Shown here: positions 1-64,000 of the stretch, piece after piece
How the letters are laid out: every line of letters starts with the position of its first letter
Position numbering within the stretch: position 1 is the first letter of the stretch
Assembly (NCBI GenBank): GCA_963738105.1
Contig: CAVTWC010000028.1
Coordinates: 971-64,970 of the forward strand
DNA: 64,000 nucleotides
Direction: 5' to 3'
Source of the DNA: an uncultured Alphaproteobacteria bacterium
Lineage (GTDB): Bacteria; Pseudomonadota; Alphaproteobacteria; Rhizobiales; Xanthobacteraceae
The notes under the pieces: generated by a model
What the model was told of the DNA's origin: nothing
The model's input: the letters and a program-made list of their open reading frames with translations, nothing else
The model's database searches: none
Program-made: the position numbers and the translations under genes

Positions 1-201
1 CTTGAACACGGTGCCGAACACGCGATCGAACTTGTCGAGGTTGCGCTCGTCCTTCACCAGCGCCGCGCGCGACAGGTAATAAAAATTCTCCACCGTCTGC
101 TCGGCGAGGTCGGCGTCGAGCGCCTCCATCAGCGTCAGATATTCGCGCAAGGTCACCGGGACCTGGGCATCGCGCAGCGATGTGAAGAATTGCAAAAACA
201 T
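1..201 (-). CDS. vWA/CoxE-like protein, 5' end only (67 codons; gene continues past the window start)
   Basis: ATG at 201 on the minus strand, open to the window edge. The translation MFLQFFTSLRDAQVPVTLREYLTLMEALD...FYYLSRAALVKDERNLDKFDRVFGTVFK matches the N-terminus I associate with vWA/CoxE-type partners of MoxR ATPases. It is absent from the ORF track because there is no stop in the window. Confidence 0.55.
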   Translation of the reverse strand, partial: MFLQFFTSLRDAQVPVTLREYLTLMEALDADLAEQTVENFYYLSRAALVKDERNLDKFDRVFGTVFK

Positions 202-322
202 AGACTACAGATTGCCCGCCCTCACCCGCACGTCAAGGCCCTCTGCCATGCGGGGAGGCCTAGACCTGTCCGCTTTTTCAACTAGAATTGCGGGATCAGG
301 CGGTTTGAGCGGGGCATTCTCA

Positions 323-568
323 ATGGGTATTTTAGCGGCACTCGTCATCGGCGCGATCGCCGGCTGGCTGGCTGGGCTAATCGTTCGCGGCGCCGGTTTC
401 GGGCTGATCGGAAACATCGTTGTCGGTATTATCGGTGCGCTGGTGGCAGGCTGGCTGTTACCGCAACTCGGCGTCGTGCTCGCCTCCGGCACGCTCGGCT
501 CGATCATCGACGCCACCGTCGGCGCGGTCATCGTGCTCGTGATCCTCTCGCTGGTCAGGCGCGCCTGA
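323..568 (+). CDS. GlsB/YeaQ/YmgE family small membrane stress protein
   Basis: Track ORF 182..568. The conserved part starts at internal ATG 323 (MGILAALVIGAIAGWLAGLIVRG...) and is a Gly-rich multi-TM 81-aa protein typical of this family. The upstream 47 codons overlap the divergent gene and look non-coding. Confidence 0.75.
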   Translation: MGILAALVIGAIAGWLAGLIVRGAGFGLIGNIVVGIIGALVAGWLLPQLGVVLASGTLGSIIDATVGAVIVLVILSLVRRA

Positions 569-671
569 CCGTAAGCTTCATTTTCCCGGCGATCGGCTCT
601 CTCGTGGTCGTCGGCTGTTCGGATCAAGGCGCACTCCTGCGCTCAAGAACAAACAACAAGGCAAAGGCTCG

Positions 672-1514
672 ATGAAATTTACCGGCACCAAGGACTACGT
701 CGCTACCGATGACCTCAAGATCGCCGTCAACGCCTCGATCGTGCTCGAACGCCCGCTGCTGGTAAAGGGCGAGCCCGGCACCGGCAAGACCGTGCTGGCC
801 GAGGAAGTCGCCAAGGCGATCGGTGCACCGCTCCTGACCTGGCACATCAAATCCACCACCAAGGCGCAACAGGGCCTCTACGAATACGACGCGGTGTCGC
901 GGCTGCGCGACAGCCAGCTCGGCGATTCCAGAGTTTCCGACATTTCGAACTACATCAAGCGCGGCAAGCTCTGGGAAGCCTTCACCCACGAGAAGCGCCC
1001 GGTGCTGCTGATCGACGAGATCGACAAGGCCGATATCGAGTTTCCCAACGATCTCCTGCTCGAACTCGATCGCATGGAGTTCTTCGTCTACGAGACCGGC
1101 GAGAACATCAAGGCGAAGCTGCGTCCGATCGTGATGATCACCTCGAACAACGAAAAGGAACTGCCGGATGCGTTCCTGCGCCGCTGTTTCTTCCACTACA
1201 TCAAGTTCCCCGACATCGACACCATGAACCGGATCGTCGACGTGCATTTCCCCGGCATCAAGAAGCGCCTGGTGGAAGAGGCGCTGCGGATCTTCTTCGA
1301 GGTGCGCGAAGTGCCCGGCCTGAAGAAGAAGCCCTCGACGTCGGAGCTTCTGGACTGGCTCAAGCTGCTGCTCAACGAGGACATCACGCCGGAAATGCTG
1401 CGGGAGCGCGATCCGCGCAAGCTGATCCCGCCGCTGCATGGCGCGCTCCTGAAGAACGAGCAGGACGTGCATCTGTTCGAACGGCTGGCGTTCCTCAGCC
1501 GCCGCGAAGTCTGA
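672..1514 (+). CDS. MoxR-like AAA+ ATPase
   Basis: 280 aa with Walker A GEPGTGKT and Walker B LLIDEIDKA. The KAQQGLYEYDAVSRLRDSQ region is typical of the MoxR/CoxD (AAA_5) subgroup. Confidence 0.9.
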   Translation: MKFTGTKDYVATDDLKIAVNASIVLERPLLVKGEPGTGKTVLAEEVAKAIGAPLLTWHIKSTTKAQQGLYEYDAVSRLRDSQLGDSRVSDISNYIKRGKLWEAFTHEKRPVLLIDEIDKADIEFPNDLLLELDRMEFFVYETGENIKAKLRPIVMITSNNEKELPDAFLRRCFFHYIKFPDIDTMNRIVDVHFPGIKKRLVEEALRIFFEVREVPGLKKKPSTSELLDWLKLLLNEDITPEMLRERDPRKLIPPLHGALLKNEQDVHLFERLAFLSRREV

Positions 1515-1585
1515 TGATTGCCCGAGGCACCGGCACTTCGGTTCCGGCGTTTCGGTTTTGAAACCACAAAAAAAGACCAGGGAAG

Positions 1586-3088
1586 ATGAACGTTCAAAGC
1601 CAGATCCGCGCGGCCGAGCCCGCGGCAACCGAGCATTTCGACGTCCTGATCGCGGGCGCCGGCATCTCCGGCGTCGGCGCGGCCTATCATTTGACCCGGC
1701 AGTGCCCGGGCACAAGCTTTGTCGCGCTGGAAGCGCAGAAGACGTTTGGCGGCACCTGGAGCACGCATCGCTATCCCGGCATCCGCTCCGACAGCGATCT
1801 CCACACCTTCGGCTATCGGTTCAAGCCCTGGACCAGCGCGCCGATCGCGACCGCGGCAGAAATTCTCAAATATATGGGCGAGGTGATCGAGGAGAACGAT
1901 CTCGGCCGCCATATCCGCTATCAGCACACCATTACTTCGGCCAAATGGTCGAGCCAGGACAATCTCTGGACCATCGACGCCGTCAGGGCCGACACCGGCG
2001 AAACGCGGCGCTTCACCGCCAATTTCTTCTGGATGTGCCAGGGCTATTACCGCCACACCGAAGGCTATACGCCGGAGTGGCAGGATATGGCGCTCTTTAA
2101 AGGCCCGATCATCCATCCGCAGAAATGGCCCGACGATCTCGACTACAAAAACAAGCGCGTCGTCGTGATCGGTTCGGGCGCTACCGCGGCGACGCTGATC
2201 CCGGCGATGGCCAAGGATGCCGCGCATGTCACCATGCTGCAGCGCTCGCCGACCTATTTCCGCACCGGCCGCAATGCGATCGAGATCGCTGAAACGCTGC
2301 GCCAGCTTAATGTCGACGAGACCTGGATCCACGAAATCACCCGCCGCAAGATCCTGTTCGATCAGGATGCATTCACCCGCAAGACCTTCGAGCAGCCCGA
2401 AGCCGCCAAGAAGGATTTGCTCTCGGCCGTCGAAGCCTATCTCGGTCCCGACTACGACATCGCCACCCACTTCACGCCGAAATACCGGCCGTGGCGTCAG
2501 CGCATCGCCTTCATTCCCGACGGCGATCTGTTCCAGGGCATCAAGTCCGGCAAGGCCTCTGTTGTCACCGACGAGATCGATCGCTTCACCGCCAAAGGCA
2601 TCCTACTGAAATCCGGCAAGGAGCTGGAGGCCGATATCATCATCACCGCGACCGGTTTCCATCTCAGCGCCAATGGCGACATCGCCTTCGAAGTCGACGG
2701 CAAGCCGCTCGATTTCGCCGACACCGTGACCTATCGAGGCATGATGTTCACGGGCGTGCCCAATCTGGTCTGGGTGTTCGGCTATTTCCGCGCCAGCTGG
2801 ACCTTGCGCGTCGATCTGGTCGCCGATTTCGTCTGCCGCCTGCTCACCCACATGAAGCAAACCGGCGTTAAAAAGGTCACGCCCGCCTTGCGCGCCGAAG
2901 ACCACAACATGCCGCTGTTGCCGTGGATTGATCCGGAAAACTTCAACCCCGGCTACATGATGCGCGGCATGCATCTGCTGCCGAAGCGCGGCGACAAGCC
3001 GGAGTGGCGGCACAACCAGGACTACTGGGCCGAGAAGGATGAATTCCCCGCGATCGATTTGAAGGACAGCGCCTTCGTCTACGAATAG
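1586..3088 (+). CDS. Flavin-containing / Baeyer-Villiger-type monooxygenase (FAD/NADPH dependent)
   Basis: 500 aa. N-terminal GAGISG dinucleotide fold, the BVMO-like fingerprint FGGTWSTHRYPG, and a second Rossmann motif VIGSGATA. Confidence 0.85.
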   Translation: MNVQSQIRAAEPAATEHFDVLIAGAGISGVGAAYHLTRQCPGTSFVALEAQKTFGGTWSTHRYPGIRSDSDLHTFGYRFKPWTSAPIATAAEILKYMGEVIEENDLGRHIRYQHTITSAKWSSQDNLWTIDAVRADTGETRRFTANFFWMCQGYYRHTEGYTPEWQDMALFKGPIIHPQKWPDDLDYKNKRVVVIGSGATAATLIPAMAKDAAHVTMLQRSPTYFRTGRNAIEIAETLRQLNVDETWIHEITRRKILFDQDAFTRKTFEQPEAAKKDLLSAVEAYLGPDYDIATHFTPKYRPWRQRIAFIPDGDLFQGIKSGKASVVTDEIDRFTAKGILLKSGKELEADIIITATGFHLSANGDIAFEVDGKPLDFADTVTYRGMMFTGVPNLVWVFGYFRASWTLRVDLVADFVCRLLTHMKQTGVKKVTPALRAEDHNMPLLPWIDPENFNPGYMMRGMHLLPKRGDKPEWRHNQDYWAEKDEFPAIDLKDSAFVYE

Positions 3089-3125
3089 GGTGCTGATTTG
3101 CTTAACCTTGTGAAGGAGCCTTGAG

Positions 3126-4279
3126 CTATACAAGACTTCCAAGAACGACCTCGCGCAGAACGCGCGTCGGCGGCACCGATTGATCTTCCTTGCCATAGTT
3201 TCCGGACGTGATCGCGATCACAAGCTGCAGCGCCGGGATGATGAAGAGCCGCTGACCACCCTCGCCCTGCGCCATCCACATCCGTTCCAGCCGTCCGACG
3301 GCCCAGCCCTTTGGTTTGCCGAAGGCGATGTCAAGGATGAACCACTGATAACCGTAGCGGCGAAGTTCATCGGCGCTGACAAGCTGTGTGGTGCAACGCT
3401 TTAACCAGCCGGCAGGAACGATGGTACGGTCGCCCGCCTTGCCTTCGTGCAGTATCAAAGCGCCTATGCGGCAGAGATCGCGAACCGACATCCGCGCGCC
3501 GGAGGCCGCGAATGGCTCACCATCTGGCCCGGCCGCCCATTCGGTTGGCCCCATGCCCAGCGGATCGAACAGGTTCTTGCGCGCGAATTCATGCACATTT
3601 GGCCCGAGCCTTTGGCAATCAGGCGCGCCAACAACGCGGTGGCGCCGCCGCAATAGGTCCAGTGCGCGCCGGGTGTATCGATCACACGCCGCTCCAGGAT
3701 ATAGCGATAGCGGTCCGACGCGTTGTCCATCGCAGTCTCGCTGTTGCACGGATCCGAATAGACCAGGCTGCTCTCGTCCCAATCGGTACCCATGCTCATG
3801 GTCAGCACATGCTGGATCGCGAGCCGGTCGCGACCTTCCTTGCTGGCGAGATCGGCGTATTCGGGGAACGCCGAGAACAGCGGCGCCTCCGGCGGTGGCA
3901 CTTTCCCCTGCTCCAGGGCAATGCCGTACAGCAAGCCGACGATGCTTTTCGAGCAAGAGCGCAGATCGTGCAATGTATCGGACTTGAACGCGACATGGCC
4001 GATGTCGCCGACACCGCGCGCCCGGTCGTCCCCCTCGAAATAGCGTTCCAGCACCATGCGGTCGTTACGGAGCACGACGAGCCCGTGCAGATTCCAGATG
4101 CGCTTGTCGGCAATGGCCTTGTCGAGTCGTGCTTCGATATCAGGCGCAAAGCCCGCTTCCGAAGGCGCGATCGGCAACCACGGATCGGTCGCCGCGGATA
4201 GCGGCGGAGATTTAATAGTCATGATGGCAGCGGCTCCGCTCAACAAGATTTGCCGGCGATCAAGTTTCCTGGTGTTCAC
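3126..4279 (-). pseudogene. Serine hydrolase / class-C beta-lactamase-family protein, split by one frameshift
   Basis: The N-terminal part is track ORF 3464..4279 (Tat-like RRQILL signal, SxxK motif SCSK). The C-terminal part is track ORF 3126..3956 (NVHEFARKNLFDPLGMGPTEW...). The frames join at about 3598-3601 (minus strand GGCCAAATGTG). Total length 1154 nt = 3n+2, consistent with one missing base. Confidence 0.8.
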
Positions 4280-4351
4280 TGGCGTCCCCTCCCTACCGGA
4301 TGAGTAGCCGTATCCACGTTCGCAGACAGGAGCACCACTCGGCTCCCAACC

Positions 4352-5974
4352 TCAGTTCATCGATGCGCTGCGGCCGCGGATCAGGTCCGAGGCCTTGTCG
4401 GCGATCATCATGGTGGAGGCATTGAGATTGGCCGAGATCATCCGCGGCATGATCGACGCATCGATCACGCGAAGCCCCTGCAGTCCATGCACGCGCAACT
4501 GGTCGTCGACGACGGCCCATTTGCTGTCGGCCGGCCCCATCCGGCAGGTGCAGCCGGGGTGGAAGGTTGTGGTACCGCGCTGCGTCGCCGCCGCCAAAAA
4601 CTCATCGTCGGTCTGCACGCTCGGTCCCGGAAAATCTTCATATTCGTAATAGGGCGAGAGCGGCTGAGATGACATCAGCCGGCGTGCCAGCTTCATCCCG
4701 GCGACGATGGTACGGCGGTCGAGCTCTTCGGCGAGATAATTGGTTTGAATGATCGGCGGGTCGAACGGATTTGACGAACGGGCGTGGACATAGCCGCGGC
4801 TCTCGGGGCGTTGTTGCCAGGACGCGATCGTCATGCCGGGCTGGTCTTCAAGTTGCCCCTGCACGCCTTCCTTGTAGCTTGCCGGCGTAAACGTCAGTTG
4901 CAGGTCGGAGCTTTCGGTGCTCTCGCCGGAATGCCAGAAGCAATAGACCATGGTCGGCGACAGCGACAGCAGGCCGCGCCGCGTCGTCGCCCATTTCAGC
5001 GCCTCCAGCATCAGGCCGAGGCCCTGGCGCCGTTCGTTGATGGTCTTGATGTTCTTGACGCGCGCGACCGTGCGCGGAGCGTAATGGTCCTGCAATCCCT
5101 CACCGACACCCGGCAGCGCGTGACGCACCTCGATGCCGAGCGAACCCAGCAATTCCGGCGAGCCGACGCCCGATAGCTGCAGCAATTGCGGCGAGTTGTA
5201 GGTGCCGCCGGCCAGGATCACTTCCTTGTTGGCGCGCACTTCGACCGGCGTGCCGCCCTTGCCGCCTTTGACGTAGCGCACGCCGACCGCGCGCTTGCCT
5301 TCGAAGATGATGCTAGTGGCATGGGCGTGGGTGCGCACATGCACGTTGGGGCGCTTTCGCGCCGGGTGTAGAAACGCGGTCGCAGCACTGACGCGCAGGC
5401 CGTTCTTGATGGTGCGCTGGGCGTAGGACACGCCCTCCTGAATCGCACCGTTGTAATCGGGGTTGCGCGGGATGCCGAGACTGATCGCGCCTGCCATGAA
5501 GGCCTCGCACAGCGGGTCCTGCCAATCCATCGTGGTCACGGTGAGGTTGCCATCGCGCCCGCGATAGGCGTCGTCGCCCTCGCCGACCCGTTTTTCCAGC
5601 CGCTTGAAATAGGGCAGCACGTCCTGATAGCCCCAGCCGCGATTGCCGTATTGGGCCCAGGTGTCGAAATCCTGCCGCTGGCCGCGATTATAGATGTGGC
5701 CGTTGATCGAAGACGAGCCGCCGAGCGTCTTGCCGCGCGGCGCATAGATGCTGCGGCCGCCGGTCCACGGCCCCGGCTCCTGCTGGTAGGCCCAGTTGAT
5801 GCTCTTCATGTGAAACGTTTTGATGAAGCCGGCCGGCAAATGGATGTAGGGGTGCCAGTCGCTAGGTCCCGCTTCGAGCACGCAGATGCTGGTGCCGGCA
5901 TCCTCGCTCAGGCGATTGGTGAGCACGCTGCCGGCGGAGCCGGCGCCCACGATCACATAATCGAACGTTTCCAT
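4352..5974 (-). CDS. GMC-family (choline dehydrogenase-like) FAD oxidoreductase
   Basis: 540 aa with N-terminal FDYVIVGAGSAGSVL and the GMC signatures GGSSSINGHIY and HPGCTCRMG. Confidence 0.9.
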   Translation of the reverse strand: METFDYVIVGAGSAGSVLTNRLSEDAGTSICVLEAGPSDWHPYIHLPAGFIKTFHMKSINWAYQQEPGPWTGGRSIYAPRGKTLGGSSSINGHIYNRGQRQDFDTWAQYGNRGWGYQDVLPYFKRLEKRVGEGDDAYRGRDGNLTVTTMDWQDPLCEAFMAGAISLGIPRNPDYNGAIQEGVSYAQRTIKNGLRVSAATAFLHPARKRPNVHVRTHAHATSIIFEGKRAVGVRYVKGGKGGTPVEVRANKEVILAGGTYNSPQLLQLSGVGSPELLGSLGIEVRHALPGVGEGLQDHYAPRTVARVKNIKTINERRQGLGLMLEALKWATTRRGLLSLSPTMVYCFWHSGESTESSDLQLTFTPASYKEGVQGQLEDQPGMTIASWQQRPESRGYVHARSSNPFDPPIIQTNYLAEELDRRTIVAGMKLARRLMSSQPLSPYYEYEDFPGPSVQTDDEFLAAATQRGTTTFHPGCTCRMGPADSKWAVVDDQLRVHGLQGLRVIDASIMPRMISANLNASTMMIADKASDLIRGRSASMN

Positions 5975-5996
5975 CGTCTCGCTTTCGTGCGGCTGA

Positions 5997-6590
5997 TTAC
6001 CGCGTTTTCTCGTTCAGTTGATAATTGAGGTGCGCCTTCACCGTCGGCCATTCGCTGGCGATGATGCTGAACACCACGGTGTCGCGCAGCGTGCCGTTGG
6101 GCGCGATCTGATGGTTGCGCAGGATGCCGTCCTGCTTGGCGCCCAGCCGCTCGATGGCGCGGCGGCTCTGATGGTTGAAAAAATGGGTACGGAATTCGAC
6201 CGCGATGCAATCGAGCGTTTCGAACGCGTGCCGCAGCGCCAGTAATTTGCACTGGGTGTTGAGCGCGCTGCGCTGCACCCGCTTGGCATACCAGGTGGAG
6301 CCGATCTCGACGCGCCGGTTCGCCGCATCGACATTCATGTAGGTCGTCATGCCCGCGATCTGACCGTCGGCGTCAAACACCGTCCATGGCAGCATCGAAC
6401 CCGCGGCCTGCAAACCGAGCCGGCGATCGATTTCCTTGGCCATATCCTCGGCGCGCGGGATCGCCGTATACCAGAGCTTCCAGAGATCGCCGTCCTTGGC
6501 AGCAAGGGTCAAACCCTCGCAATGCTGCTGCGACAACGGCTCAAGCCGGGCGTGCGCGCCGCTGAGGGAGACAGGTTGAAGCCAGGGCAT
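5997..6590 (-). CDS. GNAT-family N-acetyltransferase (RimJ/RimL-like)
   Basis: Track ORF 5997..6710. I place the start at ATG 6590 (MPWLQPVSLSG...), which has GGAGA 8 nt upstream. The upstream 40 codons translate a palindromic intergenic repeat. Confidence 0.75.
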   Translation of the reverse strand: MPWLQPVSLSGAHARLEPLSQQHCEGLTLAAKDGDLWKLWYTAIPRAEDMAKEIDRRLGLQAAGSMLPWTVFDADGQIAGMTTYMNVDAANRRVEIGSTWYAKRVQRSALNTQCKLLALRHAFETLDCIAVEFRTHFFNHQSRRAIERLGAKQDGILRNHQIAPNGTLRDTVVFSIIASEWPTVKAHLNYQLNEKTR

Positions 6591-6608
6591 TGGAGAATCT
6601 CCATTCCT

Positions 6609-6690
6609 TGTCATTCCGGGATGGTCCGAAGGACCAGACCCGGAATCTCGAGATTCCGGGTTCGATGCTTCGCATCGCCCCGGAAAGACG
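6609..6690. repeat. Palindromic intergenic repeat element (REP-like, nested hairpins)
   Basis: Contains the perfect 22-nt palindrome CCCGGAATCTCGAGATTCCGGG (6639..6660) and the hairpin GGTCCGAAGGACC. It lies between two convergent/adjacent genes. Similar GTCATTCCGGG... elements are, as I recall, widespread in Bradyrhizobium/Rhodopseudomonas intergenic DNA. Confidence 0.6.
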
Positions 6691-6706
6691 ACTGCACTTT
6701 TCGCAA

Positions 6707-7633
6707 TCACTTATTCAAAAAATTCAGCGCCAGGCCAGGCCGCGCCCAGTCCATCGCGATCAGTTCGCCCTTGCCGGATAGCGTGATGTAGGCGGTCTTC
6801 AGCTCGGGGCCGCCGAAGGCGATGTTGGTGGTGACGCGGTCGCCGGTCGGGACCTGCTCGACCACGGTACCATCGGGCGCGATCACGGAAATGCAGCCGG
6901 AAATCAGGGTGGCGACGCAGACATTGCCGGAAGCTTCCACCGCGAGCGAATCGAACATCTGGTAGCCGCCGAGACCCGCGATCGGCTTGCCGCGCTCTCC
7001 GCGATAGATCACATCGCGCGGCTTGACGGTGCCGGGCGCGGAGAGATCGTAGGCCCACAGCCGCGCCGTCGGCGTCTCGGCGATGTAAACAATGTTCTCG
7101 TCCGGCGACAGCCCGATACCGTTGGCGGGCAGCACGCCGTGCATGCCTTCGACGATCTCCTTCATGCCGGACTTCAGATAGTAGAACCCGCCGACGTCCA
7201 TGTCGCGAGCGCGCCGCTTGCCGAGATCGGAGAACCAGAGGCCGCCGTGCCGATCGAATACCAGATCGTTCGGTCCGCGCAGCGGATGTTCGCCGCATTT
7301 GTCGACTACGGTTTCGATTTTGCCGCTTTGCAGATCCACCCGCTGGATCGAGCCGCCGAGATAATCATCGGGCTGCGGCCCCGGCATGATCATCTTGCCG
7401 GTGGGAATCCAGCTAAAGCCGCCATTGTTGCAGATGTACATCTTGCCGTCGGGCCCGAGCGCCGCGCCGTTGGGGCCACCCGGAATCTCCGCAACCACCT
7501 CTTTCCGTCCGTCCGGATAGACCCGCGTGAGCCGCTTGCCGCGAATTTCCACCAGAACGACCGATCCGTCCGGCATCACCACCGGACCTTCGGGAAATTC
7601 GAGACCGGTGGCGAGCACGCGAATATTGGACAT
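6707..7633 (-). CDS. SMP-30/gluconolactonase/LRE-family protein
   Basis: Track ORF 6707..7954. The start is chosen at ATG 7633 (MSNIRVLATGLEFPEGPV...) with GGGAGG upstream. Family motifs seen: GLEFPEGP, PNGAALGPDG, PNDLVFD. Confidence 0.85.
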   Translation of the reverse strand: MSNIRVLATGLEFPEGPVVMPDGSVVLVEIRGKRLTRVYPDGRKEVVAEIPGGPNGAALGPDGKMYICNNGGFSWIPTGKMIMPGPQPDDYLGGSIQRVDLQSGKIETVVDKCGEHPLRGPNDLVFDRHGGLWFSDLGKRRARDMDVGGFYYLKSGMKEIVEGMHGVLPANGIGLSPDENIVYIAETPTARLWAYDLSAPGTVKPRDVIYRGERGKPIAGLGGYQMFDSLAVEASGNVCVATLISGCISVIAPDGTVVEQVPTGDRVTTNIAFGGPELKTAYITLSGKGELIAMDWARPGLALNFLNK

Positions 7634-8204
7634 CAAAATCCTCCCGCTTTTCTTGGAGCACAGGGGATTCAGGCCCGATCCCGCACGCGCAACATTTCGT
7701 TGCCCGATGTTATGGCAAAGTGGCTCACGCTTGCCAAGCAATCGCGGGCTGCTGCATTGCGCAACGGGTATTACCGGAATGGGCAGCAACGACGAAGGTT
7801 TGTGCCACGAACACGGTTTCACAGCTTCGCGGCGCGATGCGCCCGAATGATGCAAGGATATTCGCGCCAAAAAGTAGAGGGCGCAGGGAAGACCGGGTGC
7901 GCGCTGCACCCGCGGTCTCGCGTGCAAGGTGTAGAAAGAGACGCACACGAGCATACAGGTTCAGCGGAAGCAGTCCGGCCTTCCCTGCGCAATGGTTTTA
8001 CGGTTTCCTTCGAGCTCTTGTGTCTGGCGGATGTGCCAGAATGTGCGGACGGGCGGTTCTGATCAACGCCCGTCGCTGGATCTGAGCCCGTTCGTGCTCG
8101 AAGGCCGCAAGAGCCTGTCGGGGAGCGTGGGACAGGTCCGGTGTCTTCCTCAACCCGAACAGTTGCATGGGCCTGGAGCCCGAACGAGCAAGGAAGGGAG
8201 TTGG

Positions 8205-8840
8205 ATGATGGCACAAAATGATCTTGTTGTCGCGGGAATCGATGTCGCCAAGGACAAGGTCGATGTTTGCCTTCGCGCGCCGTCATTGAGGCGCACGTTC
8301 GCAAGCACGGCGGAAGGTCGGCGCGAGCTGACTACGTGGTTTCGCCGGCAAAAGGTCGGTAAGGCGGTAATGGAGGCCAGCGGCGGCTACGAGCGCGAGT
8401 GGGCCAAGGTGCTGCGTAACGCTGGGATCGAGGTTCGGATCGTTGATCCGAAGCGGGTTCGCAACTTTGCCCAATCGGCCGGACAGTTCGCCAAGAATGA
8501 CACGATCGATGCCGAGATGATTGCCCCGTTTGCCGAGACGTTTGACGAAGCTCGGGGCCAAGCCTGTGACGCGGCGCGCGAGGAGCTTGTCCAGATCGTC
8601 AATGCACGTCAGGCTTTGCTGGAGCAGCAGACCCAGATGCAAAACAGGTCCGGGCACGCCGTACCGATACCGGTGCGGAAAATGCATGAGCGCCTCTTGA
8701 ACGCGATCACTCTCGAAGTTGCCAAGCTTGAGGCTGCGATCGCAGCACTGATCAAGGCCGGCCCGCACTTTGCCGAAGTCGCCAACATCATCGAGAGCGT
8801 TCCGGGACTTGGCAAGAAGCCGGATAAGGCGGAGGCGTGA
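8205..8840 (+). mobile_element. IS110-family transposase gene, 3'-truncated remnant
   Basis: MMAQNDLVVAGIDVAKDKVDVC...EASGGYEREW...NDTIDAEMIA is the DEDD (RuvC-like) N-terminal domain of IS110 transposases. The reading frame leaves the family consensus right after SVPGLGKK (about 8818) and stops at 8840. About 211 aa remain versus roughly 340 expected. The DNA downstream is lower in GC. Confidence 0.8.
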
Positions 8841-9028
8841 AGCACCCCCAGTCATCGACAGATACCCAAGACCGATCGATGACGAGGGGCACGATAACTA
8901 CGCCCTATAGTTAACACAACTCAAAATCGAGCCTCTGGATACCAATACCCGTCATTTGGTTGACGCAATGAAGGGGTATCGCAGAGTTACTATGCGGCCG
9001 ACTGAAGGCTGGACCTCTACGAAGGATT

Positions 9029-9193
9029 CATGCGCCAGGCGAAGGAACAGGTCCTGGGCTTTCATTGAGTTACGACATTATCGTCAAGCAGCATGCCGGA
9101 TCGATCGAGGTGGATACCCAGCCCGGTGAGTTCACCGAATTCAGGGTCATTATTCCGCGCTCGGCAACCACGGGCCCGGCAGCGGCAACCTGA
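9029..9193 (+). pseudogene. C-terminal fragment of a sensor histidine kinase (HATPase_c G2 box to stop)
   Basis: The frame ending at TGA 9191..9193 reads ...PGEGTGPGLSLSYDIIVKQHAGSIEVDTQPGEFTEFRVIIPR.... There is no upstream kinase sequence and no start codon. Confidence 0.55.
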
Positions 9194-9287
9194 GTTCTTA
9201 CTCTCGTCATCGACGACGACGAACCCGATTGTTTCGCCAGCAGTTCAGCCGCGACCTCCGCGCCGCCGGGTACCCTCTTGTCCCAGA

Positions 9288-9476
9288 TCAGGGTCGCCCC
9301 GTGCGTGGCCGCAGCCATCCCATGATCACGTGGTCCGGCGTTCGGCGGCTGCGCGGCAGGCTGTGCCGCTCAACCGCGGCACTTGCAAAAGCCCGTGCCT
9401 GCCGGCCGGATTGTCGTTTCTCGCGCGCAAGCGCCATCCACTCGCGAATGACGGCGCGCCGCACCTTCTTGGCCAT
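9288..9476 (-). CDS. Small conserved hypothetical protein (62 aa)
   Basis: ATG 9476 is preceded by AAGGAA. The sequence MAKKVRRAVIREWMALAREKRQS...VIMGWLRPRTG is a basic N-terminus plus a C-terminal W-L-x-P-R motif, a pattern I recall from small rhizobial hypotheticals. It lies 40 nt downstream of the previous minus-strand gene. Confidence 0.4.
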   Translation of the reverse strand: MAKKVRRAVIREWMALAREKRQSGRQARAFASAAVERHSLPRSRRTPDHVIMGWLRPRTGRP

Positions 9477-9515
9477 CTGATTTCCTTCTGCAGCTATTCC
9501 GATCAGCCGGCCGCG

Positions 9516-9959
9516 CTACGCCGCCTTTTGGATCGGATAGGTCTGCGATCGTCGCGCCAAAAGCGCGCAGCCGCATTCATGCACGGTGTCACGCTCGATA
9601 ACGAAGCCGCGTTTTGCCACCGCGGCGCGAAGGCTTTCATTTGCTGCCGGTTTCTGGGCGTCAACCCAAACCACCACCACAGCGCCAGCGCTGAGGAAAT
9701 TCATCAGCCAGTCCATTGTCGGCTCAAGCGCGTGAAGCGTACGTCGTCGCCAATCCACCAGCGCAACCTCATACTGGCCGGTTGGACGGCCGCAATTGCC
9801 CGCCGCCGCCGCCAGCAAGTATCCGCGCCGCTGCAACTCCATCATCAATTCCATGCTCTTCGCGCCGGCTACCAGGATTCGCTGGCGCGTCGAGCAGCCC
9901 GCGAGCGCGATCATCGGATCGATAATTCTGTCGCCGGTGGTAATTTGAAGGGAAGACAT
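9516..9959 (-). CDS. Hypothetical protein (147 aa), weak Rossmann/methyltransferase-like N-terminal pattern
   Basis: Track ORF 9516..10040. The start is chosen at ATG 9959 (MSSLQITTGDR...) with AGGTGA upstream. The RILVAGAKSMELMMELQRRGY stretch resembles a nucleotide-binding beta-alpha-beta unit. No family can be assigned by eye. Confidence 0.4.
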   Translation of the reverse strand: MSSLQITTGDRIIDPMIALAGCSTRQRILVAGAKSMELMMELQRRGYLLAAAAGNCGRPTGQYEVALVDWRRRTLHALEPTMDWLMNFLSAGAVVVVWVDAQKPAANESLRAAVAKRGFVIERDTVHECGCALLARRSQTYPIQKAA

Positions 9960-10392
9960 CACATCACCTGTTTTCGTTCGTTCTCGCCCGTCAGGAGTAG
10001 ACCGGGGCCTCATGGAGATAGGCCGTTTGCGAAGCCGCAAGGCTTCTGTCGATCACTCCGTTTGCTGCTCTGCAGACGGCGGGTCATGCGAGATTGTTTG
10101 ACTCACACCGCTAATATCTTCAGGTCGGGATTTAATTTCGAGAGCGCTGCAACCGCGATTTTATATGGGCGGTATATTTTATATAAGCCGCGTAAGGCGG
10201 TTATGCGCACAGCCTTCGCCACAAGCTGCACCCTGCTTCGGAGGGATATCCGCGGTTGGGCGGCACTATGCCGTCTTTAGAAAACGACCGGCCGATTACC
10301 CTCGAATTCATATGCTCTCTTGTTCATCTTTTGGGACAAGGACTCACCCGCCGCGGCGCCGATGAGACATTTCTCGCCATTTGGAGGCTAAA

Positions 10393-10587
10393 ATGACGGT
10401 CTATCGTGCGCATATCGTTGGACTACACGGCCGATCCATTGGCGTGGTTCAGCTCGATTGTATTGATGATGAGTCCGCCATCAAATCCGCTAGGCGGCTG
10501 GTCGACAGCCACGACGTCGAGCTTTGGCAGATGGATCGGCCTGTGGCCAGGCTCGACGCATGGTCCAAACAGATGTGCAAGAAATAG
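10393..10587 (+). CDS. Small hypothetical protein (64 aa)
   Basis: GGAGG lies 6 nt before ATG 10393. The sequence MTVYRAHIVGLHGRSIGVVQLDCIDDESAIKSARRLVDSHDVELWQMDRPVARLD follows a pattern (Y-R-A-x-I-x-G, D-C-x-D-D, V-E-L-W) I recall as a recurring small-protein family in rhizobia. Confidence 0.55.
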   Translation: MTVYRAHIVGLHGRSIGVVQLDCIDDESAIKSARRLVDSHDVELWQMDRPVARLDAWSKQMCKK

Positions 10588-10610
10588 CCGGGAGCGACGA
10601 CAAGCTGGCG

Positions 10611-10633
10611 ATGCTGCGCGCGTCGCGCAGCAT
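10611..10633. terminator. Hairpin between convergent genes (possible bidirectional terminator)
   Basis: ATGCTGCGCG-CGT-CGCGCAGCAT forms a perfect 10-bp stem. There is no U-tract on either side. Confidence 0.35.
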
Positions 10634-10654
10634 GTCAGCCTAGGTTCGATCCGG

Positions 10655-10882
10655 TTACCGCGGGCCCACGCTATACGCGCGGATCAAACATTTGGTCACC
10701 TGCCGGTCGCAGTATATCATGCATTTGTTGTTATTGGTCCCACCACCGGGGTTGGCACATCTGCCCACGCAATTTGCGGCTTGATCCTCACATTGCGCGG
10801 CGTCTTGCACTGCTTTTGCCGGTGAGTTGAGCAGCATTCCGATGCCCATTAGGGTGATCGCGAAGAAAAGGTGCCGTGCCAT
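10655..10882 (-). CDS. Small secreted cysteine-rich protein (75 aa, 6 Cys in the mature part)
   Basis: GGAGG precedes ATG 10882. The N-terminus is signal-peptide-like (MARHLFFAITLMGIGMLLNSPAKA). The mature part carries C-x7-C-x3-C ... C-x3-C-x7-C. Confidence 0.6.
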   Translation of the reverse strand: MARHLFFAITLMGIGMLLNSPAKAVQDAAQCEDQAANCVGRCANPGGGTNNNKCMIYCDRQVTKCLIRAYSVGPR

Positions 10883-11032
10883 ATTCGAACCTCCTGAGAT
10901 AGGGTGAGCGGGCCACGGCTAAATCCTAACCTCTCGACGAGGCTAAACCTACCTTTTTTCTGATCAGCTCCTTGTGGGCTGGCCAATGCTGGTCGCGGGC
11001 GAGCGGCGCCGGTTGCCGGCGCCGTTATTCTC

Positions 11033-11512
11033 TTAGCGGGCCGTTGCTCTCCTGGTCTCAACGATCGCTGCAACCCCAAGCCTGGTCCCGTCCAGCGAAC
11101 GCCGGACTTCGATCGACCGGGCGGCGAAGGCCAAACCCGCCGGCGGTATAAATTCAAAGCCATGGCAACCGCTGCCGAACCCAGCATGCTCGAGGTCTTC
11201 GCGATAGCGATTGGCCAAGGTGCGTCCGATCAGGATGCTATCCGCATAAATATCCAGACAGACCGGCGCTTCGGGATGGTCTGTGTGCTGCGCCCAGCCG
11301 GCGATGCCGGTCTTCCCGACATGATCGATCGTGCCGCGCAATTCGCTGATACGCGGTCCGTCGTCCGCCTCGGCAAGTCCTGCACGTTGCGCCAGGCGTC
11401 GCCGTACGGCTTCGACTTCGTAGCCGTCATCGCGCCGCGGCGCGCAATAACGTGCCGCCTGCCTGACATCATCGGGATAAAGCCCGTCATATTCGTGCGC
11501 GTTGTGAAACAT
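11033..11512 (-). CDS. Hypothetical protein (159 aa). Could instead be the C-terminal domain of the upstream tail-collar gene.
   Basis: ATG 11512 (MFHNAHEYDGLYPDD...) lies in the same frame as track ORF 11033..12355. The C-terminal part GTIDHVGKTGIAGWAQHTDHPEAPVCLDIYADSILIGRTLANRYREDLEHAGFGSGCHGFEF resembles an N-terminal module seen in rhizobial glycosyl/sulfotransferase-like proteins (from memory). Confidence 0.35.
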   Translation of the reverse strand: MFHNAHEYDGLYPDDVRQAARYCAPRRDDGYEVEAVRRRLAQRAGLAEADDGPRISELRGTIDHVGKTGIAGWAQHTDHPEAPVCLDIYADSILIGRTLANRYREDLEHAGFGSGCHGFEFIPPAGLAFAARSIEVRRSLDGTRLGVAAIVETRRATAR

Positions 11513-11558
11513 GCCGCGGCTGTCATCGTCGAGGAAGGTTTCCGATAGCGCGCGGGCG

Positions 11559-12438
11559 CTAAGGCGCTGCCCGCTTGAAAGAACAGGCCATTGGTGCAGA
11601 TCAGATAGGTCAGCGCCACCGACGGTTGATGGTTGTCGATCGGCACATCGAAGCCAAGCGATGGCGGCAGATCGGGCTTGGTGATAGCAGCGGTGTCGGA
11701 CCCGGTGACTTGGCCGAGCGGGGCGCCCGAGATGCCAAGGCTGGAATTGCCAGCACCGATAACAGTGTGGCCCTGCAGATTGGGCAGCGCAAAGGTCCTC
11801 TGGCTTGCATTGCCGCCATAGGGTGTTGCCGAGCTGGGCGAAGAGTGCAGGATGATCGGCAATGGAGAGCACCTGGCCGGCGGCGACCAGGTAGCCACTG
11901 GGCGCGAAAGTGCCGAGAAACGGCACGATCATGCCGGGGACATCGAGGCCGCTGCCGCCACCGTCGACATTGATCAGGTAGGTCACCCCCAGCGACGGTT
12001 GGTCGTTGCTGATGGACTGCCCGCCCCCGCCGATTGTGGTCGGCAGGTTGGCGCTTGTCAGCGTCACCGAATGCTGGCCGTAAGTTTCACCGTCAAAGAT
12101 CTGGTTAAACGGACCGCCGGCACCTGTGCCGACCATGGTGGTGCCGGCCAAATTCGGTAATCCGAAATTGTTGATGCCGTTGCCGCCATAGTTGGTGCCG
12201 AGTATCGAGAACAGCGCCGTCTGCTGCGCGAGCGGCAGAAGCTCGCCGGTAGCAGGCTGCTCCTTACCCGCGGTGCCGCTTTGCGCCGCCGTATCCGCGA
12301 AGGTGCGGATCGCCCCCAGTGGAATTCCACCGGAACCGCCACCGCCATCACGCAATGGAAAAAACCGCTATCGACGACAACCTGATTGAGAACGATCGAC
12401 GGTTGATCGCCGTCAATCGGAGTGATGGCAGTCGTCAT
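11559..12438 (-). pseudogene. Phage tail-collar (MdpB-like) repeat protein with two collar domains, broken by about 3 frameshifts
   Basis: The start MTTAITPIDGDQPSIVLNQVVVDSGFF (ATG 12438, GGGGGAG upstream) is in the frame of track ORF 12064..12501. Collar 1 (LPLAQQTALFSILGTNYGGNGINNFGLPNLAG...) is in the frame of 11033..12355. Collar 2 begins in that frame (FAPSGYLVAAGQVLSIADHPALFAQLGNT) and continues in the frame of 11230..11898 (YGGNASQRTFALPNLQGHTVIG...HQPSVALTYLICTNGLF). Switch points are at about 12357-12365 (A6 run), about 11818-11824 and about 11575-11590. The 3' end is uncertain. Confidence 0.65.
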
Positions 12439-12530
12439 GTCGTCTCCCCCGGACCGTCGCGTGCTGCGCGGAGGCAACATGCATCGACAGCGTGTCCCCA
12501 TCTCGGGATCAACGCCTGCGGGAGACGCTA

Positions 12531-13595
12531 GAGCGGTTTTCGGTTGATGTGAATTGGAACAGTAAGGGGGTTCCCAAAAGCGCGCAAATCAGATTCGGGT
12601 TGCTTTGACAGCAACAGCGAGGTCGCGCGATGGCGAAGGGATACTCGAAGGACCTCAGGGCGCGGGCGGTCGCACTTGTCGAAGACGGCGAGAGCAGACG
12701 GGAGGCGGCGCGGGTGCTCGGTCTCGGCGCCTCGACCGCAATCCGCTGGATCGAGCGCTGGGCGACAACGGGCAGTGTAGCGGCATTGCCCGGCACGGGC
12801 CACAGTCGCTCGCCGCTCGAGGCGCATCGCCAGTGGCTGCTTGATCTGGTCGCAGCGGAGCCGGATTTGACGCTCGAAGAGATTTGCGCTCGGCTCAAGT
12901 CCGAGAGGCGGCTGAAAACCGGTACGACCTCGGTCTGGCGTTTCTACGAACGCCATGACATCACGTTCAAAAAAAACTCTGCACGCCGCCGAACAGGATC
13001 GTCCTGATGTCGCTGCAGCGCGTGCCGAACTGAAGCTCGAGCAATCCAGGCTTGACGCGCCGCGCCTCGTCTTCATCGACGAGACGGCGGTTACGACCAA
13101 GATGGTCCGGCACCGCGGCCGCTCACCACGTGGTGAGCGTCTCGTTGCGAGCGTGCCGCACGGCCACTGGAAGACGCTGACGCTCGTTGCCGCGCTACGC
13201 ATTAATGGCCTGACAGCGCCTTATGTCATTGACGGCGCCATGGATGGGCCATCGTTCCTCGCTTATGTTGAGCAGATCCTCGCGCCGACGCTGCGCAAAG
13301 GCGATATCGTCTTCATGGATAACCTGCGCACCCACAAGATCGACGGCGTTCGCCATGCGGTCGAAGCGGTCGGCGCCAAAGTGCGCTATTTGCCGGCCTA
13401 CTCGCCGGATCTCAATCCGATCGAAATGGCATTCTCGAAGCTGAAGACGGCGCTTCGCAAGGGTGCCGCTCGCACCGTGACAACGCTGATGAAGCTGATC
13501 GGCAAGCTCATCAAGACATTTGCACCCGAGCAATGCGCGAACTACTTTCGACATGCCGGATACGAGTAGTGACCCATATCAAGTGGAAACCGCTC
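12531..13595 (+). mobile_element. IS630-family insertion sequence, apparently intact (1065 bp)
   Basis: The terminal inverted repeats are GAGCGGTTTTCGGTTGATGTG... (left) and ...CATATCAAGTGGAAACCGCTC (right). The element is flanked by TA on both sides (12529-12530 and 13596-13597), the target duplication typical of IS630/Tc1-mariner elements. Confidence 0.85.
12630..13569 (+). CDS. IS630-family transposase (two overlapping frames joined at an A8 slippery run)
   Basis: OrfA 12630..13007 carries an HTH (SRREAARVLGLGASTAIRWIERW). OrfB, in the frame of 12955..13569, carries the DDE domain (LVFIDETAV...FMDNLRTHK...LPAYSPDLNPIEMAFSKLK). The frames overlap at TTCAAAAAAAACT (A-run 12969..12976), consistent with programmed frameshifting. 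Confidence 0.85.
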
Positions 13596-13730
13596 TAGCA
13601 CGCAAGTTCCCTCCCACAACAGCCTTGTTTTCAGGCCGGACTGGGAGCGGCGTAAACGTTAACAGGAAGCGGTGTTAAGGATTGCGGGGGGATCGCTGTG
13701 CAAACCGATCCTGCACATCATGCGCCGCTT

Positions 13731-14567
13731 CTATTCCCTCACCGGTATCCAAATTTCGAGTCCGCCGTTGCCGGTAGCCGGATCGAACTTCTCGTCATAG
13801 CGCTCGAAACTCGGCGCGTCGGCGGCTTTCAGTCCGGACGCCGGCAGCCAGTGATTCCAGATCGTGTTGACGGTGCGGCGAATGGCCGAGACATGATCGC
13901 CGTGAGTGAAGACAGCGTATTTCTGTTCGGGAATCCGCACCCGGCTGAATTCGCGCGGCAGGTCCGAGAAGTCGATCACTTCGACGCCGGCGATGTAATC
14001 GAAATTGCCGGCATCGTCGCCATTGCAGCAGACGCCATAAGCGACCTGGCCGATCCGGCCGGGAAAGCCGGCGACCTCTTGATGAAACCGCTGCCACTGG
14101 TTGGGAATGCCGGCGCCGCTGTTCTCGTGCGTGATGCGCTCGCCGAGACCCGCAACGAGCAACGGCTTGGCGGTGACGAAACGCGGCGGCTCGAGGTGAT
14201 CGAGGGCGGTCGAATCCATCATGATGGGCTCCTGAAGTCTGAGTTGATCGAGGCACGCTCCGGCACGGACCGCTTCAGGCGTCACCCCGAAATGATCACG
14301 GAACGCGCGGGTGAATGCTTCGTGAGAGCCGTAATCGGCATCGAGCGCCACGTTGAGAATGTCCGGTGCACCGCCCGCCAGCGCCCGCGCCGCGGCGGTG
14401 AGCCGCCGGGCGCGCACGTAACGCATGACCGGCAACCCTGTCGCGGCGGCGAACGCCCGCACCATGTGAAAGCGCGAGATCCCGGCAACGCCGGCAATCT
14501 CGTCGAGGGTCAACGCCTCGGCGAGATGGCTTTCGATAAACCAGAGCGCCTTCTGGGCGGGGTTCAT
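13731..14567 (-). CDS. AraC-family transcriptional regulator with GyrI-like effector-binding domain
   Basis: 278 aa. The N-terminal AraC HTH pair (LTLDEIAGVAGISRFHMVRAF...DADYGSHEAFTRAFRDHFG) is followed by a GyrI/SOUL-type C-terminal half ending GLEIWIPVRE. Confidence 0.85.
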   Translation of the reverse strand: MNPAQKALWFIESHLAEALTLDEIAGVAGISRFHMVRAFAAATGLPVMRYVRARRLTAAARALAGGAPDILNVALDADYGSHEAFTRAFRDHFGVTPEAVRAGACLDQLRLQEPIMMDSTALDHLEPPRFVTAKPLLVAGLGERITHENSGAGIPNQWQRFHQEVAGFPGRIGQVAYGVCCNGDDAGNFDYIAGVEVIDFSDLPREFSRVRIPEQKYAVFTHGDHVSAIRRTVNTIWNHWLPASGLKAADAPSFERYDEKFDPATGNGGLEIWIPVRE

Positions 14568-14872
14568 GACGGAGTTCCTGACAGGATTTCTGGGCCCGCG
14601 TTCTCGATATCCCGGCTTTCATTCGAAGCAGCCCCATCATGATCGCTTCGCAGGTGCCGCATTTGACAGTCCTTGCTCTCGGTTGCCTTTTGCCTGCACA
14701 CGCCGCGACCGGAGCGAGCTCCTTCCGCTCTGCGGAAATTGTCGCCAAAGGCATTACTGGCAACCGCAACCCAATCGTGCATACTGCGGCTGCATTCGAT
14801 CCGACGGCTCAACAAGCTGCCCAAAAAGACTGCATGAGCCTTCGGCCAGCACGTTCAGGGAGGACGACGATA

Positions 14873-16102
14873 ATGCACTACCGTGTCTTGAGCCACGTTA
14901 AGTCTATCGCGCTTGCAGGCCTGATTGCCGCAGCAGTCGCGAGCGCTGCCAACGCGCAGAAGAAATACGATCCGGGCGCGACCGACACCGAAATCAAGAT
15001 CGGCAATATCATGCCCTATTCGGGGCCGGCGTCGGCCTATGCCGTGATCGGCAAGACCGAAGACGCCTATTTCAAGATGATCAATTCCCAGGGCGGCATC
15101 AACGGCCGCAAGATCAATTTCATCTCCTACGATGACGGCTACAGCCCGCCGAAAACGGTCGAGCAGGCGCGCAAGCTGGTTGAGGCCGACGAGGTTTTGC
15201 TGATCTTCAATCCGCTGGGCACGCCCGGCAACAGCGCGATCCACAAATACATGAACGCCAAGAAGGTGCCGCAGCTGTTCGTCTCGACGGGCGCCGCCAA
15301 ATGGAACGATCCGAAGGATTTTCCGTGGACCATGGGCTGGCAGCCAAGCTACCAGGTCGAGGCGCGGATCTACGCCAAATACATCCTGCAGAACTATCCC
15401 GGCAAGACCATCGGGGTGCTTTATCAGAATGACGATTTCGGCAAGGACTATATCATCGGACTGCACGAAGGCCTCGGCGATCAGGCCAGCAAGCTGATCG
15501 TGGTCGAGAGTTCGTATGAGACGAGTTCGCCCACGGTCGATTCCCAGGTGGTGCAGATCAGGGGCGCCAACCCGGACATCTTCATCAATATCGCCACGCC
15601 GAAATTCGCCGCCCAGGCGATCAAGAAAGTCGCCGAGATCGGCTGGCATCCGATCCAGTTTGTCACCAACGTGTCGGCTTCGGTCGGCGGGGTGATGAAG
15701 CCCGCCGGTTACGAGGCCAGTCAGGACGTCCTGAGCGCGGCGTATCTGAAGGACCCCAAGGATCCGAAATGGAAAAACGATCCCGCCATGAATGAATGGC
15801 GCGCGTTCATGACCAAATGGTATCCGGAAGGCGATCAGGAAGACGCTTCCACCACCTTCGGCTACGGCGTAGCGGAGGGCATCACGCAGGTGCTGAAGCA
15901 GTGCGGTGACGACCTGACCCGTGCCAACATCATGAAGCAGGCTGCCAATCTGAACTTCGAACTCGGCGTCTATCTGCCGGGCACCAAGATCAAGACCAGC
16001 CCGACCGATTTCGCCCCGCTCGAGCAACTACAGATGATGCGCTTCAAGGGCGAGAGCTGGGAATTGTTCGGACCCATGATGTCGGGCGAGAAAAGCTCGT
16101 AA
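14873..16102 (+). CDS. ABC transporter periplasmic binding protein, branched-chain amino acid (LivK/type-1) family
   Basis: Track ORF 14639..16102. ATG 14873 has GGAGG upstream, and a signal peptide ends AANAQ. IKIGNIMPYSGPASAYA and GGINGRKI are typical of the family. Confidence 0.85.
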   Translation: MHYRVLSHVKSIALAGLIAAAVASAANAQKKYDPGATDTEIKIGNIMPYSGPASAYAVIGKTEDAYFKMINSQGGINGRKINFISYDDGYSPPKTVEQARKLVEADEVLLIFNPLGTPGNSAIHKYMNAKKVPQLFVSTGAAKWNDPKDFPWTMGWQPSYQVEARIYAKYILQNYPGKTIGVLYQNDDFGKDYIIGLHEGLGDQASKLIVVESSYETSSPTVDSQVVQIRGANPDIFINIATPKFAAQAIKKVAEIGWHPIQFVTNVSASVGGVMKPAGYEASQDVLSAAYLKDPKDPKWKNDPAMNEWRAFMTKWYPEGDQEDASTTFGYGVAEGITQVLKQCGDDLTRANIMKQAANLNFELGVYLPGTKIKTSPTDFAPLEQLQMMRFKGESWELFGPMMSGEKSS

Positions 16103-16125
16103 ACCGCGCTACGCTGATGCGAACC

Positions 16126-16154
16126 GGCGCCCCCTCCTGATCGGACGGGGCGCC
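16126..16154 (+). terminator. Stem-loop downstream of the binding-protein gene
   Basis: GGCGCCCC-(13 nt)-GGGGCGCC forms an 8-bp GC stem, followed by GTCTTC (weak U-tract). Confidence 0.45.
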
Positions 16155-16244
16155 GTCTTCATGCTACAAAGCCGCTCGTTCAAAAAACAACAATCACCCA
16201 GCCCATGCCGGGATCGTGCCGGCATTCGAAAAGGGAGAGACAGC

Positions 16245-17348
16245 ATGCTGATCACGGACGTCCGGGCGCACCATATCCGCATTCCCTATGATTCCGGCGT
16301 GGCGAGCTTCAGGCACGGCGTTACCGCCAGCGCGGCGGTCGATATCGTGCTGGTCGAAGTCTCGACCGACGCCGGCATCACCGGCTGGGGCGACGCGTTC
16401 GCCTATGTCTGCCCGCGAACCACCTGCACCGCCATCGACGAGATGATCGCGCCGCAGGTTCGCGGGCTGACCGTTCCCGACGCCGCCGGCATTGCCGCTT
16501 TCATGGAAGAGATCCAGCGCAAGTTGCATCTGTTCGGCCGCTACGGCATCACGATGTTCGCAATCTCGGGGCTCGATATCGCGCTGTGGGACCTTGCCGG
16601 CAAAGTCCAGGGCGTGCCGCTACATCGGTTGCTGGGCGAGACGCAACGCGCGCAGATTCCCGCGTATGCGAGCCTGCTGCGGATCGGAACGCCGGAACTC
16701 GTCGCCGGCGAATGCGAGGCGGCGCGGCGGCTCGGCTATTCCGCGATCAAACTGCACGAGACCACCACACCGGCGGTATTCGCCGCGCGCCAGGCGATCG
16801 GCAATGGCGTTCCGCTGATGGTCGACATGAACTGCCCGCTCGACGGCACCGATGCGATCGCCTTCGCGCATGCCTGCCAAGCGGCGACACCGATGTTCCT
16901 GGAAGAACCGGTCTGGCCGCCGGAAGATTTTGAGACCTTGGCCGAGGTGCGCGCCAAGGGTGGCCTTGATATCGCGGCCGGAGAGAACGCCTGCACGATG
17001 TATCAATTCCGGCAAATGATGACATCAGGCGCCGTCAGCCACGCCCAGCCATCTGTGATCAAGGTCGGCGGCATTACCGAGTTCATGAAAGTCGCAGCAC
17101 TCGCCGACGAACTGGGCGTCGGGATCGTTCCGCATTCGCCGTATTTCGGACCCGGCTTCCTCGCGACGCTGCAGCTGATGTCAGTCCGGAATGAAGGCTA
17201 TATCGAAGTCTATTACATGAAGCGCGCCGCATGCCTGTGGCGCGGCCAGATCGATGCCGACGGTAACGGGAACATCGAGGTTCCGCAGGGGCCCGGACTT
17301 GGTTACGAGCCGGACAACGAGGTCATGGAACGCTATCGGGTGTCCTGA
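16245..17348 (+). CDS. Enolase-superfamily enzyme (mandelate racemase/muconate lactonizing enzyme family)
   Basis: Track ORF 16161..17348. Starts at ATG 16245 (MLITDVRAHHIRIPYD). MR/MLE-type motifs seen: GITGWGDA, LMVDMNCP, FLEEPVWPPED. Confidence 0.85.
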   Translation: MLITDVRAHHIRIPYDSGVASFRHGVTASAAVDIVLVEVSTDAGITGWGDAFAYVCPRTTCTAIDEMIAPQVRGLTVPDAAGIAAFMEEIQRKLHLFGRYGITMFAISGLDIALWDLAGKVQGVPLHRLLGETQRAQIPAYASLLRIGTPELVAGECEAARRLGYSAIKLHETTTPAVFAARQAIGNGVPLMVDMNCPLDGTDAIAFAHACQAATPMFLEEPVWPPEDFETLAEVRAKGGLDIAAGENACTMYQFRQMMTSGAVSHAQPSVIKVGGITEFMKVAALADELGVGIVPHSPYFGPGFLATLQLMSVRNEGYIEVYYMKRAACLWRGQIDADGNGNIEVPQGPGLGYEPDNEVMERYRVS

Positions 17349-17372
17349 CGGACTCTTCGTTGCCGAGGGTCG

Positions 17373-17726
17373 TTATTTCGCGCCATCCTTCGCAACCGGC
17401 GCGTCAGCTTTCTTTTTCAAATCCTCCGCGGCTTTCTTTTGCGCGGCCTGCACATCCTCGACCAGCTTCTGCAGGCCTACCACGCTGGTCTTGAGGGCTT
17501 CGATCTGGCGGTTCGCGGCATCGAGCTTCTGCTGATGGTCGATCGTGAGCTTGGTGATGGTCTTCTGTAAGAAATCGATATTGCTCTGCAGGCAGCTAGT
17601 GCGCCGTTCCATGGTCTTTTCGACGGTGCATATCTCGATGCCAGGAACGTCTTGGGCGCGGGCATGGCCTGACATCAGCAGGCAGAGCCCTGGCGCGGCC
17701 AGGGCGAACATGGTCCGGCCAATCAT
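17373..17726 (-). CDS. Secreted coiled-coil hypothetical protein
   Basis: Track ORF 17373..17756. ATG 17726 has GAGGA upstream. The signal peptide is MIGRTMFALAAPGLCLLMSGHARA, followed by heptad-like QQKLDAANRQIEALKTSVVGLQKLVEDVQAAQKK. Confidence 0.55.
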   Translation of the reverse strand: MIGRTMFALAAPGLCLLMSGHARAQDVPGIEICTVEKTMERRTSCLQSNIDFLQKTITKLTIDHQQKLDAANRQIEALKTSVVGLQKLVEDVQAAQKKAAEDLKKKADAPVAKDGAK

Positions 17727-17911
17727 TGAAATCCTCATGTGGGCAGCACTCGTCAATTTGTCGCGAGCCAGAATTTATCGCGAAGCGGAAGCAGGAGGAT
17801 CAGGATATCATACCGAAACCTCATTCGCGCATTGAGGTGTGCAATGGCCGTCGGGGAACCGGCGGCGTCAACCAGTGGCGTCTTGGATCAGGGGCGACTT
17901 GGAGAAGCGAA

Positions 17912-18118
17912 ATGGCAACGCGCGAACGGCGTCTGGCCGAATTCAATGGCCAGGGTGAACCACCGCCGGACCAACCGGTACAGGTGCTGTGCGAGGATCA
18001 CAGCGGCACCTATCAACTGCCGTTCGCCTGCCGTTTCGTCGATGGTGGATGGCGCAATAGCGAATCCGGTGGCGCGGTGGAAGCGACCGTGGTCGGCTGG
18101 CGCCTGCCGCGAGGCTAG
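17912..18118 (+). CDS. Small hypothetical protein (68 aa)
   Basis: GGAG precedes ATG 17912. The sequence is MATRERRLAEFNGQGEPPPDQPVQVLCEDHSGTYQLPFACRFVDGGWRN.... Codon usage is consistent with coding, but no family could be assigned. Confidence 0.4.
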   Translation: MATRERRLAEFNGQGEPPPDQPVQVLCEDHSGTYQLPFACRFVDGGWRNSESGGAVEATVVGWRLPRG

Positions 18119-18375
18119 CGCCCGCGCACCGCCTTGGGCTCGGCCGCTGTGCCATAATGCAACGGCAGCGGCCGGAGTTTTACACTCCGATTAGGATTCG
18201 GAACGGCGGTGGAACGAACCGCGCCCGAATCAGCGGATTCCCTCTGTACCCGGATGTTCACGGCTAGATATCGGCGCCGTTCGCAGGCGGCGCACTATAC
18301 CCAGCACGGCCACCACCGGCCGCAGCCAGCGTCCAAGCACAAAGGTTAATTCTTCCGGCGATGACATCGCGGGGC

Positions 18376-18810
18376 CTACTTCCAGGGGGTGACGGGAGGC
18401 ACCTCGTCGGTCGCGGGCGGCATATCGACCGTCTTGAAATCCGCCGGGCTGACGATCTCGAGATATTCCATGTCGGGCGAGTAATCGTAGAGATAGTGCA
18501 CGATGCCCGGCCGCTGATGCACGACGTCGCCGGCCTGAACCAGCGTCGGCTTGTCTTCGTACATGAAGCGGGCCCAGCCCTTGGTCATGATCACGATCTG
18601 GAAATCGCAGTCATGGCGATGCCAGCCGGTGCCGTCTTCCGGCGGCATGTCGGGATTGGCCTTCACCAGATGGCAGATCACCTGGCCGCCGGTCGCGGCC
18701 GCGATGCCGAGATCGCGATACAGGAAAAAGTCGCGCAGGCCTCCTCCCGTGAATTCGGTATCGCCGGGTTTGTTATGGGAAAATTGAGTGACGACAGCGT
18801 GCTGGTTCAT
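18376..18810 (-). CDS. Cupin-domain protein
   Basis: Track ORF 18376..18831. ATG 18810 has GGAGG upstream. The cupin metal motif region is GWHRHDCDFQIVIMTKGWARF...GDVVHQRPGIVH. Confidence 0.75.
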   Translation of the reverse strand: MNQHAVVTQFSHNKPGDTEFTGGGLRDFFLYRDLGIAAATGGQVICHLVKANPDMPPEDGTGWHRHDCDFQIVIMTKGWARFMYEDKPTLVQAGDVVHQRPGIVHYLYDYSPDMEYLEIVSPADFKTVDMPPATDEVPPVTPWK

Positions 18811-19134
18811 CGTGGCCTCCACTGTTCTCATGCATGCGAACCGCAGCGTCGCTCAGCGACCAATTCTTCGGCAGCCGCAACGCCACGTTCGCAACTTGAT
18901 CGGGCTATGCGAAAATCACGCCAGCCGCGCTGCAGCGCGACAGTTTCATCCGATGCTGTCGGAAAAGTCCGCGAAGCCGCTGGACCTCATTCGAAATTTA
19001 GTTCGAGCTATTTTTTTCGCGCGGTGTCGCCGGCGTCGCCATTTACGTCCGGCAACGCTGCGCATGGCACCCGTTTAAGCAAGACATGCCTCGGGCTTGA
19101 GCCCGACAAACAGGCAGCCGATGGCGCGCGCTGC

Positions 19135-19788
19135 CTAATATTCCACCTCAAGCTCTTCGATATCTGCCGGCTCAGCCTTCGCGGCTTCTATCCACTGCTG
19201 CATTTCCGGCAGCGCCATGATCATGCCGGCATAGGCCGCAAGCTTCGGCTCCAGTTTGACATCATAGGTCATGAAGCGGGTCACGACCGGCGCGTACATC
19301 GCATCGGCCATGGTGCGCTCGCCGAACAGGAACGGGCCGCCGGATTTAGCCAGGCACTCGCGCCAGATAGTGCAGACTCGATCGATATCGGCCTGCGCCC
19401 GCGACCAGATCTTGAAATTCGGAAAATGGCCCTTGAGATTGACCGGCAGCGAGGCGCGCAGCGTCGTAAAGCCGGAATGGATTTCCCCGCAAATCGAGCG
19501 GCAATGCGCCCGCAAAATGCGGTCGGCCGGCAGCAATTTGGCATCCGGCATCACCTCGTTGAGATATTCGGCGATCGCCAGCGTATCCCACACGGTAGCA
19601 CCGTCGTGCCGCAGGCACGGCACCAGAATCGACGATGACAGCAGCAGTATCTCGGCCCGCGCCGACGCATCATCGGGGGCGGTCACGACCTCGTCGAATT
19701 CCAGCCCGGAGAATTTAGTCAGCAGCCAGCCACGCAGCGACCAGGACGAGTAGTTCTTGCTGCTGATGGTTAGTGTCGCTTTCGCCAT
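19135..19788 (-). CDS. Glutathione S-transferase (YfcF-like)
   Basis: Track ORF 19135..20070. Starts at ATG 19788 (MAKATLTISSKNYSSWSLRGWLL...), giving 217 aa with the thioredoxin-like N-domain and GST C-domain pattern. Confidence 0.8.
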   Translation of the reverse strand: MAKATLTISSKNYSSWSLRGWLLTKFSGLEFDEVVTAPDDASARAEILLLSSSILVPCLRHDGATVWDTLAIAEYLNEVMPDAKLLPADRILRAHCRSICGEIHSGFTTLRASLPVNLKGHFPNFKIWSRAQADIDRVCTIWRECLAKSGGPFLFGERTMADAMYAPVVTRFMTYDVKLEPKLAAYAGMIMALPEMQQWIEAAKAEPADIEELEVEY

Positions 19789-19870
19789 ATGGCTTTCCCT
19801 CACACCTGAACGCCCGTCGGGCCAAACTGCCCAATGTTTATGCTTCGCGCATTTTAAGCAGCAAGCGACG

Positions 19871-19901
19871 TGCCAGTTTGCGAACACCTGCCAGTTTGCG
19901 A
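19871..19901. promoter_or_regulatory. Perfect 13-bp direct repeat TGCCAGTTTGCGA x2 (18-bp period) in the GST-phaZ divergent intergenic region
   Basis: The copies lie at 19871..19883 and 19889..19901, 65-95 nt upstream of the phaZ start. This is a candidate operator; no known consensus could be matched by eye. Confidence 0.35.
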
Positions 19902-19965
19902 GGCTGATTGACTCGCGGCTGGCTTCAATATTGCATGGCAACAAAGGAGCGCGGGGCGAGTCTGG

Positions 19966-21189
19966 ATGATGTCGATGTTGTATCAGGCCTATCAGAACCA
20001 CATGGACATGACTGCGCCATGGCGGACCGGGGCCGCATCGGCACTCAAATATCTCAACCTCGTGCCGCAAGGGGTCTCCGACAAACTGTTCGGACGGCTT
20101 GCCGCCGCCCTTGAATTGATCTCACGGACGTCGCTGACCTATACGCGCCCCGCCTACGGCATCGACAGCGTGATGGTCGGCAACCGCGAGTTGGAGGTCA
20201 CCGAGGAAGTCACCTACGCGACGCCGTTCGGCTCATTGCTGCACTTCAGGAAGGAAGGCGCGCCGGAGCAGCCGCGCATGCTGCTGGTGGCGCCGATGTC
20301 CGGCCACTTCGCGACGCTGCTGCGCGGCACGGTCAAGACGCTGCTGCAGGATCACGACGTCTACATCACCGACTGGCACAATCCGCGCGACATTCCGCTC
20401 GATCAGGGCAAGTTCGGTCTCGACGAATACACCGAGCACCTCATCACCTTCCTCGATCAATTGGGCCCGCGCGCGCATATGGTGGCGATCTGCCAGCCGT
20501 CGGTGTCGGCGCTTTCGGCCGCCGCGATCATGTCGGAGGACAATCACCCGGCGCGGCCGGCAACGCTGACCTTGATGGCCGGTCCGATCGATACCCGCAT
20601 CCAGCCGACCAAGGTCAACGAATTCGCCAAGAGCAAGCCGATCGAATGGTTCGAGAAGAACCTGATCAACTTTGTCCCTTTTCAATGCAAGGGCGCGTTC
20701 CGGAAGGTTTATCCCGGGTTCATCCAGCTCACCGCCTTCGTGTCGATGAACCTCGAGCGCCACATCAAGCAGCATGTCGACCTCGCCGATCATCTGGCCA
20801 AGGGCGAAACGCAAAAGGCCGACACCATCAAGACCTTCTACGACGAATATTTTGCGGTGATGGATCTGCCGGCGGAGTTTTACATCGAGACCATTCGTGA
20901 CGTGTTTCAAGAGCATCTGTTGCCGCTGGGCAAGCTGACCTGGCGCGGCCGCCCGGTGAACCCGGCCTCGATCAAACGCATGGGCCTGATGACGGTCGAA
21001 GGCGAAAAGGACGACATCTGCTCGATCGGCCAGACGCTGGCCGCGCAGGATCTCTGCACCGGCGTGCGCGCCTACCGCAAGGTGCACCACATGCAGGCCG
21101 GCGTCGGCCATTACGGCGTATTCTCCGGCAAGCGCTGGAACAACGAGATCTATCCGTTGTTACGGGATTTCGTGCACGTTAATTCGTGA
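19966..21189 (+). CDS. phaZ: Intracellular polyhydroxyalkanoate (PHB) depolymerase
   Basis: 407 aa. MLYQAYQNHMDMTAPWR... and the overall pattern (VAPMSGHFATLLRGTV, CQPSV, GEKDDICSIGQT, HYGVFSGKRW) match the PhaZ intracellular depolymerase family. The start could be 19966 or 19975. Confidence 0.85.
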   Translation: MMSMLYQAYQNHMDMTAPWRTGAASALKYLNLVPQGVSDKLFGRLAAALELISRTSLTYTRPAYGIDSVMVGNRELEVTEEVTYATPFGSLLHFRKEGAPEQPRMLLVAPMSGHFATLLRGTVKTLLQDHDVYITDWHNPRDIPLDQGKFGLDEYTEHLITFLDQLGPRAHMVAICQPSVSALSAAAIMSEDNHPARPATLTLMAGPIDTRIQPTKVNEFAKSKPIEWFEKNLINFVPFQCKGAFRKVYPGFIQLTAFVSMNLERHIKQHVDLADHLAKGETQKADTIKTFYDEYFAVMDLPAEFYIETIRDVFQEHLLPLGKLTWRGRPVNPASIKRMGLMTVEGEKDDICSIGQTLAAQDLCTGVRAYRKVHHMQAGVGHYGVFSGKRWNNEIYPLLRDFVHVNS

Positions 21190-21210
21190 GTTGAGCACGA
21201 ACCTCTCATC

Positions 21211-21289
21211 GTCATTGCGAGGAGCGAAGCGACGAAGCAATCCAGCCTTGCTTTGAAGCTCTGGATTGCTTCGCTTCGCTCGCAATGAC
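21211..21289. repeat. Palindromic REP-like element (GTCATTGCGAG...CTCGCAATGAC family)
   Basis: The arms GTCATTGCGAGGAGCGAAGCGACGAAGCAATCCAG and CTGGATTGCTTCGCTTCGCTCGCAATGAC form a long imperfect hairpin. The same family is seen at 37164..37247 and 42048..42130. Confidence 0.75.
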
Positions 21290-21397
21290 GAGGGGGAGAA
21301 GTTTGGCCCCAATTGCCCTAGGCTAATCCTCATTCACGCGATAACATCTGCCGTCATCAAGCACGACCGATCAAGAGTCGTCGCCGGGAGGAATGTC

Positions 21398-22195
21398 ATG
21401 ACTGCAAAATTCGCTGTTTTCCGTACACTGGCGCTTGGTTTCGCTTGCGCCCTGCTGCTTTCGGGCGCGGCCAGTGCTGCCGAGGTTCGGGTCATGATCT
21501 CGGGCGGACTGACCGCGGCGTTCAAGGCGCTGGTGCCGGAATTCGAGCGCACCACCGGCAACAAGGTGCTGATCGCCTATGGCCCGTCGATGGGCACCAC
21601 GGTCAACGCCATTCCGGTGCGGCTTGAACGCGGCGAACCCGCCGATGTCCTGATCATGGTGGGGTATGCGCTGGAAGACCTCGTCAAGCAGGGCAAGGTC
21701 ATCGCCGACAGCAAGGTCGACCTGGTGAAATCGCCGATCGGCATCGCGGTCAAATCGGGCACGCCAAAGCCGGACATCAGTTCGGCCGATGCGGTCAAGC
21801 GCGCGCTGCTTGCGGCCAAGACCATCGCCTATTCCGACAGCGCCAGCGGCGTCTATGTCTCGACCGAGATGTTCGACAAACTCGGAATCAAGGACGCCAT
21901 GAAAGGCAAAGCCAGGCAGATCCCGGCGACGCCGGTCGGCGAGATCGTCGCCAAGGGCGAGGCCGAGATCGGCCTGCAGCAGATCAGTGAGTTAAAGCCG
22001 GTATCCGGCATCGATATCATCGGGCCGCTGCCGAATGATCTGCAGAAGATCACGGTGTTCTCGGCGGGGATCGCCAGCGTGTCGAAAGAGCCTGACGCCG
22101 GCAAGGCGCTGATCAAATTCCTCGCCTCACCTGCGGCGCGCGCGGAGATCGTCAACAGCGGCATGGACCCGATCGTGGCGAGCGCGACGCACTAG
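21398..22195 (+). CDS. Periplasmic substrate-binding protein (ModA/molybdate-like PBP2 fold)
   Basis: Track ORF 21266..22195. ATG 21398 has GGGAGGA upstream, and the signal peptide ends SAAEV. The RVMISGGLTAAFKALVPEFE start is typical of ModA-like binders. Substrate unknown. Confidence 0.7.
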   Translation: MTAKFAVFRTLALGFACALLLSGAASAAEVRVMISGGLTAAFKALVPEFERTTGNKVLIAYGPSMGTTVNAIPVRLERGEPADVLIMVGYALEDLVKQGKVIADSKVDLVKSPIGIAVKSGTPKPDISSADAVKRALLAAKTIAYSDSASGVYVSTEMFDKLGIKDAMKGKARQIPATPVGEIVAKGEAEIGLQQISELKPVSGIDIIGPLPNDLQKITVFSAGIASVSKEPDAGKALIKFLASPAARAEIVNSGMDPIVASATH

Positions 22196-22272
22196 ATCGA
22201 CGATGGCTTTGAGTTCGCCATTCCGGAACGCGCGCTTGCGTGGGCCCGGAATGGCAATCTCAGTTCAGATAG

Positions 22273-23082
22273 CTAATTGCTCGTCGCCGTCCGGATCGGC
22301 GTATCCTTCAGGCCGTTATTGTCATAGGCCTTGCGCAGCGTGCCGTTGCCGGTCGCATCGGTCATGAACTTGGTCGCGAAGGTCAGCGACTGCGGATGGT
22401 TCAACGGCACCGCCACCGCGGTGACGGTCTGCTTGAAGGTTTCGGCCAGCACATGCGTGCCCGGCAGCTTCTTGGCCATCGCATTGAGCTGGTCGCGCGA
22501 CAATGCGAACGCATCGACCTCGCCGCTCTTCAGCAAGCCGAAGATCTCGTCATAGGTCTGATAGCCTGTGACTTTGGCGTTCTTCAGATGCGCGATGGCG
22601 CCGCGCATGGTGGTGGTGTTGTTGACCGCGGCGATTTTCACGCCGGGTTGATCAAGCGCCAGGAAATCGGTCACCGAAGATCCCGCCTTGACGATGTAGG
22701 TAGCGTCGGCGACCTCATAGATCGGTCCGAACGACATCTTGGTCTCGCGCTCCGGGTCCTTTGGCAGGAAGGTCACGTCCCAATTGCCCTTGCCGGCGGA
22801 GTCGGTGATCTGTCCGGAGTTCTGGTAGGCGACATATTCGACGGGCACGCCAAGCTGCGCCGCCATTTCCTTGCCGAGATCGACCGGCACCCCGGCGTAA
22901 TCGCCCGACGCGGTCTTGGTCGACCAGAATGCACCGCCGGCCGGGCTGATCGCGATCGCCACCCGCAGCTTGCCGGTGGGGGTGATTTCATCCTTGAGCC
23001 CATCGGCGCTGGCAGGACCGGCCACCATCATCGCAGCCATCAGGGCAACGCCGGCGATGCACGGCATGAGTTGAACAGTCAT
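22273..23082 (-). CDS. ABC transporter substrate-binding protein (family 3, polar amino acid-type)
   Basis: 269 aa with a signal peptide ending ASADG. The LRVAIAISP...GVPVDLGKEMA pattern is that of PBP family 3. Confidence 0.75.
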   Translation of the reverse strand: MTVQLMPCIAGVALMAAMMVAGPASADGLKDEITPTGKLRVAIAISPAGGAFWSTKTASGDYAGVPVDLGKEMAAQLGVPVEYVAYQNSGQITDSAGKGNWDVTFLPKDPERETKMSFGPIYEVADATYIVKAGSSVTDFLALDQPGVKIAAVNNTTTMRGAIAHLKNAKVTGYQTYDEIFGLLKSGEVDAFALSRDQLNAMAKKLPGTHVLAETFKQTVTAVAVPLNHPQSLTFATKFMTDATGNGTLRKAYDNNGLKDTPIRTATSN

Positions 23083-23258
23083 CGGATTCTCCCATCCATT
23101 GGCTCGTTATTCGTATCGAGCCTTCATCGGCCATTGTGGTCGAACGGAGGAGACGTTGAAGCCCAAAATCCTGACTCAAGCCACTAAAATATTCACGACG
23201 TCATGTTCACGTCCGTGTCCCGGACGCGGTGCCTGCCGCTTGAAAAATCGCTTGCCTC

Positions 23259-24539
23259 CTACGCCGCCACTGCCTTTGCCGTATTCAGACGCTCGGCGAG
23301 ATGCTTCCCGACAAAGTCCGCGTCGCGGCCGACGCCGACGAAGCGGCCCGAGCCCCAGGTATAAAGCCAGGGCAGACCCAGCACATAGATGCCGTCCATC
23401 GAAGTCACGCCGCGTCTGTGGGTTGGGTAGCCCGCACCATCGAAGATCGGCAACTCGACCCATGACCAGTCCGAGCGGAACCCGGTGGTCCAGATGATGG
23501 CGCTGATGCCGGCCGCGGCCGGATCGAGCGTTGCGACCGGGGTTCCGGGTTGCCAGAGCGGCTCAAAATGCGGCTGTAACGGCGCCTCGATCGCGTTGCG
23601 CGCGATGTGTTCGTCGATCAGGCCGCAGATGCCGTTATAGACCTTGTCGGCATTGTCGAGATTTCTGGTGAGGTCGTCGGCGAATTCGAGCCGGCCATCC
23701 TGGATATCCTTCAGGCGCCCGTACAGCGACATCCCTTCCAGCGCGAATTTGCGCAGGTCGATATCCCGGCCGCCATCGCGCCCGGTCAGATAATGGTTCG
23801 CATTTTTGCGCACCTTCTCTTTCAGTCTGTGCTGATCGACCGGCAGATCGTACTGGCCGAGATCATCCAGCCATTCCACCGCCTCCCGGCCGCGATAAAC
23901 CCGCGGACAGCGTGGCGCGCTGCCGACGGCCAGATGCACCTTGCGCCCGGCGAGATGCAAATCCTCGGCGATCTGGCAGCCGGACTGGCCGCTGCCGATC
24001 ACAAGCACTTCACCTGGCGGCAATGCTTGCGGATTCCGATAGGCCGAGGAATGCAATTGCGTGACCGAGCCATCGAGACGGTCCGACATAAGCGGCACGT
24101 TGGGGACATGATAGCCGCTGACCGCTAGCACTACCGCATCCGCCGTCATCTCGCCGGCGCTGGTCTCGAGCGCAAAGCCGCCGCCCGCGCTTTGGCTGAG
24201 GCGGGTCACCGCGACGCCCTCCTTGATCGGCGCGGCGATATGCCTGGCGTAGCCTTCGACATAGCTGACGATTTCGTCGCGCAGCATAAAACCTTTGGGA
24301 TCGCTGCCCTGATAGGGATATCCGGGAAGCTGGCATTGCCAGTTCGGAGTCACCAGGCAGAACGCATCCCAGCGCTGCGTCTTCCAGGAATGCGCGATCT
24401 GGTTCTTCTCCAGGATGACATGATCGATGCCGGTCTGCTTGAGCTGATAGCTCATGGCAAGACCGGCCTGGCCGCCGCCGATCACGACGACGCTGACATG
24501 CGGGGGCAAGGTCTGGTGGGAAATCGAGGACGAGGTCAT
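23259..24539 (-). CDS. MSMEG_0569-family flavin-dependent oxidoreductase (Nit1C cluster, last gene)
   Basis: 426 aa with two dinucleotide motifs (VVIGGGQAGLAM and VIGSGQSGCQIAEDL). Position and sequence pattern match the flavin oxidoreductase of the MSMEG_0565-0572 cluster (family assignment from memory of the TIGR04046 description). Confidence 0.75.
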   Translation of the reverse strand: MTSSSISHQTLPPHVSVVVIGGGQAGLAMSYQLKQTGIDHVILEKNQIAHSWKTQRWDAFCLVTPNWQCQLPGYPYQGSDPKGFMLRDEIVSYVEGYARHIAAPIKEGVAVTRLSQSAGGGFALETSAGEMTADAVVLAVSGYHVPNVPLMSDRLDGSVTQLHSSAYRNPQALPPGEVLVIGSGQSGCQIAEDLHLAGRKVHLAVGSAPRCPRVYRGREAVEWLDDLGQYDLPVDQHRLKEKVRKNANHYLTGRDGGRDIDLRKFALEGMSLYGRLKDIQDGRLEFADDLTRNLDNADKVYNGICGLIDEHIARNAIEAPLQPHFEPLWQPGTPVATLDPAAAGISAIIWTTGFRSDWSWVELPIFDGAGYPTHRRGVTSMDGIYVLGLPWLYTWGSGRFVGVGRDADFVGKHLAERLNTAKAVAA

Positions 24540-24554
24540 GGCACTCTCCTTTTG

Positions 24555-24842
24555 TTATTCTTGAAACGACGTGACGGTCACAACGCCATCGGGCGTTGCA
24601 TGGAAACGTTCGGCGGCGGCCTCCAGGCGTGCGAGCTGGCCCATCGCGCGCGAACAGGCAAAGCCGTATTTCTCCCGCACCCGATCGCTGGCTGTTGTCA
24701 GCGCCGTACGGCTGCGCTGCATGAATTCGCCGACGGCATAGCTGGCGCCGACCGCGAGATGATCCTTGATCACCAGCGACGGCGAATAGCATTGCTCGGT
24801 CGCGCCATCCGGCCAGCGAATGTGGAACAGCATCTCAGGCAT
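24555..24842 (-). CDS. MSMEG_0570-family small protein (95 aa; Nit1C cluster)
   Basis: The sequence is MPEMLFHIRWPDGATEQCYSPSLVIKDHL.... Its start overlaps the glycosyltransferase stop by 8 nt. Size and position fit the small conserved cluster member. Confidence 0.65.
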   Translation of the reverse strand: MPEMLFHIRWPDGATEQCYSPSLVIKDHLAVGASYAVGEFMQRSRTALTTASDRVREKYGFACSRAMGQLARLEAAAERFHATPDGVVTVTSFQE

Positions 24843-26001
24843 GCTGCAGCTCCGTCATCCGCGCATACACCGGCAAATGCGCGCGTGCGGTGTTGCTCCA
24901 GTCATACTGGCGCGCGATCAGCGCGCCGCGCTGCGCCAGCCTGGAGCGCAGCGGCTCGGTCAGCACCATCGCCATCGCATTGGCGATCGAGCCGACATTG
25001 TGGGGATCGCACCAGACCACATCGTGCTCGTGGAGATATTCGGTGAACGGCGCGATCCGCGACGTGACCACCGGCGTGCCGCTCGCCATCGCTTCGAGAA
25101 CGACCAGCCCAAAGCCCTCCTTCACGGACGGAAACACCAGCGCATCCGCTAGCCGATACAGCGACGGCATTTCCGCATCCGGGATCGGGCCGAGGCAGCG
25201 CACCGCACGGTCGAGCACGCCGTTGGCCGCGAGCAAAGCCTCGAACTGACGCCGGTACGAGCTGTGGTCCAGCAGCGAAGCGCCGCCGGCAATCACGAGC
25301 TGCGCATCGCGGTGGATGGTCAGCACCTGCTGGAACGCTTCGAGAATCCGGATAGTGTTCTTGCGCTCCTCGATACCGCCGACCGCCAGCAGAATGTGGC
25401 TGCCATTGATGCCGTATTTGGCGCGCACCTCCTGATCGATGGTGCGCGACGCGCCGCTGAAGCGCAGCGTGTCGACGCCATTGCCGATCGCCGTGGAAGA
25501 CCGGCCGAACTCTGACAGGATCTGCTGCTGCCAGAGCATGCTGACGGTAAACAGTTCATCGGCCTCTACGATCGAGCGGGTCTGCCATTCGGCAAGGCGC
25601 GGGTCGCTGAAATGGTCGGTATGATGAACCGTGCGCGCGAAACAGCTGATCGTGCCGCGCTGCTTCAGCGTCGCCAGCGCGTTGCCGGAGATGGCATCCT
25701 GGGCATGAAAGACATCGAATTGGCGGTTCTCCGGGTTCTCAAAATGCCTGAGATAATCGGCGATGCGAACGCGCACCATCTCGACAACGTCCTTGCCGAC
25801 CGGTGATGCCATCACGGCTACCGCAGGCGATATCGGCGCCCGGAAGAATCCTTTGCCGCGGGCATCCGGCGCATGCACCACCGCTTCATGCCCAAGCCGT
25901 GTCAGGCTATCGGCGAGCTCGATCGCATGCACCACGCCGCCGCGCGGGTTGGTGGAATGTGCGAGGATGGCGATCCGCAGCGGCCGGGCATTCGCGCTCA
26001 T
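24835..26001 (-). CDS. MSMEG_0565-family glycosyltransferase (GT4-like; Nit1C cluster)
   Basis: 388 aa of GT-B/GT4 type (RIAILAHSTNPRGGVVHAIEL...FPSVKEGFGLVVLEAMASGTPVV). Its ATG overlaps the upstream stop (ATGA). Confidence 0.8.
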   Translation of the reverse strand: MSANARPLRIAILAHSTNPRGGVVHAIELADSLTRLGHEAVVHAPDARGKGFFRAPISPAVAVMASPVGKDVVEMVRVRIADYLRHFENPENRQFDVFHAQDAISGNALATLKQRGTISCFARTVHHTDHFSDPRLAEWQTRSIVEADELFTVSMLWQQQILSEFGRSSTAIGNGVDTLRFSGASRTIDQEVRAKYGINGSHILLAVGGIEERKNTIRILEAFQQVLTIHRDAQLVIAGGASLLDHSSYRRQFEALLAANGVLDRAVRCLGPIPDAEMPSLYRLADALVFPSVKEGFGLVVLEAMASGTPVVTSRIAPFTEYLHEHDVVWCDPHNVGSIANAMAMVLTEPLRSRLAQRGALIARQYDWSNTARAHLPVYARMTELQHA

Positions 26002-26996
26002 GCGACCGCCCCCATCGACAGACCTGTTCGGCTACCGGCGCCGATCAGCGGCTTGTCGGCAAAGTCCCAGATCGTCTCCGACGCAGTGCCGTCATTGATG
26101 CTGACACGGCTGCCAGGCATGACGGTGCCGATCGCGGCTGCCGCGACGCCGCGCGCCGCAAAACGCGCGATCGTCTCGGCGACATTCCAGGGTTTTACCG
26201 AGAGCAAATAGCCAAAGCTCGGGAACGTCAGCAGCCAGCGCTCCAACGCGACCCCGGCAGGTTTCGGAATGGCATTGATATCGATATCGACGGCGACGCC
26301 GGAGCATTCGGCCAGCATGACAGCGGTGCCGACGATGCCGCCCTGGCTGATGTCCTTGGCCGCGCGCGACAGGCCGGCCTCCGCGATCAGCGGCAACAGC
26401 TCGATATCGCCGCGCAGCCGCTGGTGCGGCGCGTCGGTCGCGGCCTCCCAGTTCGAAAACGGCTCGCGGTAGCGGCCGCGCAGATCGATCGCGGCGACCA
26501 AAGTGTCGCCGGGCTCGGCATCAAAGCTGGTCAGAAGCTTGTTGGCGCGGCCGAGAATCGCAACTGACAACTGGCCGCGATCGGTGCGGACGTTGGTATG
26601 GCCGCCGACGATCGGCACCGCATAGGCCTTGGCGGCGTCCTTCAGCCCGGCCAGCACTGGTGCTGCCTTGGCTTCGCCGTCGGCCCAGATCGCGTTGACC
26701 ACGGCCATCGGCCGCCCGCCCATCGCCGCGATGTCGGAGATATTGACCATGGCGCCGCACCAGCCTGCGAACCAGGGATCGCCCGCGACGAATTCATTCA
26801 TAAAACCTTCGATCGCGAACAGCAGATAGCCGTCGCCGTCGGGGATCGCGGCGCAGTCGTCACCGACCGGGATGACGTCGTCGCCGGACAGCCCCAACGA
26901 TTTTGCCACCGAGGCGATATCGCTTTTGGCCGCGATGCCACTGCTCCGACGCAAACGCTGCGCCAGCGCGGATATGGTGAGCGATCCCGTCATCAT
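25998..26996 (-). CDS. Sll0787-family AIR synthase-related (PurM-fold) protein (Nit1C cluster)
   Basis: This is the C-terminal 332 codons of track ORF 25998..27542, starting at ATG 26996 (MMTGSLTISALAQRL...). That ATG overlaps the true stop of the GNAT frame (TGA 26993..26995). PurM-type motifs seen: VGDDCAAIP and GGHTN. Confidence 0.8.
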   Translation of the reverse strand: MMTGSLTISALAQRLRRSSGIAAKSDIASVAKSLGLSGDDVIPVGDDCAAIPDGDGYLLFAIEGFMNEFVAGDPWFAGWCGAMVNISDIAAMGGRPMAVVNAIWADGEAKAAPVLAGLKDAAKAYAVPIVGGHTNVRTDRGQLSVAILGRANKLLTSFDAEPGDTLVAAIDLRGRYREPFSNWEAATDAPHQRLRGDIELLPLIAEAGLSRAAKDISQGGIVGTAVMLAECSGVAVDIDINAIPKPAGVALERWLLTFPSFGYLLSVKPWNVAETIARFAARGVAAAAIGTVMPGSRVSINDGTASETIWDFADKPLIGAGSRTGLSMGAVA

Positions 26997-27542
26997 GCGG
27001 CGAGCTTCGGCAGCGAGAGGAAGCCGATCTCGGGCTCCCGGAACGGCGGATAGAAATCGAGATCGGCCTGCATCATGTGATGCGGCTTGCCGTGGAGCTC
27101 GACCTCCTCCAGCGTGCGCCAATGCATGCGGTGAAACAGCTCGGCGTTCTGGCTCTGGATGTTGCCAAGGAACGTATGGCAACCGCGCGCATGCGCCGAG
27201 GCAACCGCGAGGCGGATCGAGCCCGGTACCGACGGCACCGAGGCGGCGATATTGCCCTGTCACCGCGAGCCGCGATCCCCACCACACGCCTGGATCTTCC
27301 GGATGCTGGTGAATGCGAACCGTTCCGACCACGGTGTCAGCGGCGACGCCGAACAGCGAAATCGCCACAATGGGTATAGCGACATCGTCGGTCGCATCGC
27401 GATCGTCGCCGTCGAACAATCCCTGTTCAACGCAAAACACCTGCCGGCGCAGCGCCGCCGCGCCGTTTTTCTCCCAGGCTTCGGTGGCAAACTTGATCTG
27501 ATAGGCGCTGGCCAGAAACGGCTTGAATGGTTCGAACATCAT
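26993..27542 (-). pseudogene. MSMEG_0567/Sll0786-family GNAT N-acetyltransferase with one apparent frameshift (Nit1C cluster)
   Basis: The N-terminal part is in the frame of track ORF 25998..27542 ([21 protein letters not shown]...RLGAVGTGL). The C-terminal part is in the frame of 26993..27238 (IRLAVASAHARGCHTFLGNIQSQNAELFHRMHW...). They join at about 27215-27222 (minus strand GGGCTCGATCCGC; GGGCTGATCCGC would read through). Length 550 nt = 3n+1. Confidence 0.75.
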
Positions 27543-28675
27543 GCCCGCATCCTTTTCTCATAAGTCGAGAGCGCCGAGCACGCGCCGCATTTGCCGCAGC
27601 CGGCCTTGATGCTGCTGGATTTCATCCCGGCATCGACCAGCATATCCGCGAGCGGCGAGAGGATGTCGTGCATGAACAACGGCGGCGGCGTCGGATGGCT
27701 CTCCAGCGGCGTACCCGCGATCGGTACGAACGGCACCACAAAGGGATAGACGCCGACGCCGACGAGACGCTCACAGATCGCAAGGATCTCTTCCTTGCTG
27801 TCGCCGAGGCCGGCGAGGATGTAGGTCGAGACCTGACCGCGGCCGAACACCGGCACCGCGGCTTCGAACGCCTTGAAGTAACGCTCCACCGACACCTGCG
27901 CCTTGCCGGGCATGATGCGGGCACGGACGCTTTCGGTGACGGCTTCAAGATGCATGCCGAGCGAGTCGATACCAGCGTCGCGCATGCGCTGGAACCAGAC
28001 GGCGTCATCCGGCGGTTCACACTGGCCCTGGATCGGCAGATCGACCGCGGCTTTGACCCCGATCGCGCTCTCGCACAGGATTTTTGCGCCACGGTCGCTG
28101 CCAGGCGGCGTGCCCGTGGTCATCACCATATGCGTGACGCCATCGAGCTCGATCGCAGCTCTCGCCACTTCGCCGAGTTGTTCAGGGGTCTTGCGTTCGA
28201 TGGTGCGACCGGCGGCAAGCGATTGGCCGATGGCGCAGAACTGGCAGGTCTTGGTGCGGCTCTGGTAGCGTATGCAGGTCTGCAGGATCGTGGTCGCCAG
28301 CACGTCGCGGCCGTGCAGGGTCGCGATCTTGGAATAGGGAATGCCATCGGCGGTCGAGCGTTCATAGAAGCGCGGCCGCAACTGGAATTTGACTTCGCCG
28401 ATCACAGCGCCGTCGCGGCTGACCTGGCTGCGGCCGAGGCTGTCGGGCTTTGCGACAATGTACGGGCTCTCGAATGCCGGCGCGTTGTGCACCGGGATCA
28501 TCACGGTCGCGCCGTCGATCGTCATCGGCATATGGTCGGACGGACCCGCACCGCCGCGGCGGCTGTCGCCGCCGGCCTTGGGATCAACGAGACGAACCCC
28601 GAAGGATTGCAACTCGTTGATCAGCTGCTCGGTCGGGATCGGCCTCGGCGTTTCGGAAGCCAGAATCGATTTCAT
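27539..28675 (-). CDS. MSMEG_0568-family radical SAM protein (Nit1C cluster)
   Basis: 378 aa. A Cys triad is seen as [15 protein letters not shown] (C-X9-C-X2-C, not the textbook CX3CX2C), with a second Cys cluster CGKCGAC at the C-terminus. The stop overlaps the GNAT start (ATGA). Confidence 0.75.
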
Positions 28676-29642
28676 CTGTTAATCCTCCGGTGGAGAAAGA
28701 CGATGCGGGGTGGGGTTTGCGCGTCGGGGCGGTTGGGCGATCGTCCCACAGCAGCGACAACAGTTCGGGCCGCGCGTAATGGCCCACCGAATCCATCATC
28801 CGCTTGCGCTTGACGATCAGTGCCATGTCGAGATCGGCGGTCAGGATGCCTTCGCCTGAGGTCAGCGGCGGCACGATGTGGTTGCCTTCCGGCGAGATGA
28901 TCGCGGTCATGCAACCGCCGTGCAGGCCGCGGCGCAGGCCTTCCTCGGGTGAAATCTTGGCGATCTGCTCTTCGGTCAGCCAGCCGGTGGCGTTGACGAC
29001 GAAGCATCCGCTTTCCAGCGCGTGGTGGCGGATCGTGACCTCGATCTGATCGGCGAAGATCTGCCCGACCAGCGAACCCGGAAACTGGGCGACGTGAATT
29101 TCCTCGTGCTGCGCCATCAGCGCGTAGCGAGCGAGCGGATTGTAATGCTCCCAGCAAGCCAGCGCGCCGATCCGGCCGACGGATGTATCCACCACCTTGA
29201 GCCCCGCGCCGTCGCCCTGCCCCCAGATCATGCGCTCGTGGAAGGTCGGTGTGATCTTGCGGCGCTTCAGCACCAACGTGCCGTCGGCGTTGAACACCAG
29301 TTGCGCATTATAGAGCGTGCCGTGGTCGCGCTCGTTGACGCCGAGCACGACCACGATGTTGTGCTTGCGCGCCGCCGCCGCCATCGCTTCGGTCACCGGG
29401 CCGGGAACGACGACCGCATTGTCGTAGAGATGAATGTGCTCGGCGCCAGAAAGCATCGGCGGGCGGATGAACGAGAAATAGGGATACCAGGGCACGAACG
29501 TCTCGGGGAACACCACAAGGCGCGCTCCCTTTGCCGCTGCTTCCGCCGTCGCGGCGAGGACGCGGTCAAGCGTCCCCGTCGGCGTATCGAGATCGGGCGC
29601 GATTTGCACCGCGGCCACCCTGATGATCTGCTTCTCGGCCAT
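28584..29642 (-). CDS. Nit6803/Sll0784-type nitrilase (carbon-nitrogen hydrolase; Nit1C cluster)
   Basis: 352 aa. The catalytic triad context is seen: FPETFVP (Glu), KRRKITP (Lys), GALACWEH (Cys). The 3' end overlaps the radical SAM gene by 92 nt, which is unusually long. Confidence 0.85.
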
Positions 29643-29672
29643 ATCCGCCTCGCTCGTTACAGATGCCGCGGC

Positions 29673-30155
29673 TCAGAGAGTCCACGTGTGGAGCATGAAG
29701 GCGTTTTCGTTGCGATGAAGCAGCGTGATGTCGAGCACATCGAGCGGGCTGATCGGAATGATGCCGGGGATCAGCGCCCCCTCGCCGTGGCCGTACAGCG
29801 CCTGCAGCGCGAAACGGCATGCATAGACCTTGCCGCCCTCGGCCATGAACTTCACCAGCGTGTTGTTGAAGTTCTGGTGGCCCGGAAACGCTTCGTCGCC
29901 GAGTTTCGGGAAACCGCGCTGCACGCCGAGCGTGACGCCGGGGCCGTACAGCAGGACCGAGGTTTCAAAACCTTTGCGCATCAGGCGCGTGGCCTGCAGC
30001 ATGTTGACGAAACCGATCGAGCCTTCGAACGCGACAGTATGAAATGTGACGAGCGCCTTTTCGCCGGGTTTGGCTTTGACGTCTTCGAAAACCTTCTGCT
30101 CGTAGTCGACGAGATAGTCGCCCTTCTGGTTGGCGGGCTTTGTGACGGCTGGCAT
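29673..30155 (-). CDS. MSMEG_0572/Sll0783-family nitrogen-starvation response protein (first gene of the Nit1C cluster)
   Basis: Track ORF 29673..30236. ATG 30155 has AAGGAG upstream. The sequence is [53 protein letters not shown].... Confidence 0.7.
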
Positions 30156-30202
30156 GTTGCACTCCTTGCGTTGGACCCGGTGGCCGGGCGCAACGGGGAA
30201 TA

Positions 30203-30219
30203 TTGCAACGGACGTGCCA
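30203..30219 (-). promoter_or_regulatory. Sigma-54 (RpoN) -24/-12 promoter in front of the Nit1C cluster
   Basis: The minus strand reads TGGCACGTCCGTTGCAA, i.e. TGGCACG-N4-TTGCA, with the GG and GC elements at canonical spacing. The -12 GC lies about 50 nt upstream of ATG 30155. Confidence 0.7.
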
Positions 30220-30497
30220 ATTGACGTTTTGCACAACCGATCATCAAAACAGTCAATTTGCTATCAATTATACATTCAATCTTGAATGGATTTCTGACGG
30301 GATCGAAAGTGCTGCCGCAAAAAAATGCGTAGAAATCTTGTGCGGCCTGCTTTTGCACTGAGCAGATTACACTTGATGGAACCAATCTGGCAGCATTGCT
30401 GACAGATCTTTACATCGCTGCCGAGACGTTGCATTAGGATAAACCGGTGCAACAATAATGCAGTCAATAATTGCCGCTTTCGGGATATTGATAAGTC

Positions 30498-31880
30498 ATG
30501 GCCGATTGGACCCCTGATCTCGCCACCAGCGACAAGCCGCGCTACCTCGCGATCGCCGATGCCATCGCCGACGATATCGGCGCCGGACGCTTGGCCGCCG
30601 GTGACCGGTTGCCGCCGCAACGAAAACTCGCCAAGCGTCTCAATGTGGATTTCACCACGGTGGCGCGCGGCTATGTCGAGGCGCAAAGGCGCGGCCTGAT
30701 CGAATCCAAGGTCGGACAAGGGACCTTCGTGCGCGACAGACCAAAGCCGCGGCGCAATCAACCAGCACCTGCGCCGCGTCCGGTCGATCTGTCGATGAAC
30801 CTGCCGCCGGAACCTGATGATCCCGAATTGATCGAGCGGATGCAGGCCGGCGTCGAATATGTTTCGCGCGATATTGTTTCGCTGTTGCGCTACCAGGGTT
30901 TTGGCGGCACCCAGGCCGACAAGGATGCGGCGTCGAGTTGGCTCGGCCGCCGCGCGCTGGTGCCGGCGCAGGAACGCATCTTCGTCTCGCCCGGCGCGCA
31001 TCCGGCGCTGCTCGGCATTCTCACCATCCTCGCCAAGCCGGGCGATGCCATCGTGTGTGAGGCCATCACCTATCCCGGCATCCGCTCGATCGCGGCGCAA
31101 CTGGGGCTAAAGCTGATCGGGCTGCCGATGGATGACGAGGGTATCGACGTCGACGCGCTCACCGACGCGTGCAGGAAGGCAAAGCCCAAGGCGCTGTATC
31201 TGAACCCGACCCTGCAGAATCCGACCACGCTGACGATCAGCGATCAACGACGCCGCGACATCGCCGCCGTCGCCCGCCGCTTCAAGCTGCCGATCGTCGA
31301 GGATGACGCGTACGGATTTATTCCAACGCATGGCCATGCCCCGTTTGCCGCGATTGCACCGGACCTGACCTGGCACGTCGCGGGCCTCGCCAAATGCATC
31401 GGCGCCGGTTTACGCGCGGCCTATGTCGTGGTGCCCGACACCCGCTCGACCTGGCCTTTCGCGGCAGCGCTTCGCGCCGCCACCGTGATGGCGTCGCCGT
31501 TCACGGTCGCACTGGTGACACGCTGGATCGAGGACGGTACCGCCGACACGCTGTTGCGCTTCATCCGCAGCGAGACGACGGCGCGGCAAAAGCTGGTCTC
31601 GGAAATCCTGCCGAAGGGCATCTACAAAAGCGATCCGCTGAGCTTCAACATCTGGCTCGAACTACCAGCGGCGTGGAATCGCGCCGCCTTTGTCGGGCAC
31701 ATGCGCTCGACCGCGATCGGCGTGGTCGCCAGCGACGCATTCACCGCCAGCGGCACGCCGCCGGAGGCAGTTCGGGTTTGCCTTGGCGGCCCGATCGGCC
31801 GCCCGCGATTGGCGGCGGGCCTGGAATACATGACGCACGCGCTGACCGAATCCCCGGCGCTGGCGTCGGCGTTTCTCTAA
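30498..31880 (+). CDS. MocR-type regulator (GntR HTH fused to a PLP aminotransferase-like domain)
   Basis: 460 aa. The N-terminal winged HTH (LPPQRKLAKRLNVDFTTVARGYVEAQRRGLIESKVGQGTFV) is followed by a fold-type-I aminotransferase-like domain. It is divergent from the Nit1C cluster. Confidence 0.85.
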   Translation: MADWTPDLATSDKPRYLAIADAIADDIGAGRLAAGDRLPPQRKLAKRLNVDFTTVARGYVEAQRRGLIESKVGQGTFVRDRPKPRRNQPAPAPRPVDLSMNLPPEPDDPELIERMQAGVEYVSRDIVSLLRYQGFGGTQADKDAASSWLGRRALVPAQERIFVSPGAHPALLGILTILAKPGDAIVCEAITYPGIRSIAAQLGLKLIGLPMDDEGIDVDALTDACRKAKPKALYLNPTLQNPTTLTISDQRRRDIAAVARRFKLPIVEDDAYGFIPTHGHAPFAAIAPDLTWHVAGLAKCIGAGLRAAYVVVPDTRSTWPFAAALRAATVMASPFTVALVTRWIEDGTADTLLRFIRSETTARQKLVSEILPKGIYKSDPLSFNIWLELPAAWNRAAFVGHMRSTAIGVVASDAFTASGTPPEAVRVCLGGPIGRPRLAAGLEYMTHALTESPALASAFL

Positions 31881-31893
31881 CGAGATTGCCCCT

Positions 31894-33072
31894 TCAGTTC
31901 GCCTGCGTGGCCGGCACCTTGATTTCATTGGGAAGGATGATTGCGGCCGCGATCACCAGCAGGCAGAGCCCTGCGAAGGCGTGCAGCATGGTTACGAAAC
32001 CGCCCTGCTGGTACAGCCAGGCCACCAGGCCGACCGAGGTCCCGGCCGCGGTGAAGCCGATGAAATAGCGCACCGCATAGGCCCGCGAGCGCCATTCCTC
32101 GCTGGTGTATTTGCCGACCATCGCATCGTTGACGGTGACCTGCCCGAACGCGCCCATCACGATCCCGATCGACACCACAATCAGCGGCAGGTTCGACAGC
32201 GTCGCGGCGAAATACAGAAACGGCGCCAGCACGAACGACAGCGGCAGCGACACCGTCTTCAGGGAATGCTTATCGAGCAGCTTGCCGATGGTGTATTGCG
32301 TCATCGCGCCGAACACATAGACGCAGGCCGCGATCACGCCGAGCAGCGCCGGGCTTTTGGTCAGATCCGCCAGCCGCTCGGCGAACAGCTTTGGCAGCGC
32401 CACGGTGATCGCGTTGAAGGTGGTCGAGATCGCGATCACCACGATGAACAGAGACAGGATCACCCGCCACATATCCTGCTTGGCGACGCGCGCCTGCGCC
32501 GCGGCCTGCTTCGAGCCCTTGCGATCCTCGTGCGCGACCATCATGGCAAAGGCAATGCCGATCAGGATGGTGACGATTCCGGGGACGATGAAGGCATAAC
32601 GCCAGCCGAGATATTGGCCGACCACGCCGGTGACGAGCGCGGAGGACGCCACGCCGAGATTGCCCCAGACGCCGTTGAGTCCCATCTCGTGGCCAAGTTT
32701 TTCCGCATAGGACACGATCATCGCGGTGCCGACGGGATGATAGATCGAGGCAAAGATGCCGATCGAGAGCAGTGCCGCGCCGAGTTGCAGCGGCGTCTGC
32801 ACCAGCCCGACCGAGATCATCGACAAGCCGATGCCGACAAAGAAGATCACCATCATGTGGCGGCGGCTCCAGCGGTCGCCGAGCCATCCGGTGATCAGCG
32901 ATCCCGCGCCGAACGCGATGAAGCCAGGGGTCGCATAAGGCAGCAACTCCGAATAGGCCATGCCCAGCGCCGGCCCCATCACGATGACCGCGGCGGCGAA
33001 AATCAGCATCGAATAATGGTCGATAAAATGGGCGGCGTTGACGAAACCGATCACCCGGGTCGGGCTGTTCAT
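31894..33072 (-). CDS. MFS transporter
   Basis: 392 aa with about 12 predicted hydrophobic segments and the MFS loop motif GWLGDRWSRR. Confidence 0.85.
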   Translation of the reverse strand: MNSPTRVIGFVNAAHFIDHYSMLIFAAAVIVMGPALGMAYSELLPYATPGFIAFGAGSLITGWLGDRWSRRHMMVIFFVGIGLSMISVGLVQTPLQLGAALLSIGIFASIYHPVGTAMIVSYAEKLGHEMGLNGVWGNLGVASSALVTGVVGQYLGWRYAFIVPGIVTILIGIAFAMMVAHEDRKGSKQAAAQARVAKQDMWRVILSLFIVVIAISTTFNAITVALPKLFAERLADLTKSPALLGVIAACVYVFGAMTQYTIGKLLDKHSLKTVSLPLSFVLAPFLYFAATLSNLPLIVVSIGIVMGAFGQVTVNDAMVGKYTSEEWRSRAYAVRYFIGFTAAGTSVGLVAWLYQQGGFVTMLHAFAGLCLLVIAAAIILPNEIKVPATQAN

Positions 33073-33090
33073 GGGGCGAATCCTCGTGTT

Positions 33091-33155
33091 TAGACTCTTG
33101 TTTTGACGCGTTTTTCTTCACGCGAACCGGCGTCCACTTCGCCGGAAAACGCTCT
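33091..33155. repeat. Intergenic repeat family 2 (CGCGTAAAGAAAACGCG hairpin type), inverted copy
   Basis: The reverse complement of 33093..33150 (GCGTTTTCCGGCGAAGTGGACGCCGGTTCGCGTGAAGAAAAACGCGTCAAAACAAGAG) aligns with 39471..39530 and 44356..44415. Confidence 0.65.
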
Positions 33156-33198
33156 GGTCCTGCTTCTGCGACAGGTTATAGGATGTTACCCTGACGGG

Positions 33199-34008
33199 AT
33201 GTCGCCAATGAGTGTCGCCGAAAAGCCAATTAGCGCGATCATCGGACGCCGGATTTCAACCGGCGACGGCATCCATATGATCGCCAACCGCTACCGCAAG
33301 GGCGTCCGGCTCGACACCCATTTGCACCGCGAGGCGCAGCTGGTCTATGCCGCCGAGGGCACAATGCAGGTGACGACGCCGAAGGGACGCTGGCTGGTGC
33401 CGCCGGACCGCGCGGTGTGGGTGCCCGCTTTGCTCGAACATTCGATCGATGTGCTCGCCGATATCGAGATGCGCACGCTGTATTTCGATCTGGCGTGGCT
33501 GGCCCGGCAAGATCGCAGCCGAGACTTCGACGCGGAATATGTGGTACGGGTGTCGCGGTTGCTGCATGAGACGATTCTGGCGCTGTTCGACGGCCGCAAC
33601 GACGCTGAGCGCACCGAGGTACTGGTCCGGCTGGCGTTGCTCGAACTGCACGAGGCGGAGGACTCCGCGACCTTCATTCCCCTGCCACACGAGCCGCGCT
33701 GCCGCCGCGCGGCCGATATCGTGCTCGGTGATCCTACCGGCACGCATGAGATCGAAACCCTGGCGCGGACGGTCGGGACATCGGCGCGGACGCTGTCGCG
33801 GCTGTTCGCCTCGGAGACGCAATTGAGCTTCAAGAGCTGGTGCCAGCGAGCGCGGATTGCCGCGGCGATCCAGAAGCTGTCGACCGAGACCAATGTCTCC
33901 GTCAAGCAACTCGCATCCGACCTCGGCTATGCCAGCGTGCCGGCATTCTCGCACGCATTCCGCCAGGTCACCGGCAAGACGCCGACGGCATTTTCGACCA
34001 AGGAATAA
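33199..34008 (+). CDS. AraC-family transcriptional regulator (cupin-like N-domain + HTH)
   Basis: Track ORF 33103..34008. The TTG-initiated first 32 codons translate the repeat element, so ATG 33199 is preferred. C-terminal HTH: VKQLASDLGYASVPAFSHAFRQVTGKTP. Confidence 0.75.
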   Translation: MSPMSVAEKPISAIIGRRISTGDGIHMIANRYRKGVRLDTHLHREAQLVYAAEGTMQVTTPKGRWLVPPDRAVWVPALLEHSIDVLADIEMRTLYFDLAWLARQDRSRDFDAEYVVRVSRLLHETILALFDGRNDAERTEVLVRLALLELHEAEDSATFIPLPHEPRCRRAADIVLGDPTGTHEIETLARTVGTSARTLSRLFASETQLSFKSWCQRARIAAAIQKLSTETNVSVKQLASDLGYASVPAFSHAFRQVTGKTPTAFSTKE

Positions 34009-34136
34009 GACTGCGGCATGACGGACTATTGTGATGCCGAGGTACCCACCGATAATCCGCAACGCTTGAATGTGCCCGACTTTACCCTAAATCCGGTGTA
34101 AGGTTAGGCATCGCCCTTTCGGATTTGACCCGCCCC

Positions 34137-35504
34137 ATGGCCAACGCCTTTTTCTCCGACCTGCTTTCCACGATCTCCGAGCGGGGCCGCACCCTGCTGC
34201 GGCGCGGAAGTCCCGCCGACGCCAAACAGGACGCCTCCGAGCTGATCGAGCTCTGCGAGGCCCTGCTATCCGGCCGGGGCGAAGCTTCCGGCACGGCGAT
34301 GGCGCGCGAGGTGCTCGATCGGTATCACCACCTCGATCAGGCCGGCCGCGTCGCCTTCTTCCACACCTTGGCGCGCGATTACGGCCCGGACCGCGAGAAG
34401 CTGTCCCATGCTATCGAGACCTGGCGCTCGCAGCCCAGCGACGACGACGCCAGCGATCTGCATTTCGCCTCCGAGCCACGGCGGCAGGAACTGATTCGCC
34501 GGCTGAACCGGGCGCCCGGCGGCACCAGCGAGCTGGTGGCGATGCGCGCCGATTTGCTCAGCGCCGTCAAGGACAAAAAGGACAAAGACAAAAAGGACTT
34601 GGCCGCGCTCGACCGCGACATCGTCCATTTGCTGTCATCATGGTTCAACAGGGGATTTCTCGTGCTGCGCAGGATTGACTGGTCGAGCCCCGCCAACATC
34701 CTCGAAAAGATCATCCGCTATGAAGCGGTCCACGAAATTCGCGACTGGAACGATCTGCGTCGCCGCATCGATCCCGTCGACCGCCGCTGCTATGCGTTCT
34801 TTCATCCCGCGCTGCTCGACGAACCGCTGATCTTCGTCGAGGTGGCCTTGACCGAGTCCATCCCGGGCGCCATTGCGCCGCTGTTGGCCGAAGACCGCCA
34901 GCCGGTCGCGATCGAGCGCGCCCGTACCGCCGTGTTCTATTCGATCTCGAATACCCAGCGCGGCCTCGGCGGCATTTCCTTCGGCAACTTCCTGATCAAA
35001 CAGGTGGTCGAGGAGCTGCAGCGCGAATTACCGAAGCTGGAAAATTTCGTCACGCTGTCGCCGGTGCCGGGCTTCATGCAATGGCTGAAGCAGGCGCCCG
35101 ATGTGCCGGTGTCCGATGAAGGTCGCGCTCTGCTCGGCCAGCTCGACACGCCGGGCTGGACCGAGAACGCCGAACTCTCGACCCAGTTGCGGTCGATCAT
35201 CGAGCCATTGGCAGCGCACTATTTCCTCAAGGCACGCACGCCGAAGGGACGCCTGATCGATCCGGTGGCGCGCTTCCATCTCGGCAATGGCGCCCGTCTG
35301 GAGCGGATCGACTGGCTCGGCGATCTCTCGCCGAAAGGTTTGCGCGAATCCGCCGGGATCATGGTCAACTATCTCTATCGCCTCGACGATATCGAGAAGA
35401 ACCACGAAGCCTACGCCAACCAGGATGAGGTGGTGGCCTCCAGCGCGGTGAAGAAGCTGCTGAAGACCGAAGGCCGGCGGCTGCTGGACATGCGGCTGTC
35501 GTAG
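34137..35504 (+). CDS. Malonyl-CoA decarboxylase
   Basis: 455 aa from ATG 34137 (MANAFFSDLLSTISERGRTLL...). MCD-family pattern seen: RRCYAFFHPALLDEPLIFVEVAL, FYSISNTQRGLGGISFGNFLIKQVV, ARFHLGNGARLERI. Confidence 0.85.
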   Translation: MANAFFSDLLSTISERGRTLLRRGSPADAKQDASELIELCEALLSGRGEASGTAMAREVLDRYHHLDQAGRVAFFHTLARDYGPDREKLSHAIETWRSQPSDDDASDLHFASEPRRQELIRRLNRAPGGTSELVAMRADLLSAVKDKKDKDKKDLAALDRDIVHLLSSWFNRGFLVLRRIDWSSPANILEKIIRYEAVHEIRDWNDLRRRIDPVDRRCYAFFHPALLDEPLIFVEVALTESIPGAIAPLLAEDRQPVAIERARTAVFYSISNTQRGLGGISFGNFLIKQVVEELQRELPKLENFVTLSPVPGFMQWLKQAPDVPVSDEGRALLGQLDTPGWTENAELSTQLRSIIEPLAAHYFLKARTPKGRLIDPVARFHLGNGARLERIDWLGDLSPKGLRESAGIMVNYLYRLDDIEKNHEAYANQDEVVASSAVKKLLKTEGRRLLDMRLS

Positions 35505-35631
35505 AGGTCTGAGGCTAAAAATCGCCAGCGAAGCTGGGCCAATCAGTCACCATCGGAGGTCCGGAATAAATCAAACGTAGTGGAGATCAATCTGCCGACA
35601 GTTCGCTTCGAACGCGACCGGGGCAGATTGT

Positions 35632-35923
35632 TTGAGCAGGCGGCAGAACAGCAAGGAAAAAGGCTTTGTCCTGGAGACAGGCGGGCGCGCCGTGCTGGCA
35701 AGCGAGACAGTTGTGCGCCGAGGAATGGTTCGCCGAGGAACTCGCTTCCTATCGATCGGGCGGCCAACCCGTTTGGGACGGCTCAACCGAACTCAAGATA
35801 CGCCGCGCGAGTTCATCTGAAGCTGCCGAAATTCAAATCGCGCTGACGAGCGAATTGGCCCGCAGGGAACACGAGGGCTATTTGTTCGTGTTCCTCGTAC
35901 CGGTCGATCCCGCACTTCACTGA
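35632..35923 (+). pseudogene. Small conserved hypothetical ORF, copy A, disrupted by a 23-bp deletion
   Basis: Relative to copy B, nt 40554..40576 (CTTTCATGGCCGGTGGCATCGAG) are missing at 35698/35699. As a result the N-terminal part (track 35632..35820) and the C-terminal part (track 35666..35923) are in different frames. Confidence 0.7.
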
Positions 35924-35959
35924 CCGGTTACGGCGCCGACGCCTTACGATGCTAGGCGC

Positions 35960-37126
35960 TTACGACGCCAAGGCCTTCATTTCCTTGTAGAGATCGGATT
36001 TTCCCTCAAAGCCGATGCCCGGCAGATCCGGCATGGTGATGTGACCGTTCTCGACGCGAACGCCGTCCGGGAAACCGCCATAGGGCTGGAACAGATCGGG
36101 ATAGCTCTCATTGCCGCCGAGCCCGAGGCCGGCCGCGATGTTGAGCGACATCTGATGGCCGCCATGCGGGATGCAACGGCTCGGCGACCAGCCGAGTGTT
36201 TGCAACACACCCAGCGTGCGCTGATATTCGCACAGCCCGTAGGACAGCGCGCAATCGAATTGCAGCCAGTCGCGGTCGGGCCGCATCCCGCCGTAGCGAA
36301 TAAGGTTGCGCGCATCCTGGTGGCTGAACAGGTTTTCGCCGGTTGCCATCGGGCCCGGATAGAATTCCGCCAGTGCCGCCTGAAGCTGGAAGTCGAGGGG
36401 ATCGCCGGCTTCCTCGTACCAGAACAACGGATAATCGCGCAGCATCTTGGCGTAAGCCACCGCTGTCTCCAGGTCGAAGCGGCCATTGGCATCGACCGCG
36501 AGCTGCGCGGTACTGCCGATCTCCTTCAGTACCGCTTCGATGCGCTCGCGATCCTCCGCGATCGGCGCGCCGCCGATCTTCATCTTCACGACGCTGTAGC
36601 CGCGATCGAGATAGCCGCGCATCTCGCCACGCAGCGCCGACAAATCCTTGCCGGGATAATAATAGCCGCCGGCGGCATAGACGAACACGCGCGGATCGGC
36701 GGTGCGGCCGTGGCGTTCGGCCAGCAGGCGGAACAGCGGCTTGCCGGCGATCTTGGCCACCGCGTCCCACACCGCCATATCGATGGTGCCGACCGCGACC
36801 GAGCGCTCGCCATGGCCGCCCGGCTTTTCATTCGACATCATCGCCGCCCAAACCTTGTCCGGATCGAGATTATCGCCTGATGTGTCGAGCAGCGTCTTCG
36901 GATCGGCTTCCGTGATCCGCGACGCAAAGCGCTCGCGGATCAGTCCGCCCTGCCCGTAACGGCCATTCGAATTGAAGCCGTAACCAACCACCGTCTTGCC
37001 GTCACGCACGACATCGGTGACGACGGCGACGAGGCTCGTCGTCATCTTGGTGAAGTCGATATAGGCGTTGCGGATCGGCGAGGAGATCGGTTTGGTGATT
37101 TCGCGGACGTCGACGATACGGACCAT
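35960..37126 (-). CDS. Enolase-superfamily dehydratase, copy A (resembles the D-tartrate dehydratase TarD subgroup, from memory)
   Basis: 388 aa, intact. The sequence is MVRIVDVREITKPISSPIRNAYIDFTKMTTSLVAVVTD...KMKIGGAPI...AVDANGRF...YEEAGDPLD...GENLFS. It differs from copy B at 4 of 388 residues. Confidence 0.8.
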   Translation of the reverse strand: MVRIVDVREITKPISSPIRNAYIDFTKMTTSLVAVVTDVVRDGKTVVGYGFNSNGRYGQGGLIRERFASRITEADPKTLLDTSGDNLDPDKVWAAMMSNEKPGGHGERSVAVGTIDMAVWDAVAKIAGKPLFRLLAERHGRTADPRVFVYAAGGYYYPGKDLSALRGEMRGYLDRGYSVVKMKIGGAPIAEDRERIEAVLKEIGSTAQLAVDANGRFDLETAVAYAKMLRDYPLFWYEEAGDPLDFQLQAALAEFYPGPMATGENLFSHQDARNLIRYGGMRPDRDWLQFDCALSYGLCEYQRTLGVLQTLGWSPSRCIPHGGHQMSLNIAAGLGLGGNESYPDLFQPYGGFPDGVRVENGHITMPDLPGIGFEGKSDLYKEMKALAS

Positions 37127-37163
37127 GGGGTTTGGCTTTCTGTATTAAACGGGCCTCTTAACC

Positions 37164-37247
37164 GTCATTGCGAGCGCTAGCGAAGCAATCCAGGGGCAAC
37201 AGCCGCAGCACTGGATTGCTTCGTCGCTAACGCTCCTCGCAATGACG
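37164..37247. repeat. Palindromic REP-like element (GTCATTGCGAG family), copy in duplication unit A
   Basis: GTCATTGCGAGCGCTAGCGAAGCAATCCAGGGG...CTGGATTGCTTCGTCGCTAACGCTCCTCGCAATGAC. Confidence 0.75.
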
Positions 37248-37259
37248 AACTCTTTTTTT

Positions 37260-37508
37260 CTACGACGCCGGCTTGTCCCGGAAATACGGCTCGACCGGAC
37301 CATGGACCTTCAGCGTCAACGGATTGCCGTAGCGATCCTTGGCGTTGCCGGCGGTGACGCGCACCCAGCCCTCGCTGACGCAATATTCCTCGACATTGGT
37401 TTTCTCGACGCCCTTGAACCGGATGCCGACGTCGCGCGCTAGCACGTCGGCGTCGTAATACGGACTCTTCGGATCAGTCGACAGACGGTCGGGGAGTTGT
37501 TCGCTCAT
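37260..37508 (-). CDS. DUF3297-family protein, copy A (82 aa)
   Basis: MSEQLPDRLSTDPKSPYYDADVLARDVGIRFKGVEKTNVEEYCVSEGWVRVTAGNAKDRYGNPLTLKVHGPVEPYFRDKPAS, identical to copy B at the protein level. The track fuses it into 37260..38003 because of the broken neighbouring gene. Confidence 0.75.
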   Translation of the reverse strand: MSEQLPDRLSTDPKSPYYDADVLARDVGIRFKGVEKTNVEEYCVSEGWVRVTAGNAKDRYGNPLTLKVHGPVEPYFRDKPAS

Positions 37509-37525
37509 CGCTTCGCTTTTCTCGT

Positions 37526-38003
37526 TCATAGTAACGCCTCGATTTCTTTCGCGAGCCCTTCGGGCTTGGTCGTCGGTGCATGCCGCGCCACCACCTGGCC
37601 GGTGCGATCGACCAGGAATTTGGTGAAATTCCATTTGATCGACGATCCGAGCAGTCCGGACTTCGCGTTCTTCAGATATTGATACAGCGGATGGGCGTCG
37701 TTGCCGTTGACATCGATCTTGGCAAACATCGGAAAGGTGATGGCGTAGTTGCTGGTGCAGAATTGCTCGATCTGCCTGGCATCGCCGGGCTCCTGGCCGC
37801 CGAACTGATTGCACGGAAATCCCAGCACCGAGAAGCCGCGCGGGGCCAGCGTTTCGATGCAGCGCCTCAAGGCCCTTGTATTGCGGGGTGAAGCCGCAGG
37901 CGCTGGCGGTGTTGACGATCAGCAGCACCTTCCCCTCGAACCGCTTCAAGGGAATCTCGTCGCCGGCGAGCGACGTCGCCGTGAAATCGTAAACGCCAGC
38001 CAT
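37526..38003 (-). pseudogene. Glutathione peroxidase, copy A, one frameshift
   Basis: The N-terminal part (MAGVYDFTATSLAGDEIPLKRFEGKVLLIVNTASACGFTPQYKGLEALH) and the C-terminal part (track 37526..37870, ...ETLAPRGFSVLGFPCNQFGGQEP...WNFTKFLV) are in different frames. The switch is at about 37851-37858 (GTTTCGATGCAG versus GTCTCATGCAG in copy B). Length 478 nt = 3n+1. Confidence 0.8.
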
Positions 38004-38033
38004 CTCGTTCTTTCAGTCCGAGCCGGAGCTCGC

Positions 38034-39433
38034 TCAGTGCACGGGATCGATCGGCGCCGACGGCGTCCCACCGGCCTCGATCGCCTCGCCCGCCAGCAGG
38101 CACAAATCCTCGCGGAACCGGCCGGAAACCAGCTGGACGCCGACGGGGACGCGCCCCACCAATCCCGTGGTGACGGTTAGCGCAGGGAGCTGCATGAAGG
38201 GAATAGCAATCTGCGGCAATTGCGCCTGCCAGACCCGGGCAAAAGAGGCGTCGTCCTTGCGGTCGAGCTGGTCGGGGAACGGCAATTCGGCGCAAACCGG
38301 CATCAGCACGACCGGATATTTCTCCAGGAACTGCAGCCATTCGCGCGTGATCGTGGCCCGCCGCACCAGCGCCTTGGAGAAGGCCGCGGCATCGAACGGG
38401 AACACTTTTGAGCGGTTGCCGCGCAGGCAGGCCAGCGCGCCGGGGTCGCCTTCGCGCTCGGCCATTTCGAGCTGGGTTTCATAGCTATCGCCGAGCCACA
38501 GCTTGGTCTGCAAGTCCGCGGCCTCGCGCAAGCCCGGCACCTCGACCTCGTCCACAATCCATCCGGCGCGTTCCAGACGCTTGGCCGCATCCCGGACCGC
38601 GGCTTTCACCTCCGGGACGGTCTCAAGACCATCGGGCTGCAGGCACATCGCCACCCGCTTCGGCATCGGCGGCCCTTCGAGCGGCGCCGGCACCCACCAG
38701 GTGTCGCGCACATCGGGACCGGACATCGCCGCCAGCGCAATCCTGAGATCGCCGATAGTACGCGCCAGCGGACCCGATACCGCACTGCTTTGCGGCGCAA
38801 AGCGCCATTCAGCCACCGAAGCGTTACGAGCCGGGACCCGGCCCGCCGTCGGCCGCAGGCCGTGGACGCCGCAGGCATAGGCCGGAAAGCGGATCGAGCC
38901 CGCGATATCGGTGCCATGCGCGATATGCCCGATGCCGGCCGCAACCGCAGCGCCCGCGCCGCCGGACGAGCCGCCCGGCGTAATGCGAGGGATCGCGCGG
39001 ATTTTTGGTATCGCCGTGAATGAGGTTGGTGGTGAACCAGCGATAGGAAAACGCCGGGCAATTGGTGCGCCCGAGAATCACGGCGCCGGATTTTCGCAAA
39101 TTGTCGATCACCGGACTGTTGTCGCGCGCGATGTTGTCGCGCTGCAGCTTCAGCCCGTTGGTGTTGGCGTAACCTGCCTGATCGATATTGACCTTGACGG
39201 TCACCGTCACGCCGGCCAGCGGCCCCACCGGCTTCGCTTCGCGCGATCGCGGCGTCAATAGCGGCGGCCTGCGCCAGCACGTCTTCCGGACGATGGTCGA
39301 CCACCGCATTGATGGCTGGGTTGACCGCGTCGAGCCGCGCCAGCGCCGCCGTCGCGACTTCTTTGGCCGAGACTTTTTTCGACTTTACCGCGGCGGCGAC
39401 ATCCGTAGCCGACAGACGCCAGAGATCTTCCAT
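38034..39433 (-). pseudogene. Amidase (amidase-signature family), copy A, two frameshifts
   Basis: The gene is split into three frame segments (track 38606..39433 start, 38824..39309 middle, 38034..38816 end). Compared with copy B there are extra bases at about 39230 (GAAGCCGGTGGGG versus GAAGCGGTGGGG) and about 38985 (AATGCGAGG versus AATCGAGG). The GGSSGG signature is present. Length 1400 nt = 3n+2. Confidence 0.85.
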
Positions 39434-39470
39434 GAACTACTCCGTTTGATCGCTCGTCTTTTATAGCTTT

Positions 39471-39530
39471 TTCAATCGAAGTGGACACCGGTTCGCGTAA
39501 AGAAAACGCGTCAAAACGAGAGCTTAGCGC
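39471..39530. repeat. Intergenic repeat family 2, copy in unit A
   Basis: TTCAATCGAAGTGGACACCGGTTCGCGTAAAGAAAACGCGTCAAAACGAGAGCTTAGCGC, which contains the hairpin CGCGT-AAAGAAA-ACGCG. Confidence 0.65.
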
Positions 39531-39599
39531 CGCTGCAGCCACCGCGCTATCGCGATACCAGATTAGACAGGCCCCGGAAGGCGGGCGCCAGTCCGAAGA

Positions 39600-40169
39600 T
39601 CAGCGCACCCTGGCGATATAATAAGCGAGGTCGGCGATCTGGTCCGCCGTGACCGGGTGCAGCACCTCGGCCATGGTGCCGTCATAGCCGTGGCGGCTGT
39701 TGTCCTTGTATTCCCGCATGGTCTTGGCGAGATAATCCTCGCGCTGATTGGCGATGCGCGGAACGTTATCCCCGCCCGAGAAATCCGGTTTGTGGCAGGA
39801 ATTGCAGTGGTTCTGCGTCACCAGCGCCTGCGCCCGCGCTATCCGCGCCGGATCGCCGGCATCGGCCGGCGGCGCAGGCTTCGGCAGGGTCGCGATGAAA
39901 TCGGAAAAGCCGCGAAGGTCGTCATCGGTGAACGCCTTCGCCATCTCGTTCATCGGCTCGAAGATACGCAGCTTTTCGCGAAACATGAACAGCTGGATCA
40001 GCGCGTAAGGCGCCTGCTGCCCGCCGAGCGACGGCGTGTTTTCGGTTTCGGACTGACCGTGCTCGCCATGGCAGGCAAAGCAGGTCGCGGCGCGCTCCTG
40101 GATGGTTTCGGCACTAAGCGGCGAGGACGCAAGAAGCGCGAACGCCAGGAAGCCAAACATTTTACGCAT
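39600..40169 (-). CDS. Dihaem c-type cytochrome (c4/class I-like), copy A
   Basis: Track ORF 39600..40250. Starts at ATG 40169 ([20 protein letters not shown] signal). Two CxxCH motifs are present (CFACH, CNSCH). Confidence 0.85.
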
Positions 40170-40201
40170 CGGAGATCGTCCTGACAAATCATCGAAGGAA
40201 A

Positions 40202-40240
40202 ATAAAAACGAAAAAGCCGGGGGCAGCGTGCCGCCCCCGA
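40202..40240 (-). terminator. Rho-independent terminator after the (truncated) dehydrogenase fragment
   Basis: The minus strand reads GTCGGGGGCGGCACGCTGCCCCCGGCTTTTTCGTTTTTAT: a 7-bp GC stem followed by a T-rich run. Confidence 0.65.
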
Positions 40241-40253
40241 CTTGACGCAAATG

Positions 40254-40448
40254 TTATTGCGCAGCCACCTTGTTCGGCTTGCCGTAGGTGACGCGATAGA
40301 CGGCGCCGTTCCAGTCGTCGGAAACCAGGAGCGAGCCGTCCTTCATCTGCATCACGTCGACCGGCCGGCCGTTGTATTTGTTGTCTTCGAGAAAGCCGGT
40401 GATGAAGGGCTCCACGGACTTGACCGTGCCGTCCTTGTTCAACTTGAC
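40254..40448 (-). pseudogene. 3'-terminal fragment (about 64 codons) of the PQQ-dependent sugar dehydrogenase, created by the tandem duplication
   Basis: ...KLNKDGTVKSVEPFITGFLEDNKYNGRPVDVMQMKDGSLLVSDDWNGAVYRVTYGKPNKVAAQ* aligns with the C-terminus of the full gene 45139..46418. Homology ends at the duplication junction. Confidence 0.85.
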
Positions 40449-40486
40449 ACAGTTCGTTCTCGAACGCGACCGGGGCAGATCGTTTG

Positions 40487-40801
40487 ATGAGCAGGCGGCA
40501 GAACATCAAGGAAAAAGGCTTTGTCCTGGAGACAGGCGGGCGCGCCGTGCTGGCTTTCATGGCCGGTGGCATCGAGCAAGCGAGACACCTGTGCGCCGAG
40601 GAATGGTTCGCCGAGGAACTCGCTTCCTATCGGTCGGGCGGCCAACCCGTTTGGGATGGCTCGACCGAACTCAAGATTCGGCGCGCGAGCCCATCTGAAG
40701 CTGCCGAAATTCAAATCGCGCTGACGGGCGAATTGGCCCGCAAGGAATACGAGGGCTATTTGTTCGTGTTCTTCGTACCGGTCGATCCCGCACTTCACTG
40801 A
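40487..40801 (+). CDS. Small conserved hypothetical protein, copy B (104 aa, intact)
   Basis: MSRRQNIKEKGFVLETGGRAVLAFMAGGIEQARHLCAEEWFAEELASYRSGGQPVWDGSTELKIRRASPSEAAEIQ...YLFVFFVPVD. The pattern F-x-x-E-x-x-G, EA/QA-x-x-L-x-x-E-x-W, G-x-P-x-W-D-G recalls a small-protein family recurrent in rhizobia (from memory). Confidence 0.5.
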   Translation: MSRRQNIKEKGFVLETGGRAVLAFMAGGIEQARHLCAEEWFAEELASYRSGGQPVWDGSTELKIRRASPSEAAEIQIALTGELARKEYEGYLFVFFVPVDPALH

Positions 40802-40837
40802 CCGGTTACGGCGCCAAGGCCTTACGACGCCAAGCGC

Positions 40838-42004
40838 TTACGACGCCAAGGCCTTCATCTCCTTGTAGAGATCGGATTTTCCCTCAAAGCCGATGCCCGG
40901 CAGGTCCGGCATGGTGATGTGTCCGTTCTCGACGCGAACGCCATCCGGGAAACCGCCATAGGGCTGGAACAGATCGGGATAGCTCTCATTGCCGCCGAGC
41001 CCGAGGCCGGCCGCGATGTTGAGCGACATCTGATGCCCGCCATGCGGGATGCAGCGGCTCGGCGACCAGCCGAGCGTCTGCAGCACACCCAGCGTGCGCT
41101 GGTATTCGCAAAGGCCGTAGGACAGCGCGCAATCGAATTGCAGCCAGTCGCGGTCGGGCCGCATCCCGCCGTAACGAAGCAGGTTGCGCGCATCCTGGTG
41201 GCTGAACAGGTTTTCGCCGGTTGCCATCGGCCCCGGATAGAATTCCGCCAGTGCGGCCTGAAGCTGGAAGTCGAGCGGATCGCCGGCTTCCTCGTACCAG
41301 AACAACGGATAATCGCGCAGCATCTTGGCGTAGGCCACCGCGGTCTCCAGGTCGAAACGGCCGTTGGCATCGACCGCGAGTTGCGCGGTGCTGCCGATCT
41401 CCTTCAGCACGGCTTCGATGCGCTCGCGGTCCTCCGCGATCGGCGCGCCGCCGATCTTCATCTTCACGACGTTGTAGCCGCGGTCGAGATAGCCGCGCAT
41501 TTCGCCGCGCAGCGCCGACAGATCCTTGCCGGGATAATAATAGCCGCCGGCGGCATAGACGAACACGCGCGGATCGGCGGTGCGGCCGTGACGTTCAGCC
41601 AGCAAGCGGAACAGCGGCTTGCCGGCGATCTTGGCCACCGCGTCCCACACCGCCATGTCGATGGTGCCGACCGCGACCGAGCGCTCGCCATGGCCGCCCG
41701 GCTTCTCGTTCGACATCATCGCCGCCCAGACCTTGTCCGGATCGAGATTATCGCCTGATTTGTCGAGCAACGTGTTCGGATCGGCTTCCGTGATCCGCGA
41801 CGCAAAGCGCTCGCGGATCAAGCCGCCCTGCCCGTAACGGCCATTCGAATTGAAGCCGTAACCAACCACCGTCTTGCCGTCGCGCACGACATCGGTGACG
41901 ACGGCGACAAGGCTCGTCGTCATCTTGGTGAAATCGATATAGGCGTTGCGGATGGGCGACGAGATCGGTTTGGTGATTTCGCGGACGTCGACGATACGGA
42001 CCAT
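40838..42004 (-). CDS. Enolase-superfamily dehydratase, copy B (TarD-like subgroup, from memory)
   Basis: 388 aa, intact. It is 4 substitutions from copy A (e.g. ADPNTLLDKS versus ADPKTLLDTS; GYNVVKM versus GYSVVKM). Confidence 0.8.
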   Translation of the reverse strand: MVRIVDVREITKPISSPIRNAYIDFTKMTTSLVAVVTDVVRDGKTVVGYGFNSNGRYGQGGLIRERFASRITEADPNTLLDKSGDNLDPDKVWAAMMSNEKPGGHGERSVAVGTIDMAVWDAVAKIAGKPLFRLLAERHGRTADPRVFVYAAGGYYYPGKDLSALRGEMRGYLDRGYNVVKMKIGGAPIAEDRERIEAVLKEIGSTAQLAVDANGRFDLETAVAYAKMLRDYPLFWYEEAGDPLDFQLQAALAEFYPGPMATGENLFSHQDARNLLRYGGMRPDRDWLQFDCALSYGLCEYQRTLGVLQTLGWSPSRCIPHGGHQMSLNIAAGLGLGGNESYPDLFQPYGGFPDGVRVENGHITMPDLPGIGFEGKSDLYKEMKALAS

Positions 42005-42047
42005 GGTGTTTGGCTTTCTGTTATTACGTCGTGGCCTGGCTTAACCC

Positions 42048-42130
42048 GTCATTGCGAGCGCTTGCGAAGCAATCCAGGGGCAACAGCCGCAGCACTGGAT
42101 TGCTTCGTCGCTAACGCTCCTCGCAATGAC
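42048..42130. repeat. Palindromic REP-like element (GTCATTGCGAG family), copy in unit B
   Basis: GTCATTGCGAGCGCTTGCGAAGCAATCCAGGGG...CTGGATTGCTTCGTCGCTAACGCTCCTCGCAATGAC. Confidence 0.75.
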
Positions 42131-42146
42131 GAACTCTGTTTTGGCT

Positions 42147-42395
42147 CTACGACGCCGGCTTATCCCGGAAATACGGCTCGACCGGACCATGGACTTTCAG
42201 CGTCAACGGATTGCCGTAGCGATCCTTGGCGTTGCCGGCGGTGACGCGCACCCAGCCCTCGCTGACGCAATATTCCTCGACATTGGTTTTCTCGACGCCC
42301 TTGAAACGGATACCGACGTCGCGCGCGAGCACGTCGGCGTCGTAATACGGGCTCTTCGGATCGGTCGACAGACGGTCGGGGAGTTGTTCGCTCAT
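42147..42395 (-). CDS. DUF3297-family protein, copy B
   Basis: 82 aa, identical in protein sequence to copy A. Confidence 0.75.
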   Translation of the reverse strand: MSEQLPDRLSTDPKSPYYDADVLARDVGIRFKGVEKTNVEEYCVSEGWVRVTAGNAKDRYGNPLTLKVHGPVEPYFRDKPAS

Positions 42396-42889
42396 CGACT
42401 TCGCTCTTCTCGTTCACAGTACGCCTCGATTTCTTTCGTAAGCCCTTCGGGCTTGGTCGTCGGTGCATGCCGCGCCACCACCTGGCCGGCACGATCGACC
42501 AGGAATTTGGTGAAATTCCATTTGATCGACGATCCGAGCAGTCCGGACTTCGCGTTCTTCAGATATTGATACAGCGGATGGGCGTCGTTGCCGTTGACAT
42601 CGATCTTGGCAAACATCGGAAAGGTGATGGCATAGTTGCTGGTGCAGAATTGCTCGATCTGCCTGGCGTCGCCGGGCTCCTGGCTGCCGAACTGATTGCA
42701 CGGAAATCCCAGCACCGAAAAGCCGCGCGGGGCCAGCGTCTCATGCAGCGCCTCGAGGCCCTTGTATTGCGGGGTGAAGCCGCAGGCGCTCGCGGTGTTG
42801 ACGATCAGCAGCACCTGGCCCTCGAACCGCTTCAAGGGAATCTCATCGCCGGCGAGCGACGTCGCCGTGAAATCGTAAACGCCAGCCAT
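42392..42889 (-). CDS. Glutathione peroxidase, copy B (intact, Cys-type)
   Basis: 165 aa. The active-site NTASACGFTPQY has a TGC Cys codon, and WNFTKFLV is present. The C-terminus is 8 aa longer than expected (EIEAYCEREERSR versus EIEALL in copy A) because of a 1-nt difference, so the stop overlaps the DUF3297 start. Confidence 0.8.
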   Translation of the reverse strand: MAGVYDFTATSLAGDEIPLKRFEGQVLLIVNTASACGFTPQYKGLEALHETLAPRGFSVLGFPCNQFGSQEPGDARQIEQFCTSNYAITFPMFAKIDVNGNDAHPLYQYLKNAKSGLLGSSIKWNFTKFLVDRAGQVVARHAPTTKPEGLTKEIEAYCEREERSR

Positions 42890-42919
42890 CTCGTTCTTTC
42901 AGTCCGAGCCGGAGCTCAC

Positions 42920-44318
42920 TCAGTGCACGGGATCGACCGGCGCCGACGGCGTCCCACCGGCTTCGATCGCCTCGCCCGCCAGCAGGCACAAATCCTCGCG
43001 GAACCGGCCGGAAACCAGCTGGACGCCGACGGGGACGCGCCCCACCAATCCCGTGGTGACGGTTAGCGCAGGGAGCTGCATGAAGGGAATAGCAATCTGC
43101 GGCAATTGCGCCTGCCATACCCGGGCAAAGGAGGCGTCGTCCTTGCGGTCGAGCTGGTCGGGGAACGGCAATTCGGCGCAAACCGGCATCAGCACGACCG
43201 GATATTTCTCCAGGAATTGCAGCCATTCGCGCGTGATCGTGGCCCGCCGCACCAGCGCCCTGGAGAAGGCCGCGGCATCGAACGGGAACACTTTTGAGCG
43301 GTTGCCGCGCAGGCAGGCCAGCGCGCCGGGGTCGCCTTCGCGCTCGGCCATTTCGAGCTGGGTTTCATAGCTATCGCCGAGCCATAGCTTGGTCTGCAGG
43401 TCCGCGGCCTCGCGCAAGCCGCGGCACCTCGACTTCGTCCACCGTCCATCCGGCGCGTTCCAGACGCTTGGCCGCATCCCTGACCGCGGCTTTCACCTCC
43501 GGGACGGTCTCAAGACCATCGGGCTGCAGGCACATCGCCACCCGCTTCGGCATCGGCGGCCCTTCGAGCGGCGCCGGCACCCACCAGGTGTCGCGCACAT
43601 CGGGACCGGACATCGCCGCCAGCGCAATCCGGAGATCGCCGATGGTGCGCGCCAGCGGACCCGATACCGCGCTGCTTTGCGGCGCAAAGCGCCATTCCGC
43701 CACCGAAGCGTTACGGGCCGGGACCCGGCCCGCCGTCGGCCGCAGGCCGTGGACGCCGCAGGCATAGGCCGGATAGCGGATCGAGCCCGCGATATCGGTG
43801 CCATGCGCGATATGCCCGATGCCGGCCGCAACCGCAGCGCCCGCGCCGCCGGACGAGCCACCCGGCGTAATCGAGGGATCGCGCGGATTTTTGGTATCGC
43901 CGTGAATGAGGTTGGTGGTGAACCAGCGATAGGAAAACGCCGGGCAATTGGTGCGTCCGAGAATCACGGCGCCGGATTTTCGCAAATTGTCGATCACCGG
44001 GCTGTTGTCGCGCGCGATGTTGTCGCGCTGCAGCTTGAGTCCGTTGGTGTTGGCGTAGCCTTCCTGATCGATATTGACCTTGACGGTCACCGTCACGCCG
44101 GCCATCGGCCCCACCGCTTCGCTTCGCGCGATCGCAGCGTCAATGGCGGCGGCCTGTGCCAGCACATCTTCCGGACGATGGTCGACCACCGCATTGATGG
44201 CTGGGTTGACCGCGTCGAGCCTCGCCAGCGCTGCCGTCGCGACTTCTTTGGCCGAGACTTTTTTCGACTTTACCGCGGCGGCGACATCCGTAGCCGACAG
44301 ACGCCAGAGATCTTCCAT
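42920..44318 (-). pseudogene. Amidase (amidase-signature family), copy B, one frameshift
   Basis: The N-terminal 300 codons are track ORF 43371..44318 (GGSSGGAGAAVAAG, GTDIAGSIR) and the C-terminal part is track ORF 42920..43477. The switch is at about 43420-43423 (AAGCCGCGGCACC versus AAGCCCGGCACC in copy A). Length 1399 nt = 3n+1. Confidence 0.85.
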
Positions 44319-44355
44319 GAACTGCTCCGTTTGATCGCTCGTCTTCTATAGCGTT

Positions 44356-44415
44356 TTCAATCGAAGTGGACACCGGTTCGCGTAAAGAAAACGCGTCAAA
44401 ACGAGAGCTTAGCGC
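44356..44415. repeat. Intergenic repeat family 2, copy in unit B
   Basis: Nearly identical to 39471..39530. Confidence 0.65.
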
Positions 44416-44484
44416 CGCTGCAGCCACCGCGCTATCGCGATACCAGATTAGACAGGCCCCGGAAGGCGGGCTCCAGTCCGAAGA

Positions 44485-45054
44485 TCAGCGCACCCTGGCG
44501 ATATAGTAAGCGAGGTCGGCGATCTGGTCTGATGTGACCGAGTTCAGCACCTCGGCCATGGTGCCGTCATAGCCATGGCGGGAGTTGTCCTTGTATTCCC
44601 GCATGGTCTTGGCGAGGTAATCCTCGCGCTGATTGGCGATGCGCGGAACGTTGTCGCCGCCCGAGAAATCCGGTTTGTGGCATGAATTGCAGTGGTTCTG
44701 CGTCACCAGCGCCTGGGCCCGCGCTATCCGCGCCGGATCGCCGGCATCGGCCGGCGGCGCAGGCTTCGGCAGGGTCGCGATGAAATCGGAAAACCCGCGA
44801 AGGTCGTCATCGGTGAACGCTTTCGTCATGTCGTTCATCGGCTCGAAGGTACGCAGCTTTTCGCGAAACATGAACAGCTGGATCAGCGCATAAGGCGCCT
44901 GCTGCCCGCCGAGCGACGGCGTGTTCTCCGTTTCGGACTGACCGTGTTCGCCGTGGCAGGCAAAGCAGGTCACGGCGCGTTCCTGGACAGTCTCGGCACG
45001 AAGCGGCGAGGACGCCAGAAGCGCGAACGCCAGGAAGCCAAACATTTTACGCAT
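44485..45054 (-). CDS. Dihaem c-type cytochrome, copy B
   Basis: Track ORF 44485..45093. Starts at ATG 45054 ([10 protein letters not shown]...). Two CxxCH motifs are present. It has about 9 substitutions relative to copy A. Confidence 0.85.
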
Positions 45055-45089
45055 CGGGAGATAGTCCTGGCGGGTCATCGTGGAAAACA

Positions 45090-45127
45090 GCAACGAAAAA
45101 GCCGGGGGCAGCGCGCCGCCCCCGGCT
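45090..45127 (-). terminator. Stem-loop after the sugar dehydrogenase gene
   Basis: The minus strand reads GCCGGGGGCGGCGCGCTGCCCCCGGCTTTTTCG: a GC stem plus a short T-run. Confidence 0.55.
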
Positions 45128-45138
45128 TGGCTCAGATA

Positions 45139-46418
45139 TTATTGTGCAGCCACCTTGTTCGGCTTGCCGTAGGTGATGCGATAGACGGCGCCATTCCAGT
45201 CGTCGGAAACCAGCAGCGAACCGTCTTTCATCTGCATCACGTCGACCGGCCGGCCGAGATATTTGTTGTCCTCGATGAAGCCGGTCAGGAACGGCTCGAC
45301 GGATTTCACCGTGCCATCCTTGTTGAGCTTGACCAGGGCGATATCGCCGCCGGTCTTTTGCGACTTATTCCAGGAGCCATGACGCGCCACGAAGATCGCG
45401 TCCTTGTAGGCCTTCGGGAACATGCTGCCCGTGTAGAAGCGCAAGCCGAGCGAGGCGGTGTGCGGTCCCATCAGGCCGACCGGTGGGGTGTAGTCCTTGC
45501 AGGAATGGCCCCAACCGAATTCAACATCGACAATATTGCCCTGATAGCAATATGGCGCACCGAAGTCCTCGCCAACCTTGGTGACCCGATTGAGTTCGTC
45601 CTCCGGCACGCTTTCCGACAACCAGTCGCGGCCATTGTCGGTGAAATACATTTGCTTGGTTTCCGGATTCCAGTCGAAACCGACGCTGTTACGAACGCCG
45701 TAAGCGACGACTTCAGCACCGGTACCGTCGAGATTCATGCGGCGAATCTGGCCATGCGCGTCGTCGTGCAGCACGTTATTGCCGGGCTGACCGACCGGGA
45801 CATAGAGCTTGTTGTCGGGACCGACGGCGATGAACTTCCAGCCGTGGGCTTCGTCCTTTGGCAAATTGTCATAGATCGTGGTCGGCTTCGGCGGGTTGTC
45901 GATGACATCGTCAACCTTGTCGATCTTGTCGATCTTGGAGAGCTCCGCGATGAACAGCGTGCCGTTGTGGAACGCCACGCCGTTCGGCCGATACAGGCCG
46001 GACGCCAGCACCTTGACCTCGCGCTTGCCGTCCTTGTTGGTGATTGCATAGACCTTGTCGACCAGGCGGCTGCCGACGAACACTGTGCCCTTGTCGCTCT
46101 GCGCCAGCGAGCGCGCGTTCGCCATGCCGGCGGCATAGACCTCGACGTTGAAGCCCGGCGGCACCTTGAGTTTGGCCGTCGGCAATTTGTCGGCAGCGGT
46201 GGCGAGCGGCGGACCTGCGACCGGCGCAAGCTTGGCGGCGGCTTCGCCGTCGGGCGACCGATCAAGGGTGATCCCGGCGGAAGTGCGGGCGCGGCTGATG
46301 GTGCAGCGCCGGCGGCCGGAGCGGCCGGCTGCTGCGCTGCAGCACCAAACGTAAACGCACCAAAAAAGGCGCCCGCGAGCAACAGGCTGCGCGGCCCGGA
46401 AAGGCTTATCGTCATCAT
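45139..46418 (-). pseudogene. PQQ-dependent sugar (glucose/sorbosone) dehydrogenase, soluble beta-propeller type, with one frameshift after the signal peptide
   Basis: The mature part is track ORF 45139..46452 (PPGFNVEVYAAGMANARSL...GRPVDVMQMKDGSLLVSDDWNG). The start and signal peptide (MMTISLSGPRSLLLAGAFFGAFTFGAAAQQ, GGGAGAA before ATG 46418) are in the frame of track ORF 45735..46520. The switch is at about 46250-46262. Length 1280 nt = 3n+2. Confidence 0.8.
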
Positions 46419-46673
46419 ATTCTCCCTCTGTGGAAGCCTTGTCCCAACGCAAGCGAGCACCCCTGCTGCGCGGATGGCCTTCCTGATCTCACTCTCCGAT
46501 ATTTCTCCGCGGTTGCGCAATAGCGAAGGGACGGTGACGTATGTGCCACCTGCGCCGGAATAGAGACGGGCAATCGGTGCTGCGCGCGATCAATCAAATT
46601 TGAAAATGGCCTCGTTCGGAGAGCGCTGAAGGGTCCGACCTCGATTTGCGCGCGCATGGGGCGGGCCGAATCG

Positions 46674-46931
46674 TCAATGCTTGGTCTGGTGCTGGCCTGG
46701 TGCGTCGAGGATCGCCTCGGCAAACGGAAACTCCAGCACGATCTCGCCTTCGTCATCCGTGACTTCGAGGGTCGCGCTCAGGAGTCCGTTCTGGACGCCT
46801 TCGGTCTTCAATATTTCCCGGATCATCGCCCGCGCGACCTCCCATGCACGGTCGGGATTGCGCAGCTCTTCGCCTTCGGGGTCGGCGACCAATTCGTCTC
46901 CAATCCGGGTATTGAAAAAATAGCGTGGCAT
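46674..46931 (-). CDS. DUF6894-like small protein (85 aa)
   Basis: MPRYFFNTRIGDELVADPEGEELRNPDRAWEVARAMIREIL.... The MPRYFF-x-x-x-x-G...D-x-E-G N-terminus is characteristic of this family (from memory). Confidence 0.6.
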   Translation of the reverse strand: MPRYFFNTRIGDELVADPEGEELRNPDRAWEVARAMIREILKTEGVQNGLLSATLEVTDDEGEIVLEFPFAEAILDAPGQHQTKH

Positions 46932-47096
46932 GGGTTGAGGCCCACTTTCTGTTTGGAGGCTCGAGTTGGGACGCCGGCGTCGCTCACAATCACAAGGTGT
47001 TTATCGGAAATTCCCGAGATATTCGAAGCGACGTTCAAACCGGCACTACGCACCGGCCGCGGTCCCTAACCCTGAACCTTTTGATCCGTCATTGGT

Positions 47097-47130
47097 TTGA
47101 CATCCCGCCGCACAAATATGTGAAGATCAT
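47097..47130 (+). promoter_or_regulatory. Possible sigma-70-type promoter for pqqA
   Basis: TTGACA at 47097..47102 is followed about 17 nt later by GTGAAGAT/TATGTG-like -10 candidates, in an AT-richer stretch about 150 nt upstream of pqqA. The -10 match is weak. Confidence 0.25.
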
Positions 47131-47252
47131 TTTGCGCTGCAACATAAATCAGCCCTCTCAGGCAGACGAAGATTTCGCTGGCGAACTTTTCTTTCTGCAT
47201 TACCTTATCTCGCGAGGGTGGCAATTCGCCCTTTTTCGAGAAGGAGAGCCAA

Positions 47253-47333
47253 ATGGCCTGGAAAACCCCGAAGATCGTCGAAGTGCCGGTTGGCATGGAA
47301 ATCAATATGTATGCTTGCGCCGCTCGCAAGTAA
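47253..47333 (+). CDS. pqqA: Coenzyme PQQ precursor peptide PqqA (26 aa)
   Basis: An 81-nt ORF not in the supplied track. AAGGAG lies 6 nt upstream. The translation is MAWKTPKIVEVPVGMEINMYACAARK, with the conserved Glu-X3-Tyr (E16...Y20). It sits immediately upstream of pqqB. Confidence 0.85.
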   Translation: MAWKTPKIVEVPVGMEINMYACAARK

Positions 47334-47382
47334 TCGGCTGCGCTAGTTCACGTTTTTCGCAGGTGGATCTCCGGCTCTAGCT

Positions 47383-47398
47383 CGTCCCGATCGGGGCG
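47383..47398 (+). terminator. Small hairpin downstream of pqqA (possible attenuator/processing site)
   Basis: CGTCCCGATCGGGGCG, containing the palindrome CCCGATCGGG. No clear U-tract. Confidence 0.3.
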
Positions 47399-47420
47399 TG
47401 CTTGAGTTGGTGTCCGCCTT

Positions 47421-47492
47421 CGAAACGTTTGGGTACCGCGAAACGTTTGGGTACCGCGAAACGTTTGGGTACTTCGAAACGTTTAGGTGCCA
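47421..47492 (+). repeat. Tandem repeat, 4 x 18 bp (CGAAACGTTTGGGTACCG consensus) in the pqqA-pqqB spacer
   Basis: The units lie at 47421, 47439, 47457 and 47475. The first two are identical and the last two degenerate. Each unit contains two short palindromes (AAACGTTT and GGTACC). The array ends at the pqqB ribosome-binding site. Confidence 0.9.
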
Positions 47493-47503
47493 GGAGACGG
47501 ATC

Positions 47504-48433
47504 ATGCTTCGCGTCGTCGTTCTGGGCGCCGCGGCGGGCGGTGGGGTTCCACAGTGGAATTGCGGATGTCCGGTGTGCCGGATGGCGCGGTCTGAACGCC
47601 CCGAGCTTCAGAGCACACAGGCCTCGATTGCAATCAGCGCCGATGGCGAACACTGGTTTCTGATCAACGCCTCGCCTGATTTACGCCAGCAATTGATTGC
47701 GACGCCTCAACTGCATCCGGCTGCCGGAAAGCTTCGTCACAGCCCGATCGCAGGCGTTATTTTGACCAACGGAGAGATCGACGCGGTCGCAGGCCTGCTG
47801 TCGATGCGCGAGGGCTGGCCGTTCACGATCTACGCCCATCCGCGCGTGCTTTCGATCCTGCGGACCAACAGCATCTTCAACGTGCTGAGCGAGAAAAACG
47901 TGCAGCGACAGCCGATCGAGGTGAACGCCGCGTTCGAACCGACGTTACCCGATGGTTCGCCATCCGGCATCGAGGTCTTGCCATTTGCGGTTCCCGGCAA
48001 GGGCGCGTGGTATCTCGAAGGCAAGGCGCATCCGGCTGGAGAAACCGGCGACGGCGATACGCTCGGACTGCGGATTCTGGACAAGACAAGCGGCAAGCAT
48101 TTCTACTTCCTCGCCGCTTGCGCTGACGTTACCGACGATCTCAAATCGCGACTTAACGGCGCCTCGGCGATTTTCTTCGACGGTACGGTGTGGCGCGACG
48201 ACGAATTGATCGTGGCGGGCCTCGGCGCCAAGACGGGCCAGGGCATGGGCCATATCGCGATGTCGGGGCATCGCGGCGCGATCGAAAGCCTCGCCGGCCT
48301 CGATATCGACAGGAAGATATTCTTGCATATCAACAACTCCAACCCGGTGCTGCTGCACGGCTCCGCTGAGCGTAAAACCGCCGAGCGCGCCGGGTGGCAG
48401 ATTCCCGCTGATGGAACGGAGATTACGCTGTGA
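47504..48433 (+). CDS. pqqB: PQQ biosynthesis protein B (metallo-beta-lactamase fold)
   Basis: Track ORF 47402..48433. The canonical N-terminus MLRVVVLGAAAGGGVPQWNCGCPVC starts at ATG 47504, with GGAG upstream. Confidence 0.9.
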   Translation: MLRVVVLGAAAGGGVPQWNCGCPVCRMARSERPELQSTQASIAISADGEHWFLINASPDLRQQLIATPQLHPAAGKLRHSPIAGVILTNGEIDAVAGLLSMREGWPFTIYAHPRVLSILRTNSIFNVLSEKNVQRQPIEVNAAFEPTLPDGSPSGIEVLPFAVPGKGAWYLEGKAHPAGETGDGDTLGLRILDKTSGKHFYFLAACADVTDDLKSRLNGASAIFFDGTVWRDDELIVAGLGAKTGQGMGHIAMSGHRGAIESLAGLDIDRKIFLHINNSNPVLLHGSAERKTAERAGWQIPADGTEITL

Positions 48434-49224
48434 ACGTCCAGACCTCGACCGCCAAAACCGCGGATGGAATCACCGCCTACTCCGTCGGCAAGAACATTCC
48501 GCTCAACAGCGCCGCGGATCTGGAAGCCGCCCTTCGCCACATCGGGGCGACGCGCTATCACAGTCTGCACCCGTTCCACGGCCTGCTGCATGGCGGCAAG
48601 CTCAACAAGGGCCAGGTGCAGGCCTGGGCGCTGAACCGCTATTACTACCAGAGCACCATCCCGCTAAAGGACGCCGTGGTGATCTCGCGCTTCCGCGACC
48701 GTGGCATCCGGCTCGAATGGCGGCACCGGATCGAAGATCATGATGGCGACCTCGGCACCGAAGGCGGCATCGAGCGCTGGCTGAAGCTCACCGAAGGGCT
48801 CGGGCTCGACAGCGTCTATGTGGAATCCACCGAAGGCATCCTGCCCGCGACCCGCTTTGCCGTGGAAGCCTATGTGCATTTCGTGCGCGACCGGACGCCG
48901 CTGGAAGCCATTGCCTCCTCACTGACGGAATTATTCGCGCCGAACCTGCATGAAGAGCGCATCTCGGGCATGCTAGCGCATTATAATTTCGTCAATCCTG
49001 ATATCATGAGCTATTTCAGCCGGCGGTTACAGCAGGCGCCGCGCGATGCCGGCTTTGCGCTCGACTACGTCAAGGCTAACGCCAACACGCCAGCCGAGCG
49101 CGAGGCGGTCTGCAATGCCCTGATCTTCAAGACCAACGTGCTATGGGTTCAGCTCGATGCGCTGTACCATGCTTATGTCAACGGCCATATTCCGCCGGGG
49201 GCGTTCGTGCCCCAGGAAAGCTAA
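48430..49224 (+). CDS. pqqC: Pyrroloquinoline-quinone synthase PqqC
   Basis: 264 aa with the motifs HPFHGLLHGGKLNKGQVQAWALNRYYYQ and RFAVEAYVHFV. The GTG start overlaps the pqqB stop. Confidence 0.9.
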   Translation: MNVQTSTAKTADGITAYSVGKNIPLNSAADLEAALRHIGATRYHSLHPFHGLLHGGKLNKGQVQAWALNRYYYQSTIPLKDAVVISRFRDRGIRLEWRHRIEDHDGDLGTEGGIERWLKLTEGLGLDSVYVESTEGILPATRFAVEAYVHFVRDRTPLEAIASSLTELFAPNLHEERISGMLAHYNFVNPDIMSYFSRRLQQAPRDAGFALDYVKANANTPAEREAVCNALIFKTNVLWVQLDALYHAYVNGHIPPGAFVPQES

Positions 49225-49275
49225 AGTAACTCGAAGTAAGCTGAAGCAAGCTAAAGCCAAAAGAAGGCAAACCCA

Positions 49276-49593
49276 ATGGCAGCCGGGCGCAGCCGCAACA
49301 TCAGTGTCAGCGAAGCCAGCCGGCCGGTGTTGCCGCGGCATGCCAAACTGAAATTCGATGAGACGCGACAGGTCTGGGTGATCCTGGCGCCGGAGCGCGT
49401 GCTGGCGCCCGATGAGATTGCGGTCGAAGTGCTGCAACTATGCGACGGCGTGCGCAGCGTCGCCGACGTGGTCGACCTGCTCGCTGCGAAATACGCCGCC
49501 GAGCGCAGCGCTATCGCCACCGACGTCATCGCCATGCTGCAGGATTTGGCCGACAAAGGCTTTGTGACGGAAGCCCGCGAGAAGACATCATGA
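49276..49593 (+). CDS. pqqD: PQQ biosynthesis peptide chaperone PqqD
   Basis: 105 aa with the motifs PRHAKLKFDETRQVWVILAPERVLAPDEIAVEVLQLCDG and ML..L...G. Confidence 0.85.
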   Translation: MAAGRSRNISVSEASRPVLPRHAKLKFDETRQVWVILAPERVLAPDEIAVEVLQLCDGVRSVADVVDLLAAKYAAERSAIATDVIAMLQDLADKGFVTEAREKTS

Positions 49594-50798
49594 GCACGGT
49601 CATCGCAGAACCCAAAATAGCCGTGAGTGACCCCAGCGACGGGCTCGCAGTGCTGGAATCACGCGGCTCGATCGCGGAGACCCACGGCATTCCGCTCGCG
49701 GTGCTGGCCGAGATCACCCATCGCTGTCCGCTGCAATGCCCGTATTGCTCCAATCCCGTGGAGCTCGATCGCGGCAACAGCGAATTGACCACCGAAGAAT
49801 GGAAGAAAGTGCTGACCGAGCTCGCCGAAATCGGCGTGCTGCAGATCCATTTCTCCGGCGGCGAACCCACCGCGCGCAAAGATCTGGTCGAACTGGTGCA
49901 GCACGCCAGCGATGTCGGGCTCTATTCCAACCTGATTACGTCGGCCGTGCTGTTGACCAAGGAGCGGCTCACCGCGCTGGCCGATGCCGGGCTGTGCCAT
50001 GTGCAGATCAGTTTCCAGGGCAACGAGCCTGTCGTGGCCAACCGCGTCGCCGGTCTCAAGCAGGCGCATGAGAAGAAGCTCGAAGTAGCGAAATGGACCC
50101 GCGAGCTCGATCTGCCGCTGACGGTCAACGCGGTGATGCATCGCCAGAACCTGCATCAATTGTCCGACATCATCCAGATGGCGGTCGATCTCGACGCCGA
50201 CCGGCTCGAGGTCGCCAATGTGCAATATTATGGCTGGGCGCTGAAGAACCGCGCGGCACTGATGCCGACGATCGAGCAGATCGAGGAGACCAGTCGCATC
50301 GTCGAGGAAGCCGAAACGCGGCTGAAAGGCATTTTGGCGATCGACTATGTCGTGCCGGATTATTACGCGCTGCGGCCGAAGAAATGCATGGGCGGCTGGG
50401 GCCGGCAATTCTTCAACATCTCGCCCGCCGGCAAGATCCTGCCCTGCCACGCCGCCGAGAGCATCACCGGGCTCGAATTCGAGTCGGTACGCTCCAATCA
50501 TTCGATCGCCTGGATCTGGCAGAATTCGGAAGCCTTCAATCGCTATCGCGGCACCGGCTGGATGCCGGAGCCGTGCCGGAGCTGCGAGTTCAAGGAAGTC
50601 GATTTCGGCGGCTGCCGCTGCCAGGCCTTCGCGCTGACCGGCGATGCCGGCAATACCGATCCAGCCTGCACGCTTTCGCCTCTGCATGAGCAGATCTTCA
50701 AACTCGCGGAATCTGAGGCCGCCGCCGACAACAAGCGTTTCATCTATCGCAACTTCGCCGGCGGCACGCTGGAGACAGAAGGCGATCATGGCGCCTGA
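49590..50798 (+). CDS. pqqE: PQQ biosynthesis radical SAM enzyme PqqE
   Basis: Track ORF 49440..50798. ATG 49590 overlaps the pqqD stop (ATGA). The CPLQCPYC radical SAM motif and a C-terminal SPASM-type Cys cluster (CRSCEFKEVDFGGCRCQA) are present. Confidence 0.9.
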   Translation: MSTVIAEPKIAVSDPSDGLAVLESRGSIAETHGIPLAVLAEITHRCPLQCPYCSNPVELDRGNSELTTEEWKKVLTELAEIGVLQIHFSGGEPTARKDLVELVQHASDVGLYSNLITSAVLLTKERLTALADAGLCHVQISFQGNEPVVANRVAGLKQAHEKKLEVAKWTRELDLPLTVNAVMHRQNLHQLSDIIQMAVDLDADRLEVANVQYYGWALKNRAALMPTIEQIEETSRIVEEAETRLKGILAIDYVVPDYYALRPKKCMGGWGRQFFNISPAGKILPCHAAESITGLEFESVRSNHSIAWIWQNSEAFNRYRGTGWMPEPCRSCEFKEVDFGGCRCQAFALTGDAGNTDPACTLSPLHEQIFKLAESEAAADNKRFIYRNFAGGTLETEGDHGA

Positions 50799-51777
50799 CG
50801 CCGATGCGGGGAAATCGTCACGCCATCGCTCCGATCCGTTTGCACCGCTGACCTCGGAGCAGTTGCCCGTCGGCGACGGCCACGAGATCTATGTCGAAAG
50901 CGTCGGCCGTGTTGGCGGCATGGCAGCCGTGTACCTGCATGGCGGCCCCGGCAGCGGCTGCCAGCCGGATCACCGGCGATTGTTCGATCCGGAGCGCTTT
51001 CACGCAGTGCTGTTCGACCAGCGCGGCGCCGGGCGCAGCCGCCCCAAGGGCGGCCGCGAGCATAACACGACGCCGCATCTGATCGCGGACATGGAAAAAA
51101 TCCGCGAGAAATTCGGCTTCGAGCGCTGGATGGTGGTCGGCGGCTCCTGGGGCGCGACACTGGCGTTGGCCTATGCGCAGGCGCATCCGAAGCGCGTCAC
51201 CGGCATCGTGTTGCGTGCCACGTTTCTCGGCACCCGCGCCGAACTTGAAGGCGCGTTCTATCGCGCGCTGCCGCGCTTCTATCCCGAGCTCTACGAGGAT
51301 TTCCTCAACGTGCTGCCGCCGGACGAGCGCGCTCATCCGATCGAAGCATATTATCGGCGCATCCTCGATTCCGATGCGGCAATTCACAGTCCCGCCGCGC
51401 GCGCCTGGGGCGAGACCGAACGGATTCTCTCCGAACATGCGCCGTCACGGGACCGGCTCGACTCCGCCGCGCTGAATTCATCCGGCGCGTTGCCCTCAAC
51501 GCCGTTCATGGAAGCGCACTATTTCCAGAACGACTGCTTCATGAAGCCCGATCAATTGATGACCGAGGCCGGCCAGCTCGCCGAAATTCCCGGCATTATC
51601 GTGCAGGGCCGCTATGATCTGCTATGCCCGCCGGCGACATCCTACGCGCTGGCGGCGAAGTGGCCGCGTTCCGAAGTTCGCATTGTCGGCGGCGCCGGCC
51701 ATTCGCTGTACGATCCCGGCATCCGCGATGCCGTGATGAAAGCGATCGCCGATCTCGCTTCCAGGATTGCCGTATAA
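50788..51777 (+). CDS. pip: Prolyl aminopeptidase (proline iminopeptidase, alpha/beta hydrolase S33)
   Basis: Track ORF 50644..51777. ATG 50788 overlaps the end of pqqE by 11 nt. Motifs seen: HGGPGSG, FDQRGAGRS, and the nucleophile elbow GGSWGA. Confidence 0.8.
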   Translation: MAPDADAGKSSRHRSDPFAPLTSEQLPVGDGHEIYVESVGRVGGMAAVYLHGGPGSGCQPDHRRLFDPERFHAVLFDQRGAGRSRPKGGREHNTTPHLIADMEKIREKFGFERWMVVGGSWGATLALAYAQAHPKRVTGIVLRATFLGTRAELEGAFYRALPRFYPELYEDFLNVLPPDERAHPIEAYYRRILDSDAAIHSPAARAWGETERILSEHAPSRDRLDSAALNSSGALPSTPFMEAHYFQNDCFMKPDQLMTEAGQLAEIPGIIVQGRYDLLCPPATSYALAAKWPRSEVRIVGGAGHSLYDPGIRDAVMKAIADLASRIAV

Positions 51778-51796
51778 TATAAAAGGACCGCGCAAA

Positions 51797-52462
51797 ATGC
51801 CGATAGCCGGAAAAGGCATGCTGCTGACGTCGATGGATGTGGATGCCGCCGACGAAGCCGAATTCAACCGCTGGTACGATCGCGAACATCTCGAAGAACG
51901 GGTCGCGATCCCAGGCTTTCTTGAAGCGCGGCGCTACGTCGCGCATCAGGCCAGCCCGAAATATCTCAGCCTTTATTCCACCGCGGAATTCGAGGTACTG
52001 GACAGTCCGGCCTATCGCACGGCACTGGCCAACCAGACCGAATGGTCGAAGGCCAATATCAACCGCTTCAAAAACATGATCCGCGCCGTCGCACACATCA
52101 CGATCAGCCGCGGCACCGGACGTGGCGCTGTGCTCGGCATCATCCGGCTGCGTCCTGATGCTACCGGTAAGGATGCATTGCGCGCGGCGTTACATGATCA
52201 GCTCGATCCGAGCGATCGCGACGGCATCATCTCCATGCATCTGATGGAGAACGATCCCGCCTTGTCCAAACCACTCACCGACAACGCATCCGATTCCGAT
52301 CCCGGCGCGGGTGACTGGTTTGTGTTGATCGACGGTACAAACGTTGCCGCGATCGAGACAGCGGTAGCGGCGCTAATTGCCGCACCCAAATTGGCGGTAA
52401 TTTCGAAAGGTATTTACCGCCTGATGTGGGATTTGGCGAAGAGCGACATTTCAGCGGCCTGA
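51797..52462 (+). CDS. Hypothetical protein (221 aa), EthD/DUF4286-like alpha+beta-barrel pattern (weak)
   Basis: Track ORF 51767..52462, with ATG 51797. The motif EFNRWYDREHLEERVAIPGFLEARRY resembles dimeric alpha/beta-barrel proteins of unknown function. The assignment is tentative. Confidence 0.45.
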   Translation: MPIAGKGMLLTSMDVDAADEAEFNRWYDREHLEERVAIPGFLEARRYVAHQASPKYLSLYSTAEFEVLDSPAYRTALANQTEWSKANINRFKNMIRAVAHITISRGTGRGAVLGIIRLRPDATGKDALRAALHDQLDPSDRDGIISMHLMENDPALSKPLTDNASDSDPGAGDWFVLIDGTNVAAIETAVAALIAAPKLAVISKGIYRLMWDLAKSDISAA

Positions 52463-52692
52463 ACGCGGCACAACGTCGTTCGTGCGCATGTTGCACCGCC
52501 GCAAAATCGCGGTGCGACATTCACTCTCATGTATTGTCAGCCATGAAAACAGCGGATCGCGCAAAATTGCCTTTGTGCATCATCTGGAATGGCTCTAATA
52601 AGATAAGCCTATGATCCCATTCGAAAACCATAAGGACGCCGGTTGAGCGTCCGACGGAAAAAATAAGGCTGCGCTCTTGTATTGGCGCGGAC

Positions 52693-54501
52693 ATGGTAGG
52701 AATGAAACCGACTGATATCTCGGCGCCCGACTACTTTCATAAGGTCGTGGATTGCCAATGGGCCTGCCCCGCACACACCCCCGTTCCCGAATACATCCGA
52801 TTGATTGCTGAGGGTCGCTACAGCGACGCCTACATGATCAATTGGAAATCCAACGTGTTTCCGGGAATCCTCGGGCGCACCTGCGACCGACCATGCGAGC
52901 CGGCGTGCCGCCGTGGCCGCGTCGAGGAAACGCCGGTCGCGATCTGCCGCTTGAAGCGCGTCGCCGCCGACTTCAAAGATGACGTCAAGGGACGGATGCC
53001 GAAGCTCGCGGCAAAAAACGGTAAGAGGGTTGCGATCGTCGGCGGCGGCCCCGCCTCGCTCGCGGTCGCCCGTGACCTCGCACCACTCGGTTATCACTGC
53101 ACCGTGTTCGATTCCGACCCCAAGGCCGGCGGCATGATGCGGTCCCAGATTCCGAAATTCCGCCTGCCGGATTCGGTGATCGACGAGGAAACCAATTACA
53201 TCCTCGATCTCGGGATCGAGTTCAAAGGTGGCCATCGCATCGACAGCCTGAAGAAGCTGCTGACTGAAAATTACGATGCGATCTTCGTCGGCTCCGGTGC
53301 GCCGCGTGGCCGCGAGCTCGAGCTGCCGGGCCGCAAGGAAGCGGCGAAAAACATTCACATCGGCATCGACTGGCTCTCCAGCGTTTCGTTCGGCCACACT
53401 GACAAGATCGGCAAGCGCGTGATCGTGCTGGGCGGCGGCAACACCGCGATGGATTGCTGCCGCACCGCCCGCCGCCTCGGCGGCGAGGACGTGAAGGTGA
53501 TCGTGCGTTCCGGCTTCGAGGAAATGAAGGCGAGCCCCTGGGAAAAGGAAGACGCCATCCATGAGGATATTCCGATCCTCAACTTCATGGTCCCGGTCGC
53601 GTTCGTGCACGACAACGGCAAGCTCACCGGCGTCACCTTCCAGAAGGTGAAGGCCGAATATGACGACAAGGGCCGGCGCAACCTGGTCCTGTCGGGCGAG
53701 CCGGACCAGACAATTCCCTGCGACGACGTGCTGGTGGCGGTCGGCCAGGAGAACGCATTCCCCTGGATCGAGCGCGACTGCGGCGTCGAGTTCGACAAAT
53801 GGAACATGCCCAAGGTCGACCAGAACACCATGGGCTCGACCAATCCGAAGGTGTTCTTTGGCGGCGACGCCGCGTTCGGCCCGAAGAACATCATCTGGGC
53901 GGTTGCGCACGGCCATGACGCTGCGCTATCGATCCACAAACTGCTGTCCGGCGAGGACGTCAACGAGCGGCCGTTGCCCGAGGTGCACATCTCCTCGCAG
54001 AAGATGGGCATCCACGAATGGAGCTACGATAACGATATCTCCAGCGACAAGCGCTACAAGGTGCCGCATCGCGACAAAGTTATCGCGCTCAAGGACATCC
54101 GCACCGAGGTCGAGCTCGGCTATGACGTCAAGCTCGCGCTTGGCGAAGCCCAGCGCTGCCTGAACTGCGACATCCAGACGGTGTTCACGGCGCCGTTGTG
54201 CATCGAATGCGACGCCTGCGTCGACATCTGCCCGATGGACTGCATCACCTTCACAGCCAACGAAGATGAAGCCGATCTGCGGCAGCATCTGAAGGCCCCT
54301 TCACCGCATCCGGAACAGGCACTCTATGTCGCCGACGGCCTCAAGACCGGCCGCGTGATGGTCAAAGACGAAGACGTCTGCCTCCATTGCGGCCTGTGCG
54401 CCGAACGTTGTCCCACCGGCGCGTGGGACATGCAGAAATATCTCATCGATATGACACAAGCGGGATCATCATGTCCGTCCAAAGCCCGATCAGCAGCGTA
54501 A
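52693..54501 (+). CDS. GltD-like NAD(P)H-dependent FAD/Fe-S oxidoreductase with C-terminal 2x[4Fe-4S] ferredoxin domain
   Basis: 602 aa. The N-terminal Cys cluster is CDRPCEPACRRG, the dinucleotide folds are VAIVGGGPASL and VIVLGGGNTAMDC, and the C-terminal motifs are CIECDACVDICP and CLHCGLCAERCP. It lies directly upstream of korAB. Confidence 0.8.
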   Translation: MVGMKPTDISAPDYFHKVVDCQWACPAHTPVPEYIRLIAEGRYSDAYMINWKSNVFPGILGRTCDRPCEPACRRGRVEETPVAICRLKRVAADFKDDVKGRMPKLAAKNGKRVAIVGGGPASLAVARDLAPLGYHCTVFDSDPKAGGMMRSQIPKFRLPDSVIDEETNYILDLGIEFKGGHRIDSLKKLLTENYDAIFVGSGAPRGRELELPGRKEAAKNIHIGIDWLSSVSFGHTDKIGKRVIVLGGGNTAMDCCRTARRLGGEDVKVIVRSGFEEMKASPWEKEDAIHEDIPILNFMVPVAFVHDNGKLTGVTFQKVKAEYDDKGRRNLVLSGEPDQTIPCDDVLVAVGQENAFPWIERDCGVEFDKWNMPKVDQNTMGSTNPKVFFGGDAAFGPKNIIWAVAHGHDAALSIHKLLSGEDVNERPLPEVHISSQKMGIHEWSYDNDISSDKRYKVPHRDKVIALKDIRTEVELGYDVKLALGEAQRCLNCDIQTVFTAPLCIECDACVDICPMDCITFTANEDEADLRQHLKAPSPHPEQALYVADGLKTGRVMVKDEDVCLHCGLCAERCPTGAWDMQKYLIDMTQAGSSCPSKARSAA

Positions 54502-56319
54502 ACGACTTCGTCGTCCGCTTCGCCAACGTCAACGGTTCCGGTTCGGCAAGCGCCAACGAGCTGTTCGCCCGCTCGATCCTGCGCCATGGCGTGCCAGTAT
54601 CGCCGCGCAACGTGTTCCCGTCCAACATCCAGGGTCTGCCGACCTGGTATGAAGTGCGGGTCACGGAAGATAACCATCTCGGCGCCCGCGGCGGCATCGA
54701 CATGATGGTGGCGATGAACCCGCAGACCTGGGACAAGGACGTCGCCTCGATCGAGCCCGGCGGCTATCTGTTCTACAATTCGACCAAGCCGATGCCGACG
54801 TCGAAATTTCGCCCCGACATTACCGTGATCGGCGTGCCGCTGACCGCGATCACGAATTCGACCTATACCGATCCGCGCCAGCGCCAATTGTTCAAGAACA
54901 TCATCTATCTCGGCGCGATGTGCGCGCTGCTCGACATGGATGCGAAGCTGGTCGAGCAGTTGATCGGCGAGCAGTACAAGGGCAAGGAAAAGCTCCTGTC
55001 CTCCAACATTCACGCGCTGCATCTCGGCCGCGACTTTGCGCTGCAAAACCTGAAATGCCCGATCGGTCTGCGGGTCAAGAAGTCAGACAAAGTCGGCGAC
55101 CGCATCTTCCTGGAAGGCAACAGCGCCGCCGCCCTCGGCGCGGTCTATGGCGGCGCCACGGTCTGCGCGTGGTACCCGATCACGCCGTCGTCGTCGCTGG
55201 CCGATGCCTTCACCAGCCACTGCAAGAAACTGCGGCACGACCCCGAAACCGGCAAGGCCAATTACGCCATCGTTCAGGGCGAGGACGAACTCGCCTCGAT
55301 CGGCATCGTGATCGGCGCATCCTGGAACGGCGCCCGCGCCTTCACCGCGACCTCCGGTCCCGGCATCTCGCTGATGACGGAGTTTATCGGCCTGTCCTAC
55401 TTCGCCGAAATTCCCGCCGTGATCATGAACGTGCAGCGCGCCGGCCCCTCGACCGGCATGCCGACGCGGACCCAGCAGTGCGACATCATCGCCTGCGCCT
55501 ACGCTTCGCATGGCGATACCAAGCATGTGCTGCTGTTCCCGGAAGATCCGGCGGAAGCGTTCGAGTTCGCCGCGCAGGCATTTGATCTGGCCGAACGGCT
55601 ACAGACCACGATCTTCCTGATGCTCGACCTCGACATCGGCATGAACCACCGGCTGTGCCGCCCGCTGAAATGGGACGACGCCCGGCAATATGACCGCGGC
55701 AAGGTGATGACCGCTGAGATGCTCGACGAGGGCCGTGACTTCGGCCGCTACCTCGACGTCGATGGCGACGGCATCCCGTTCCGCACCTATCCCGGCACCC
55801 ACCCCACCAAGGGCTCGTATCTTCACCCGCGGTACCTCGCGCGACCGCTACGCGCGATATTCCGAGGAAGGTTCGGTTTACGCCGACAACATGCAGCGGC
55901 TGCTGCGCAAGTTCGAGACCGCCCAGGACATGGTGCCGCGGCCGCTGCAGGCTAACGCCGCCAAGCCCACCAAATACGGTGTGATCTATTTCGGCTCGAC
56001 TGCGCCGGCGATGGACGAGGCAATCGGCATCCTGGAAGCACGCGGCCATCAGCTCGACCGGCTTCGTATCCGCGCCTTCCCGTTCCATTCCAGCGTTGCG
56101 AGCTTCATCGCCGACCACGATTTTGTCTACGTGGTCGAACAGAACCGCGATGCGCAGCTTCGTCAGCTGATCGTCAACGAAAATGGCATCGATCCGGTAC
56201 GGCTGGTGCCGATCCTGCACTATGACGGCACACCGATCACCGCGCGCTTCATCGCGGGCGCGATCGGCGACCATCAGGACCAGCTCAAGGTGACCCCGCT
56301 TCGCAAGGTGAAGTCATGA
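54471..56319 (+). pseudogene. korA: 2-oxoglutarate/2-oxoacid:ferredoxin oxidoreductase alpha subunit (KorA) with one apparent frameshift
   Basis: The N-terminal 450 codons are in the frame of track ORF 54387..55955 (MSVQSPISSVNDFVVRFANVNGSGSASANELF...). The remainder is in the frame of 55735..56319 (FTRGTSRDRYARYSEEGSVYADNMQRLLRKFETA...). The switch is at about 55821 (TCGTATCTTCACC; TCGTATTTCACC would read through). Length 1849 nt = 3n+1. Confidence 0.8.
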
Positions 56320-57371
56320 CCTACATCGCCAAGCCGAAATTCCAGCATCCAGGCCTGCCGAAAAACGATCTCGGCTACACCCACCGCGATTACGAGGGCA
56401 AGATCTCGACGCTGTGCGCCGGCTGCGGCCACAACTCGATCACGGCCTCGATCATCGAAGCCTGTTACGAGCTCTCGATCGAGCCGCATCGCGTCGCCAA
56501 GATCTCCGGCATCGGCTGCTCGTCGAAAACGCCGGATTATTTCCTCGGCAATTCCCACGGCTTCAATTCGGTGCACGGCCGTATGCCGTCGGTCTTGACC
56601 GGCGCCAATCTCGCCAACCGCGATCTGATCTATCTCGGGGTGTCCGGCGACGGCGACAGCGCCTCGATCGGCTTCGGCCAGTTCGCGCATTCGATCCGGC
56701 GCGGCGTCAACATGACCTATATCGTCGAGAACAACGGCGTCTACGGCCTTACCAAGGGACAGTTCTCGGCCACCGCCGACCGAGGTTCGAAATCCAAGAA
56801 GGGCGTCACCAACACCGACAGCGCGATCGACCTGGTCGCCATTGCCCTGCAGTTGGGCGCTAGCTTCGTGGCGCGCAGCTTCTCCGGCGACAAGACCCAA
56901 TTGGTGCCGCTGATCGCGGCCGCGATCCAGCACAAGGGCGCAGCCTTTATCGACGTGGTCAGCCCCTGCATTGCTTTCAACAACCATGCGGGTTCGACCA
57001 AGAGCTTTGATTATGTCCGTGAGCACAACGATGCGGTGAACCGGCTCGACGTCATCACCGGCCGCGATCCGATCACGGTCGATTACGCGCCGGGATCGGT
57101 CACCGTGGTCGAGCAGCACGACGGCACCAAGCTGGCGCTGCGCAAGCTCGACGCCGATTACGATCCGCATGATCGGCTGGGCGCGATGACGTTCCTGCAG
57201 AAGCACGCCGCCAAGGGCCAGATCGTCACCGGACTGCTCTACGTCGATCCGGACTCGGAAGATCTGCACACCCACCTCAACACGGTGGACACGCCGCTGA
57301 ACCAGCTCGGCGAAAAGACCCTGTGCCCGGGCAACACCGCGCTGGACAAGATCAACGCCAGCCTGCGCTAG
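56316..57371 (+). CDS. korB: 2-oxoglutarate/2-oxoacid:ferredoxin oxidoreductase beta subunit (KorB, TPP-binding)
   Basis: 351 aa with CAGCGH, the TPP motif GDGDSASIG...NNGVYGLTKGQ, and an ATG that overlaps the korA stop. Confidence 0.9.
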   Translation: MTYIAKPKFQHPGLPKNDLGYTHRDYEGKISTLCAGCGHNSITASIIEACYELSIEPHRVAKISGIGCSSKTPDYFLGNSHGFNSVHGRMPSVLTGANLANRDLIYLGVSGDGDSASIGFGQFAHSIRRGVNMTYIVENNGVYGLTKGQFSATADRGSKSKKGVTNTDSAIDLVAIALQLGASFVARSFSGDKTQLVPLIAAAIQHKGAAFIDVVSPCIAFNNHAGSTKSFDYVREHNDAVNRLDVITGRDPITVDYAPGSVTVVEQHDGTKLALRKLDADYDPHDRLGAMTFLQKHAAKGQIVTGLLYVDPDSEDLHTHLNTVDTPLNQLGEKTLCPGNTALDKINASLR

Positions 57372-57412
57372 GTCTGGCGCAAGCGGGGGAGCAGCCGCGC
57401 CATGCGAGAGGA

Positions 57413-57610
<198 letters not shown>

Positions 57611-57655
57611 GAAGGAGAAAAAGATAAAAGTGACTAGGAAACTAAAGTCCGTGCG

Positions 57656-57671
57656 CTGCGCCATGGCGCAG
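57656..57671. terminator. 16-nt perfect palindrome CTGCGCCATGGCGCAG between convergent genes
   Basis: A 6-bp stem with a 4-nt loop is possible. It lies 26 nt beyond the stop of the minus-strand DUF4399 gene. No U-tract. Confidence 0.3.
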
Positions 57672-57696
57672 GGTCGCAAGCGCGATCGAACCGACT

Positions 57697-58122
57697 TTAC
57701 TTGATCCTGACCGTAATCTTTTCCGATACGACCGGAGGATTGAACGGATAATGACTGGCATCGCCCAACACCAGCTGAAGCGTATGCTTGCCGGGTGGAA
57801 GCTCGATCCGGGCCTCGGTTTGCCCCGCGCCAAAATGAAGGTGTGACTTGTCTTGCGGGATCGGCTCCTTGGGGTCGATCGGTTCGTTCACATCGATAAG
57901 CAAATGGTGATGGCCGCTGTTTTGGTAATTGTCGCCGGCATGCGTCACGCCCATGTTGCGCAGGCCGAAACGGGCCCAGAACCCGCCCTTGATCGTTGCG
58001 CCGTTCTGCGGCCAGATAAAATACAGCGACGCATCCGGCGGCGCGGGCTTTCCCTGGGCGTCGGCAACGCTCGGCAACAACACAAGCGCCGCGGCTAGCA
58101 TGACAAGGCGGGCGATCTTCAT
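57697..58122 (-). CDS. DUF4399-domain periplasmic protein
   Basis: 141 aa with a signal peptide ending VADAQ. The motifs GHHHLLID and HFGAGQTE are typical of DUF4399. Confidence 0.75.
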   Translation of the reverse strand: MKIARLVMLAAALVLLPSVADAQGKPAPPDASLYFIWPQNGATIKGGFWARFGLRNMGVTHAGDNYQNSGHHHLLIDVNEPIDPKEPIPQDKSHLHFGAGQTEARIELPPGKHTLQLVLGDASHYPFNPPVVSEKITVRIK

Positions 58123-58153
58123 GGAACGCGTTCCTTCGTGTCGGGATTAGGCC

Positions 58154-59743
58154 CTAGGGCGATAGAGCGACCCGGAATCCATGGGTCGGATATCGAACGT
58201 TGGTATCGTAATTGTCGCGATTGGCCGGCCGCACATAGCGCGCATCGTTCTTCCAAGAGCCGGACCGGATAACGTGAGAGGTACAATCACCGCTGACCCA
58301 CGGCGAACCGTCTGTCGGGGCGCCCTGGTAGCTCTTGTGCCAACAATCCTCTACCCACTGATCGACACCGCCGCCCATGTCATAGAGCCCAAATGGATTG
58401 GGTTTAAAATTGCCAACCTTGACCGGCTGGTCGGCGGCTGAGACGTCGGCGCAGTCCTTGCAATTCGTCATGCCGGATTGCAGCTGATCACCCCACCAAT
58501 ATTTCGTCTGCGTTCCTCCGCGCGCGGCATATTCCCATTCGGCTTCGCTCGGAAGCCGGTAAGGCTTTCGCGTGGCATCCGCGAGCCAGGCGACATATTG
58601 CTTGGCATCGCTCCAACTTACATTTGAGATGGGCGCATCATCTTTCCCGGTCGCCACGAACCCGCATGCTTTTGCGGCCGCGCATTCATTCCACTGCCGG
58701 ACAGTAATCGGGTATATGCTAATCGAGAACGGCTTGATCGTTACCTGATGGATCGGCCGTTCGGAAATGTCGTCATTGCTGCCCATCGCAAAACTGCCGC
58801 CCTGGAGCGCCTTCATTTCAGGCTCCTGGACCGACGCAGCCGCCTGCGGCGCCGGAGGCGCTGGCTGCGGCAGCAGCGCTCCCTGTTTCACTGCAGGAAC
58901 CCCTGAAGGAGCCGGTTGAGGCTGGGGCGAAGCCTGTTGCGTGGGAGATGGAGGCGGAGGCGCGGCCGGCTGCGGCTGCTTCGCAGCGGGCGGCGGCAAG
59001 GCAGGCGATTGTGCGGAAGGCGCGACCGGAGCGGCGCCCTGATCCGCGACTTTACGGTGCGGCTGCAGAAGCATGTACCAGAGAACGCCGCCTGCGATGA
59101 TCAATAGAGCCGTGCTCAGCAGGAAAATCAGAATGTTCTCGCGCCGTTTTCGGGTCTTGTTGAAGGCAGCGACATCCGGAAGCACGCGGTAAACTCGCAC
59201 CGGATCGGTGATGTTCTTGACTTTGCGGTCCCCGAGCAATTCATAGCCACAGACCAGTTTGTGCTTTATCTGTTCGTAAATGCCGCCTGAGATGTAAACT
59301 TGGCCGGGATCGGCAATGCCCTCGAGGCGCGAGGCAATATTGACGCCGTCACCATAAACGTCGTCCGGCTCGATGATAACGTCGCCCAAATTGACGCCGA
59401 TCCGATACTCGATCCGATAATGCGTCGGAAGCGAGGCGTTGCGGCCAACCAAATTCTGCTGAATGACGATGCTGCACCGGACAGCTTCAACAGGGCTGTC
59501 GAAAATCGCAATAAAGCCGTCGCCAGTCGTTTTGACGAGTTTGCCGTTGTGCTCTGTAATGCTGGGCTCGATGAGGTCGCGCTCGATCCGCTTGACGCGA
59601 GTGTGCGTTCCTTCTTCGTCCAGTTGCATCAGACGGCTGTAGCCCGCGATATCGCCGGCGACGATCGCAGCAAGGCGTCGTGGCGACGCGCCGCTCGGCG
59701 GCTCGCCCTGTCTGTTCGATTTGAAGTCGCGGATTTCACCCAT
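58154..59743 (-). CDS. Class III adenylate/guanylate cyclase fused via one TM helix and a Pro-rich linker to an FGE/SUMF1 (EgtB/PvdO)-type domain
   Basis: Track ORF 58154..59761, with ATG 59743. The cyclase core is AAIVAGDIAGYSRLM...TTGDGFIAIF...GDGVNIASRLE. The TM segment is ILIFLLSTALLIIAGGVLWYMLL. A roughly 90-aa P/A/Q-rich linker follows. The C-terminal domain carries RLPSEAEWEYAARGG...RSGSW...GFRV. Confidence 0.8.
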   Translation of the reverse strand: MGEIRDFKSNRQGEPPSGASPRRLAAIVAGDIAGYSRLMQLDEEGTHTRVKRIERDLIEPSITEHNGKLVKTTGDGFIAIFDSPVEAVRCSIVIQQNLVGRNASLPTHYRIEYRIGVNLGDVIIEPDDVYGDGVNIASRLEGIADPGQVYISGGIYEQIKHKLVCGYELLGDRKVKNITDPVRVYRVLPDVAAFNKTRKRRENILIFLLSTALLIIAGGVLWYMLLQPHRKVADQGAAPVAPSAQSPALPPPAAKQPQPAAPPPPSPTQQASPQPQPAPSGVPAVKQGALLPQPAPPAPQAAASVQEPEMKALQGGSFAMGSNDDISERPIHQVTIKPFSISIYPITVRQWNECAAAKACGFVATGKDDAPISNVSWSDAKQYVAWLADATRKPYRLPSEAEWEYAARGGTQTKYWWGDQLQSGMTNCKDCADVSAADQPVKVGNFKPNPFGLYDMGGGVDQWVEDCWHKSYQGAPTDGSPWVSGDCTSHVIRSGSWKNDARYVRPANRDNYDTNVRYPTHGFRVALSP

Positions 59744-59975
59744 GGCGTGGGTCTCCTGCAACCGAGCGCAAACCGTCCCCCGAGATCAAAGCTGGATCAG
59801 TAAGTTACCATATTGCCGCCTGAGGCAAGCCGCGTCACTGGGCCGCATCAGCGTTTGAGGTAACGTTTAGGTGCGCGGAATGTAATCAAACGTGAGTACT
59901 CGCCTCGGGCGCAACCGCACACCTCGGAAATTGCGCTGGTCCGGCGCTCCTGAGCACCGGACCCTCGTCTGTGCC

Positions 59976-61169
59976 TTATTTGTCGCCGAGGATATCGCCG
60001 AACAACACCCAGGTCTTGCCGTCGAAGCGCGCCATCTGGACTTGCCGGATCGGTGTGACATCGCTCGGGTCGTTCTGGACCTTGATGCCGGGCAGCAGCA
60101 TCGGCATCGCGAGACCGCTTAAACTGGTGGACTGCTTGATGATATTCTCGCGGCTGAGGTCGTCCTTGCAGTTCTTCAGCACTTCCACCATGATTTGCGC
60201 CACGGTGTAGCCCTGCACGTTGAAGAGATCGCCAGTGCTCGCGCTCGGCTGGTACTTCTTCATCCAGGCCGTGAAATCCTTCACCGCCGGATCGTCCGCC
60301 CAACGCGCATCGTTCGGGTCCTTGAGGTAAAGCCCGGTCACCACGCCGATGGTATTTTCCAGGCCGGCGGGCTGCAGCACCGCGGAGACCGAGTTGGAAA
60401 CCGTCGGCAGGACGATCAACGGCTTCCAGCCCATCTCGCCGGCCTTCCTGATCGCTTGCGCGGCGAATTTAGGTGTCGCTTCCGCGAAGAAAACATCAGC
60501 GCCGGATTCGCGCATTGTGACCATCTGGGAATCGATCGTCGGATCGGTGGTCTGGTAAGTCGTCTCCGAGACCAGTTGCTTGATGTGATCGCCCAGCCCC
60601 GCCTTGAAGCCGCGCAAATAATCCTTGCCGGCATCCTCATTGGGCGTGATGATAGCGATCTTTGCATCCGGTTTCGTTTTCAGCACATATTGGGCGTAGA
60701 GCTTGCCTTCCAGTTCGTAGGTCGGATTGAAGCCGACCGTCCACGGGAACTGCTTCGGGTCATTCCAGCGCGTCGCGCCGGAGGAAACAAAGATCTGCGG
60801 TACATGCTTGCCGTTGAGATATTTCTGCACGGAGATGTTGGGCGCAGTGCCAACCGAGCTGAACATCGCCAGCACTTCATCCTGCTCCACAAGCTTGCGC
60901 GTCTGTTCGACCGTCTTGGGCGCGGAATACGCGTCATCCAAGGTCTCGAAGTCGATCTTGCGGCCGTTGATGCCGCCTTGATCGTTGATCATCTGGAAGT
61001 AGGCAGCTTCCGCGCGCGCGATCGTGCCATAGGCCGACGCTGGCCCGCTATAGGGCGCGGTATTTCCGAGCTTGATGGTGGTATCGGCTGCGGAGGATGC
61101 CGTGACAGGAAGTATCGAGAGCGCAACGCCGGCCAGTGAGACAGCGAGAAGTCGGATTCGAGTTGGCAA
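59976..61169 (-). CDS. ABC transporter periplasmic binding protein, branched-chain amino acid (type 1) family
   Basis: 397 aa with a signal peptide ending SSAADT. The IKLGNTAPYSGPASAYG and GGINGRKI motifs parallel the paralogue at 14873..16102. Confidence 0.85.
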   Translation of the reverse strand: MPTRIRLLAVSLAGVALSILPVTASSAADTTIKLGNTAPYSGPASAYGTIARAEAAYFQMINDQGGINGRKIDFETLDDAYSAPKTVEQTRKLVEQDEVLAMFSSVGTAPNISVQKYLNGKHVPQIFVSSGATRWNDPKQFPWTVGFNPTYELEGKLYAQYVLKTKPDAKIAIITPNEDAGKDYLRGFKAGLGDHIKQLVSETTYQTTDPTIDSQMVTMRESGADVFFAEATPKFAAQAIRKAGEMGWKPLIVLPTVSNSVSAVLQPAGLENTIGVVTGLYLKDPNDARWADDPAVKDFTAWMKKYQPSASTGDLFNVQGYTVAQIMVEVLKNCKDDLSRENIIKQSTSLSGLAMPMLLPGIKVQNDPSDVTPIRQVQMARFDGKTWVLFGDILGDK

Positions 61170-61302
61170 GTTCTTGGTCCTTTTTTTGTTCTTTAACGCG
61201 GCGCACCCTATTTACTTGACGCAGGCAACGCAAATCACGCGGGCGAATTCCGCGAGCCGGTAATTCACTGCAAGGTGACCATCGCACGCACGCGATTGTG
61301 TG

Positions 61303-62442
61303 CTACTCGACAGGCTTGTTGTTGATGTTGACGACGGTGCATTTGGCGGCAGCGGCTGGCGTGCAGAAGCCGAGTGCATCCTTGACGGCTTCATCGACGC
61401 TTCGGCGGCCGGTCGCCCAACCAAAATGCGAACCGCCGCCGATCACGAAGGCCTTGTTCGGTCCGCTGTCGAGATAGGTCTTGAAGGTGTCGCGGCCGCG
61501 TTTGTTGAGGCTCGATGGCGACGGCACGTTCGGCGTCGATATGTCGATCGGCCGGTCCCGCAGCACGAGATTGTCCGACGCGAGATAACGGTCGACGATC
61601 GGCGACCAGATCGGAATCCCACCCGCGCTGAACAGCGTGTGACCGTCATCACCGAATGCTGCTGTCTTGACATAAGTGACGTGGCCACCCGCATTCGAGA
61701 ACGCACCGGTCAACCGCGCCGTTAATGGCGGACCGAAAAAATGATCGTTCTCGGCAGAAACCCACAACAGCGGCACCCGCGAGGTATTGCCGTATTGGGC
61801 GAACGCTGCAACCAGGCGATTTTCGCTGCACACCGTATCGGGCCCCGACGATCCCCGCCCCGGCGCAAACGCAATGGCCGCGGCAAGATCCTGCGGCGCC
61901 ATCGCGGTCAACGCCACCGTTGCGAAACCGCCGGCGGAAACACCGACGCTGATCCATTTGCCTTTGCTGACATAGGCCTGGCTGCTCATGAATTTTGCGA
62001 CCGCGGCGATATCGCTCGCCCCGGCCAATCCCGCTTTGGCGTAATCCGGATCGGAACAGCCGCTATAGGTCTCGGCCCATTCGCCCTGCGAACGGCCATA
62101 GCCGCGGCGCAGGAAAGCCACCGCGACCCAACCTCGCCGCGCGAACTCGACCGCCTCCGCCCATCGGCCATAGGGCGACATTTTGGGGCGGTCCTCGGCG
62201 TCGCGGGGCGAGCCGTGGTTGATCACGGCGAGCGGATGCGGCTGGCCGTCGTCCGGCCGGACCACAATGGCCTCCAATTGGAGTGGGCCACGGCCGCTCA
62301 CCCCCATGATTTCTGCCGGGATTTGTAACGCGTCCAACCGGACGCCCTCGGCGCGCACCTGTCCAAACGACAGCGCGGCTGCCAGCAGCGTTGAGTACGC
62401 CAGCATAAATCCAGCAAATCCAAAGCCTTTGGTAGAAACCAT
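61303..62442 (-). CDS. Secreted alpha/beta hydrolase (dienelactone hydrolase/S9-like) with C-terminal DUF4189-like domain
   Basis: Track ORF 61303..62700. The start is uncertain (ATG 62442, MVSTKGFGFAGFMLAYSTLLAAALSFGQVRA signal, or 62496). The nucleophile elbow is GVSAGG. The C-terminal roughly 90 aa (AFVIGGGSHFGWATGRRSVDEAVKDALGFC...KC) look DUF4189-like. Confidence 0.65.
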   Translation of the reverse strand: MVSTKGFGFAGFMLAYSTLLAAALSFGQVRAEGVRLDALQIPAEIMGVSGRGPLQLEAIVVRPDDGQPHPLAVINHGSPRDAEDRPKMSPYGRWAEAVEFARRGWVAVAFLRRGYGRSQGEWAETYSGCSDPDYAKAGLAGASDIAAVAKFMSSQAYVSKGKWISVGVSAGGFATVALTAMAPQDLAAAIAFAPGRGSSGPDTVCSENRLVAAFAQYGNTSRVPLLWVSAENDHFFGPPLTARLTGAFSNAGGHVTYVKTAAFGDDGHTLFSAGGIPIWSPIVDRYLASDNLVLRDRPIDISTPNVPSPSSLNKRGRDTFKTYLDSGPNKAFVIGGGSHFGWATGRRSVDEAVKDALGFCTPAAAAKCTVVNINNKPVE

Positions 62443-62720
62443 CGACCCCGCCACCCCCGTTGCGCAGCCCGCCAGCTTAACATGCGGATATGTCATCCCT
62501 GCCCTGCCGTGATCAAAAAATGACGGTGGCAGCGCCGCTAAACAGCCAATTTCCGGGATCGATATGTTGCGTATGGCGTTATGCTCTGGGCACCCGCATA
62601 TTCTATTGGTCATTACCCAGATCGGCTCTCGCCGCAAACAGACATCACAACAGACATTGGCTCCCGCCAGAACTGCCCCAAAAGCCGAAACATCGACCAA
62701 CCCGGACAGAAGCAGGCACC

Positions 62721-64000
62721 ATGAATCCCGTCAAAGCACTCGAAAGCCACGGCCAGGCGGTCTGGCTGGATTTCCTCGCCCGCGGCTTCATCGCCAAGGG
62801 CGACCTGAAAAAGCTGATCGACACCGACGGCGTCAAAGGCGTCACGTCGAACCCATCGATCTTCGAGAAGGCGATCGGCAGCTCGGACGAATATGACGCG
62901 CCGATCGGCCAGGCGCTGAAAAAGGGCGACCGGCCGGTGTCCGAATTGTTCGAACATCTCGCGGTCGAGGATATCCAGCATGCCGCCGATGTGCTGCGCC
63001 CGGTCTATGATCACCTCGCGGGCCATGACGGTTTCGTCAGCCTGGAAGTGTCGCCCTATCTCGCGATGGATACCAAAGGCACCATTGTCGAGGCCGAGCG
63101 GCTCTGGAAGGAAGTCGATCGCAGGAATCTGATGGTCAAGGTGCCCGCGACCGCGCCGGGCCTGCCGGCGATCCAGCATCTGATCGGCGAAGGCATCAGC
63201 ATCAACATCACACTGCTGTTTTCGCAGAAGGTCTATGTGCAGGTGGCCGAGGCCTATCTTGCCGGGCTCGAAAAATACGTCGCCAAGGGCGGCGATCCCT
63301 CTCATATCGCAAGTGTCGCCAGCTTCTTCGTCAGCCGCATCGATAGCGCGGTCGACAAGCAGCTCGACGAGAAGATCGCCAAGGCCAACGACCCGACCGA
63401 GAAGGAACGGCTGGCCGCGCTGAAAGGCAAGGTCGCGATCGCCAACGCCAAACTCGCTTATGTGGAATACAAGCGGCTGTTTTCGGGCGCGCGCTGGGAC
63501 AAGCTGGCCGCCAAAGGAGCAAAACCGCAGCGGCTGTTGTGGGCTTCGACCGGCACCAAGAACAAGGACTACAGCGATGTGCTCTATGTCGAGGAATTGA
63601 TCGGCCCCAACACGGTCAACACCGTTCCGCCCGCGACGCTCGACGCCTTCCGCGATCACGGCAAGTTGCGCAACAGCCTCGAAGAGAATGTCGAGGACGC
63701 CCGGCACGTGCTCGCCGAACTCGAGAAGTCCGGCATCTCGCTCGATGCGATCACCGCCGAACTGGTCAAGGATGGCGTCAAGCAATTTGCCGACGCCGCC
63801 GACAAGCTCTACGGCGCGGTCGCGCACAAGCGCGTTACCGTGCTGGGCGGGAGCATCGACCGGCAGGCCTTCGCGCTCGGCGGCAGCTTGAGCAAAGCGG
63901 TCGAGAAAAGCACCGAGGATTGGCGTGCCTCGGCCAAGATACGCGCGCTCTGGCACCACGACAAATCGGTCTGGACCGGCGACGACGAGAACAAATGGCT
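62721..64000 (+). CDS. tal: Transaldolase (probably bifunctional transaldolase/glucose-6-phosphate isomerase), 5' part; runs off the window end
   Basis: ATG 62721, open to the window end (426 codons), so absent from the ORF track. The sequence is MNPVKALESHGQAVWLDFLARGFI...GVTSNPSIFEKAI...VSLEVSP...MVKVPAT. The track ORF 62613..63959 on the opposite strand is its shadow. Confidence 0.85.
   Translation, partial: MNPVKALESHGQAVWLDFLARGFIAKGDLKKLIDTDGVKGVTSNPSIFEKAIGSSDEYDAPIGQALKKGDRPVSELFEHLAVEDIQHAADVLRPVYDHLAGHDGFVSLEVSPYLAMDTKGTIVEAERLWKEVDRRNLMVKVPATAPGLPAIQHLIGEGISINITLLFSQKVYVQVAEAYLAGLEKYVAKGGDPSHIASVASFFVSRIDSAVDKQLDEKIAKANDPTEKERLAALKGKVAIANAKLAYVEYKRLFSGARWDKLAAKGAKPQRLLWASTGTKNKDYSDVLYVEELIGPNTVNTVPPATLDAFRDHGKLRNSLEENVEDARHVLAELEKSGISLDAITAELVKDGVKQFADAADKLYGAVAHKRVTVLGGSIDRQAFALGGSLSKAVEKSTEDWRASAKIRALWHHDKSVWTGDDENKW

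Follow-up and report, generated by a model that had tools for sequence, protein, structure and literature searches.

A Nit1C nitrilase cluster with a frameshifted nitE gene, a conserved sigma-54 promoter, and a candidate MocR operator in a Bradyrhizobium-like bacterium

Within the 64,000-nucleotide stretch of DNA analyzed here (the window), eight co-directional minus-strand genes extend from position 30155 down to 23259 in the order nitB-nitC-nitD-nitE-nitF-GT-nitG-nitH. All eight products outscore the curated NCBIfam cut-offs of the models TIGR04042 to TIGR04049, which served as the threshold for family membership and against which NitE was scored as a frame-repaired product; the locus is therefore the cluster known as Nit1C, Sll0783-0787, or MSMEG_0565-0572, carried by a Bradyrhizobium/Nitrobacteraceae-type alphaproteobacterium, a Bradyrhizobium-like soil organism. 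The open reading frames and family assignments given in the initial annotation were confirmed, as were its 4-nt ATGA overlaps at 27539-27542, 26993-26996, and 25998-26001, and the gene order agrees with that of 64 species-level loci. A genome scan of one-genome-per-species contigs returned at least 586 stretches matching Nit1C; the cluster is widespread, already known, and still poorly understood, and the present copy is a textbook one and an ordinary find. Annotation models name the Nit1C cluster automatically.

The first gene, nitB (29673 to 30155), is preceded by a ribosome-binding site (AAGGAG) 8 nt ahead of the ATG at 30155 and encodes a 160-residue, DsrE/YchN-like protein of the MSMEG_0572/Sll0783 family (TIGR04044, 281 bits versus a cut-off of 110). 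With 82 to 99% identity across alpha- and betaproteobacteria and cyanobacteria, it far exceeds the other cluster proteins in conservation, and its Cys113 is invariant; the Pfam DsrE match lies below threshold, and the best Foldseek matches of its low-confidence structure model (pLDDT 52) are DsrE-family proteins. NitC (28584 to 29642; 352 residues) is a branch-1 nitrilase of the Nit6803 family (TIGR04048, 561.5 versus 502.6 bits), in which the model match spans residues 5 to 304 and the nonconserved C-terminal tail shares 92 nt with the start of nitD. The latter gene (27539 to 28675), whose start codon position is uncertain, encodes a radical SAM protein of the MSMEG_0568 family (TIGR04043, 594 versus 304 bits over residues 20 to 373; Pfam Radical_SAM, 6e-14). 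The intact Glu-Lys-Cys context of the nitrilase and the unusual C-X9-C-X2-C triad of the radical SAM protein, both pointed out previously, were borne out by alignment: E47, K129, E136, and C163 are invariant in 76 NitC sequences, and C134, C144, and C147 in 73 NitD sequences. Four further cysteines of NitD (C219, C360, C363, and C366) are invariant or nearly so and probably form an auxiliary Fe-S site.

NitF (25998 to 26996) is a PurM-fold ("AIR synthase-like"), ATP-utilizing protein of the sll0787 family with 332 residues (TIGR04049, 462 versus 321 bits), whose closest solved relatives are ThiL, HypE, PurL, and SelD. The GT4 glycosyltransferase of the MSMEG_0565 family (24835 to 26001; 388 residues; TIGR04047, 491 versus 260 bits) is encoded in 50 of the 64 species loci and, being absent from the other 14, represents an optional member of the cluster. 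The 95-residue MSMEG_0570-family protein NitG (24555 to 24842; TIGR04042, 135 versus 80 bits) features an invariant Cys63 and a Cys18 conserved in 65 of 68 sequences; its AlphaFold2 model reached a pLDDT of 93.8, and a search of this model against the PDB gave no significant match (best E value, 0.73). Finally, NitH (23259 to 24539) is a flavin oxidoreductase of the MSMEG_0569 family resembling class B flavin monooxygenases (FMOs) (TIGR04046, 658 versus 498 bits), with two GxGxxG motifs, a conserved C61-X7-C69 pair, and type II FMOs as the closest solved structures (4usr, 4usq, and 4a9w).

The cluster had been called complete, but the sequence as written is not intact, because nitE (26993 to 27542, minus strand), a GNAT gene of the MSMEG_0567/Sll0786 family, is interrupted by a +1 frameshift that had been missed. 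Specifically, an extra G at position 27218 (GGGCTC[G]ATCCGC, minus strand) shifts the reading frame and thereby creates a chimeric 514-residue ORF (25998 to 27542, minus strand) composed of GNAT residues 1 to 108, 74 out-of-frame residues, and then in-frame NitF. As encoded, this ORF matches the GNAT model at positions 2 to 94 of 153 only; the frame-repaired NitE covers the full TIGR04045 model with 224.8 bits versus a cut-off of 68. The exact chimeric product was not found in a collection of 15 billion proteins. The balance is even as to whether the extra base is an error of sequencing or assembly, in which case an intact 182-residue nitE would belong to a fully functional eight-gene operon. 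The source is apparently a contig of roughly 66.5 kb and hence a draft or metagenome-type assembly, the base is missing from the aligned sequences of four near-identical relatives from independent assemblies (L001 to L004), which carry an intact 182-residue nitE, the remainder of the gene differs from L002 to L004 by one SNP and bears no signs of decay, and the other cluster genes are all intact. On the other hand, the base lies outside any homopolymer run, the usual setting of indel errors, and over 15.8 kb aligned to a same-species contig (98% identity) no other indel in conserved coding sequence is left uncompensated, indicating that the assembly is not generally error-prone. If the base is real, the strain would be without a functional GNAT, and NitF would be made only as an N-terminally extended chimera.

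Ahead of nitB, a sigma-54 (-24/-12) promoter, TGGCACGTCCGTTGCA, is predicted at 30204 to 30219 on the minus strand, with a transcription start near 30193. It matches TGGCACN5TTGCW perfectly (30219 to 30204), a pattern with two exact matches in the window versus 0.03 expected. Almost every proteobacterial upstream region has an element of this type 54 to 110 nt ahead of nitB, and none of the eight cyanobacterial ones does; positional conservation in the former together with absence from the latter is the behavior expected of a genuine promoter, and as judged from these sequences the predicted nitB promoter is real. Further upstream, the TGC-N11-GCA element TGCTCAGTGCAAAAGCA (30348 to 30364, minus strand; position -145 counted from the -24 element) is a candidate NtrC-type upstream activator site, although it matches the full NtrC consensus weakly, in TGC-N11-GCA only. 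Among the orthologous intergenic regions, the NtrC core GCAC-N7-GTGC is present in 16 of 64 (0.45 expected; approximately 35-fold), at -150 to -141 in nine of these 16, and TGC-N11-GCA has 39 matches versus 6.4 expected; these regions show no such enrichment of the NifA site. Neither the GAFTGA motif nor, by tblastn, the NtrC central domain was found in the window or, for 90 loci, at distances of up to 10 kb. The enrichment of the site and the lack of a local activator suggest that the enhancer-binding ATPase required by the promoter is most probably NtrC, encoded elsewhere.

Both this promoter and the divergent PLP-dependent-type regulator gene on its far side had been described in the initial annotation, and both descriptions stand, with conservation across the proteobacteria added. 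The regulator (30498 to 31880, plus strand; 460 residues) is of the MocR/GabR type and combines a GntR winged helix-turn-helix with a fold-type-I aminotransferase-like domain (Pfam GntR and Aminotran_1_2), in which the PLP lysine is kept, a Lys near residue 299 aligning to the catalytic Lys of the aminotransferase 1x0m. It is divergent from and adjoins nitB in 62 of 70 proteobacterial loci, at only 39 to 93% identity, and its best NCBIfam model is EhuR (439 bits, under the cut-off of 480). Directly upstream of the -24 element, between it and the NtrC-like site, three phased direct repeats of the form ATTGAnnG, ATTGAATG, ATTGATAG, and ATTGACTG (30250 to 30280, minus strand), follow one another with 12- and 11-bp spacing and constitute a candidate MocR operator. 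The tandem pattern has two matches in the window versus 0.08 expected, both at this site, and in 31 loci it occurs upstream of nitB only and always in the orientation of nitB; the motif positions are fixed relative to TGGCAC (-61, -49, -38, and -27), and the block is conserved in the intergenic alignment. A distal pair of this repeat, ATTGACTG-N4-ATTGTTGC (30449 to 30468, minus strand), is a candidate autoregulatory site: the start codon of mocR is approximately 30 nt away, no other block in the half of the alignment nearer to mocR is as well conserved, and motif positions cluster at approximately -205 to -250.

The statement that no substrate, product, or single step of the pathway has been defined proved to be overstated. 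Nit6803 and Nit11764 have been characterized biochemically with measured nitrile hydrolysis, and the crystal structure of Nit6803 has been solved (PDB 3WUY) (PMC7815647). In Pseudomonas pseudoalcaligenes the cluster is genetically required, as nitA, nitB, and nitC mutants do not use cyanide or aliphatic nitriles (PMC5939895), and the model for this species has oxaloacetate cyanohydrin hydrolyzed by NitC (PMC5939895, PMC11049912); NitC has also been implicated in 3-cyanoalanine assimilation (PMC8567248). The cluster of Mycobacterium smegmatis is induced more than 500-fold by nitrogen starvation via GlnR (PMC6039565). As for the chemistry of the pathway as a whole, the initial view holds: no paper in the literature searched assigns the steps of the accessory proteins.

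In the model that we favor, with moderate rather than strong confidence, the cluster is a nitrogen-limitation-induced, effector-gated operon that frees ammonia from a nitrile. Transcription would start at the sigma-54 promoter, approximately 38 nt upstream of nitB, and NtrC would most probably act from the site approximately 145 bp upstream; with NtrC as the probable activator, the operon would be switched on by nitrogen limitation. As a second layer of control, MocR would bind the phased ATTGAnnG repeats and the second pair ahead of its own gene, gating the operon by an effector that bears an amine and might be an amino-nitrile or an N-acetyl-diamino-acid-like compound; the closest named relative of this regulator is the ectoine-utilization regulator EhuR. 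NitC would convert the nitrile into a carboxylate and ammonia, and the cluster would let cells draw nitrogen from cyanide or nitriles, as genetic and enzymatic work on other copies of the cluster has demonstrated. For the six accessory proteins, we infer roles in preparing or processing the nitrile of NitC. The GNAT and then the PurM-like enzyme may carry out an N-acylation followed by ATP-dependent activation of the new amide; in mycobacteria the two occur naturally as one fused protein, as implied by the model names MSMEG_0567_GNAT and MSMEG_0567_Cter. To judge from its conserved cysteines, the radical SAM enzyme may carry a second Fe-S site, whereas NitB, with its invariant Cys and a DsrE-like fold in the low-confidence model, may be a central carrier or scaffold, and NitG and NitH may supply thiol and flavin redox chemistry with NAD(P)H.

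Against this model, a nitrilase alone is enough for nitrile hydrolysis, so that simple nitrile salvage leaves the six conserved accessory proteins unexplained. The cluster might instead be biosynthetic, producing a small redox-active or sulfur-containing molecule (a low-molecular-weight thiol, a thioamide/amidine, or a cofactor) with the nitrilase as just one tailoring or ammonia-supplying step; we regard this as doubtful. The last enzyme of mycothiol synthesis is a GNAT, such as the cluster encodes, and the second-best models of the glycosyltransferase are MshA (mycothiol) and BshA (bacillithiol), but the glycosyltransferase is missing from the 14 loci mentioned above and from Pseudomonas clusters (PMC11049912), so that glycosylation is not core. 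NitH also weakly matches the YpdA bacillithiol-disulfide-reductase model, at 53 bits far below the 132 bits for FMO/ArsO types. A biosynthetic role would further suit the DsrE-like NitB and its invariant Cys, the relationship of NitD to BioB, LipS2, and HmdB types and its second conserved Cys cluster, and the LnmK-like acyltransferase/decarboxylase gene "biosn_Pnap_2097" that comes after nitH in 20 loci. The phenotypes published for M. smegmatis and Synechocystis, which include an elevated NADPH/NADP ratio, resistance to peroxide, and accumulation of PHB, likewise point to redox functions rather than nitrogen release (PMC6039565, PMC3901256), and the NCBI description of the cluster, as reported in PMC7815647, gives it a possible biosynthetic function. 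However, NitC is a true branch-1 nitrilase with measured nitrile hydrolysis (PMC7815647), and clean growth phenotypes exist only for cyanide or nitriles as nitrogen source (PMC5939895).

As to regulation, it seems unlikely that the ATTGAnnG repeats serve IHF or a different architectural protein in bending the DNA between the enhancer and the sigma-54 promoter, with MocR controlling just its own gene or unrelated ones. Sigma-54 promoters often depend on IHF bound in the stretch that separates them from the upstream site, TTGAT is similar to one half of the IHF core, being the reverse complement of ATCAA, and in two Rhizobium loci (L044 and L061) the repeats are present although no mocR adjoins them. 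However, three to four same-strand copies phased at 11 to 12 bp, together with the pair beside mocR, form a direct-repeat operator pattern like that of the GabR type, which a single asymmetric IHF site would not give; by eye, the full IHF consensus WATCAANNNNTTR is absent from the repeat position in the window, and the cyanobacterial loci lack the ATTGAnnG motif along with MocR.

The PHB depolymerase gene (PhaZ; 19966 to 21189; TIGR01849, 529 bits), 2 kb beyond nitH, is present as annotated, but the suggested echo of the Synechocystis phenotype, in which loss of sll0783 impairs PHB accumulation (PMC3901256), is a lineage-specific coincidence; a conserved link was rejected, PhaZ lying within 10 kb in none of the 64 species-representative loci and elsewhere near the cluster only in one same-species metagenome contig. 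Functional coupling of the PHB depolymerase, the binding-protein genes, and malonyl-CoA decarboxylase to the cluster is thus very improbable: although an SBP_bac_3 gene follows nitH co-directionally after 176 nt, SBP3 and SBP11 each adjoin the cluster in one of 64 species-level loci, PhaZ, MCD, MFS, AraC, and GST do so in none, and clustering of the flanking ORFs identified MocR and the Pnap_2097 gene as the sole conserved neighbors.

The layout of sigma-54 promoter, MocR, phased repeats, and NtrC-like site was not found in the literature searched; for a cluster that is itself well known, the conserved MocR regulator and its candidate operator would offer a fresh route to the substrate of the pathway.

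The ORF map shows a tight minus-strand array running from 30155 to 23259, and the translated products of the ORFs in this interval were scanned against the NCBIfam models with curated cut-offs. All eight families proposed in the initial annotation (TIGR04042 to TIGR04049) exceeded these cut-offs, nitE once its frame had been repaired. Specifically, nitB (29673-30155, on the minus strand like all genes of the cluster) matched TIGR04044 with 281 bits against a cut-off of 110, followed by nitC (28584-29642; TIGR04048, 561.5 bits against 502.6), nitD (27539-28675; TIGR04043, 594 bits against 304), nitE (26993-27542; TIGR04045, 224.8 bits after frame repair against 68), nitF (25998-26996; TIGR04049, 462 bits against 321), the GT4 glycosyltransferase gene, here termed GT (24835-26001; TIGR04047, 491 bits against 260), nitG (24555-24842; TIGR04042, 135 bits against 80), and nitH (23259-24539; TIGR04046, 658 bits against 498). 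ATGA start/stop overlaps are present at 27539-27542, 26993-26996, and 25998-26001, as first read, and the gene order is that of the orthologous loci. The nitB product has 160 residues, 160 to 163 being expected of Nit1C ORF1, and its gene precedes nitC on the same strand with a gap of 30 nt. The product of nitC is the Nit6803-family (subfamily 1) nitrilase with the Glu-Lys-Glu-Cys tetrad that belongs to Nit1C clusters; alignments of 68 to 76 orthologues showed E47, K129, E136, and C163 to be invariant, in agreement with the intact catalytic context noticed earlier. The third gene, nitD, encodes the MSMEG_0568-family radical SAM protein of Nit1C (TIGR04043), whose unusual CX9CX2C triad (C134/C144/C147) likewise proved invariant in 73 sequences. 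The sll0787-family PurM-fold protein, the MSMEG_0570-family protein of about 95 residues, and the MSMEG_0569-family flavoprotein are all present and co-directional. An intact GNAT of the MSMEG_0567/Sll0786 family, expected as the fourth gene, is missing from the sequence as written. The cluster is therefore not complete as first described, nitE being broken by a +1 frameshift as written. The cluster is the known Nit1C cluster, which is unsurprising in a Bradyrhizobium-like genome and which annotation models name automatically. The 3' end of nitC runs 92 nt into nitD in a different frame (28584-28675, minus strand); the overlapping NitC segment is a non-conserved 48-residue tail past the family model, and in same-species contigs this tail varies by compensated +2/-1/-1 indels.

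The frameshift is evident from the ORF list, in which a single 514-residue ORF occupies 25998-27542 where two genes are expected. This ORF begins with 108 residues of good GNAT sequence, continues out of frame for 74 residues, and from 26996 onward enters NitF in frame; in the NCBIfam scan it covered only positions 2 to 94 of the 153 in the GNAT model. Four near-identical relatives of the window (L001 to L004) were retrieved by exact NitB look-up. All are soil-metagenome contigs; over 15.8 kb, L002 to L004 share about 98% identity with the window, L001 is about 96% identical, and each of the four carries an intact nitE for a product of 182 residues. The DNA alignment against them placed an extra G in the window at 27218 (GGGCTC[G]ATCCGC), with a single SNP relative to L002 to L004 elsewhere in nitE. 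In the 15.8-kb comparison this insertion is the sole uncompensated indel within a conserved coding region, the others being an in-frame insertion of 3 nt in the GT gene, pairs that compensate each other in MocR and in the variable tail of NitC, intergenic changes, and one change close to where the AraC ORF nominally starts. The extra base lies outside any homopolymer run. In a collection of 15 billion proteins the 514-residue chimeric product has no record, and the 332-residue NitF is recorded once. Programmed frameshifting is unlikely because the relatives all lack the extra base, and it was rejected also for want of a slippery context. We rate a real recent mutation and an assembly error as roughly equal in likelihood. 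A real extra base would deprive the GNAT of all sequence after the R-x-x-G-x-G region and let ribosomes pass the TGA by which translation is normally coupled to nitF; NitF would therefore be made as an N-terminally extended chimera, and the strain would be a natural GNAT-null variant, comparable with near-identical relatives carrying the intact gene.

In L001 the GT and nitH genes, too, appear frameshifted, and about 4.6 kb is inserted between the MFS and mocR genes (L001 3984-8219), with coding sequence for, among others, a 363-residue protein with a Hint/homing-endonuclease-like domain and a 554-residue protein. The window itself contains a segment of at least 3 kb in direct duplication (approximately 35608-38613 and 40460-43500, 94 to 99% identical, offset about 4.88 kb), which includes two 388-residue minus-strand ORFs (35960-37126 and 40838-42004) that are mandelate-racemase-like, judging by the matching gene in L003, and a 97-nt palindromic REP-like element (37162-37258 and 42046-42142). 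Inside the duplicated segment, ARAGORN reported a permuted 'tmRNA*' at 42650-43111 (minus strand), which is probably a false positive because the Rfam scan of the whole window gave no matches.

NitB is exceptionally well conserved as a family: the search for it found 2,786 clusters at 90% identity, the best 120 matches being 84 to 98% identical, and a one-genome-per-species scan confirmed at least 586 matching stretches. Among the matches listed, the nearest named genome is that of Bradyrhizobium sp. S69, with a NitB identity of 99% and DNA that is 84 to 89% identical; it therefore represents a different species. Gene presence was counted at 64 species-level loci with enough flanking sequence. 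NitB, NitC, and NitD occur in 64 of 64 loci each, NitE in 63, NitF in 62, NitH in 61, NitG in 60, and GT in 50 of the 64, and the median identity to the window proteins is 84% for NitB and 47 to 71% for the others. The PHB depolymerase gene that the initial annotation had related to the cluster is genuine (PhaZ; TIGR01849, 529 bits), but the linkage is not conserved: PhaZ adjoins the cluster in 0 of 64 species loci and only in the same-species contig L002. Malonyl-CoA decarboxylase (MCD), MFS, AraC, and GST genes (0/64 loci) and the two binding-protein genes (1/64 each) were likewise rejected as conserved partners. All-against-all clustering of 1,947 flanking ORFs yielded no further conserved neighbour except one gene, absent from the window, for a protein of about 290 residues of the Pnap_2097 family (TIGR04099, 306 bits), which is related to the bifunctional acyltransferase/decarboxylase LnmK. 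This gene directly follows nitH in 20 alpha- and beta-proteobacterial loci (L017, L024, L030, L037, L040, L041, L044, L045, L061 to L063, L068, L070, L075, L082 to L085, L088, and L090) and may belong to the pathway as an optional ninth gene, which would point to acyl-CoA chemistry.

The perfect sigma-54 promoter described in front of the cluster was found as TGGCACGTCCGTTGCA at 30219..30204, 49 nt ahead of the nitB ATG, with GG at -24, GC at -12, the correct spacing, and a position conserved among orthologues. The pattern has two exact matches in the window against 0.03 expected. The element stands out as a conserved block in the alignment of Bradyrhizobium-group intergenic regions, and nearly all orthologous upstream regions from proteobacteria have a -24/-12 element 54 to 110 nt ahead of nitB; the element is missing from each of the eight cyanobacterial regions and from four others, comprising one Phycisphaerales and three proteobacterial loci. 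The promoter falls inside a longer, TTG-started ORF (to 30236), which argues that the ATG at 30155 is the true nitB start. Inspection of the leader revealed a CCCGG-CCA-CCGGG inverted repeat at 30176-30188 (minus strand), approximately 5 nt past the predicted transcription start, and related leaders have comparable CCGG...CCGG pairs; when 16 leaders were aligned with MAFFT and folded with RNAalifold, no consensus pairs for a conserved 5'-UTR hairpin were predicted. A scan of the operon for terminators and sigma-70 promoters returned nothing exceeding shuffle expectation.

Sigma-54 requires an enhancer-binding ATPase. A search for the GAFTGA motif in six-frame translations, combined with tblastn using the NtrC central domain, detected no gene for such a protein anywhere in the 64 kb of the window or, at 90 loci, within 10 kb, and a local NitA-like activator was rejected on these grounds. 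Of 64 orthologous intergenic regions, 16 contain the NtrC core GCAC-N7-GTGC, where 0.45 would be expected, and in nine of the 16 it lies at -150 to -141 from the -24 element. The looser TGC-N11-GCA has 39 matches against 6.4 expected. The window carries the looser form at 30364..30348 (minus strand), at -145 from its -24 element. NifA upstream sites (TGT-N10-ACA) showed no enrichment in the orthologous intergenic regions. Because a local enhancer-binding protein is lacking and sites of the NtrC type, not of the NifA type, are enriched, the sequence data point to NtrC as the most likely activator of the nitB promoter. The second sigma-54 promoter, TGGCACGTCGCTTGCT at 19860-19875 (minus strand), is also perfect and is located 72 nt upstream of a glutathione S-transferase-like gene (19135-19788, minus strand), which is followed by a cupin gene (18376-18831, minus strand); a duplicated GCAAACTGGCA is located at this promoter. 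A 425-residue plus-strand ORF over the GST/cupin region (18361-19638) has no family match and is probably spurious.

The divergent regulator gene at 30498-31880 indeed encodes a MocR/PLP protein, matching Pfam GntR (1.6e-14) and Aminotran_1_2 (3.8e-19). It combines an N-terminal GntR winged helix-turn-helix with a C-terminal fold-type-I aminotransferase-like domain, as in MocR/GabR proteins, and alignment with 1x0m places the catalytic Lys of that enzyme opposite a lysine near position 299, so that the PLP lysine is retained. The full-length alignment to EhuR, the ectoine-utilisation regulator (NF052286), scored 439.2 bits against a cut-off of 480; the window protein is a close relative of EhuR, its best named relative, but falls outside the EhuR family. 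In 62 of the 70 proteobacterial loci that extend far enough upstream, a MocR homologue (39 to 93% identity) lies next to nitB in divergent orientation, a recurrence across genomes by which its place next to nitB is no lineage accident.

Between mocR and nitB, three direct repeats (ATTGAATG, ATTGATAG, and ATTGACTG) with 12- and 11-bp spacing are located at 30280-30250, just upstream of the -24 element, and a second pair is found at 30468-30449, about 30 nt from the mocR start. The tandem repeat pattern has two matches in the window against 0.08 expected, both at the 30280-30250 site. It is found in 31 fetched loci, exclusively upstream of nitB and in the nitB orientation every time, with repeat positions fixed at -61, -49, -38, and -27 relative to TGGCAC; ATTGAT is present in 58 of 70 MocR-nitB intergenic regions. 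We read the ATTGA repeats as a putative MocR operator; the main rival reading is that this arrangement is a site for IHF or another architectural protein. In two rhizobial loci, L044 (Rhizobium leguminosarum) and L061 (R. sophorae), mocR is absent from the fetched flank, and in two Methyloversatilis loci, L030 and L070, it has moved to downstream of nitH. L044 and L030 keep the tandem ATTGA repeat upstream of nitB and are useful test cases for MocR as the repeat-binding protein; L061 and L070 have no match to the tandem pattern. The nearest known regulators are those of the GabR, EnuR(EhuR), and PdxR type, which share with the window the GntR winged helix-turn-helix, the aminotransferase-like domain with retained PLP lysine, the divergent orientation of regulator and target operon, and direct repeats in the common intergenic region; the window differs from them in that the target promoter is sigma-54-dependent. 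The literature searched contained no link between MocR and Nit1C. A MocR of Pseudomonas pseudoalcaligenes represses another cyanide-induced cluster, cio-nit4 (PMC8567248).

Among characterized systems, nit1C (nitA-nitBCDEFGH) of P. pseudoalcaligenes/oleovorans CECT5344 and P. fluorescens NCIMB 11764 shares the seven core families in the same order, the sigma-54-dependent operon, and a NitC of the Nit6803 family. Without these clusters, cyanide and aliphatic nitriles do not support growth (PMC5939895, PMC11049912, PMC7815647). In Pseudomonas a dedicated enhancer-binding protein, NitA, adjoins the operon (PMC11049912, PMC7815647), whereas the window has none within 64 kb; moreover, the Pseudomonas clusters lack a glycosyltransferase, while the window has a GT4 gene and a MocR-type regulator instead, and its nitE is frameshifted. 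The gpr cluster of Mycobacterium smegmatis (MSMEG_0565-0572), after which the NCBIfam models are named, contains the families of the window including the glycosyltransferase and is strongly induced by nitrogen starvation (PMC6039565), but it is under control of GlnR (OmpR type) rather than sigma-54 and MocR. Judging by the model names, its GNAT and PurM-like parts are a natural fusion, unlike the accidental frameshift product with a truncated GNAT in the window. The cluster sll0783-sll0787 of Synechocystis sp. PCC 6803, which includes the Nit6803 nitrilase (PDB 3WUY), has the same core families and is induced by nitrogen starvation (PMC3901256), and its regulation is reportedly exerted by NtcA (PMC5714215). 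In the fetched cyanobacterial loci NitB is 84% identical to the window protein, but the flavoprotein gene lies upstream of nitB, and the sigma-54 promoter, MocR, and the ATTGA repeats are lacking. The arrangement in the window is exactly that of the beta-proteobacterial form in Burkholderia and Rubrivivax (PMC1199592), with the glycosyltransferase between ORF5 and ORF6 and the flavoprotein gene last and in the same orientation. From seven genomes, Podar et al. (2005) reported no conserved upstream binding sites or neighbours (PMC1199592); comparison of 80 loci reveals a sigma-54 promoter that is conserved, a MocR gene, and phased repeats.

Of the individual proteins, NitC is a genuine nitrilase; for its homologues Nit6803 and Nit11764 the nitriles hydrolysed include fumaronitrile, cinnamonitrile, and aliphatic compounds (PMC7815647). 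NitD has CX9CX2C instead of the canonical CX3CX2C, yet the Pfam Radical_SAM domain was matched, and NitD is therefore a spacing variant within the radical SAM superfamily. Four more of its cysteines (C219, C360, C363, and C366) are invariant or near-invariant in 68 to 76 orthologues, which suggests a second Fe-S site. The nearest solved relatives of NitF, which has a PurM fold, are ThiL, HypE, PurL, and SelD. Such enzymes spend ATP on the activation of an oxygen, in many cases that of an amide carbonyl. To judge by the model names MSMEG_0567_GNAT and MSMEG_0567_Cter, mycobacteria make the GNAT and PurM-like parts as a single polypeptide, which in turn suggests consecutive steps: NitE would acylate, and NitF would then perform an ATP-dependent activation of the new amide. 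NitH has two conserved GxGxxG motifs (GGGQAG at 21-26 and GSGQSG at 182-187) and a C61-X7-C69 pair conserved in 68 to 76 orthologues; its best PDB matches, 4usr, 4usq, and 4a9w (E 4e-20 to 1e-16), cover the N-terminal half alone. NitH resembles type II flavin monooxygenases and has the sequence features of class B FMOs. NitB, in which Cys113 is invariant, is probably DsrE/YchN-like, an assignment also made by Podar et al. (2005) and in PMC6039565. Pfam DsrE scored 15.7 bits, under the cut-off of 22.7, and the top Foldseek matches were of the DsrE family (3mc3, E 6e-4; 3pnx, 2pd2, and 2qs7), a weak support given that the AlphaFold2 query model, built from too shallow an alignment, is of low confidence (pLDDT 52). 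By comparison, the AlphaFold2 model of NitG reached a pLDDT of 93.8, with the order beta-beta-alpha-beta-alpha-alpha-beta, and Foldseek against the PDB gave no significant match (best E 0.73, TM ≤0.43); no function can therefore be deduced from the fold. With Cys18 present in 65 of 68 sequences and Cys63 in all, the model may represent an undescribed small fold with two conserved cysteines. Sequence searches of solved structures returned nothing for NitB, NitG, or NitD.

As to function, P. pseudoalcaligenes loses the ability to use cyanide or aliphatic nitriles when nitA, nitB, or nitC is mutated (PMC5939895), and NitC has been implicated in the assimilation of 3-cyanoalanine (PMC8567248). The earlier statement that no enzymatic step has been defined requires correction for the nitrilase, which alone has a defined reaction; for NitB, NitD, NitE, NitF, NitG, and NitH the literature searched assigns none, nor did it contain a solved Nit1C pathway. 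Taking identity, regulation, and general function together, the cluster is probably a nitrogen-limitation-induced, effector-gated nitrile-to-ammonia operon, in which NitB would act as a central carrier or scaffold; our confidence in any specific accessory step is much lower than in this overall assignment. For induction by nitrogen limitation, the evidence from the window itself is that of the promoter, namely the conserved sigma-54 element and the NtrC-like sites. The main rival is that the cluster is biosynthetic and makes a redox-active or sulfur-containing small molecule. In M. smegmatis the cluster, induced more than 500-fold by nitrogen starvation, increases the NADPH/NADP ratio and makes the cells resistant to peroxide (PMC6039565), and loss of sll0783 in Synechocystis lowers NADPH and PHB (PMC3901256). 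We consider a biosynthetic role the less likely of the two.

A more far-reaching and decidedly speculative proposal is that NitB is a covalent Cys-carrier that holds a nitrogen-bearing intermediate while the other six enzymes assemble and process it; cyanide, for example, would be captured on NitB as a protein thiocyanate or a thio-imidate. Such a carrier would explain why NitB is 82 to 99% identical across phyla while its partners are 40 to 70% identical, and why a plain nitrilase travels with radical SAM, PurM-like, GNAT, and flavin enzymes. The conserved MocR would then sense the true amine-bearing substrate of the pathway, and its ligand would reveal a chemistry that has been open since 2005.

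Nit1C, described in 2005 and present in several hundred species, has been connected with nitrogen starvation, the assimilation of cyanide, redox balance, and the storage of PHB, and the window adds nothing categorically new to this picture. Its value lies in the previously unnoticed frameshift, in the removal of a misleading PHB depolymerase lead, whose linkage is not conserved, and in the conserved architecture of sigma-54 promoter, NtrC-like sites, MocR, and repeats. The alpha- and beta-proteobacterial operon has a conserved PLP-dependent MocR and a distinctive phased, putative operator beside its sigma-54 promoter, and the MocR ligand offers a direct experimental route to the real substrate of the pathway.

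Follow-up and report, generated by a model that had tools for sequence, protein, structure and literature searches.

A conserved, predicted sigma-54 promoter and a phased candidate MocR operator upstream of an alphaproteobacterial Nit1C cluster

Nit1C is a widespread gene cluster with an unsettled biochemical role, for which links with nitrogen starvation and with the assimilation of cyanide and nitriles have been drawn. The locus described here lies in a stretch of 64 000 nucleotides from an uncultured Alphaproteobacteria bacterium (GCA_963738105.1; the whole stretch is called the window) and raises the question of how such a cluster is switched on. An initial annotation had placed a sigma-54 (RpoN) promoter directly upstream of the cluster. 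We compared the locus with its relatives and with characterized systems, and the functional roles given below are drawn from these sequence comparisons. The analysis supplies candidate regulatory sites for MocR-linked Nit1C clusters, namely a conserved predicted sigma-54 promoter, a phased candidate MocR operator and candidate NtrC sites; conserved upstream sites had not been found in the first description of Nit1C (PMC1199592). As a promoter the element is conventional, and for Pseudomonas it had already been inferred that Nit1C is under the control of sigma-54. What is added is a conserved candidate MocR operator that is phased to the promoter, together with the consistent absence of a linked activator gene.

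The operon, its promoter element and the leader

The cluster consists of eight co-linear minus-strand genes running from 30155 down to 23259 (Table 1), each of which matches its family above the NCBIfam cut-off. The set by which membership of Nit1C was judged (Sll0783-like, Nit6803, radical SAM, GNAT, AIR synthase-like, MSMEG_0570 and flavin oxidoreductase, with or without the glycosyltransferase) is present in full. The GNAT gene is frameshifted: over 27017–27542 its alignment with the Klebsiella orthologue is split between two reading frames, and one relative differs by 1 nt. The 514-residue open reading frame at 25998–27542 is therefore a false fusion with the AIR synthase-like gene, and the frameshift could reflect either a real pseudogene or a sequencing error.

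Read on the minus strand, 30219 to 30203 is TGGCACGTCCGTTGCAA, as the initial annotation had stated, and it agrees with the consensus TGGCACG-N4-TTGCW at all 12 specified positions; the GG and GC dinucleotides, their invariant spacing and the extended consensus are all satisfied by the element at 30204–30219. The spacing of about 50 nt that had been given between the -12 GC (30206/30205) and the ATG at 30155 is 50 nt by our count. The exact consensus occurs twice in the window compared with 0.05 expected from dinucleotide shuffles (none of 100 shuffles gave two), and both sites are intergenic and oriented toward a gene. With up to two mismatches the pattern is not enriched in the window (eight found versus 12.7 expected), so that only perfect matches are informative. 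A sigma-70 scan of the region returned a single match, at 30267–30240, which is at chance level (1 versus 0.5 expected), and an Rfam search of 29900–30700 gave nothing meaningful. The window does not contain rpoN, as no RpoN-box motif is present in its six-frame translation. The closest genome is that of Bradyrhizobium sp. S69, with a first-gene product that is 99% identical, and rpoN genes have been reported in Bradyrhizobium strains (PMC13207237).

The other perfect consensus match, TGGCACGTCGCTTGCT, is also on the minus strand (19860–19875), in a gap of 177 bp that separates a glutathione S-transferase gene from a divergent PHA depolymerase gene, phaZ (19966–21189). It precedes the ATG of the transferase gene (19788) by 72 nt. 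No TGC-N11-GCA dyad of the kind discussed below is found upstream of this second site.

The evidence that carries the promoter assignment is its conservation. A genome scan for the first Nit1C gene yielded 80 loci (82–99% identity), 73 of them proteobacterial and seven cyanobacterial. The pattern TGGCA[CT]-N5-NTGC is found 54–110 nt upstream of the ATG of the nitB orthologue in 68 of the 73 proteobacterial loci, spanning more than 30 genera of the alpha, beta and gamma classes, with -12 variants of the element in two further loci. The loci with the element include Nitrobacteraceae, Rhizobiaceae, Beijerinckiaceae, Azospirillum, many Burkholderiales, Methyloversatilis and Ferrovum and, among the gammaproteobacteria, Hydrocarboniphaga and Solimonas. 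It is missing in all seven cyanobacterial loci; cyanobacteria are, to our knowledge, a phylum without sigma-54, and these loci thus serve as natural negative controls. The loose pattern has 104 occurrences, both strands counted, in the 1.2 Mb of related loci, and about two-thirds of them are the nitB-upstream sites. Between classes the intergenic DNA can be aligned at no more than a few motifs, so that retention of the element is best read as a result of selection. The related loci are non-independent samples, and the shuffle-based enrichments given here and below therefore overstate significance. With the element kept in proteobacterial and missing in cyanobacterial orthologous loci, the main claim of the initial annotation is strongly supported, and 30204–30219 is very probably a genuine and functional sigma-54 promoter of the Nit1C operon.

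The leader between the predicted transcription start and the Shine–Dalgarno sequence can be folded into a GC-rich hairpin (Table 1). Relatives have comparable hairpins of different sequence at the same place, with a mean z of -1.2 over 62 loci, a modest trend obtained by single-sequence folding. RNAalifold predicted no pairs for the leader hairpin, since the hairpins do not align by sequence. The hairpin may be a stabilizing 5' stem–loop.

Table 1. Coordinates in the window of the features at and around the Nit1C promoter
Feature	Position	Strand	Basis or remark
Predicted sigma-54 -24/-12 element TGGCACGTCCGTTGCA	30204–30219	-	GG 30218–30217, GC 30206–30205; consensus match and orthologous elements
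Predicted transcription start, about 12 nt downstream of the -12 GC	30191–30195 (near 30193)	-	Usual sigma-54 geometry
GC-rich leader hairpin CGTTGcgCCCGGccaCCGGGtcCAACG	30169–30195	-	MFE -16.5 kcal/mol, z = -2.8
Shine–Dalgarno sequence AAGGAG of the first Nit1C gene	30162–30167	-	Sequence
TGTGCAAAAC, conserved in alphaproteobacterial relatives	30226–30235	-	Alignment; near the -26 box position of beta/gamma loci
Proximal candidate MocR array	30239–30290	-	Inverted copy TCCATTCAA, then direct repeats ATTGAATGTA, ATTGATAGCA, ATTGACTGTT and TTGATGATC; 11-bp period
Candidate enhancer region	30313–30364	-	Three elements; weak match to enteric NtrC
CGCATTTTTTTGCGGCA	30313–30329	-	In candidate enhancer region
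19-bp dyad CGCACA-N7-TACGCA	30326–30344	-	In candidate enhancer region
Dyad TGCTCAGTGCAAAAGCA	30348–30364	-	Overlaps TGCAAAAGCAGGCCGCA (30341–30357)
Distal candidate MocR boxes ATTGACTGCA and TATTGTTGCA	30448–30468	-	30–50 bp from the mocR start codon
Divergent MocR-type regulator gene	30498–31880	+	GntR winged helix and aminotransferase-like domain
nitB-like, MSMEG_0572/Sll0783 family, first operon gene	29673–30155	-	E = 2e-84
Nit6803-family nitrilase	28584–29642	-	Domain/family profile match
MSMEG_0568-family radical SAM protein	27539–28675	-	Domain/family profile match
GNAT acetyltransferase, MSMEG_0567/Sll0786 family	26993–27542	-	Frameshifted near 27220–27277
sll0787-family AIR synthase-like protein	25998–26996	-	Family profile match
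MSMEG_0565-family glycosyltransferase	24835–26001	-	Family profile match
MSMEG_0570-family small protein	24555–24842	-	Family profile match
MSMEG_0569-family flavin-dependent oxidoreductase, last cluster gene	23259–24539	-	Family profile match

A divergent MocR gene and its box array

The gene that diverges from the cluster encodes a protein with Pfam GntR and Aminotran_1_2 domains that is also matched by MocR-like NCBIfam models. Its best curated match is the EhuR model, with 439 bits, below the cut-off of 480 bits. A divergent MocR gene is kept beside the cluster in most proteobacterial loci, at 39–93% identity. The shared intergenic region contains TTGAnnGCA-type repeats at 30239–30290 and 30448–30468, which were overlooked by the initial annotation and which we regard as the real candidate MocR operators. 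Alignments give a box consensus of ATTGAATGYA in alpha loci and of TTGATCGCA or TTGATTGCA in beta/gamma loci, and there are 2.7 copies of a strict form, TTG[AT][ATC][TC]G[CT]A, per locus compared with 0.047 in shuffles (about 57-fold). In alpha, beta and gamma loci alike the boxes start at -60, -48, -37 and -26 (±1 bp) from the T of TGGCAC, with an 11-bp period and nearly all in one orientation, and a second cluster adjoins the mocR start codon across loci.

The initial annotation had instead pointed to three other motifs as possible activator or MocR sites. All three are present on the plus strand, GTTTTGCACA at 30226–30235, GCTTTTGCAC at 30349–30358 and GGTGCA near 30446, and the proposal holds in part: the main MocR boxes were missed, but GGTGCA overlaps a distal box, 30226–30235 is probably a degenerate promoter-proximal MocR box rather than an activator site, and 30349–30358 alone falls inside an NtrC-like dyad.

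The MocR-linked clusters of Loktanella plas2 (L084) and Agrobacterium tumefaciens pAtA6 (L085) have boxes and lack the -24/-12 element. The boxes thus track MocR and not the promoter type; judged from these two loci, the promoter type is swapped and the operator kept. At pAtA6 the last box overlaps a sigma-70-like pair, TTGATT-16-TATCGT, at its -35 hexamer.

Several variants of this layout were seen among the relatives. In Rhizobium leguminosarum bv. trifolii (L034) and R. sophorae (L052), the boxes, a TGCATTCGATT(T/C)TTGCA dyad and the sigma-54 promoter are present with no MocR gene within 8 kb, and in one further locus (L054) the MocR gene is 4 kb away. In a sister clade of Bradyrhizobium, Afipia and Bosea (L005, L009, L014, L038, L062 and L067) the promoter is TGGCACATTGATTGCA, the spacer and -12 region of which form a perfect MocR-type box, TTGATTGCA; in this clade MocR could occlude the promoter directly. 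In beta/gamma loci a AAAAATTTTTT-type tract lies just upstream of the proximal boxes (for example in the Paraburkholderia loci L039–L042 and L049, and in L081), and AAAA-N1-3-TTTT is found in about ten of the 38 beta loci. Such a tract may bend the DNA intrinsically or bind a nucleoid protein.

Within the limited literature covered, our search found no report linking MocR to Nit1C or to a sigma-54 promoter, and the MocR-linked Nit1C architecture appears to be undescribed.

Candidate enhancer sites and the activator

It is established for this class of promoter that sigma-54 polymerase stays closed at the -24/-12 element until it is activated. The initial annotation had noted that the window encodes no enhancer-binding protein, and our searches agree: a six-frame translation of the window has neither a GAFTGA nor a GESGTGK (Walker A) motif, and the best tblastn match to a sigma-54 activator AAA+ domain has an E value of 1.7. 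Among the 80 related loci, none has an enhancer-binding protein gene within 8 kb of the first gene. The arrangement that marks NitA-type systems, an activator gene near the cluster, was thus found neither in the 64-kb window nor in the related loci. MocR was considered as a replacement for the enhancer-binding protein and was ruled out, as it has no AAA+ domain.

Candidate sites for an activator lie between the proximal and distal boxes (Table 1). Their match to the enteric NtrC consensus TGCACC-N5-GGTGCA is weak. Neither the window nor its closest relatives exceed 8/12, a value no better than that of shuffles (P = 0.6), and this consensus is not enriched in the alpha loci; a canonical NtrC site in the window is accordingly not claimed. 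A different spacing stands out in the alpha loci. The dyad TGC-N11-GCA is found in 13 of 22 loci compared with 0.6 under the null, with sites clustering at -145 to -138; relaxed CGC-N11-GCA dyads recur at -110, and spacings of N9, N12 and N14 are near the null. NtrC-core dyads of this form are enriched in the stretch 110–145 bp upstream of the -24 element. The window has TGCTCAGTGCAAAAGCA, the overlapping TGCAAAAGCAGGCCGCA and CGCATTTTTTTGCGGCA as their counterparts. In rhizobia, TGC-N11-GCA with an A/T-rich centre has been reported as the motif of NtrC (PMC10746234), and the Rhizobiaceae loci carry TGCATTCGATTTTTGCA. Of the 38 beta loci, 15 have GCAC-N7-GTGC, the canonical NtrC dyad (null 0.07), and Paraburkholderia has CGCACCCGGCTGGTGCG at a distance of about 150 bp, again upstream of the -24 element.

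One conserved element fits this pattern poorly. In the sister clade the most symmetric conserved element is TGCCTA-N7-TAGGCA, with a 19-bp spacing at odds with NtrC; its form in the window is CGCACA-N7-TACGCA. A metagenome scan for the 19-bp dyad 75–105 bp upstream of a sigma-54 core returned 45 hits, mostly unrelated, together with one Nit1C locus (L107), and revealed no regulon.

Further, indirect considerations favour NtrC. Both Mycobacterium smegmatis (PMC4617892) and Synechocystis (PMC3901256) induce Nit1C when nitrogen is limiting. Among the loci Rhodobacterales are represented by Loktanella alone, which lacks the sigma-54 promoter, and the NtrC of this order has been reported to lack the GAFTGA loop (bioRxiv 10.1101/2023.06.06.543975); the two together are in keeping with control by NtrC. 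Moreover, the module is carried on mobile plasmids and should therefore rely on a ubiquitous activator. The virulence plasmid pK2044 of Klebsiella pneumoniae NTUH-K2044 (L081, 150659–158110) carries the MocR gene, boxes, sigma-54 promoter and Nit1C, with the layout divergent MocR gene, boxes, four GGTGC half-sites, a AAAAATTTTTT tract and TGGCACGGCGCTTGCT; the first Nit1C gene matches 374 Klebsiella and 30 Escherichia plasmid records. For Burkholderia and rhizobia, our literature search gave no account of Nit1C being controlled by NtrC or RpoN. Taken together, the sites and their distribution incline us, by a little, to NtrC as the activator, and a link to NtrC, and hence the 'nitrogen starvation' label of the cluster, is plausible.

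A plasmid of Acinetobacter soli, pAS967-1-2 (L082), shows another arrangement. A NitA-type gene lies upstream of the first Nit1C gene, in 2.2 kb of unannotated sequence, and comprises a sensor region, an AAA+ domain with GAFTGA and a C-terminal DNA-binding part; it can be read only across three frames and is probably disrupted. Beside it are two ATGAAATTTCAT palindromes and a TTGGCACAGCTCTCGCA -24/-12 promoter, the latter upstream of nitB, and no MocR boxes are found at this locus.

Proposed mechanism, alternatives and related systems

In the model that we favour, sigma-54 RNA polymerase would bind 30204–30219 as a closed complex, the opening of which would need an AAA+ enhancer-binding protein encoded elsewhere, most likely the global nitrogen regulator NtrC. 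NtrC would bind TGC-N11-GCA-type dyads at about 30313–30364, some 120–170 bp upstream of the predicted start, and loop to the polymerase. The divergent MocR would bind TTGAnnGCA-type repeats at 30226–30290, between enhancer and promoter, and at 30448–30468, and would provide a pathway-specific input by blocking or shaping the activator–polymerase loop in response to a ligand. This input could be of either sign; EhuR and EnuR act as repressors, which hints at repression. By way of the distal boxes MocR would probably also regulate its own gene. The whole would work as a logic gate that requires both nitrogen limitation and a metabolite sensed by MocR. We judge this combination of sigma-54 polymerase, a trans-acting activator that is most likely NtrC and local MocR input to be the probable one overall.

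A stronger version of the MocR part can be put forward tentatively. IHF often sits between enhancer and promoter, where the MocR array lies here, and the IHF consensus WATCAANNNNTTR has no match anywhere in the window. MocR might then be an obligatory, stereospecific partner of the sigma-54 promoter, with its array in the usual place of IHF; the fixed helical phasing of the boxes is as expected of such a role. To give the activator access, the PLP-dependent sensor would bend the DNA; alternatively, it would hold the loop closed until ligand is bound. If this is true, the MocR/GabR family would gain its first member shown to gate an enhancer-dependent promoter, and a portable two-input switch would be travelling with Nit1C, on Klebsiella virulence plasmids among others.

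The alternatives to the favoured model concern mainly the identity of the activator. The promoter could be served by a dedicated NitA-like protein encoded elsewhere, with NtrC uninvolved. The Pseudomonas cluster comes with the sigma-54 activator NitA, and in P. fluorescens NCIMB 11764 nitA stands outside the cluster, three genes beyond nitH (PMC11049912); a NitA-type gene accompanies nitB and its promoter on the A. soli plasmid, and the conserved 19-bp dyad matches no regulator that could be named. The absence of such a gene within 8 kb in 80 loci nevertheless speaks against it, as do the consistent occupation by MocR of the slot beside nitB, the enrichment of canonical NtrC dyads in beta loci and the presence of the module on mobile Klebsiella and E. 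coli plasmids, which is hard to reconcile with an unlinked dedicated activator, and we consider this reading unlikely. It is similarly improbable that another resident enhancer-binding protein, answering for example to carbon, redox or stress signals, is at work and that the link to nitrogen is indirect. The weakness of the NtrC-like sites in the window would fit such a protein, the 19-bp dyad is unaccounted for, and the second consensus site at 19860–19875, with no TGC-N11-GCA dyad upstream, suggests that not every sigma-54 promoter here is of the NtrC type; the enrichment in alpha loci is, however, seen at the N11 spacing alone and at one position, canonical NtrC sites are present in beta/gamma relatives, and nitrogen starvation induces the cluster in other phyla, as cited above. 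That the -24/-12 match is unused and a sigma-70 promoter is controlled by MocR alone, as in classical MocR/GabR systems, is most improbable: the MocR-associated Loktanella and pAtA6 loci without the element, the sigma-70-like pair under the last pAtA6 box and the one weak match at 30267–30240 would suit it, but that match is at chance level and the element is kept in 68 of 73 loci amid otherwise unalignable intergenic DNA and is missing exactly in the cyanobacterial loci.

Under the favoured model, the ligand of MocR suggests a route to the inducer of Nit1C, and the presence of the module on K. pneumoniae virulence plasmids means that its regulation may matter beyond soil bacteria.

The closest known systems are the nit1C clusters of Pseudomonas (P. 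pseudoalcaligenes/oleovorans CECT 5344 and P. fluorescens NCIMB 11764), which share the cluster nitB–nitH and the inferred sigma-54 dependence and in which the gene for the sigma-54-dependent activator, nitA, flanks the cluster (PMC11049912, PMC7815647, PMC6368324). The NitA-type layout on the A. soli plasmid likewise has a -24/-12 element upstream of nitB. The present locus and the 80 related loci differ in having no linked activator gene, so that the activator must act in trans, and in having as divergent neighbour a MocR gene with candidate repeat operators. The proposed combination of global and local control has a counterpart in the PhutU promoter of P. fluorescens SBW25, where NtrC and CbrB activate and the local GntR-family regulator HutC represses (PMC8034625): both serve nitrogen-scavenging catabolic operons, and both would join global enhancer-binding proteins to a metabolite-sensing local regulator of the GntR superfamily. 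The local regulator here is of the MocR subfamily, with a PLP/aminotransferase-like sensor and with 11-bp-phased boxes at a fixed distance from the -24 element, an arrangement read from sequence. Enteric glnAp2-type promoters are similar in having a -24/-12 core with dyads about 100–150 bp upstream, and sites resembling TGCACC-N5-GGTGCA occur in Paraburkholderia and other beta loci; they differ in that the dyads of the window reach only 8/12, that an IHF consensus is missing and that the MocR array fills the space between enhancer and promoter. Finally, the regulator shares with the MocR/GabR family (GabR, PdxR and EhuR/EnuR) its domain architecture, its divergent orientation from the target and the repeated boxes in the shared intergenic region. 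The characterized members of this family act, as far as we know, at sigma-70-type promoters, whereas here the candidate boxes are coupled to a predicted sigma-54 promoter.

Follow-up and report, generated by a model that had tools for sequence, protein, structure and literature searches.

Spontaneous tandem duplications can form in Salmonella and E. coli by illegitimate joining, which is independent of RecA and leaves the copies head-to-tail with little or no homology at the junction. Such duplications begin with identical copies. In heterotype (haplotypic) false duplication, as the term is used by the Vertebrate Genomes Project, "relatively more divergent" alleles of one locus adjoin and are read as paralogues, and gaps between the duplicated pairs are a typical mark (Ko et al., 2022; PMC9516828). 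The defining tests are read depth, which should be about half that of the flanks in each copy, and k-mer multiplicity, with haplotype-specific k-mers in single copy. Merodiploids can also arise in genetic exchange, where donor and recipient DNA form a tandem duplication with both alleles, i.e., a true merozygote, and where a few kb of donor DNA suffice (Johnston et al., 2013; PMC3784515). The duplications described in that study span 100-900 kb, depend on IS861 repeats at both ends and leave a hybrid repeat where the copies join (Johnston et al., 2013).

The window analyzed here, i.e., the whole stretch of 64,000 nucleotides, holds a single long repeat, a 4.9-kb block of six genes that occurs twice head-to-tail. 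The locus resembles duplications made by illegitimate joining in this layout, in having one end inside a gene and little or no homology where the copies meet, and in being single-copy in relatives. However, its copies carry pre-existing allelic variation, and each is in part nearer to other genomes than to its partner. As in heterotype false duplication, population polymorphisms distinguish the copies, the assembly bears further marks of mixed haplotypes, and the adjoining alleles can be read as gene gain or decay; here, however, the haplotypes would be those of co-occurring bacterial strains and not of two diploid chromosomes, and the copies are not separated by a gap. Unlike the merodiploids of Johnston et al. 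(2013), the 4.9-kb unit lacks a flanking repeat and has a blunt junction. On balance, we lean slightly toward a strain-mixed assembly mosaic, in which two alleles of one locus have been set in tandem.

Repeat structure and gene content

Local alignment shows that the two units directly abut and match over 4844 aligned columns, of which 201 are mismatched (95.85% identity), and that 17 indels separate them.

35598-40448: repeat unit A, 4851 bp
40449-45333: repeat unit B, 4885 bp
40443-40456: new junction CTTGAC/ACAGTTCG, break between 40448 and 40449, blunt (0 nt overlap)

The head-to-tail geometry with shared gene order described in the first-pass annotation is hence borne out by the alignment. 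Both units carry, in minus-strand order, the 3' end of a PQQ sugar-dehydrogenase gene, cytochrome c, an amidase, glutathione peroxidase (GPx) and DUF3297, followed by a REP-like palindrome, an enolase-superfamily enzyme and a small ORF on the plus strand. The right end of the duplicated segment does lie inside the PQQ dehydrogenase gene, as had been proposed, and a 64-codon stub is found in unit A.

40254-40448, minus strand: 3' stub of the PQQ sugar dehydrogenase in unit A, 64 codons plus stop, truncated
45139-46452, minus strand: full-length PQQ-dependent sugar dehydrogenase (Pfam GSDH), last 64 codons inside unit B
39600-40169, minus strand: cytochrome c copy A, 189 aa, intact (Pfam Cytochrom_C)
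44485-45054, minus strand: cytochrome c copy B, 189 aa, intact, 2 aa differences from contig L082
38034-39433, minus strand: amidase copy A, +1 insertions at 38985 and 39232
42920-44318, minus strand: amidase copy B, +1 insertion at 43421
37526-38003, minus strand: GPx copy A, +1 insertion at 37856/7
42392-42889, minus strand: GPx copy B, intact except for a rewritten C-terminus
37260-37529, minus strand: DUF3297 copy A, 89 aa (Pfam PF11730, E=1e-39)
42147-42413, minus strand: DUF3297 copy B, domain intact, first available ATG at 42395 (82 aa)
35960-37126, minus strand: enolase-superfamily (MR/MLE) enzyme copy A, 388 aa
40838-42004, minus strand: enolase-superfamily enzyme copy B, 388 aa
35580-35923, plus strand: small ORF of unit A, broken by deletions private to A
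40484-40801, plus strand: small ORF of unit B, intact (104 aa in relatives)

The differences between the copies reported earlier were also recovered, i.e., 4 of 388 aa in the enolase-family enzyme (with 45 synonymous changes) and 9 of 189 aa in cytochrome c, together with indels of 23 bp (B 40553-40575), of 3 bp and, at several places, of 1 nt. The same holds for the list of broken genes, which comprises the small ORF, GPx and the amidase (twice) in A and the amidase (once) in B. The enolase-superfamily protein of copy A is identical to that in contigs L081-L083, and the amidase is intact at 465 aa in L082 and L083. In A, the shifted GPx frame enters the DUF3297 frame, giving a fused ORF of 247 aa, while in B a compensated +1/-1 pair at 42398/42421 alters the GPx C-terminus and abolishes the usual DUF3297 start codon. 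The small ORF, which has no Pfam or NCBIfam match, has lost 1, 3 and 23 bp in A (at 35608, 35633 and 35698), and these deletions are absent from L081 and L082.

The un-rearranged parents of the junction are found in the single-copy contig L082 as ...CTTGAC/CAGGGC and ...CTGCCG/ACAGTTCG. Joining these two sequences leaves no overlapping bases, and the 3-4 nt of microhomology noted earlier is therefore absent. The parental ends share no repeat and there is no hybrid repeat at the junction, across which (40448/40449) the sequence runs unbroken, with no Ns, gap or contig boundary. A degenerate 31-mer spanning the junction had no match in JGI metagenome contigs, and the junction was seen in no relative and no metagenome contig examined.

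The window proteins map to one draft contig of 66,529 nt (NCBI, ENA), and the close relatives found are all metagenomic. A comparison with related genomes, as suggested in the first-pass annotation, showed one copy of the locus in each of the relatives examined, with all genes intact in approximately 45 related Bradyrhizobium-like genomes and in 5 near-identical metagenome contigs. The left flank of unit A continues into ancestral sequence as in L081 and L082. Identity to the single-copy contigs is 97.7% in the left flank and 99.5% in the right flank (45334-45929 compared to L082).

Divergence predates the junction

The first-pass annotation read the locus as a local tandem duplication with asymmetric gene decay, in which the enolase-family enzyme, DUF3297 and cytochrome c may have been kept for dosage. 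Such a model amounts to an old in-situ event followed by approximately 4% divergence and asymmetric pseudogenization. This reading is supported in part, as the head-to-tail layout, the end inside the dehydrogenase gene and the single-copy state in relatives all fit, and three genes are indeed intact in both units while several are broken in A. Its account of divergence and decay does not hold.

After an old duplication, the dehydrogenase stub in A should have drifted neutrally. The stub differs between A and B by 14.5 synonymous and 6.5 non-synonymous changes (dS 0.44, dN/dS 0.10), while a neutral A branch would be expected to bring the latter to approximately 26 (binomial test against neutrality, p=2.2e-5). 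The ratios for the amidase (0.096) and GPx (0.097, corrected) are likewise far from the value near 1 expected for drifting remnants, and dN/dS lies at 0.03-0.15 throughout, the functionless stub and the frameshifted amidases included. The proposed dN/dS analysis of the intact pairs gave 0.025 for the enolase-family enzyme. Such low ratios in the dead stub and in the broken amidases mean that the copies grew apart under purifying selection, at a time when the junction had not yet formed. What separates the copies (4.5%) is thus shown to be standing allelic variation that predates the junction.

The relationships to other contigs point the same way. The copies are not monophyletic relative to the single-copy contigs, and each half-unit is nearer to the allele of the single-copy population than to the half-unit taken for its paralogue. 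Copy A of cytochrome c has kept the ancestral base, shared with outgroups, at approximately 22 of the 31 sites that differ between A and B, so A is not the decaying copy. Variants of A also recur in other natural alleles, e.g., contig L085, which has A's base at 17 of 22 sites in the dehydrogenase stub and 24 of 30 in cytochrome c, with the stub matches lying in an intact, full-length dehydrogenase gene. If the junction is young, intact genes are the null expectation, and the intactness of the three genes is therefore no evidence of selection for dosage. An old duplication followed by decay is thus largely refuted, and we consider it very improbable.

The copies form a mosaic of two alleles

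The consensus sequence of the repeat contains alleles of two classes, here called s1 and s2, which change places within the unit.

35598-38887: A-left, common single-copy population allele (s1)
38888-39468: switch zone in A (B 43775-44353), N-terminal half of the amidase, allele markers interleaved
39469-44353: A-right, junction and B-left, one circularly permuted unit of the second allele (s2)

Over the unit's left 3.5 kb, A and L082 agree against B at 110 sites, and just 18 sites are private to A. In the right 1.2 kb, B and L082 agree against A at 79 sites, and A and L082 against B at approximately one. Identity to L082 is accordingly 97.4% for A-left and 99.4% for B-right, but 95.7% for B-left and 93.0% for A-right. 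Paralogues would be each other's closest relatives; instead, A-left and B-right group with L082 and L083. Variants of both copies recur in the independent contigs L082, L083, L085 and L088, the last of which has B's base at 32 of 49 enolase sites. The first-pass annotation had taken the non-identity of the copies as an argument against an assembly artefact. However, the difference here is one of strain-level alleles, which is the signature of heterotype false duplication. The copies are probably variants of one locus that already existed in two strains and were joined either recently or by the assembler.

The run of sites private to B stops at 38887 and the run private to A begins at 38973, and hence both copies switch at the same unit coordinate. 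This coincidence bears on a model in which an older duplication in an s2-type genome later had its outer halves and flanks overwritten by two independent imports, through homologous recombination, from the common single-copy s1 population. In favor of this model, the flanks are s1-like and recombination is evidently frequent at the locus. L082 and L083 also differ from one another in the switch zone. All allele combinations occur there among the four sequences, so the population recombines. However, two end-points within approximately 100-500 bp of the same coordinate in a 4.9-kb unit amount to a coincidence of about 5-10%, and a single-copy import ending inside a repeat would more often collapse the duplication. 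We therefore find two imports very improbable.

A single event can give the same switch. In a real two-allele (heteroallelic) tandem duplication, i.e., a merodiploid formed by recombination between strains, approximately 4.9 kb from a strain diverged by about 5% would arrive with the blunt junction already present, which could stem from a tandem duplication in the donor or from an end-joined circle. Entry into the single-copy s1 chromosome through one reciprocal exchange close to unit coordinate 3300 (Campbell-type, "ends-in", or by sister-chromatid bridging) would then yield s1-left, s2-right, junction, s2-left and s1-right. The event would be young, and the frameshifts would be recent hits or polishing errors from cross-mapping between copies. 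The mosaic and its coincident switch point match this prediction exactly, as does allelic divergence older than the junction, and the way in which markers interleave at 38973-39468 is reminiscent of patchy heteroduplex repair. The junction is also continuous sequence, and because A and B differ about every 24 nt, with a longest identical run of 155 nt, such a real structure could be assembled. Furthermore, merodiploids made by transformation are documented (PMC3784515). We regard this explanation, the main rival to an assembly mosaic, as possible rather than probable.

Most frameshifts resemble consensus errors

The window contains six uncompensated frameshifts (27218, 37857, 38985, 39232, 43421 and 55819), all of which are +1 and outside homopolymers, and two of which sit outside the repeat. 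Three of the six write both alleles side by side, i.e., GA at 37856-7, GC at 39231-2 and TATC at 55818-21 in korA. The first site is G in L082 and L083 and A in unit B, while unit A reads GA; the second is G in L082 and L083 and C in unit B, while unit A reads GC. In korA, a natural polymorphism divides relatives into those with TTC/Phe (89) and those with TAC/Tyr (18). The chance of at least two such doublets among the 4 frameshifts of the repeat is approximately 0.004. Private indels are also enriched relative to private substitutions in A-left (7 vs 18) compared to the flank (5 vs 149; Fisher p=2e-4). These data strongly suggest that most 1-nt frameshifts arose as consensus errors at sites where two alleles had been stacked on each other, and as most bear this mark of mixed reads, they lose their value as evidence of decay. 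The korA doublet lies outside the repeat, which means that the assembly mixes strains beyond the repeat too.

Both amidase copies appear "lost" although purifying selection acted until now, which is biologically odd but expected from errors.

Origin of the tandem arrangement

The demonstrable mixing of strains outside the repeat counts against a merodiploid in real molecules, as does the breakage of both amidase copies. Tandem duplications are unstable, and dominance in the consensus would need fixation or selection, while the junction occurs in no relative or metagenome contig. The documented mechanism also needs flanking repeats and leaves a hybrid repeat, neither of which is seen here.

Under a strain-mixed assembly mosaic, the window would be a consensus from closely related, mixed strains of an uncultured Bradyrhizobium-like soil bacterium, with A-left, B-right and both flanks from s1, and with A-right, the junction and B-left as one permuted s2 unit. 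The most likely route inferred here is that a second strain carried a young tandem duplication, so that the junction would be real in its reads, and that flank-anchored reads of the single-copy strain overwrote the outer halves in consensus or polishing. Such overwriting would place complementary switches at one and the same unit coordinate in the two copies and leave a blurred zone of mixed alleles between them. Less likely, the junction itself may have arisen where two haplotype contigs, left unmerged, were joined end to end. Under either route, the asymmetry of decay carries no evolutionary meaning.

Some observations fit the mosaic less well. Graph and overlap assemblers seldom join non-homologous sequences without read support, and the junction is thus probably real in some molecule. 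The longest identical stretches (155, 149 and 140 nt) are found at 38077-38743, where simple mis-threading of a k-mer graph would be expected, but the allele switch (38888-38973) falls outside them. A real chromosome that had undergone one reciprocal crossover is likewise predicted to show the coincident switch and a patchy heteroduplex zone, and the 23-bp and 3-bp deletions in A are unlike consensus errors.

Two further features accompany the repeat.

35504-35551: site where a TonB-dependent receptor segment of approximately 3 kb is absent from the window, by comparison with L081, L082, L088 and L170
37162-37258 and 42046-42142: REP-like palindromic element, copies A and B

The four contigs hold the receptor segment between the small ORF and a malonyl-CoA decarboxylase gene. 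Roughly 45-90 bp lie between this site and the left end of unit A, and the deletion has a fuzzy right edge. Further related REP-like copies are found at 21209-21290 and 33095-33153.

Repeat geometry and gene content

Local self-alignment of the region confirms the tandem repeat described in the first-pass annotation, with unit A (35598-40448) and unit B (40449-45333) exactly abutting, and this pair is the sole long repeat within the 64-kb window. Local alignment of the two units gives 4844 aligned columns with 201 mismatches (95.85% identity) and 17 indel events. The earlier list of indels and the counts of amino acid differences, i.e., 4 in the enolase-family protein and 9 in cytochrome c, are correct. 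The broken genes were also rightly identified as the small ORF, the glutathione peroxidase (GPx) and the amidase (twice) in unit A, and only the amidase (once) in unit B.

Features carried by each unit, with strand, intact length in the single-copy metagenome contigs L081, L082 and L083, and lesions
PQQ-type sugar dehydrogenase, 3' end; minus strand; Pfam GSDH
Cytochrome c; minus strand; 189 or 197 aa
Amidase; minus strand; 465 aa; +1 insertions at 38985 and 39232 in unit A, +1 at 43421 in unit B
GPx; minus strand; 158 aa; +1 at 37856/7 in unit A
DUF3297 protein; minus strand; 89 aa
REP-like palindrome
Enolase-superfamily (MR/MLE) enzyme; minus strand
Small ORF without family match; plus strand; 104 aa; broken by a 23-bp deletion in unit A

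Two 95-aa ORFs at 39255-39542 and 44140-44427 were rejected as genes, since neither matches a Pfam family and both run across the N-terminal part of the amidase in a different frame. The REP-like palindromic element of about 90 nt (CCGTCATTGCGAGCG...CGCTCCTCGCAATGACG) has intergenic copies at 37162-37258, 42046-42142, 21209-21290 and 33095-33153, and such elements are typical of Bradyrhizobiaceae genomes. A separate sequence of about 58 nt, found at 39465-39522 and 44350-44407, resembles part of L081. Additionally, unit B holds a compensated +1/-1 pair at 42398/42421, 22 nt apart, where the 3' end of GPx meets the start of DUF3297. This pair rewrites the last residues of GPx-B, which becomes 7 aa longer, and removes the ATGA-overlap start normally used by DUF3297-B; the internal ATG that is left gives 82 aa versus 89.

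The locus in related genomes

The copy number in related genomes, which the first-pass annotation had proposed to compare, is one both in reference loci and in metagenome contigs. In about 45 Bradyrhizobium/Afipia-like loci from one-per-species reference genomes, the order is dehydrogenase, cytochrome c, amidase, GPx and enolase, followed by a convergent malonyl-CoA decarboxylase gene, and none of these loci has a second copy within 10 kb. The best reference match to the enolase-family protein is just 94% identical, and the species of the window is therefore not among the reference genomes. The close relatives are all metagenome contigs, and several samples contain strains that are 96-99% similar. 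Among them, L081-L083 were matched by the exact enolase A protein, are 96-99% identical to the window at the DNA level, and carry the locus once with all genes intact; L088, L170 and others are concordant. The 109.6-kb contig_66585 of ENA ERZ25039543 is 97.8% identical to the window, and look-ups with PqqB, C, D, E and the decarboxylase toward the locus on this contig returned short s1-like contigs only, s1 being the common single-copy allele of the population.

A segment of about 3 kb encoding a TonB-dependent receptor (810 aa) lies between the small ORF and the malonyl-CoA decarboxylase gene in L081 (1670-4656), L082, L088 and L170, and is absent from the window (35504-35551). This deletion has a fuzzy right edge and stops some 45-90 bp short of where unit A begins. 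The contigs of the population (L081/L169, L170, L082, L083) repeatedly end inside or beside the repeat locus, with end points in the enolase-family gene, inside the dehydrogenase and in the small ORF, which may reflect strain-level graph tangles there.

Divergence between the units

Unit A ends in a truncated 64-codon 3' end of the dehydrogenase gene (the stub, 40254-40448), which is unable to make protein and would therefore be expected to drift neutrally had the copies diverged in place. Compared with unit B, the stub has 14.5 synonymous and 6.5 non-synonymous changes (dS 0.44, dN/dS 0.10), while about 26 non-synonymous changes would be expected if the A branch alone were neutral (p=2.2e-5, binomial test against the neutral expectation). 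The dN/dS between the copies is also low in the apparent pseudogenes amidase (0.096) and GPx (0.097), as it is in the enolase-family gene (0.025), DUF3297 (0) and cytochrome c (0.15). The first-pass annotation had read the broken genes as asymmetric decay of a duplication; these values refute the model of an old duplication with later decay, which we find hardly credible.

The stub variants of unit A also occur in natural intact genes. L085, a contig with a full-length dehydrogenase, has the base of A at 17 of the 22 sites in the stub and 24 of the 30 in cytochrome c. Outgroups carry the base of A at about 22 of the 31 sites that differ between the cytochrome c copies, and A is therefore not the degenerating copy. 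The base of B is likewise found at 32 of 49 enolase sites in L088, a single-copy contig with normal flanks. On these patterns, the divergence arose entirely in functional single genes of separate lineages, and the junction and any loss of function are recent relative to it. Very probably, then, units A and B represent alleles of a single locus that already existed before they were joined, and they do not differ through decay after a duplication. As a young junction predicts intact genes, the argument that the intact genes were selected through dosage falls. The earlier observation of a repeat consequently stands, and its interpretation is only partly supported, as neither the old decay nor the dosage effect is retained.

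Allele pattern and junction

Three-way site patterns were obtained from A and B with L082 as the third sequence. Over the left ~3.5 kb of the unit, A equals L082 and B differs at 110 sites, and B equals L082 and A differs at 18; over the right ~1.2 kb the corresponding counts are about 1 and 79. Identity to L082 is 97.4% for A-left, 95.7% for B-left, 93.0% for A-right, 99.4% for B-right and 99.5% for the right flank. The switch falls at the same unit coordinate in both copies, as the run of B-private sites stops at 38887 and that of A-private sites begins at 38973. Interleaved markers continue from the switch up to 39468, a zone in which L082 and L083 also differ from each other. Together, the site patterns, the identities and the shared switch coordinate give the order s1-left, s2-right, junction, s2-left, s1-right, where s2 is the second allele. 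The inner block is exactly one circularly permuted unit of s2, with s1 as the common single-copy allele. The search for the donor lineage of s2 yielded relatives of this second allele and not the donor, with L085 the best match to A-right (91.7%) and L088 the best to B-left (92.3%).

The junction reads ...CTTGAC/ACAGTTCG (the slash marks the breakpoint) and is blunt, with 0 overlapping bases. The un-rearranged parental sites, read directly in a single-copy relative, are ...CTTGAC/CAGGGC and ...CTGCCG/ACAGTTCG. They share no base overlap, and the microhomology previously assigned to the junction is wrong. A degenerate 31-mer across the junction was not found in JGI metagenome contigs, and there is thus no independent sighting of the junction. 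Exact-protein look-ups with enolase B, cytochrome c A, the dehydrogenase, the decarboxylase and AraC gave no record outside the window's own contig, and a search of plasmids gave distant enolase-family homologues only.

Frameshifts

When polarized against intact relatives, the four uncompensated frameshifts of the repeat are all +1 insertions outside homopolymers. Frameshifts that arise by genuine mutation usually come from slippage in homopolymers or from deletions. Two of the four are doublets in which both alleles are written. At 37856-7 unit A reads GA, where the single-copy allele has G and B has A, and at 39231-2 it reads GC, where they have G and C, respectively; the probability of at least two such doublets among four insertions by chance is about 0.004. 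Two similar frameshifts lie in the window outside the repeat. A +C at 27218 breaks a 182-aa GNAT acetyltransferase (~26995-27544, minus strand), as compared with the JGI metagenome contigs L169 and L170. A +A at 55819 splits korA, the alpha subunit of a 2-oxoacid:acceptor oxidoreductase, into ORFs at 54270-55955 and 55711-56319 (plus strand). At 55786-55825 the window has TCGTATCTTC and the relative's contig L164, where the protein is intact at 615 aa, has TCGTTCTTC. The site reads TCG-TATC-TTC in the window and TCG-TTC-TTC in the close relative, and among 107 homologues the residue is Phe (TTC) in 89 and Tyr (TAC) in 18. The TATC therefore looks like both korA alleles written together, i.e., a consensus error.

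In the whole window, 6 of 6 frameshifts are non-homopolymer +1 insertions and three are allele doublets, which points to reads from two or more haplotypes having been merged in the consensus. The density of frameshifts is about 10 times higher inside the repeat (4 in 9.7 kb versus 2 in 54 kb), where two alleles differing at about 200 sites pile together, and two of the three in unit A (38985 and 39232) fall in the mixed switch zone. Private indels relative to private substitutions number 7 versus 18 in A-left and 5 versus 149 in the left flank (Fisher p=2e-4). A generally indel-prone assembly was rejected, as none of the genes in the 6.6-kb left flank is frameshifted relative to L081. The 23-bp, 3-bp and 1-bp deletions in the small ORF of unit A are unlike such errors and may be real variants.

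Origin of the tandem arrangement

The source is a draft contig of 66,529 nt, not a finished chromosome, and several samples contain strains that are 96-99% similar; the read set is therefore expected to contain more than one strain, as the korA doublet directly shows. We lean slightly toward a strain-mixed assembly mosaic as the origin of the tandem arrangement. We propose that the second strain probably carries a young tandem duplication, since the sequence runs unbroken across the junction and a join of this kind is seldom created by assemblers. During consensus building, flank-anchored reads from the single-copy strain, the commoner of the two, would impose their own allele on the outer halves. 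The outcome would be complementary switches that share one coordinate, and a mixed zone rich in errors. In a less likely version, two haplotype contigs were simply joined end to end, which fits the blunt junction but lacks a gap. Simple k-mer-graph mis-threading at the longest shared stretch is not supported, as the switch zone is not at the identical runs of 155, 149 and 140 nt. In diploid assemblies, heterotype false duplications arise when the more divergent stretches of the haplotypes are placed side by side as if they were paralogues, giving false gene gains (PMC9516828). At the sequence level, our case resembles these in its allelic differences and mixed-haplotype evidence. The usual gap between the copies is absent here.

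Alternatively, the mosaic could be physically real, with about one unit of s2 DNA, including the junction, having entered an s1 chromosome by a single reciprocal exchange to form a two-allele merodiploid. This predicts the same s1/s2 mosaic, and the interleaved markers could represent patchy heteroduplex repair. However, duplications in tandem are unstable, no other data set searched (reference loci and JGI metagenome contigs) contains the junction, and the consensus demonstrably mixes strains; we regard such an exchange as possible but doubtful. That a soil Bradyrhizobium-like bacterium stably keeps such a tandem merodiploid, with exactly one unit (~4.9 kb) from a ~5%-diverged strain integrated at the homologous single-copy locus by single crossover from a blunt end-joined circle, seems rather unlikely. 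The cell would then be "heterozygous" for the enolase-family enzyme, DUF3297 and cytochrome c. Alphaproteobacterial gene-transfer-agent particles have a head capacity near 4.9 kb, and delivery of the s2 unit by this route is pure speculation. The known counterpart of a physically real mosaic is the merodiploid formed in genetic exchange, which requires flanking repeats and leaves a hybrid repeat at the junction (PMC3784515), both of which are missing here. A weaker and very improbable alternative is that s1 DNA was imported twice, independently, into an s2 duplication of greater age, as coincident end-points would be needed.

Whether artefact or merodiploid, the kind of object is already known, and as biology the case matters little, with no new gene, element or mechanism demonstrated. 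If physically real, it would be natural inter-strain merodiploidy in a soil bacterium, where recombination gives transient heterozygosity and raw material for new genes. As method, it is a cautionary case, in that a diverged tandem repeat in a metagenome-derived contig mimics an evolving duplication with pseudogenes. Here, the apparent evolving duplication with decaying genes is very probably a two-allele mosaic, and the frameshifts are likely consensus errors. Three sequence-only tests, i.e., dN/dS of the stub, three-way site patterns and outgroup polarization, showed allelic divergence from before the junction and can be used on other candidate duplications, while the both-allele doublet signature marks frameshifts from a mixed-strain consensus.

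Other features of the window

A pqqB-pqqC-pqqD-pqqE operon for synthesis of the PQQ cofactor lies at 47381-50798 (plus strand). The pair of PQQ-dependent dehydrogenase and cytochrome c, which is transcribed divergently from it, has its 5' end about 1 kb away. Just upstream of pqqB, at 47432, is an 18-bp tandem duplication (GGTACCGCGAAACGTTTG) that is not found in the relative's contig L166.

Insertion-sequence remnants or elements are located at 7935-8840 and 12609-13569 (plus strand). One is an IS110-family transposase ORF (DEDD_Tnp_IS110), and the other an IS630-like overlapping ORF pair, in which an HTH domain precedes DDE_3. Codon-position GC signal is weak across the intervening stretch (8.8-12.6 kb), which may be of foreign origin. 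Finally, 14982-16071 and 59998-61087 form an inverted pair of about 1.1 kb with weak similarity (65%), the latter being a periplasmic solute-binding protein gene (Peripla_BP_6 / ANF_receptor) in L164; they are ordinary distant paralogues.
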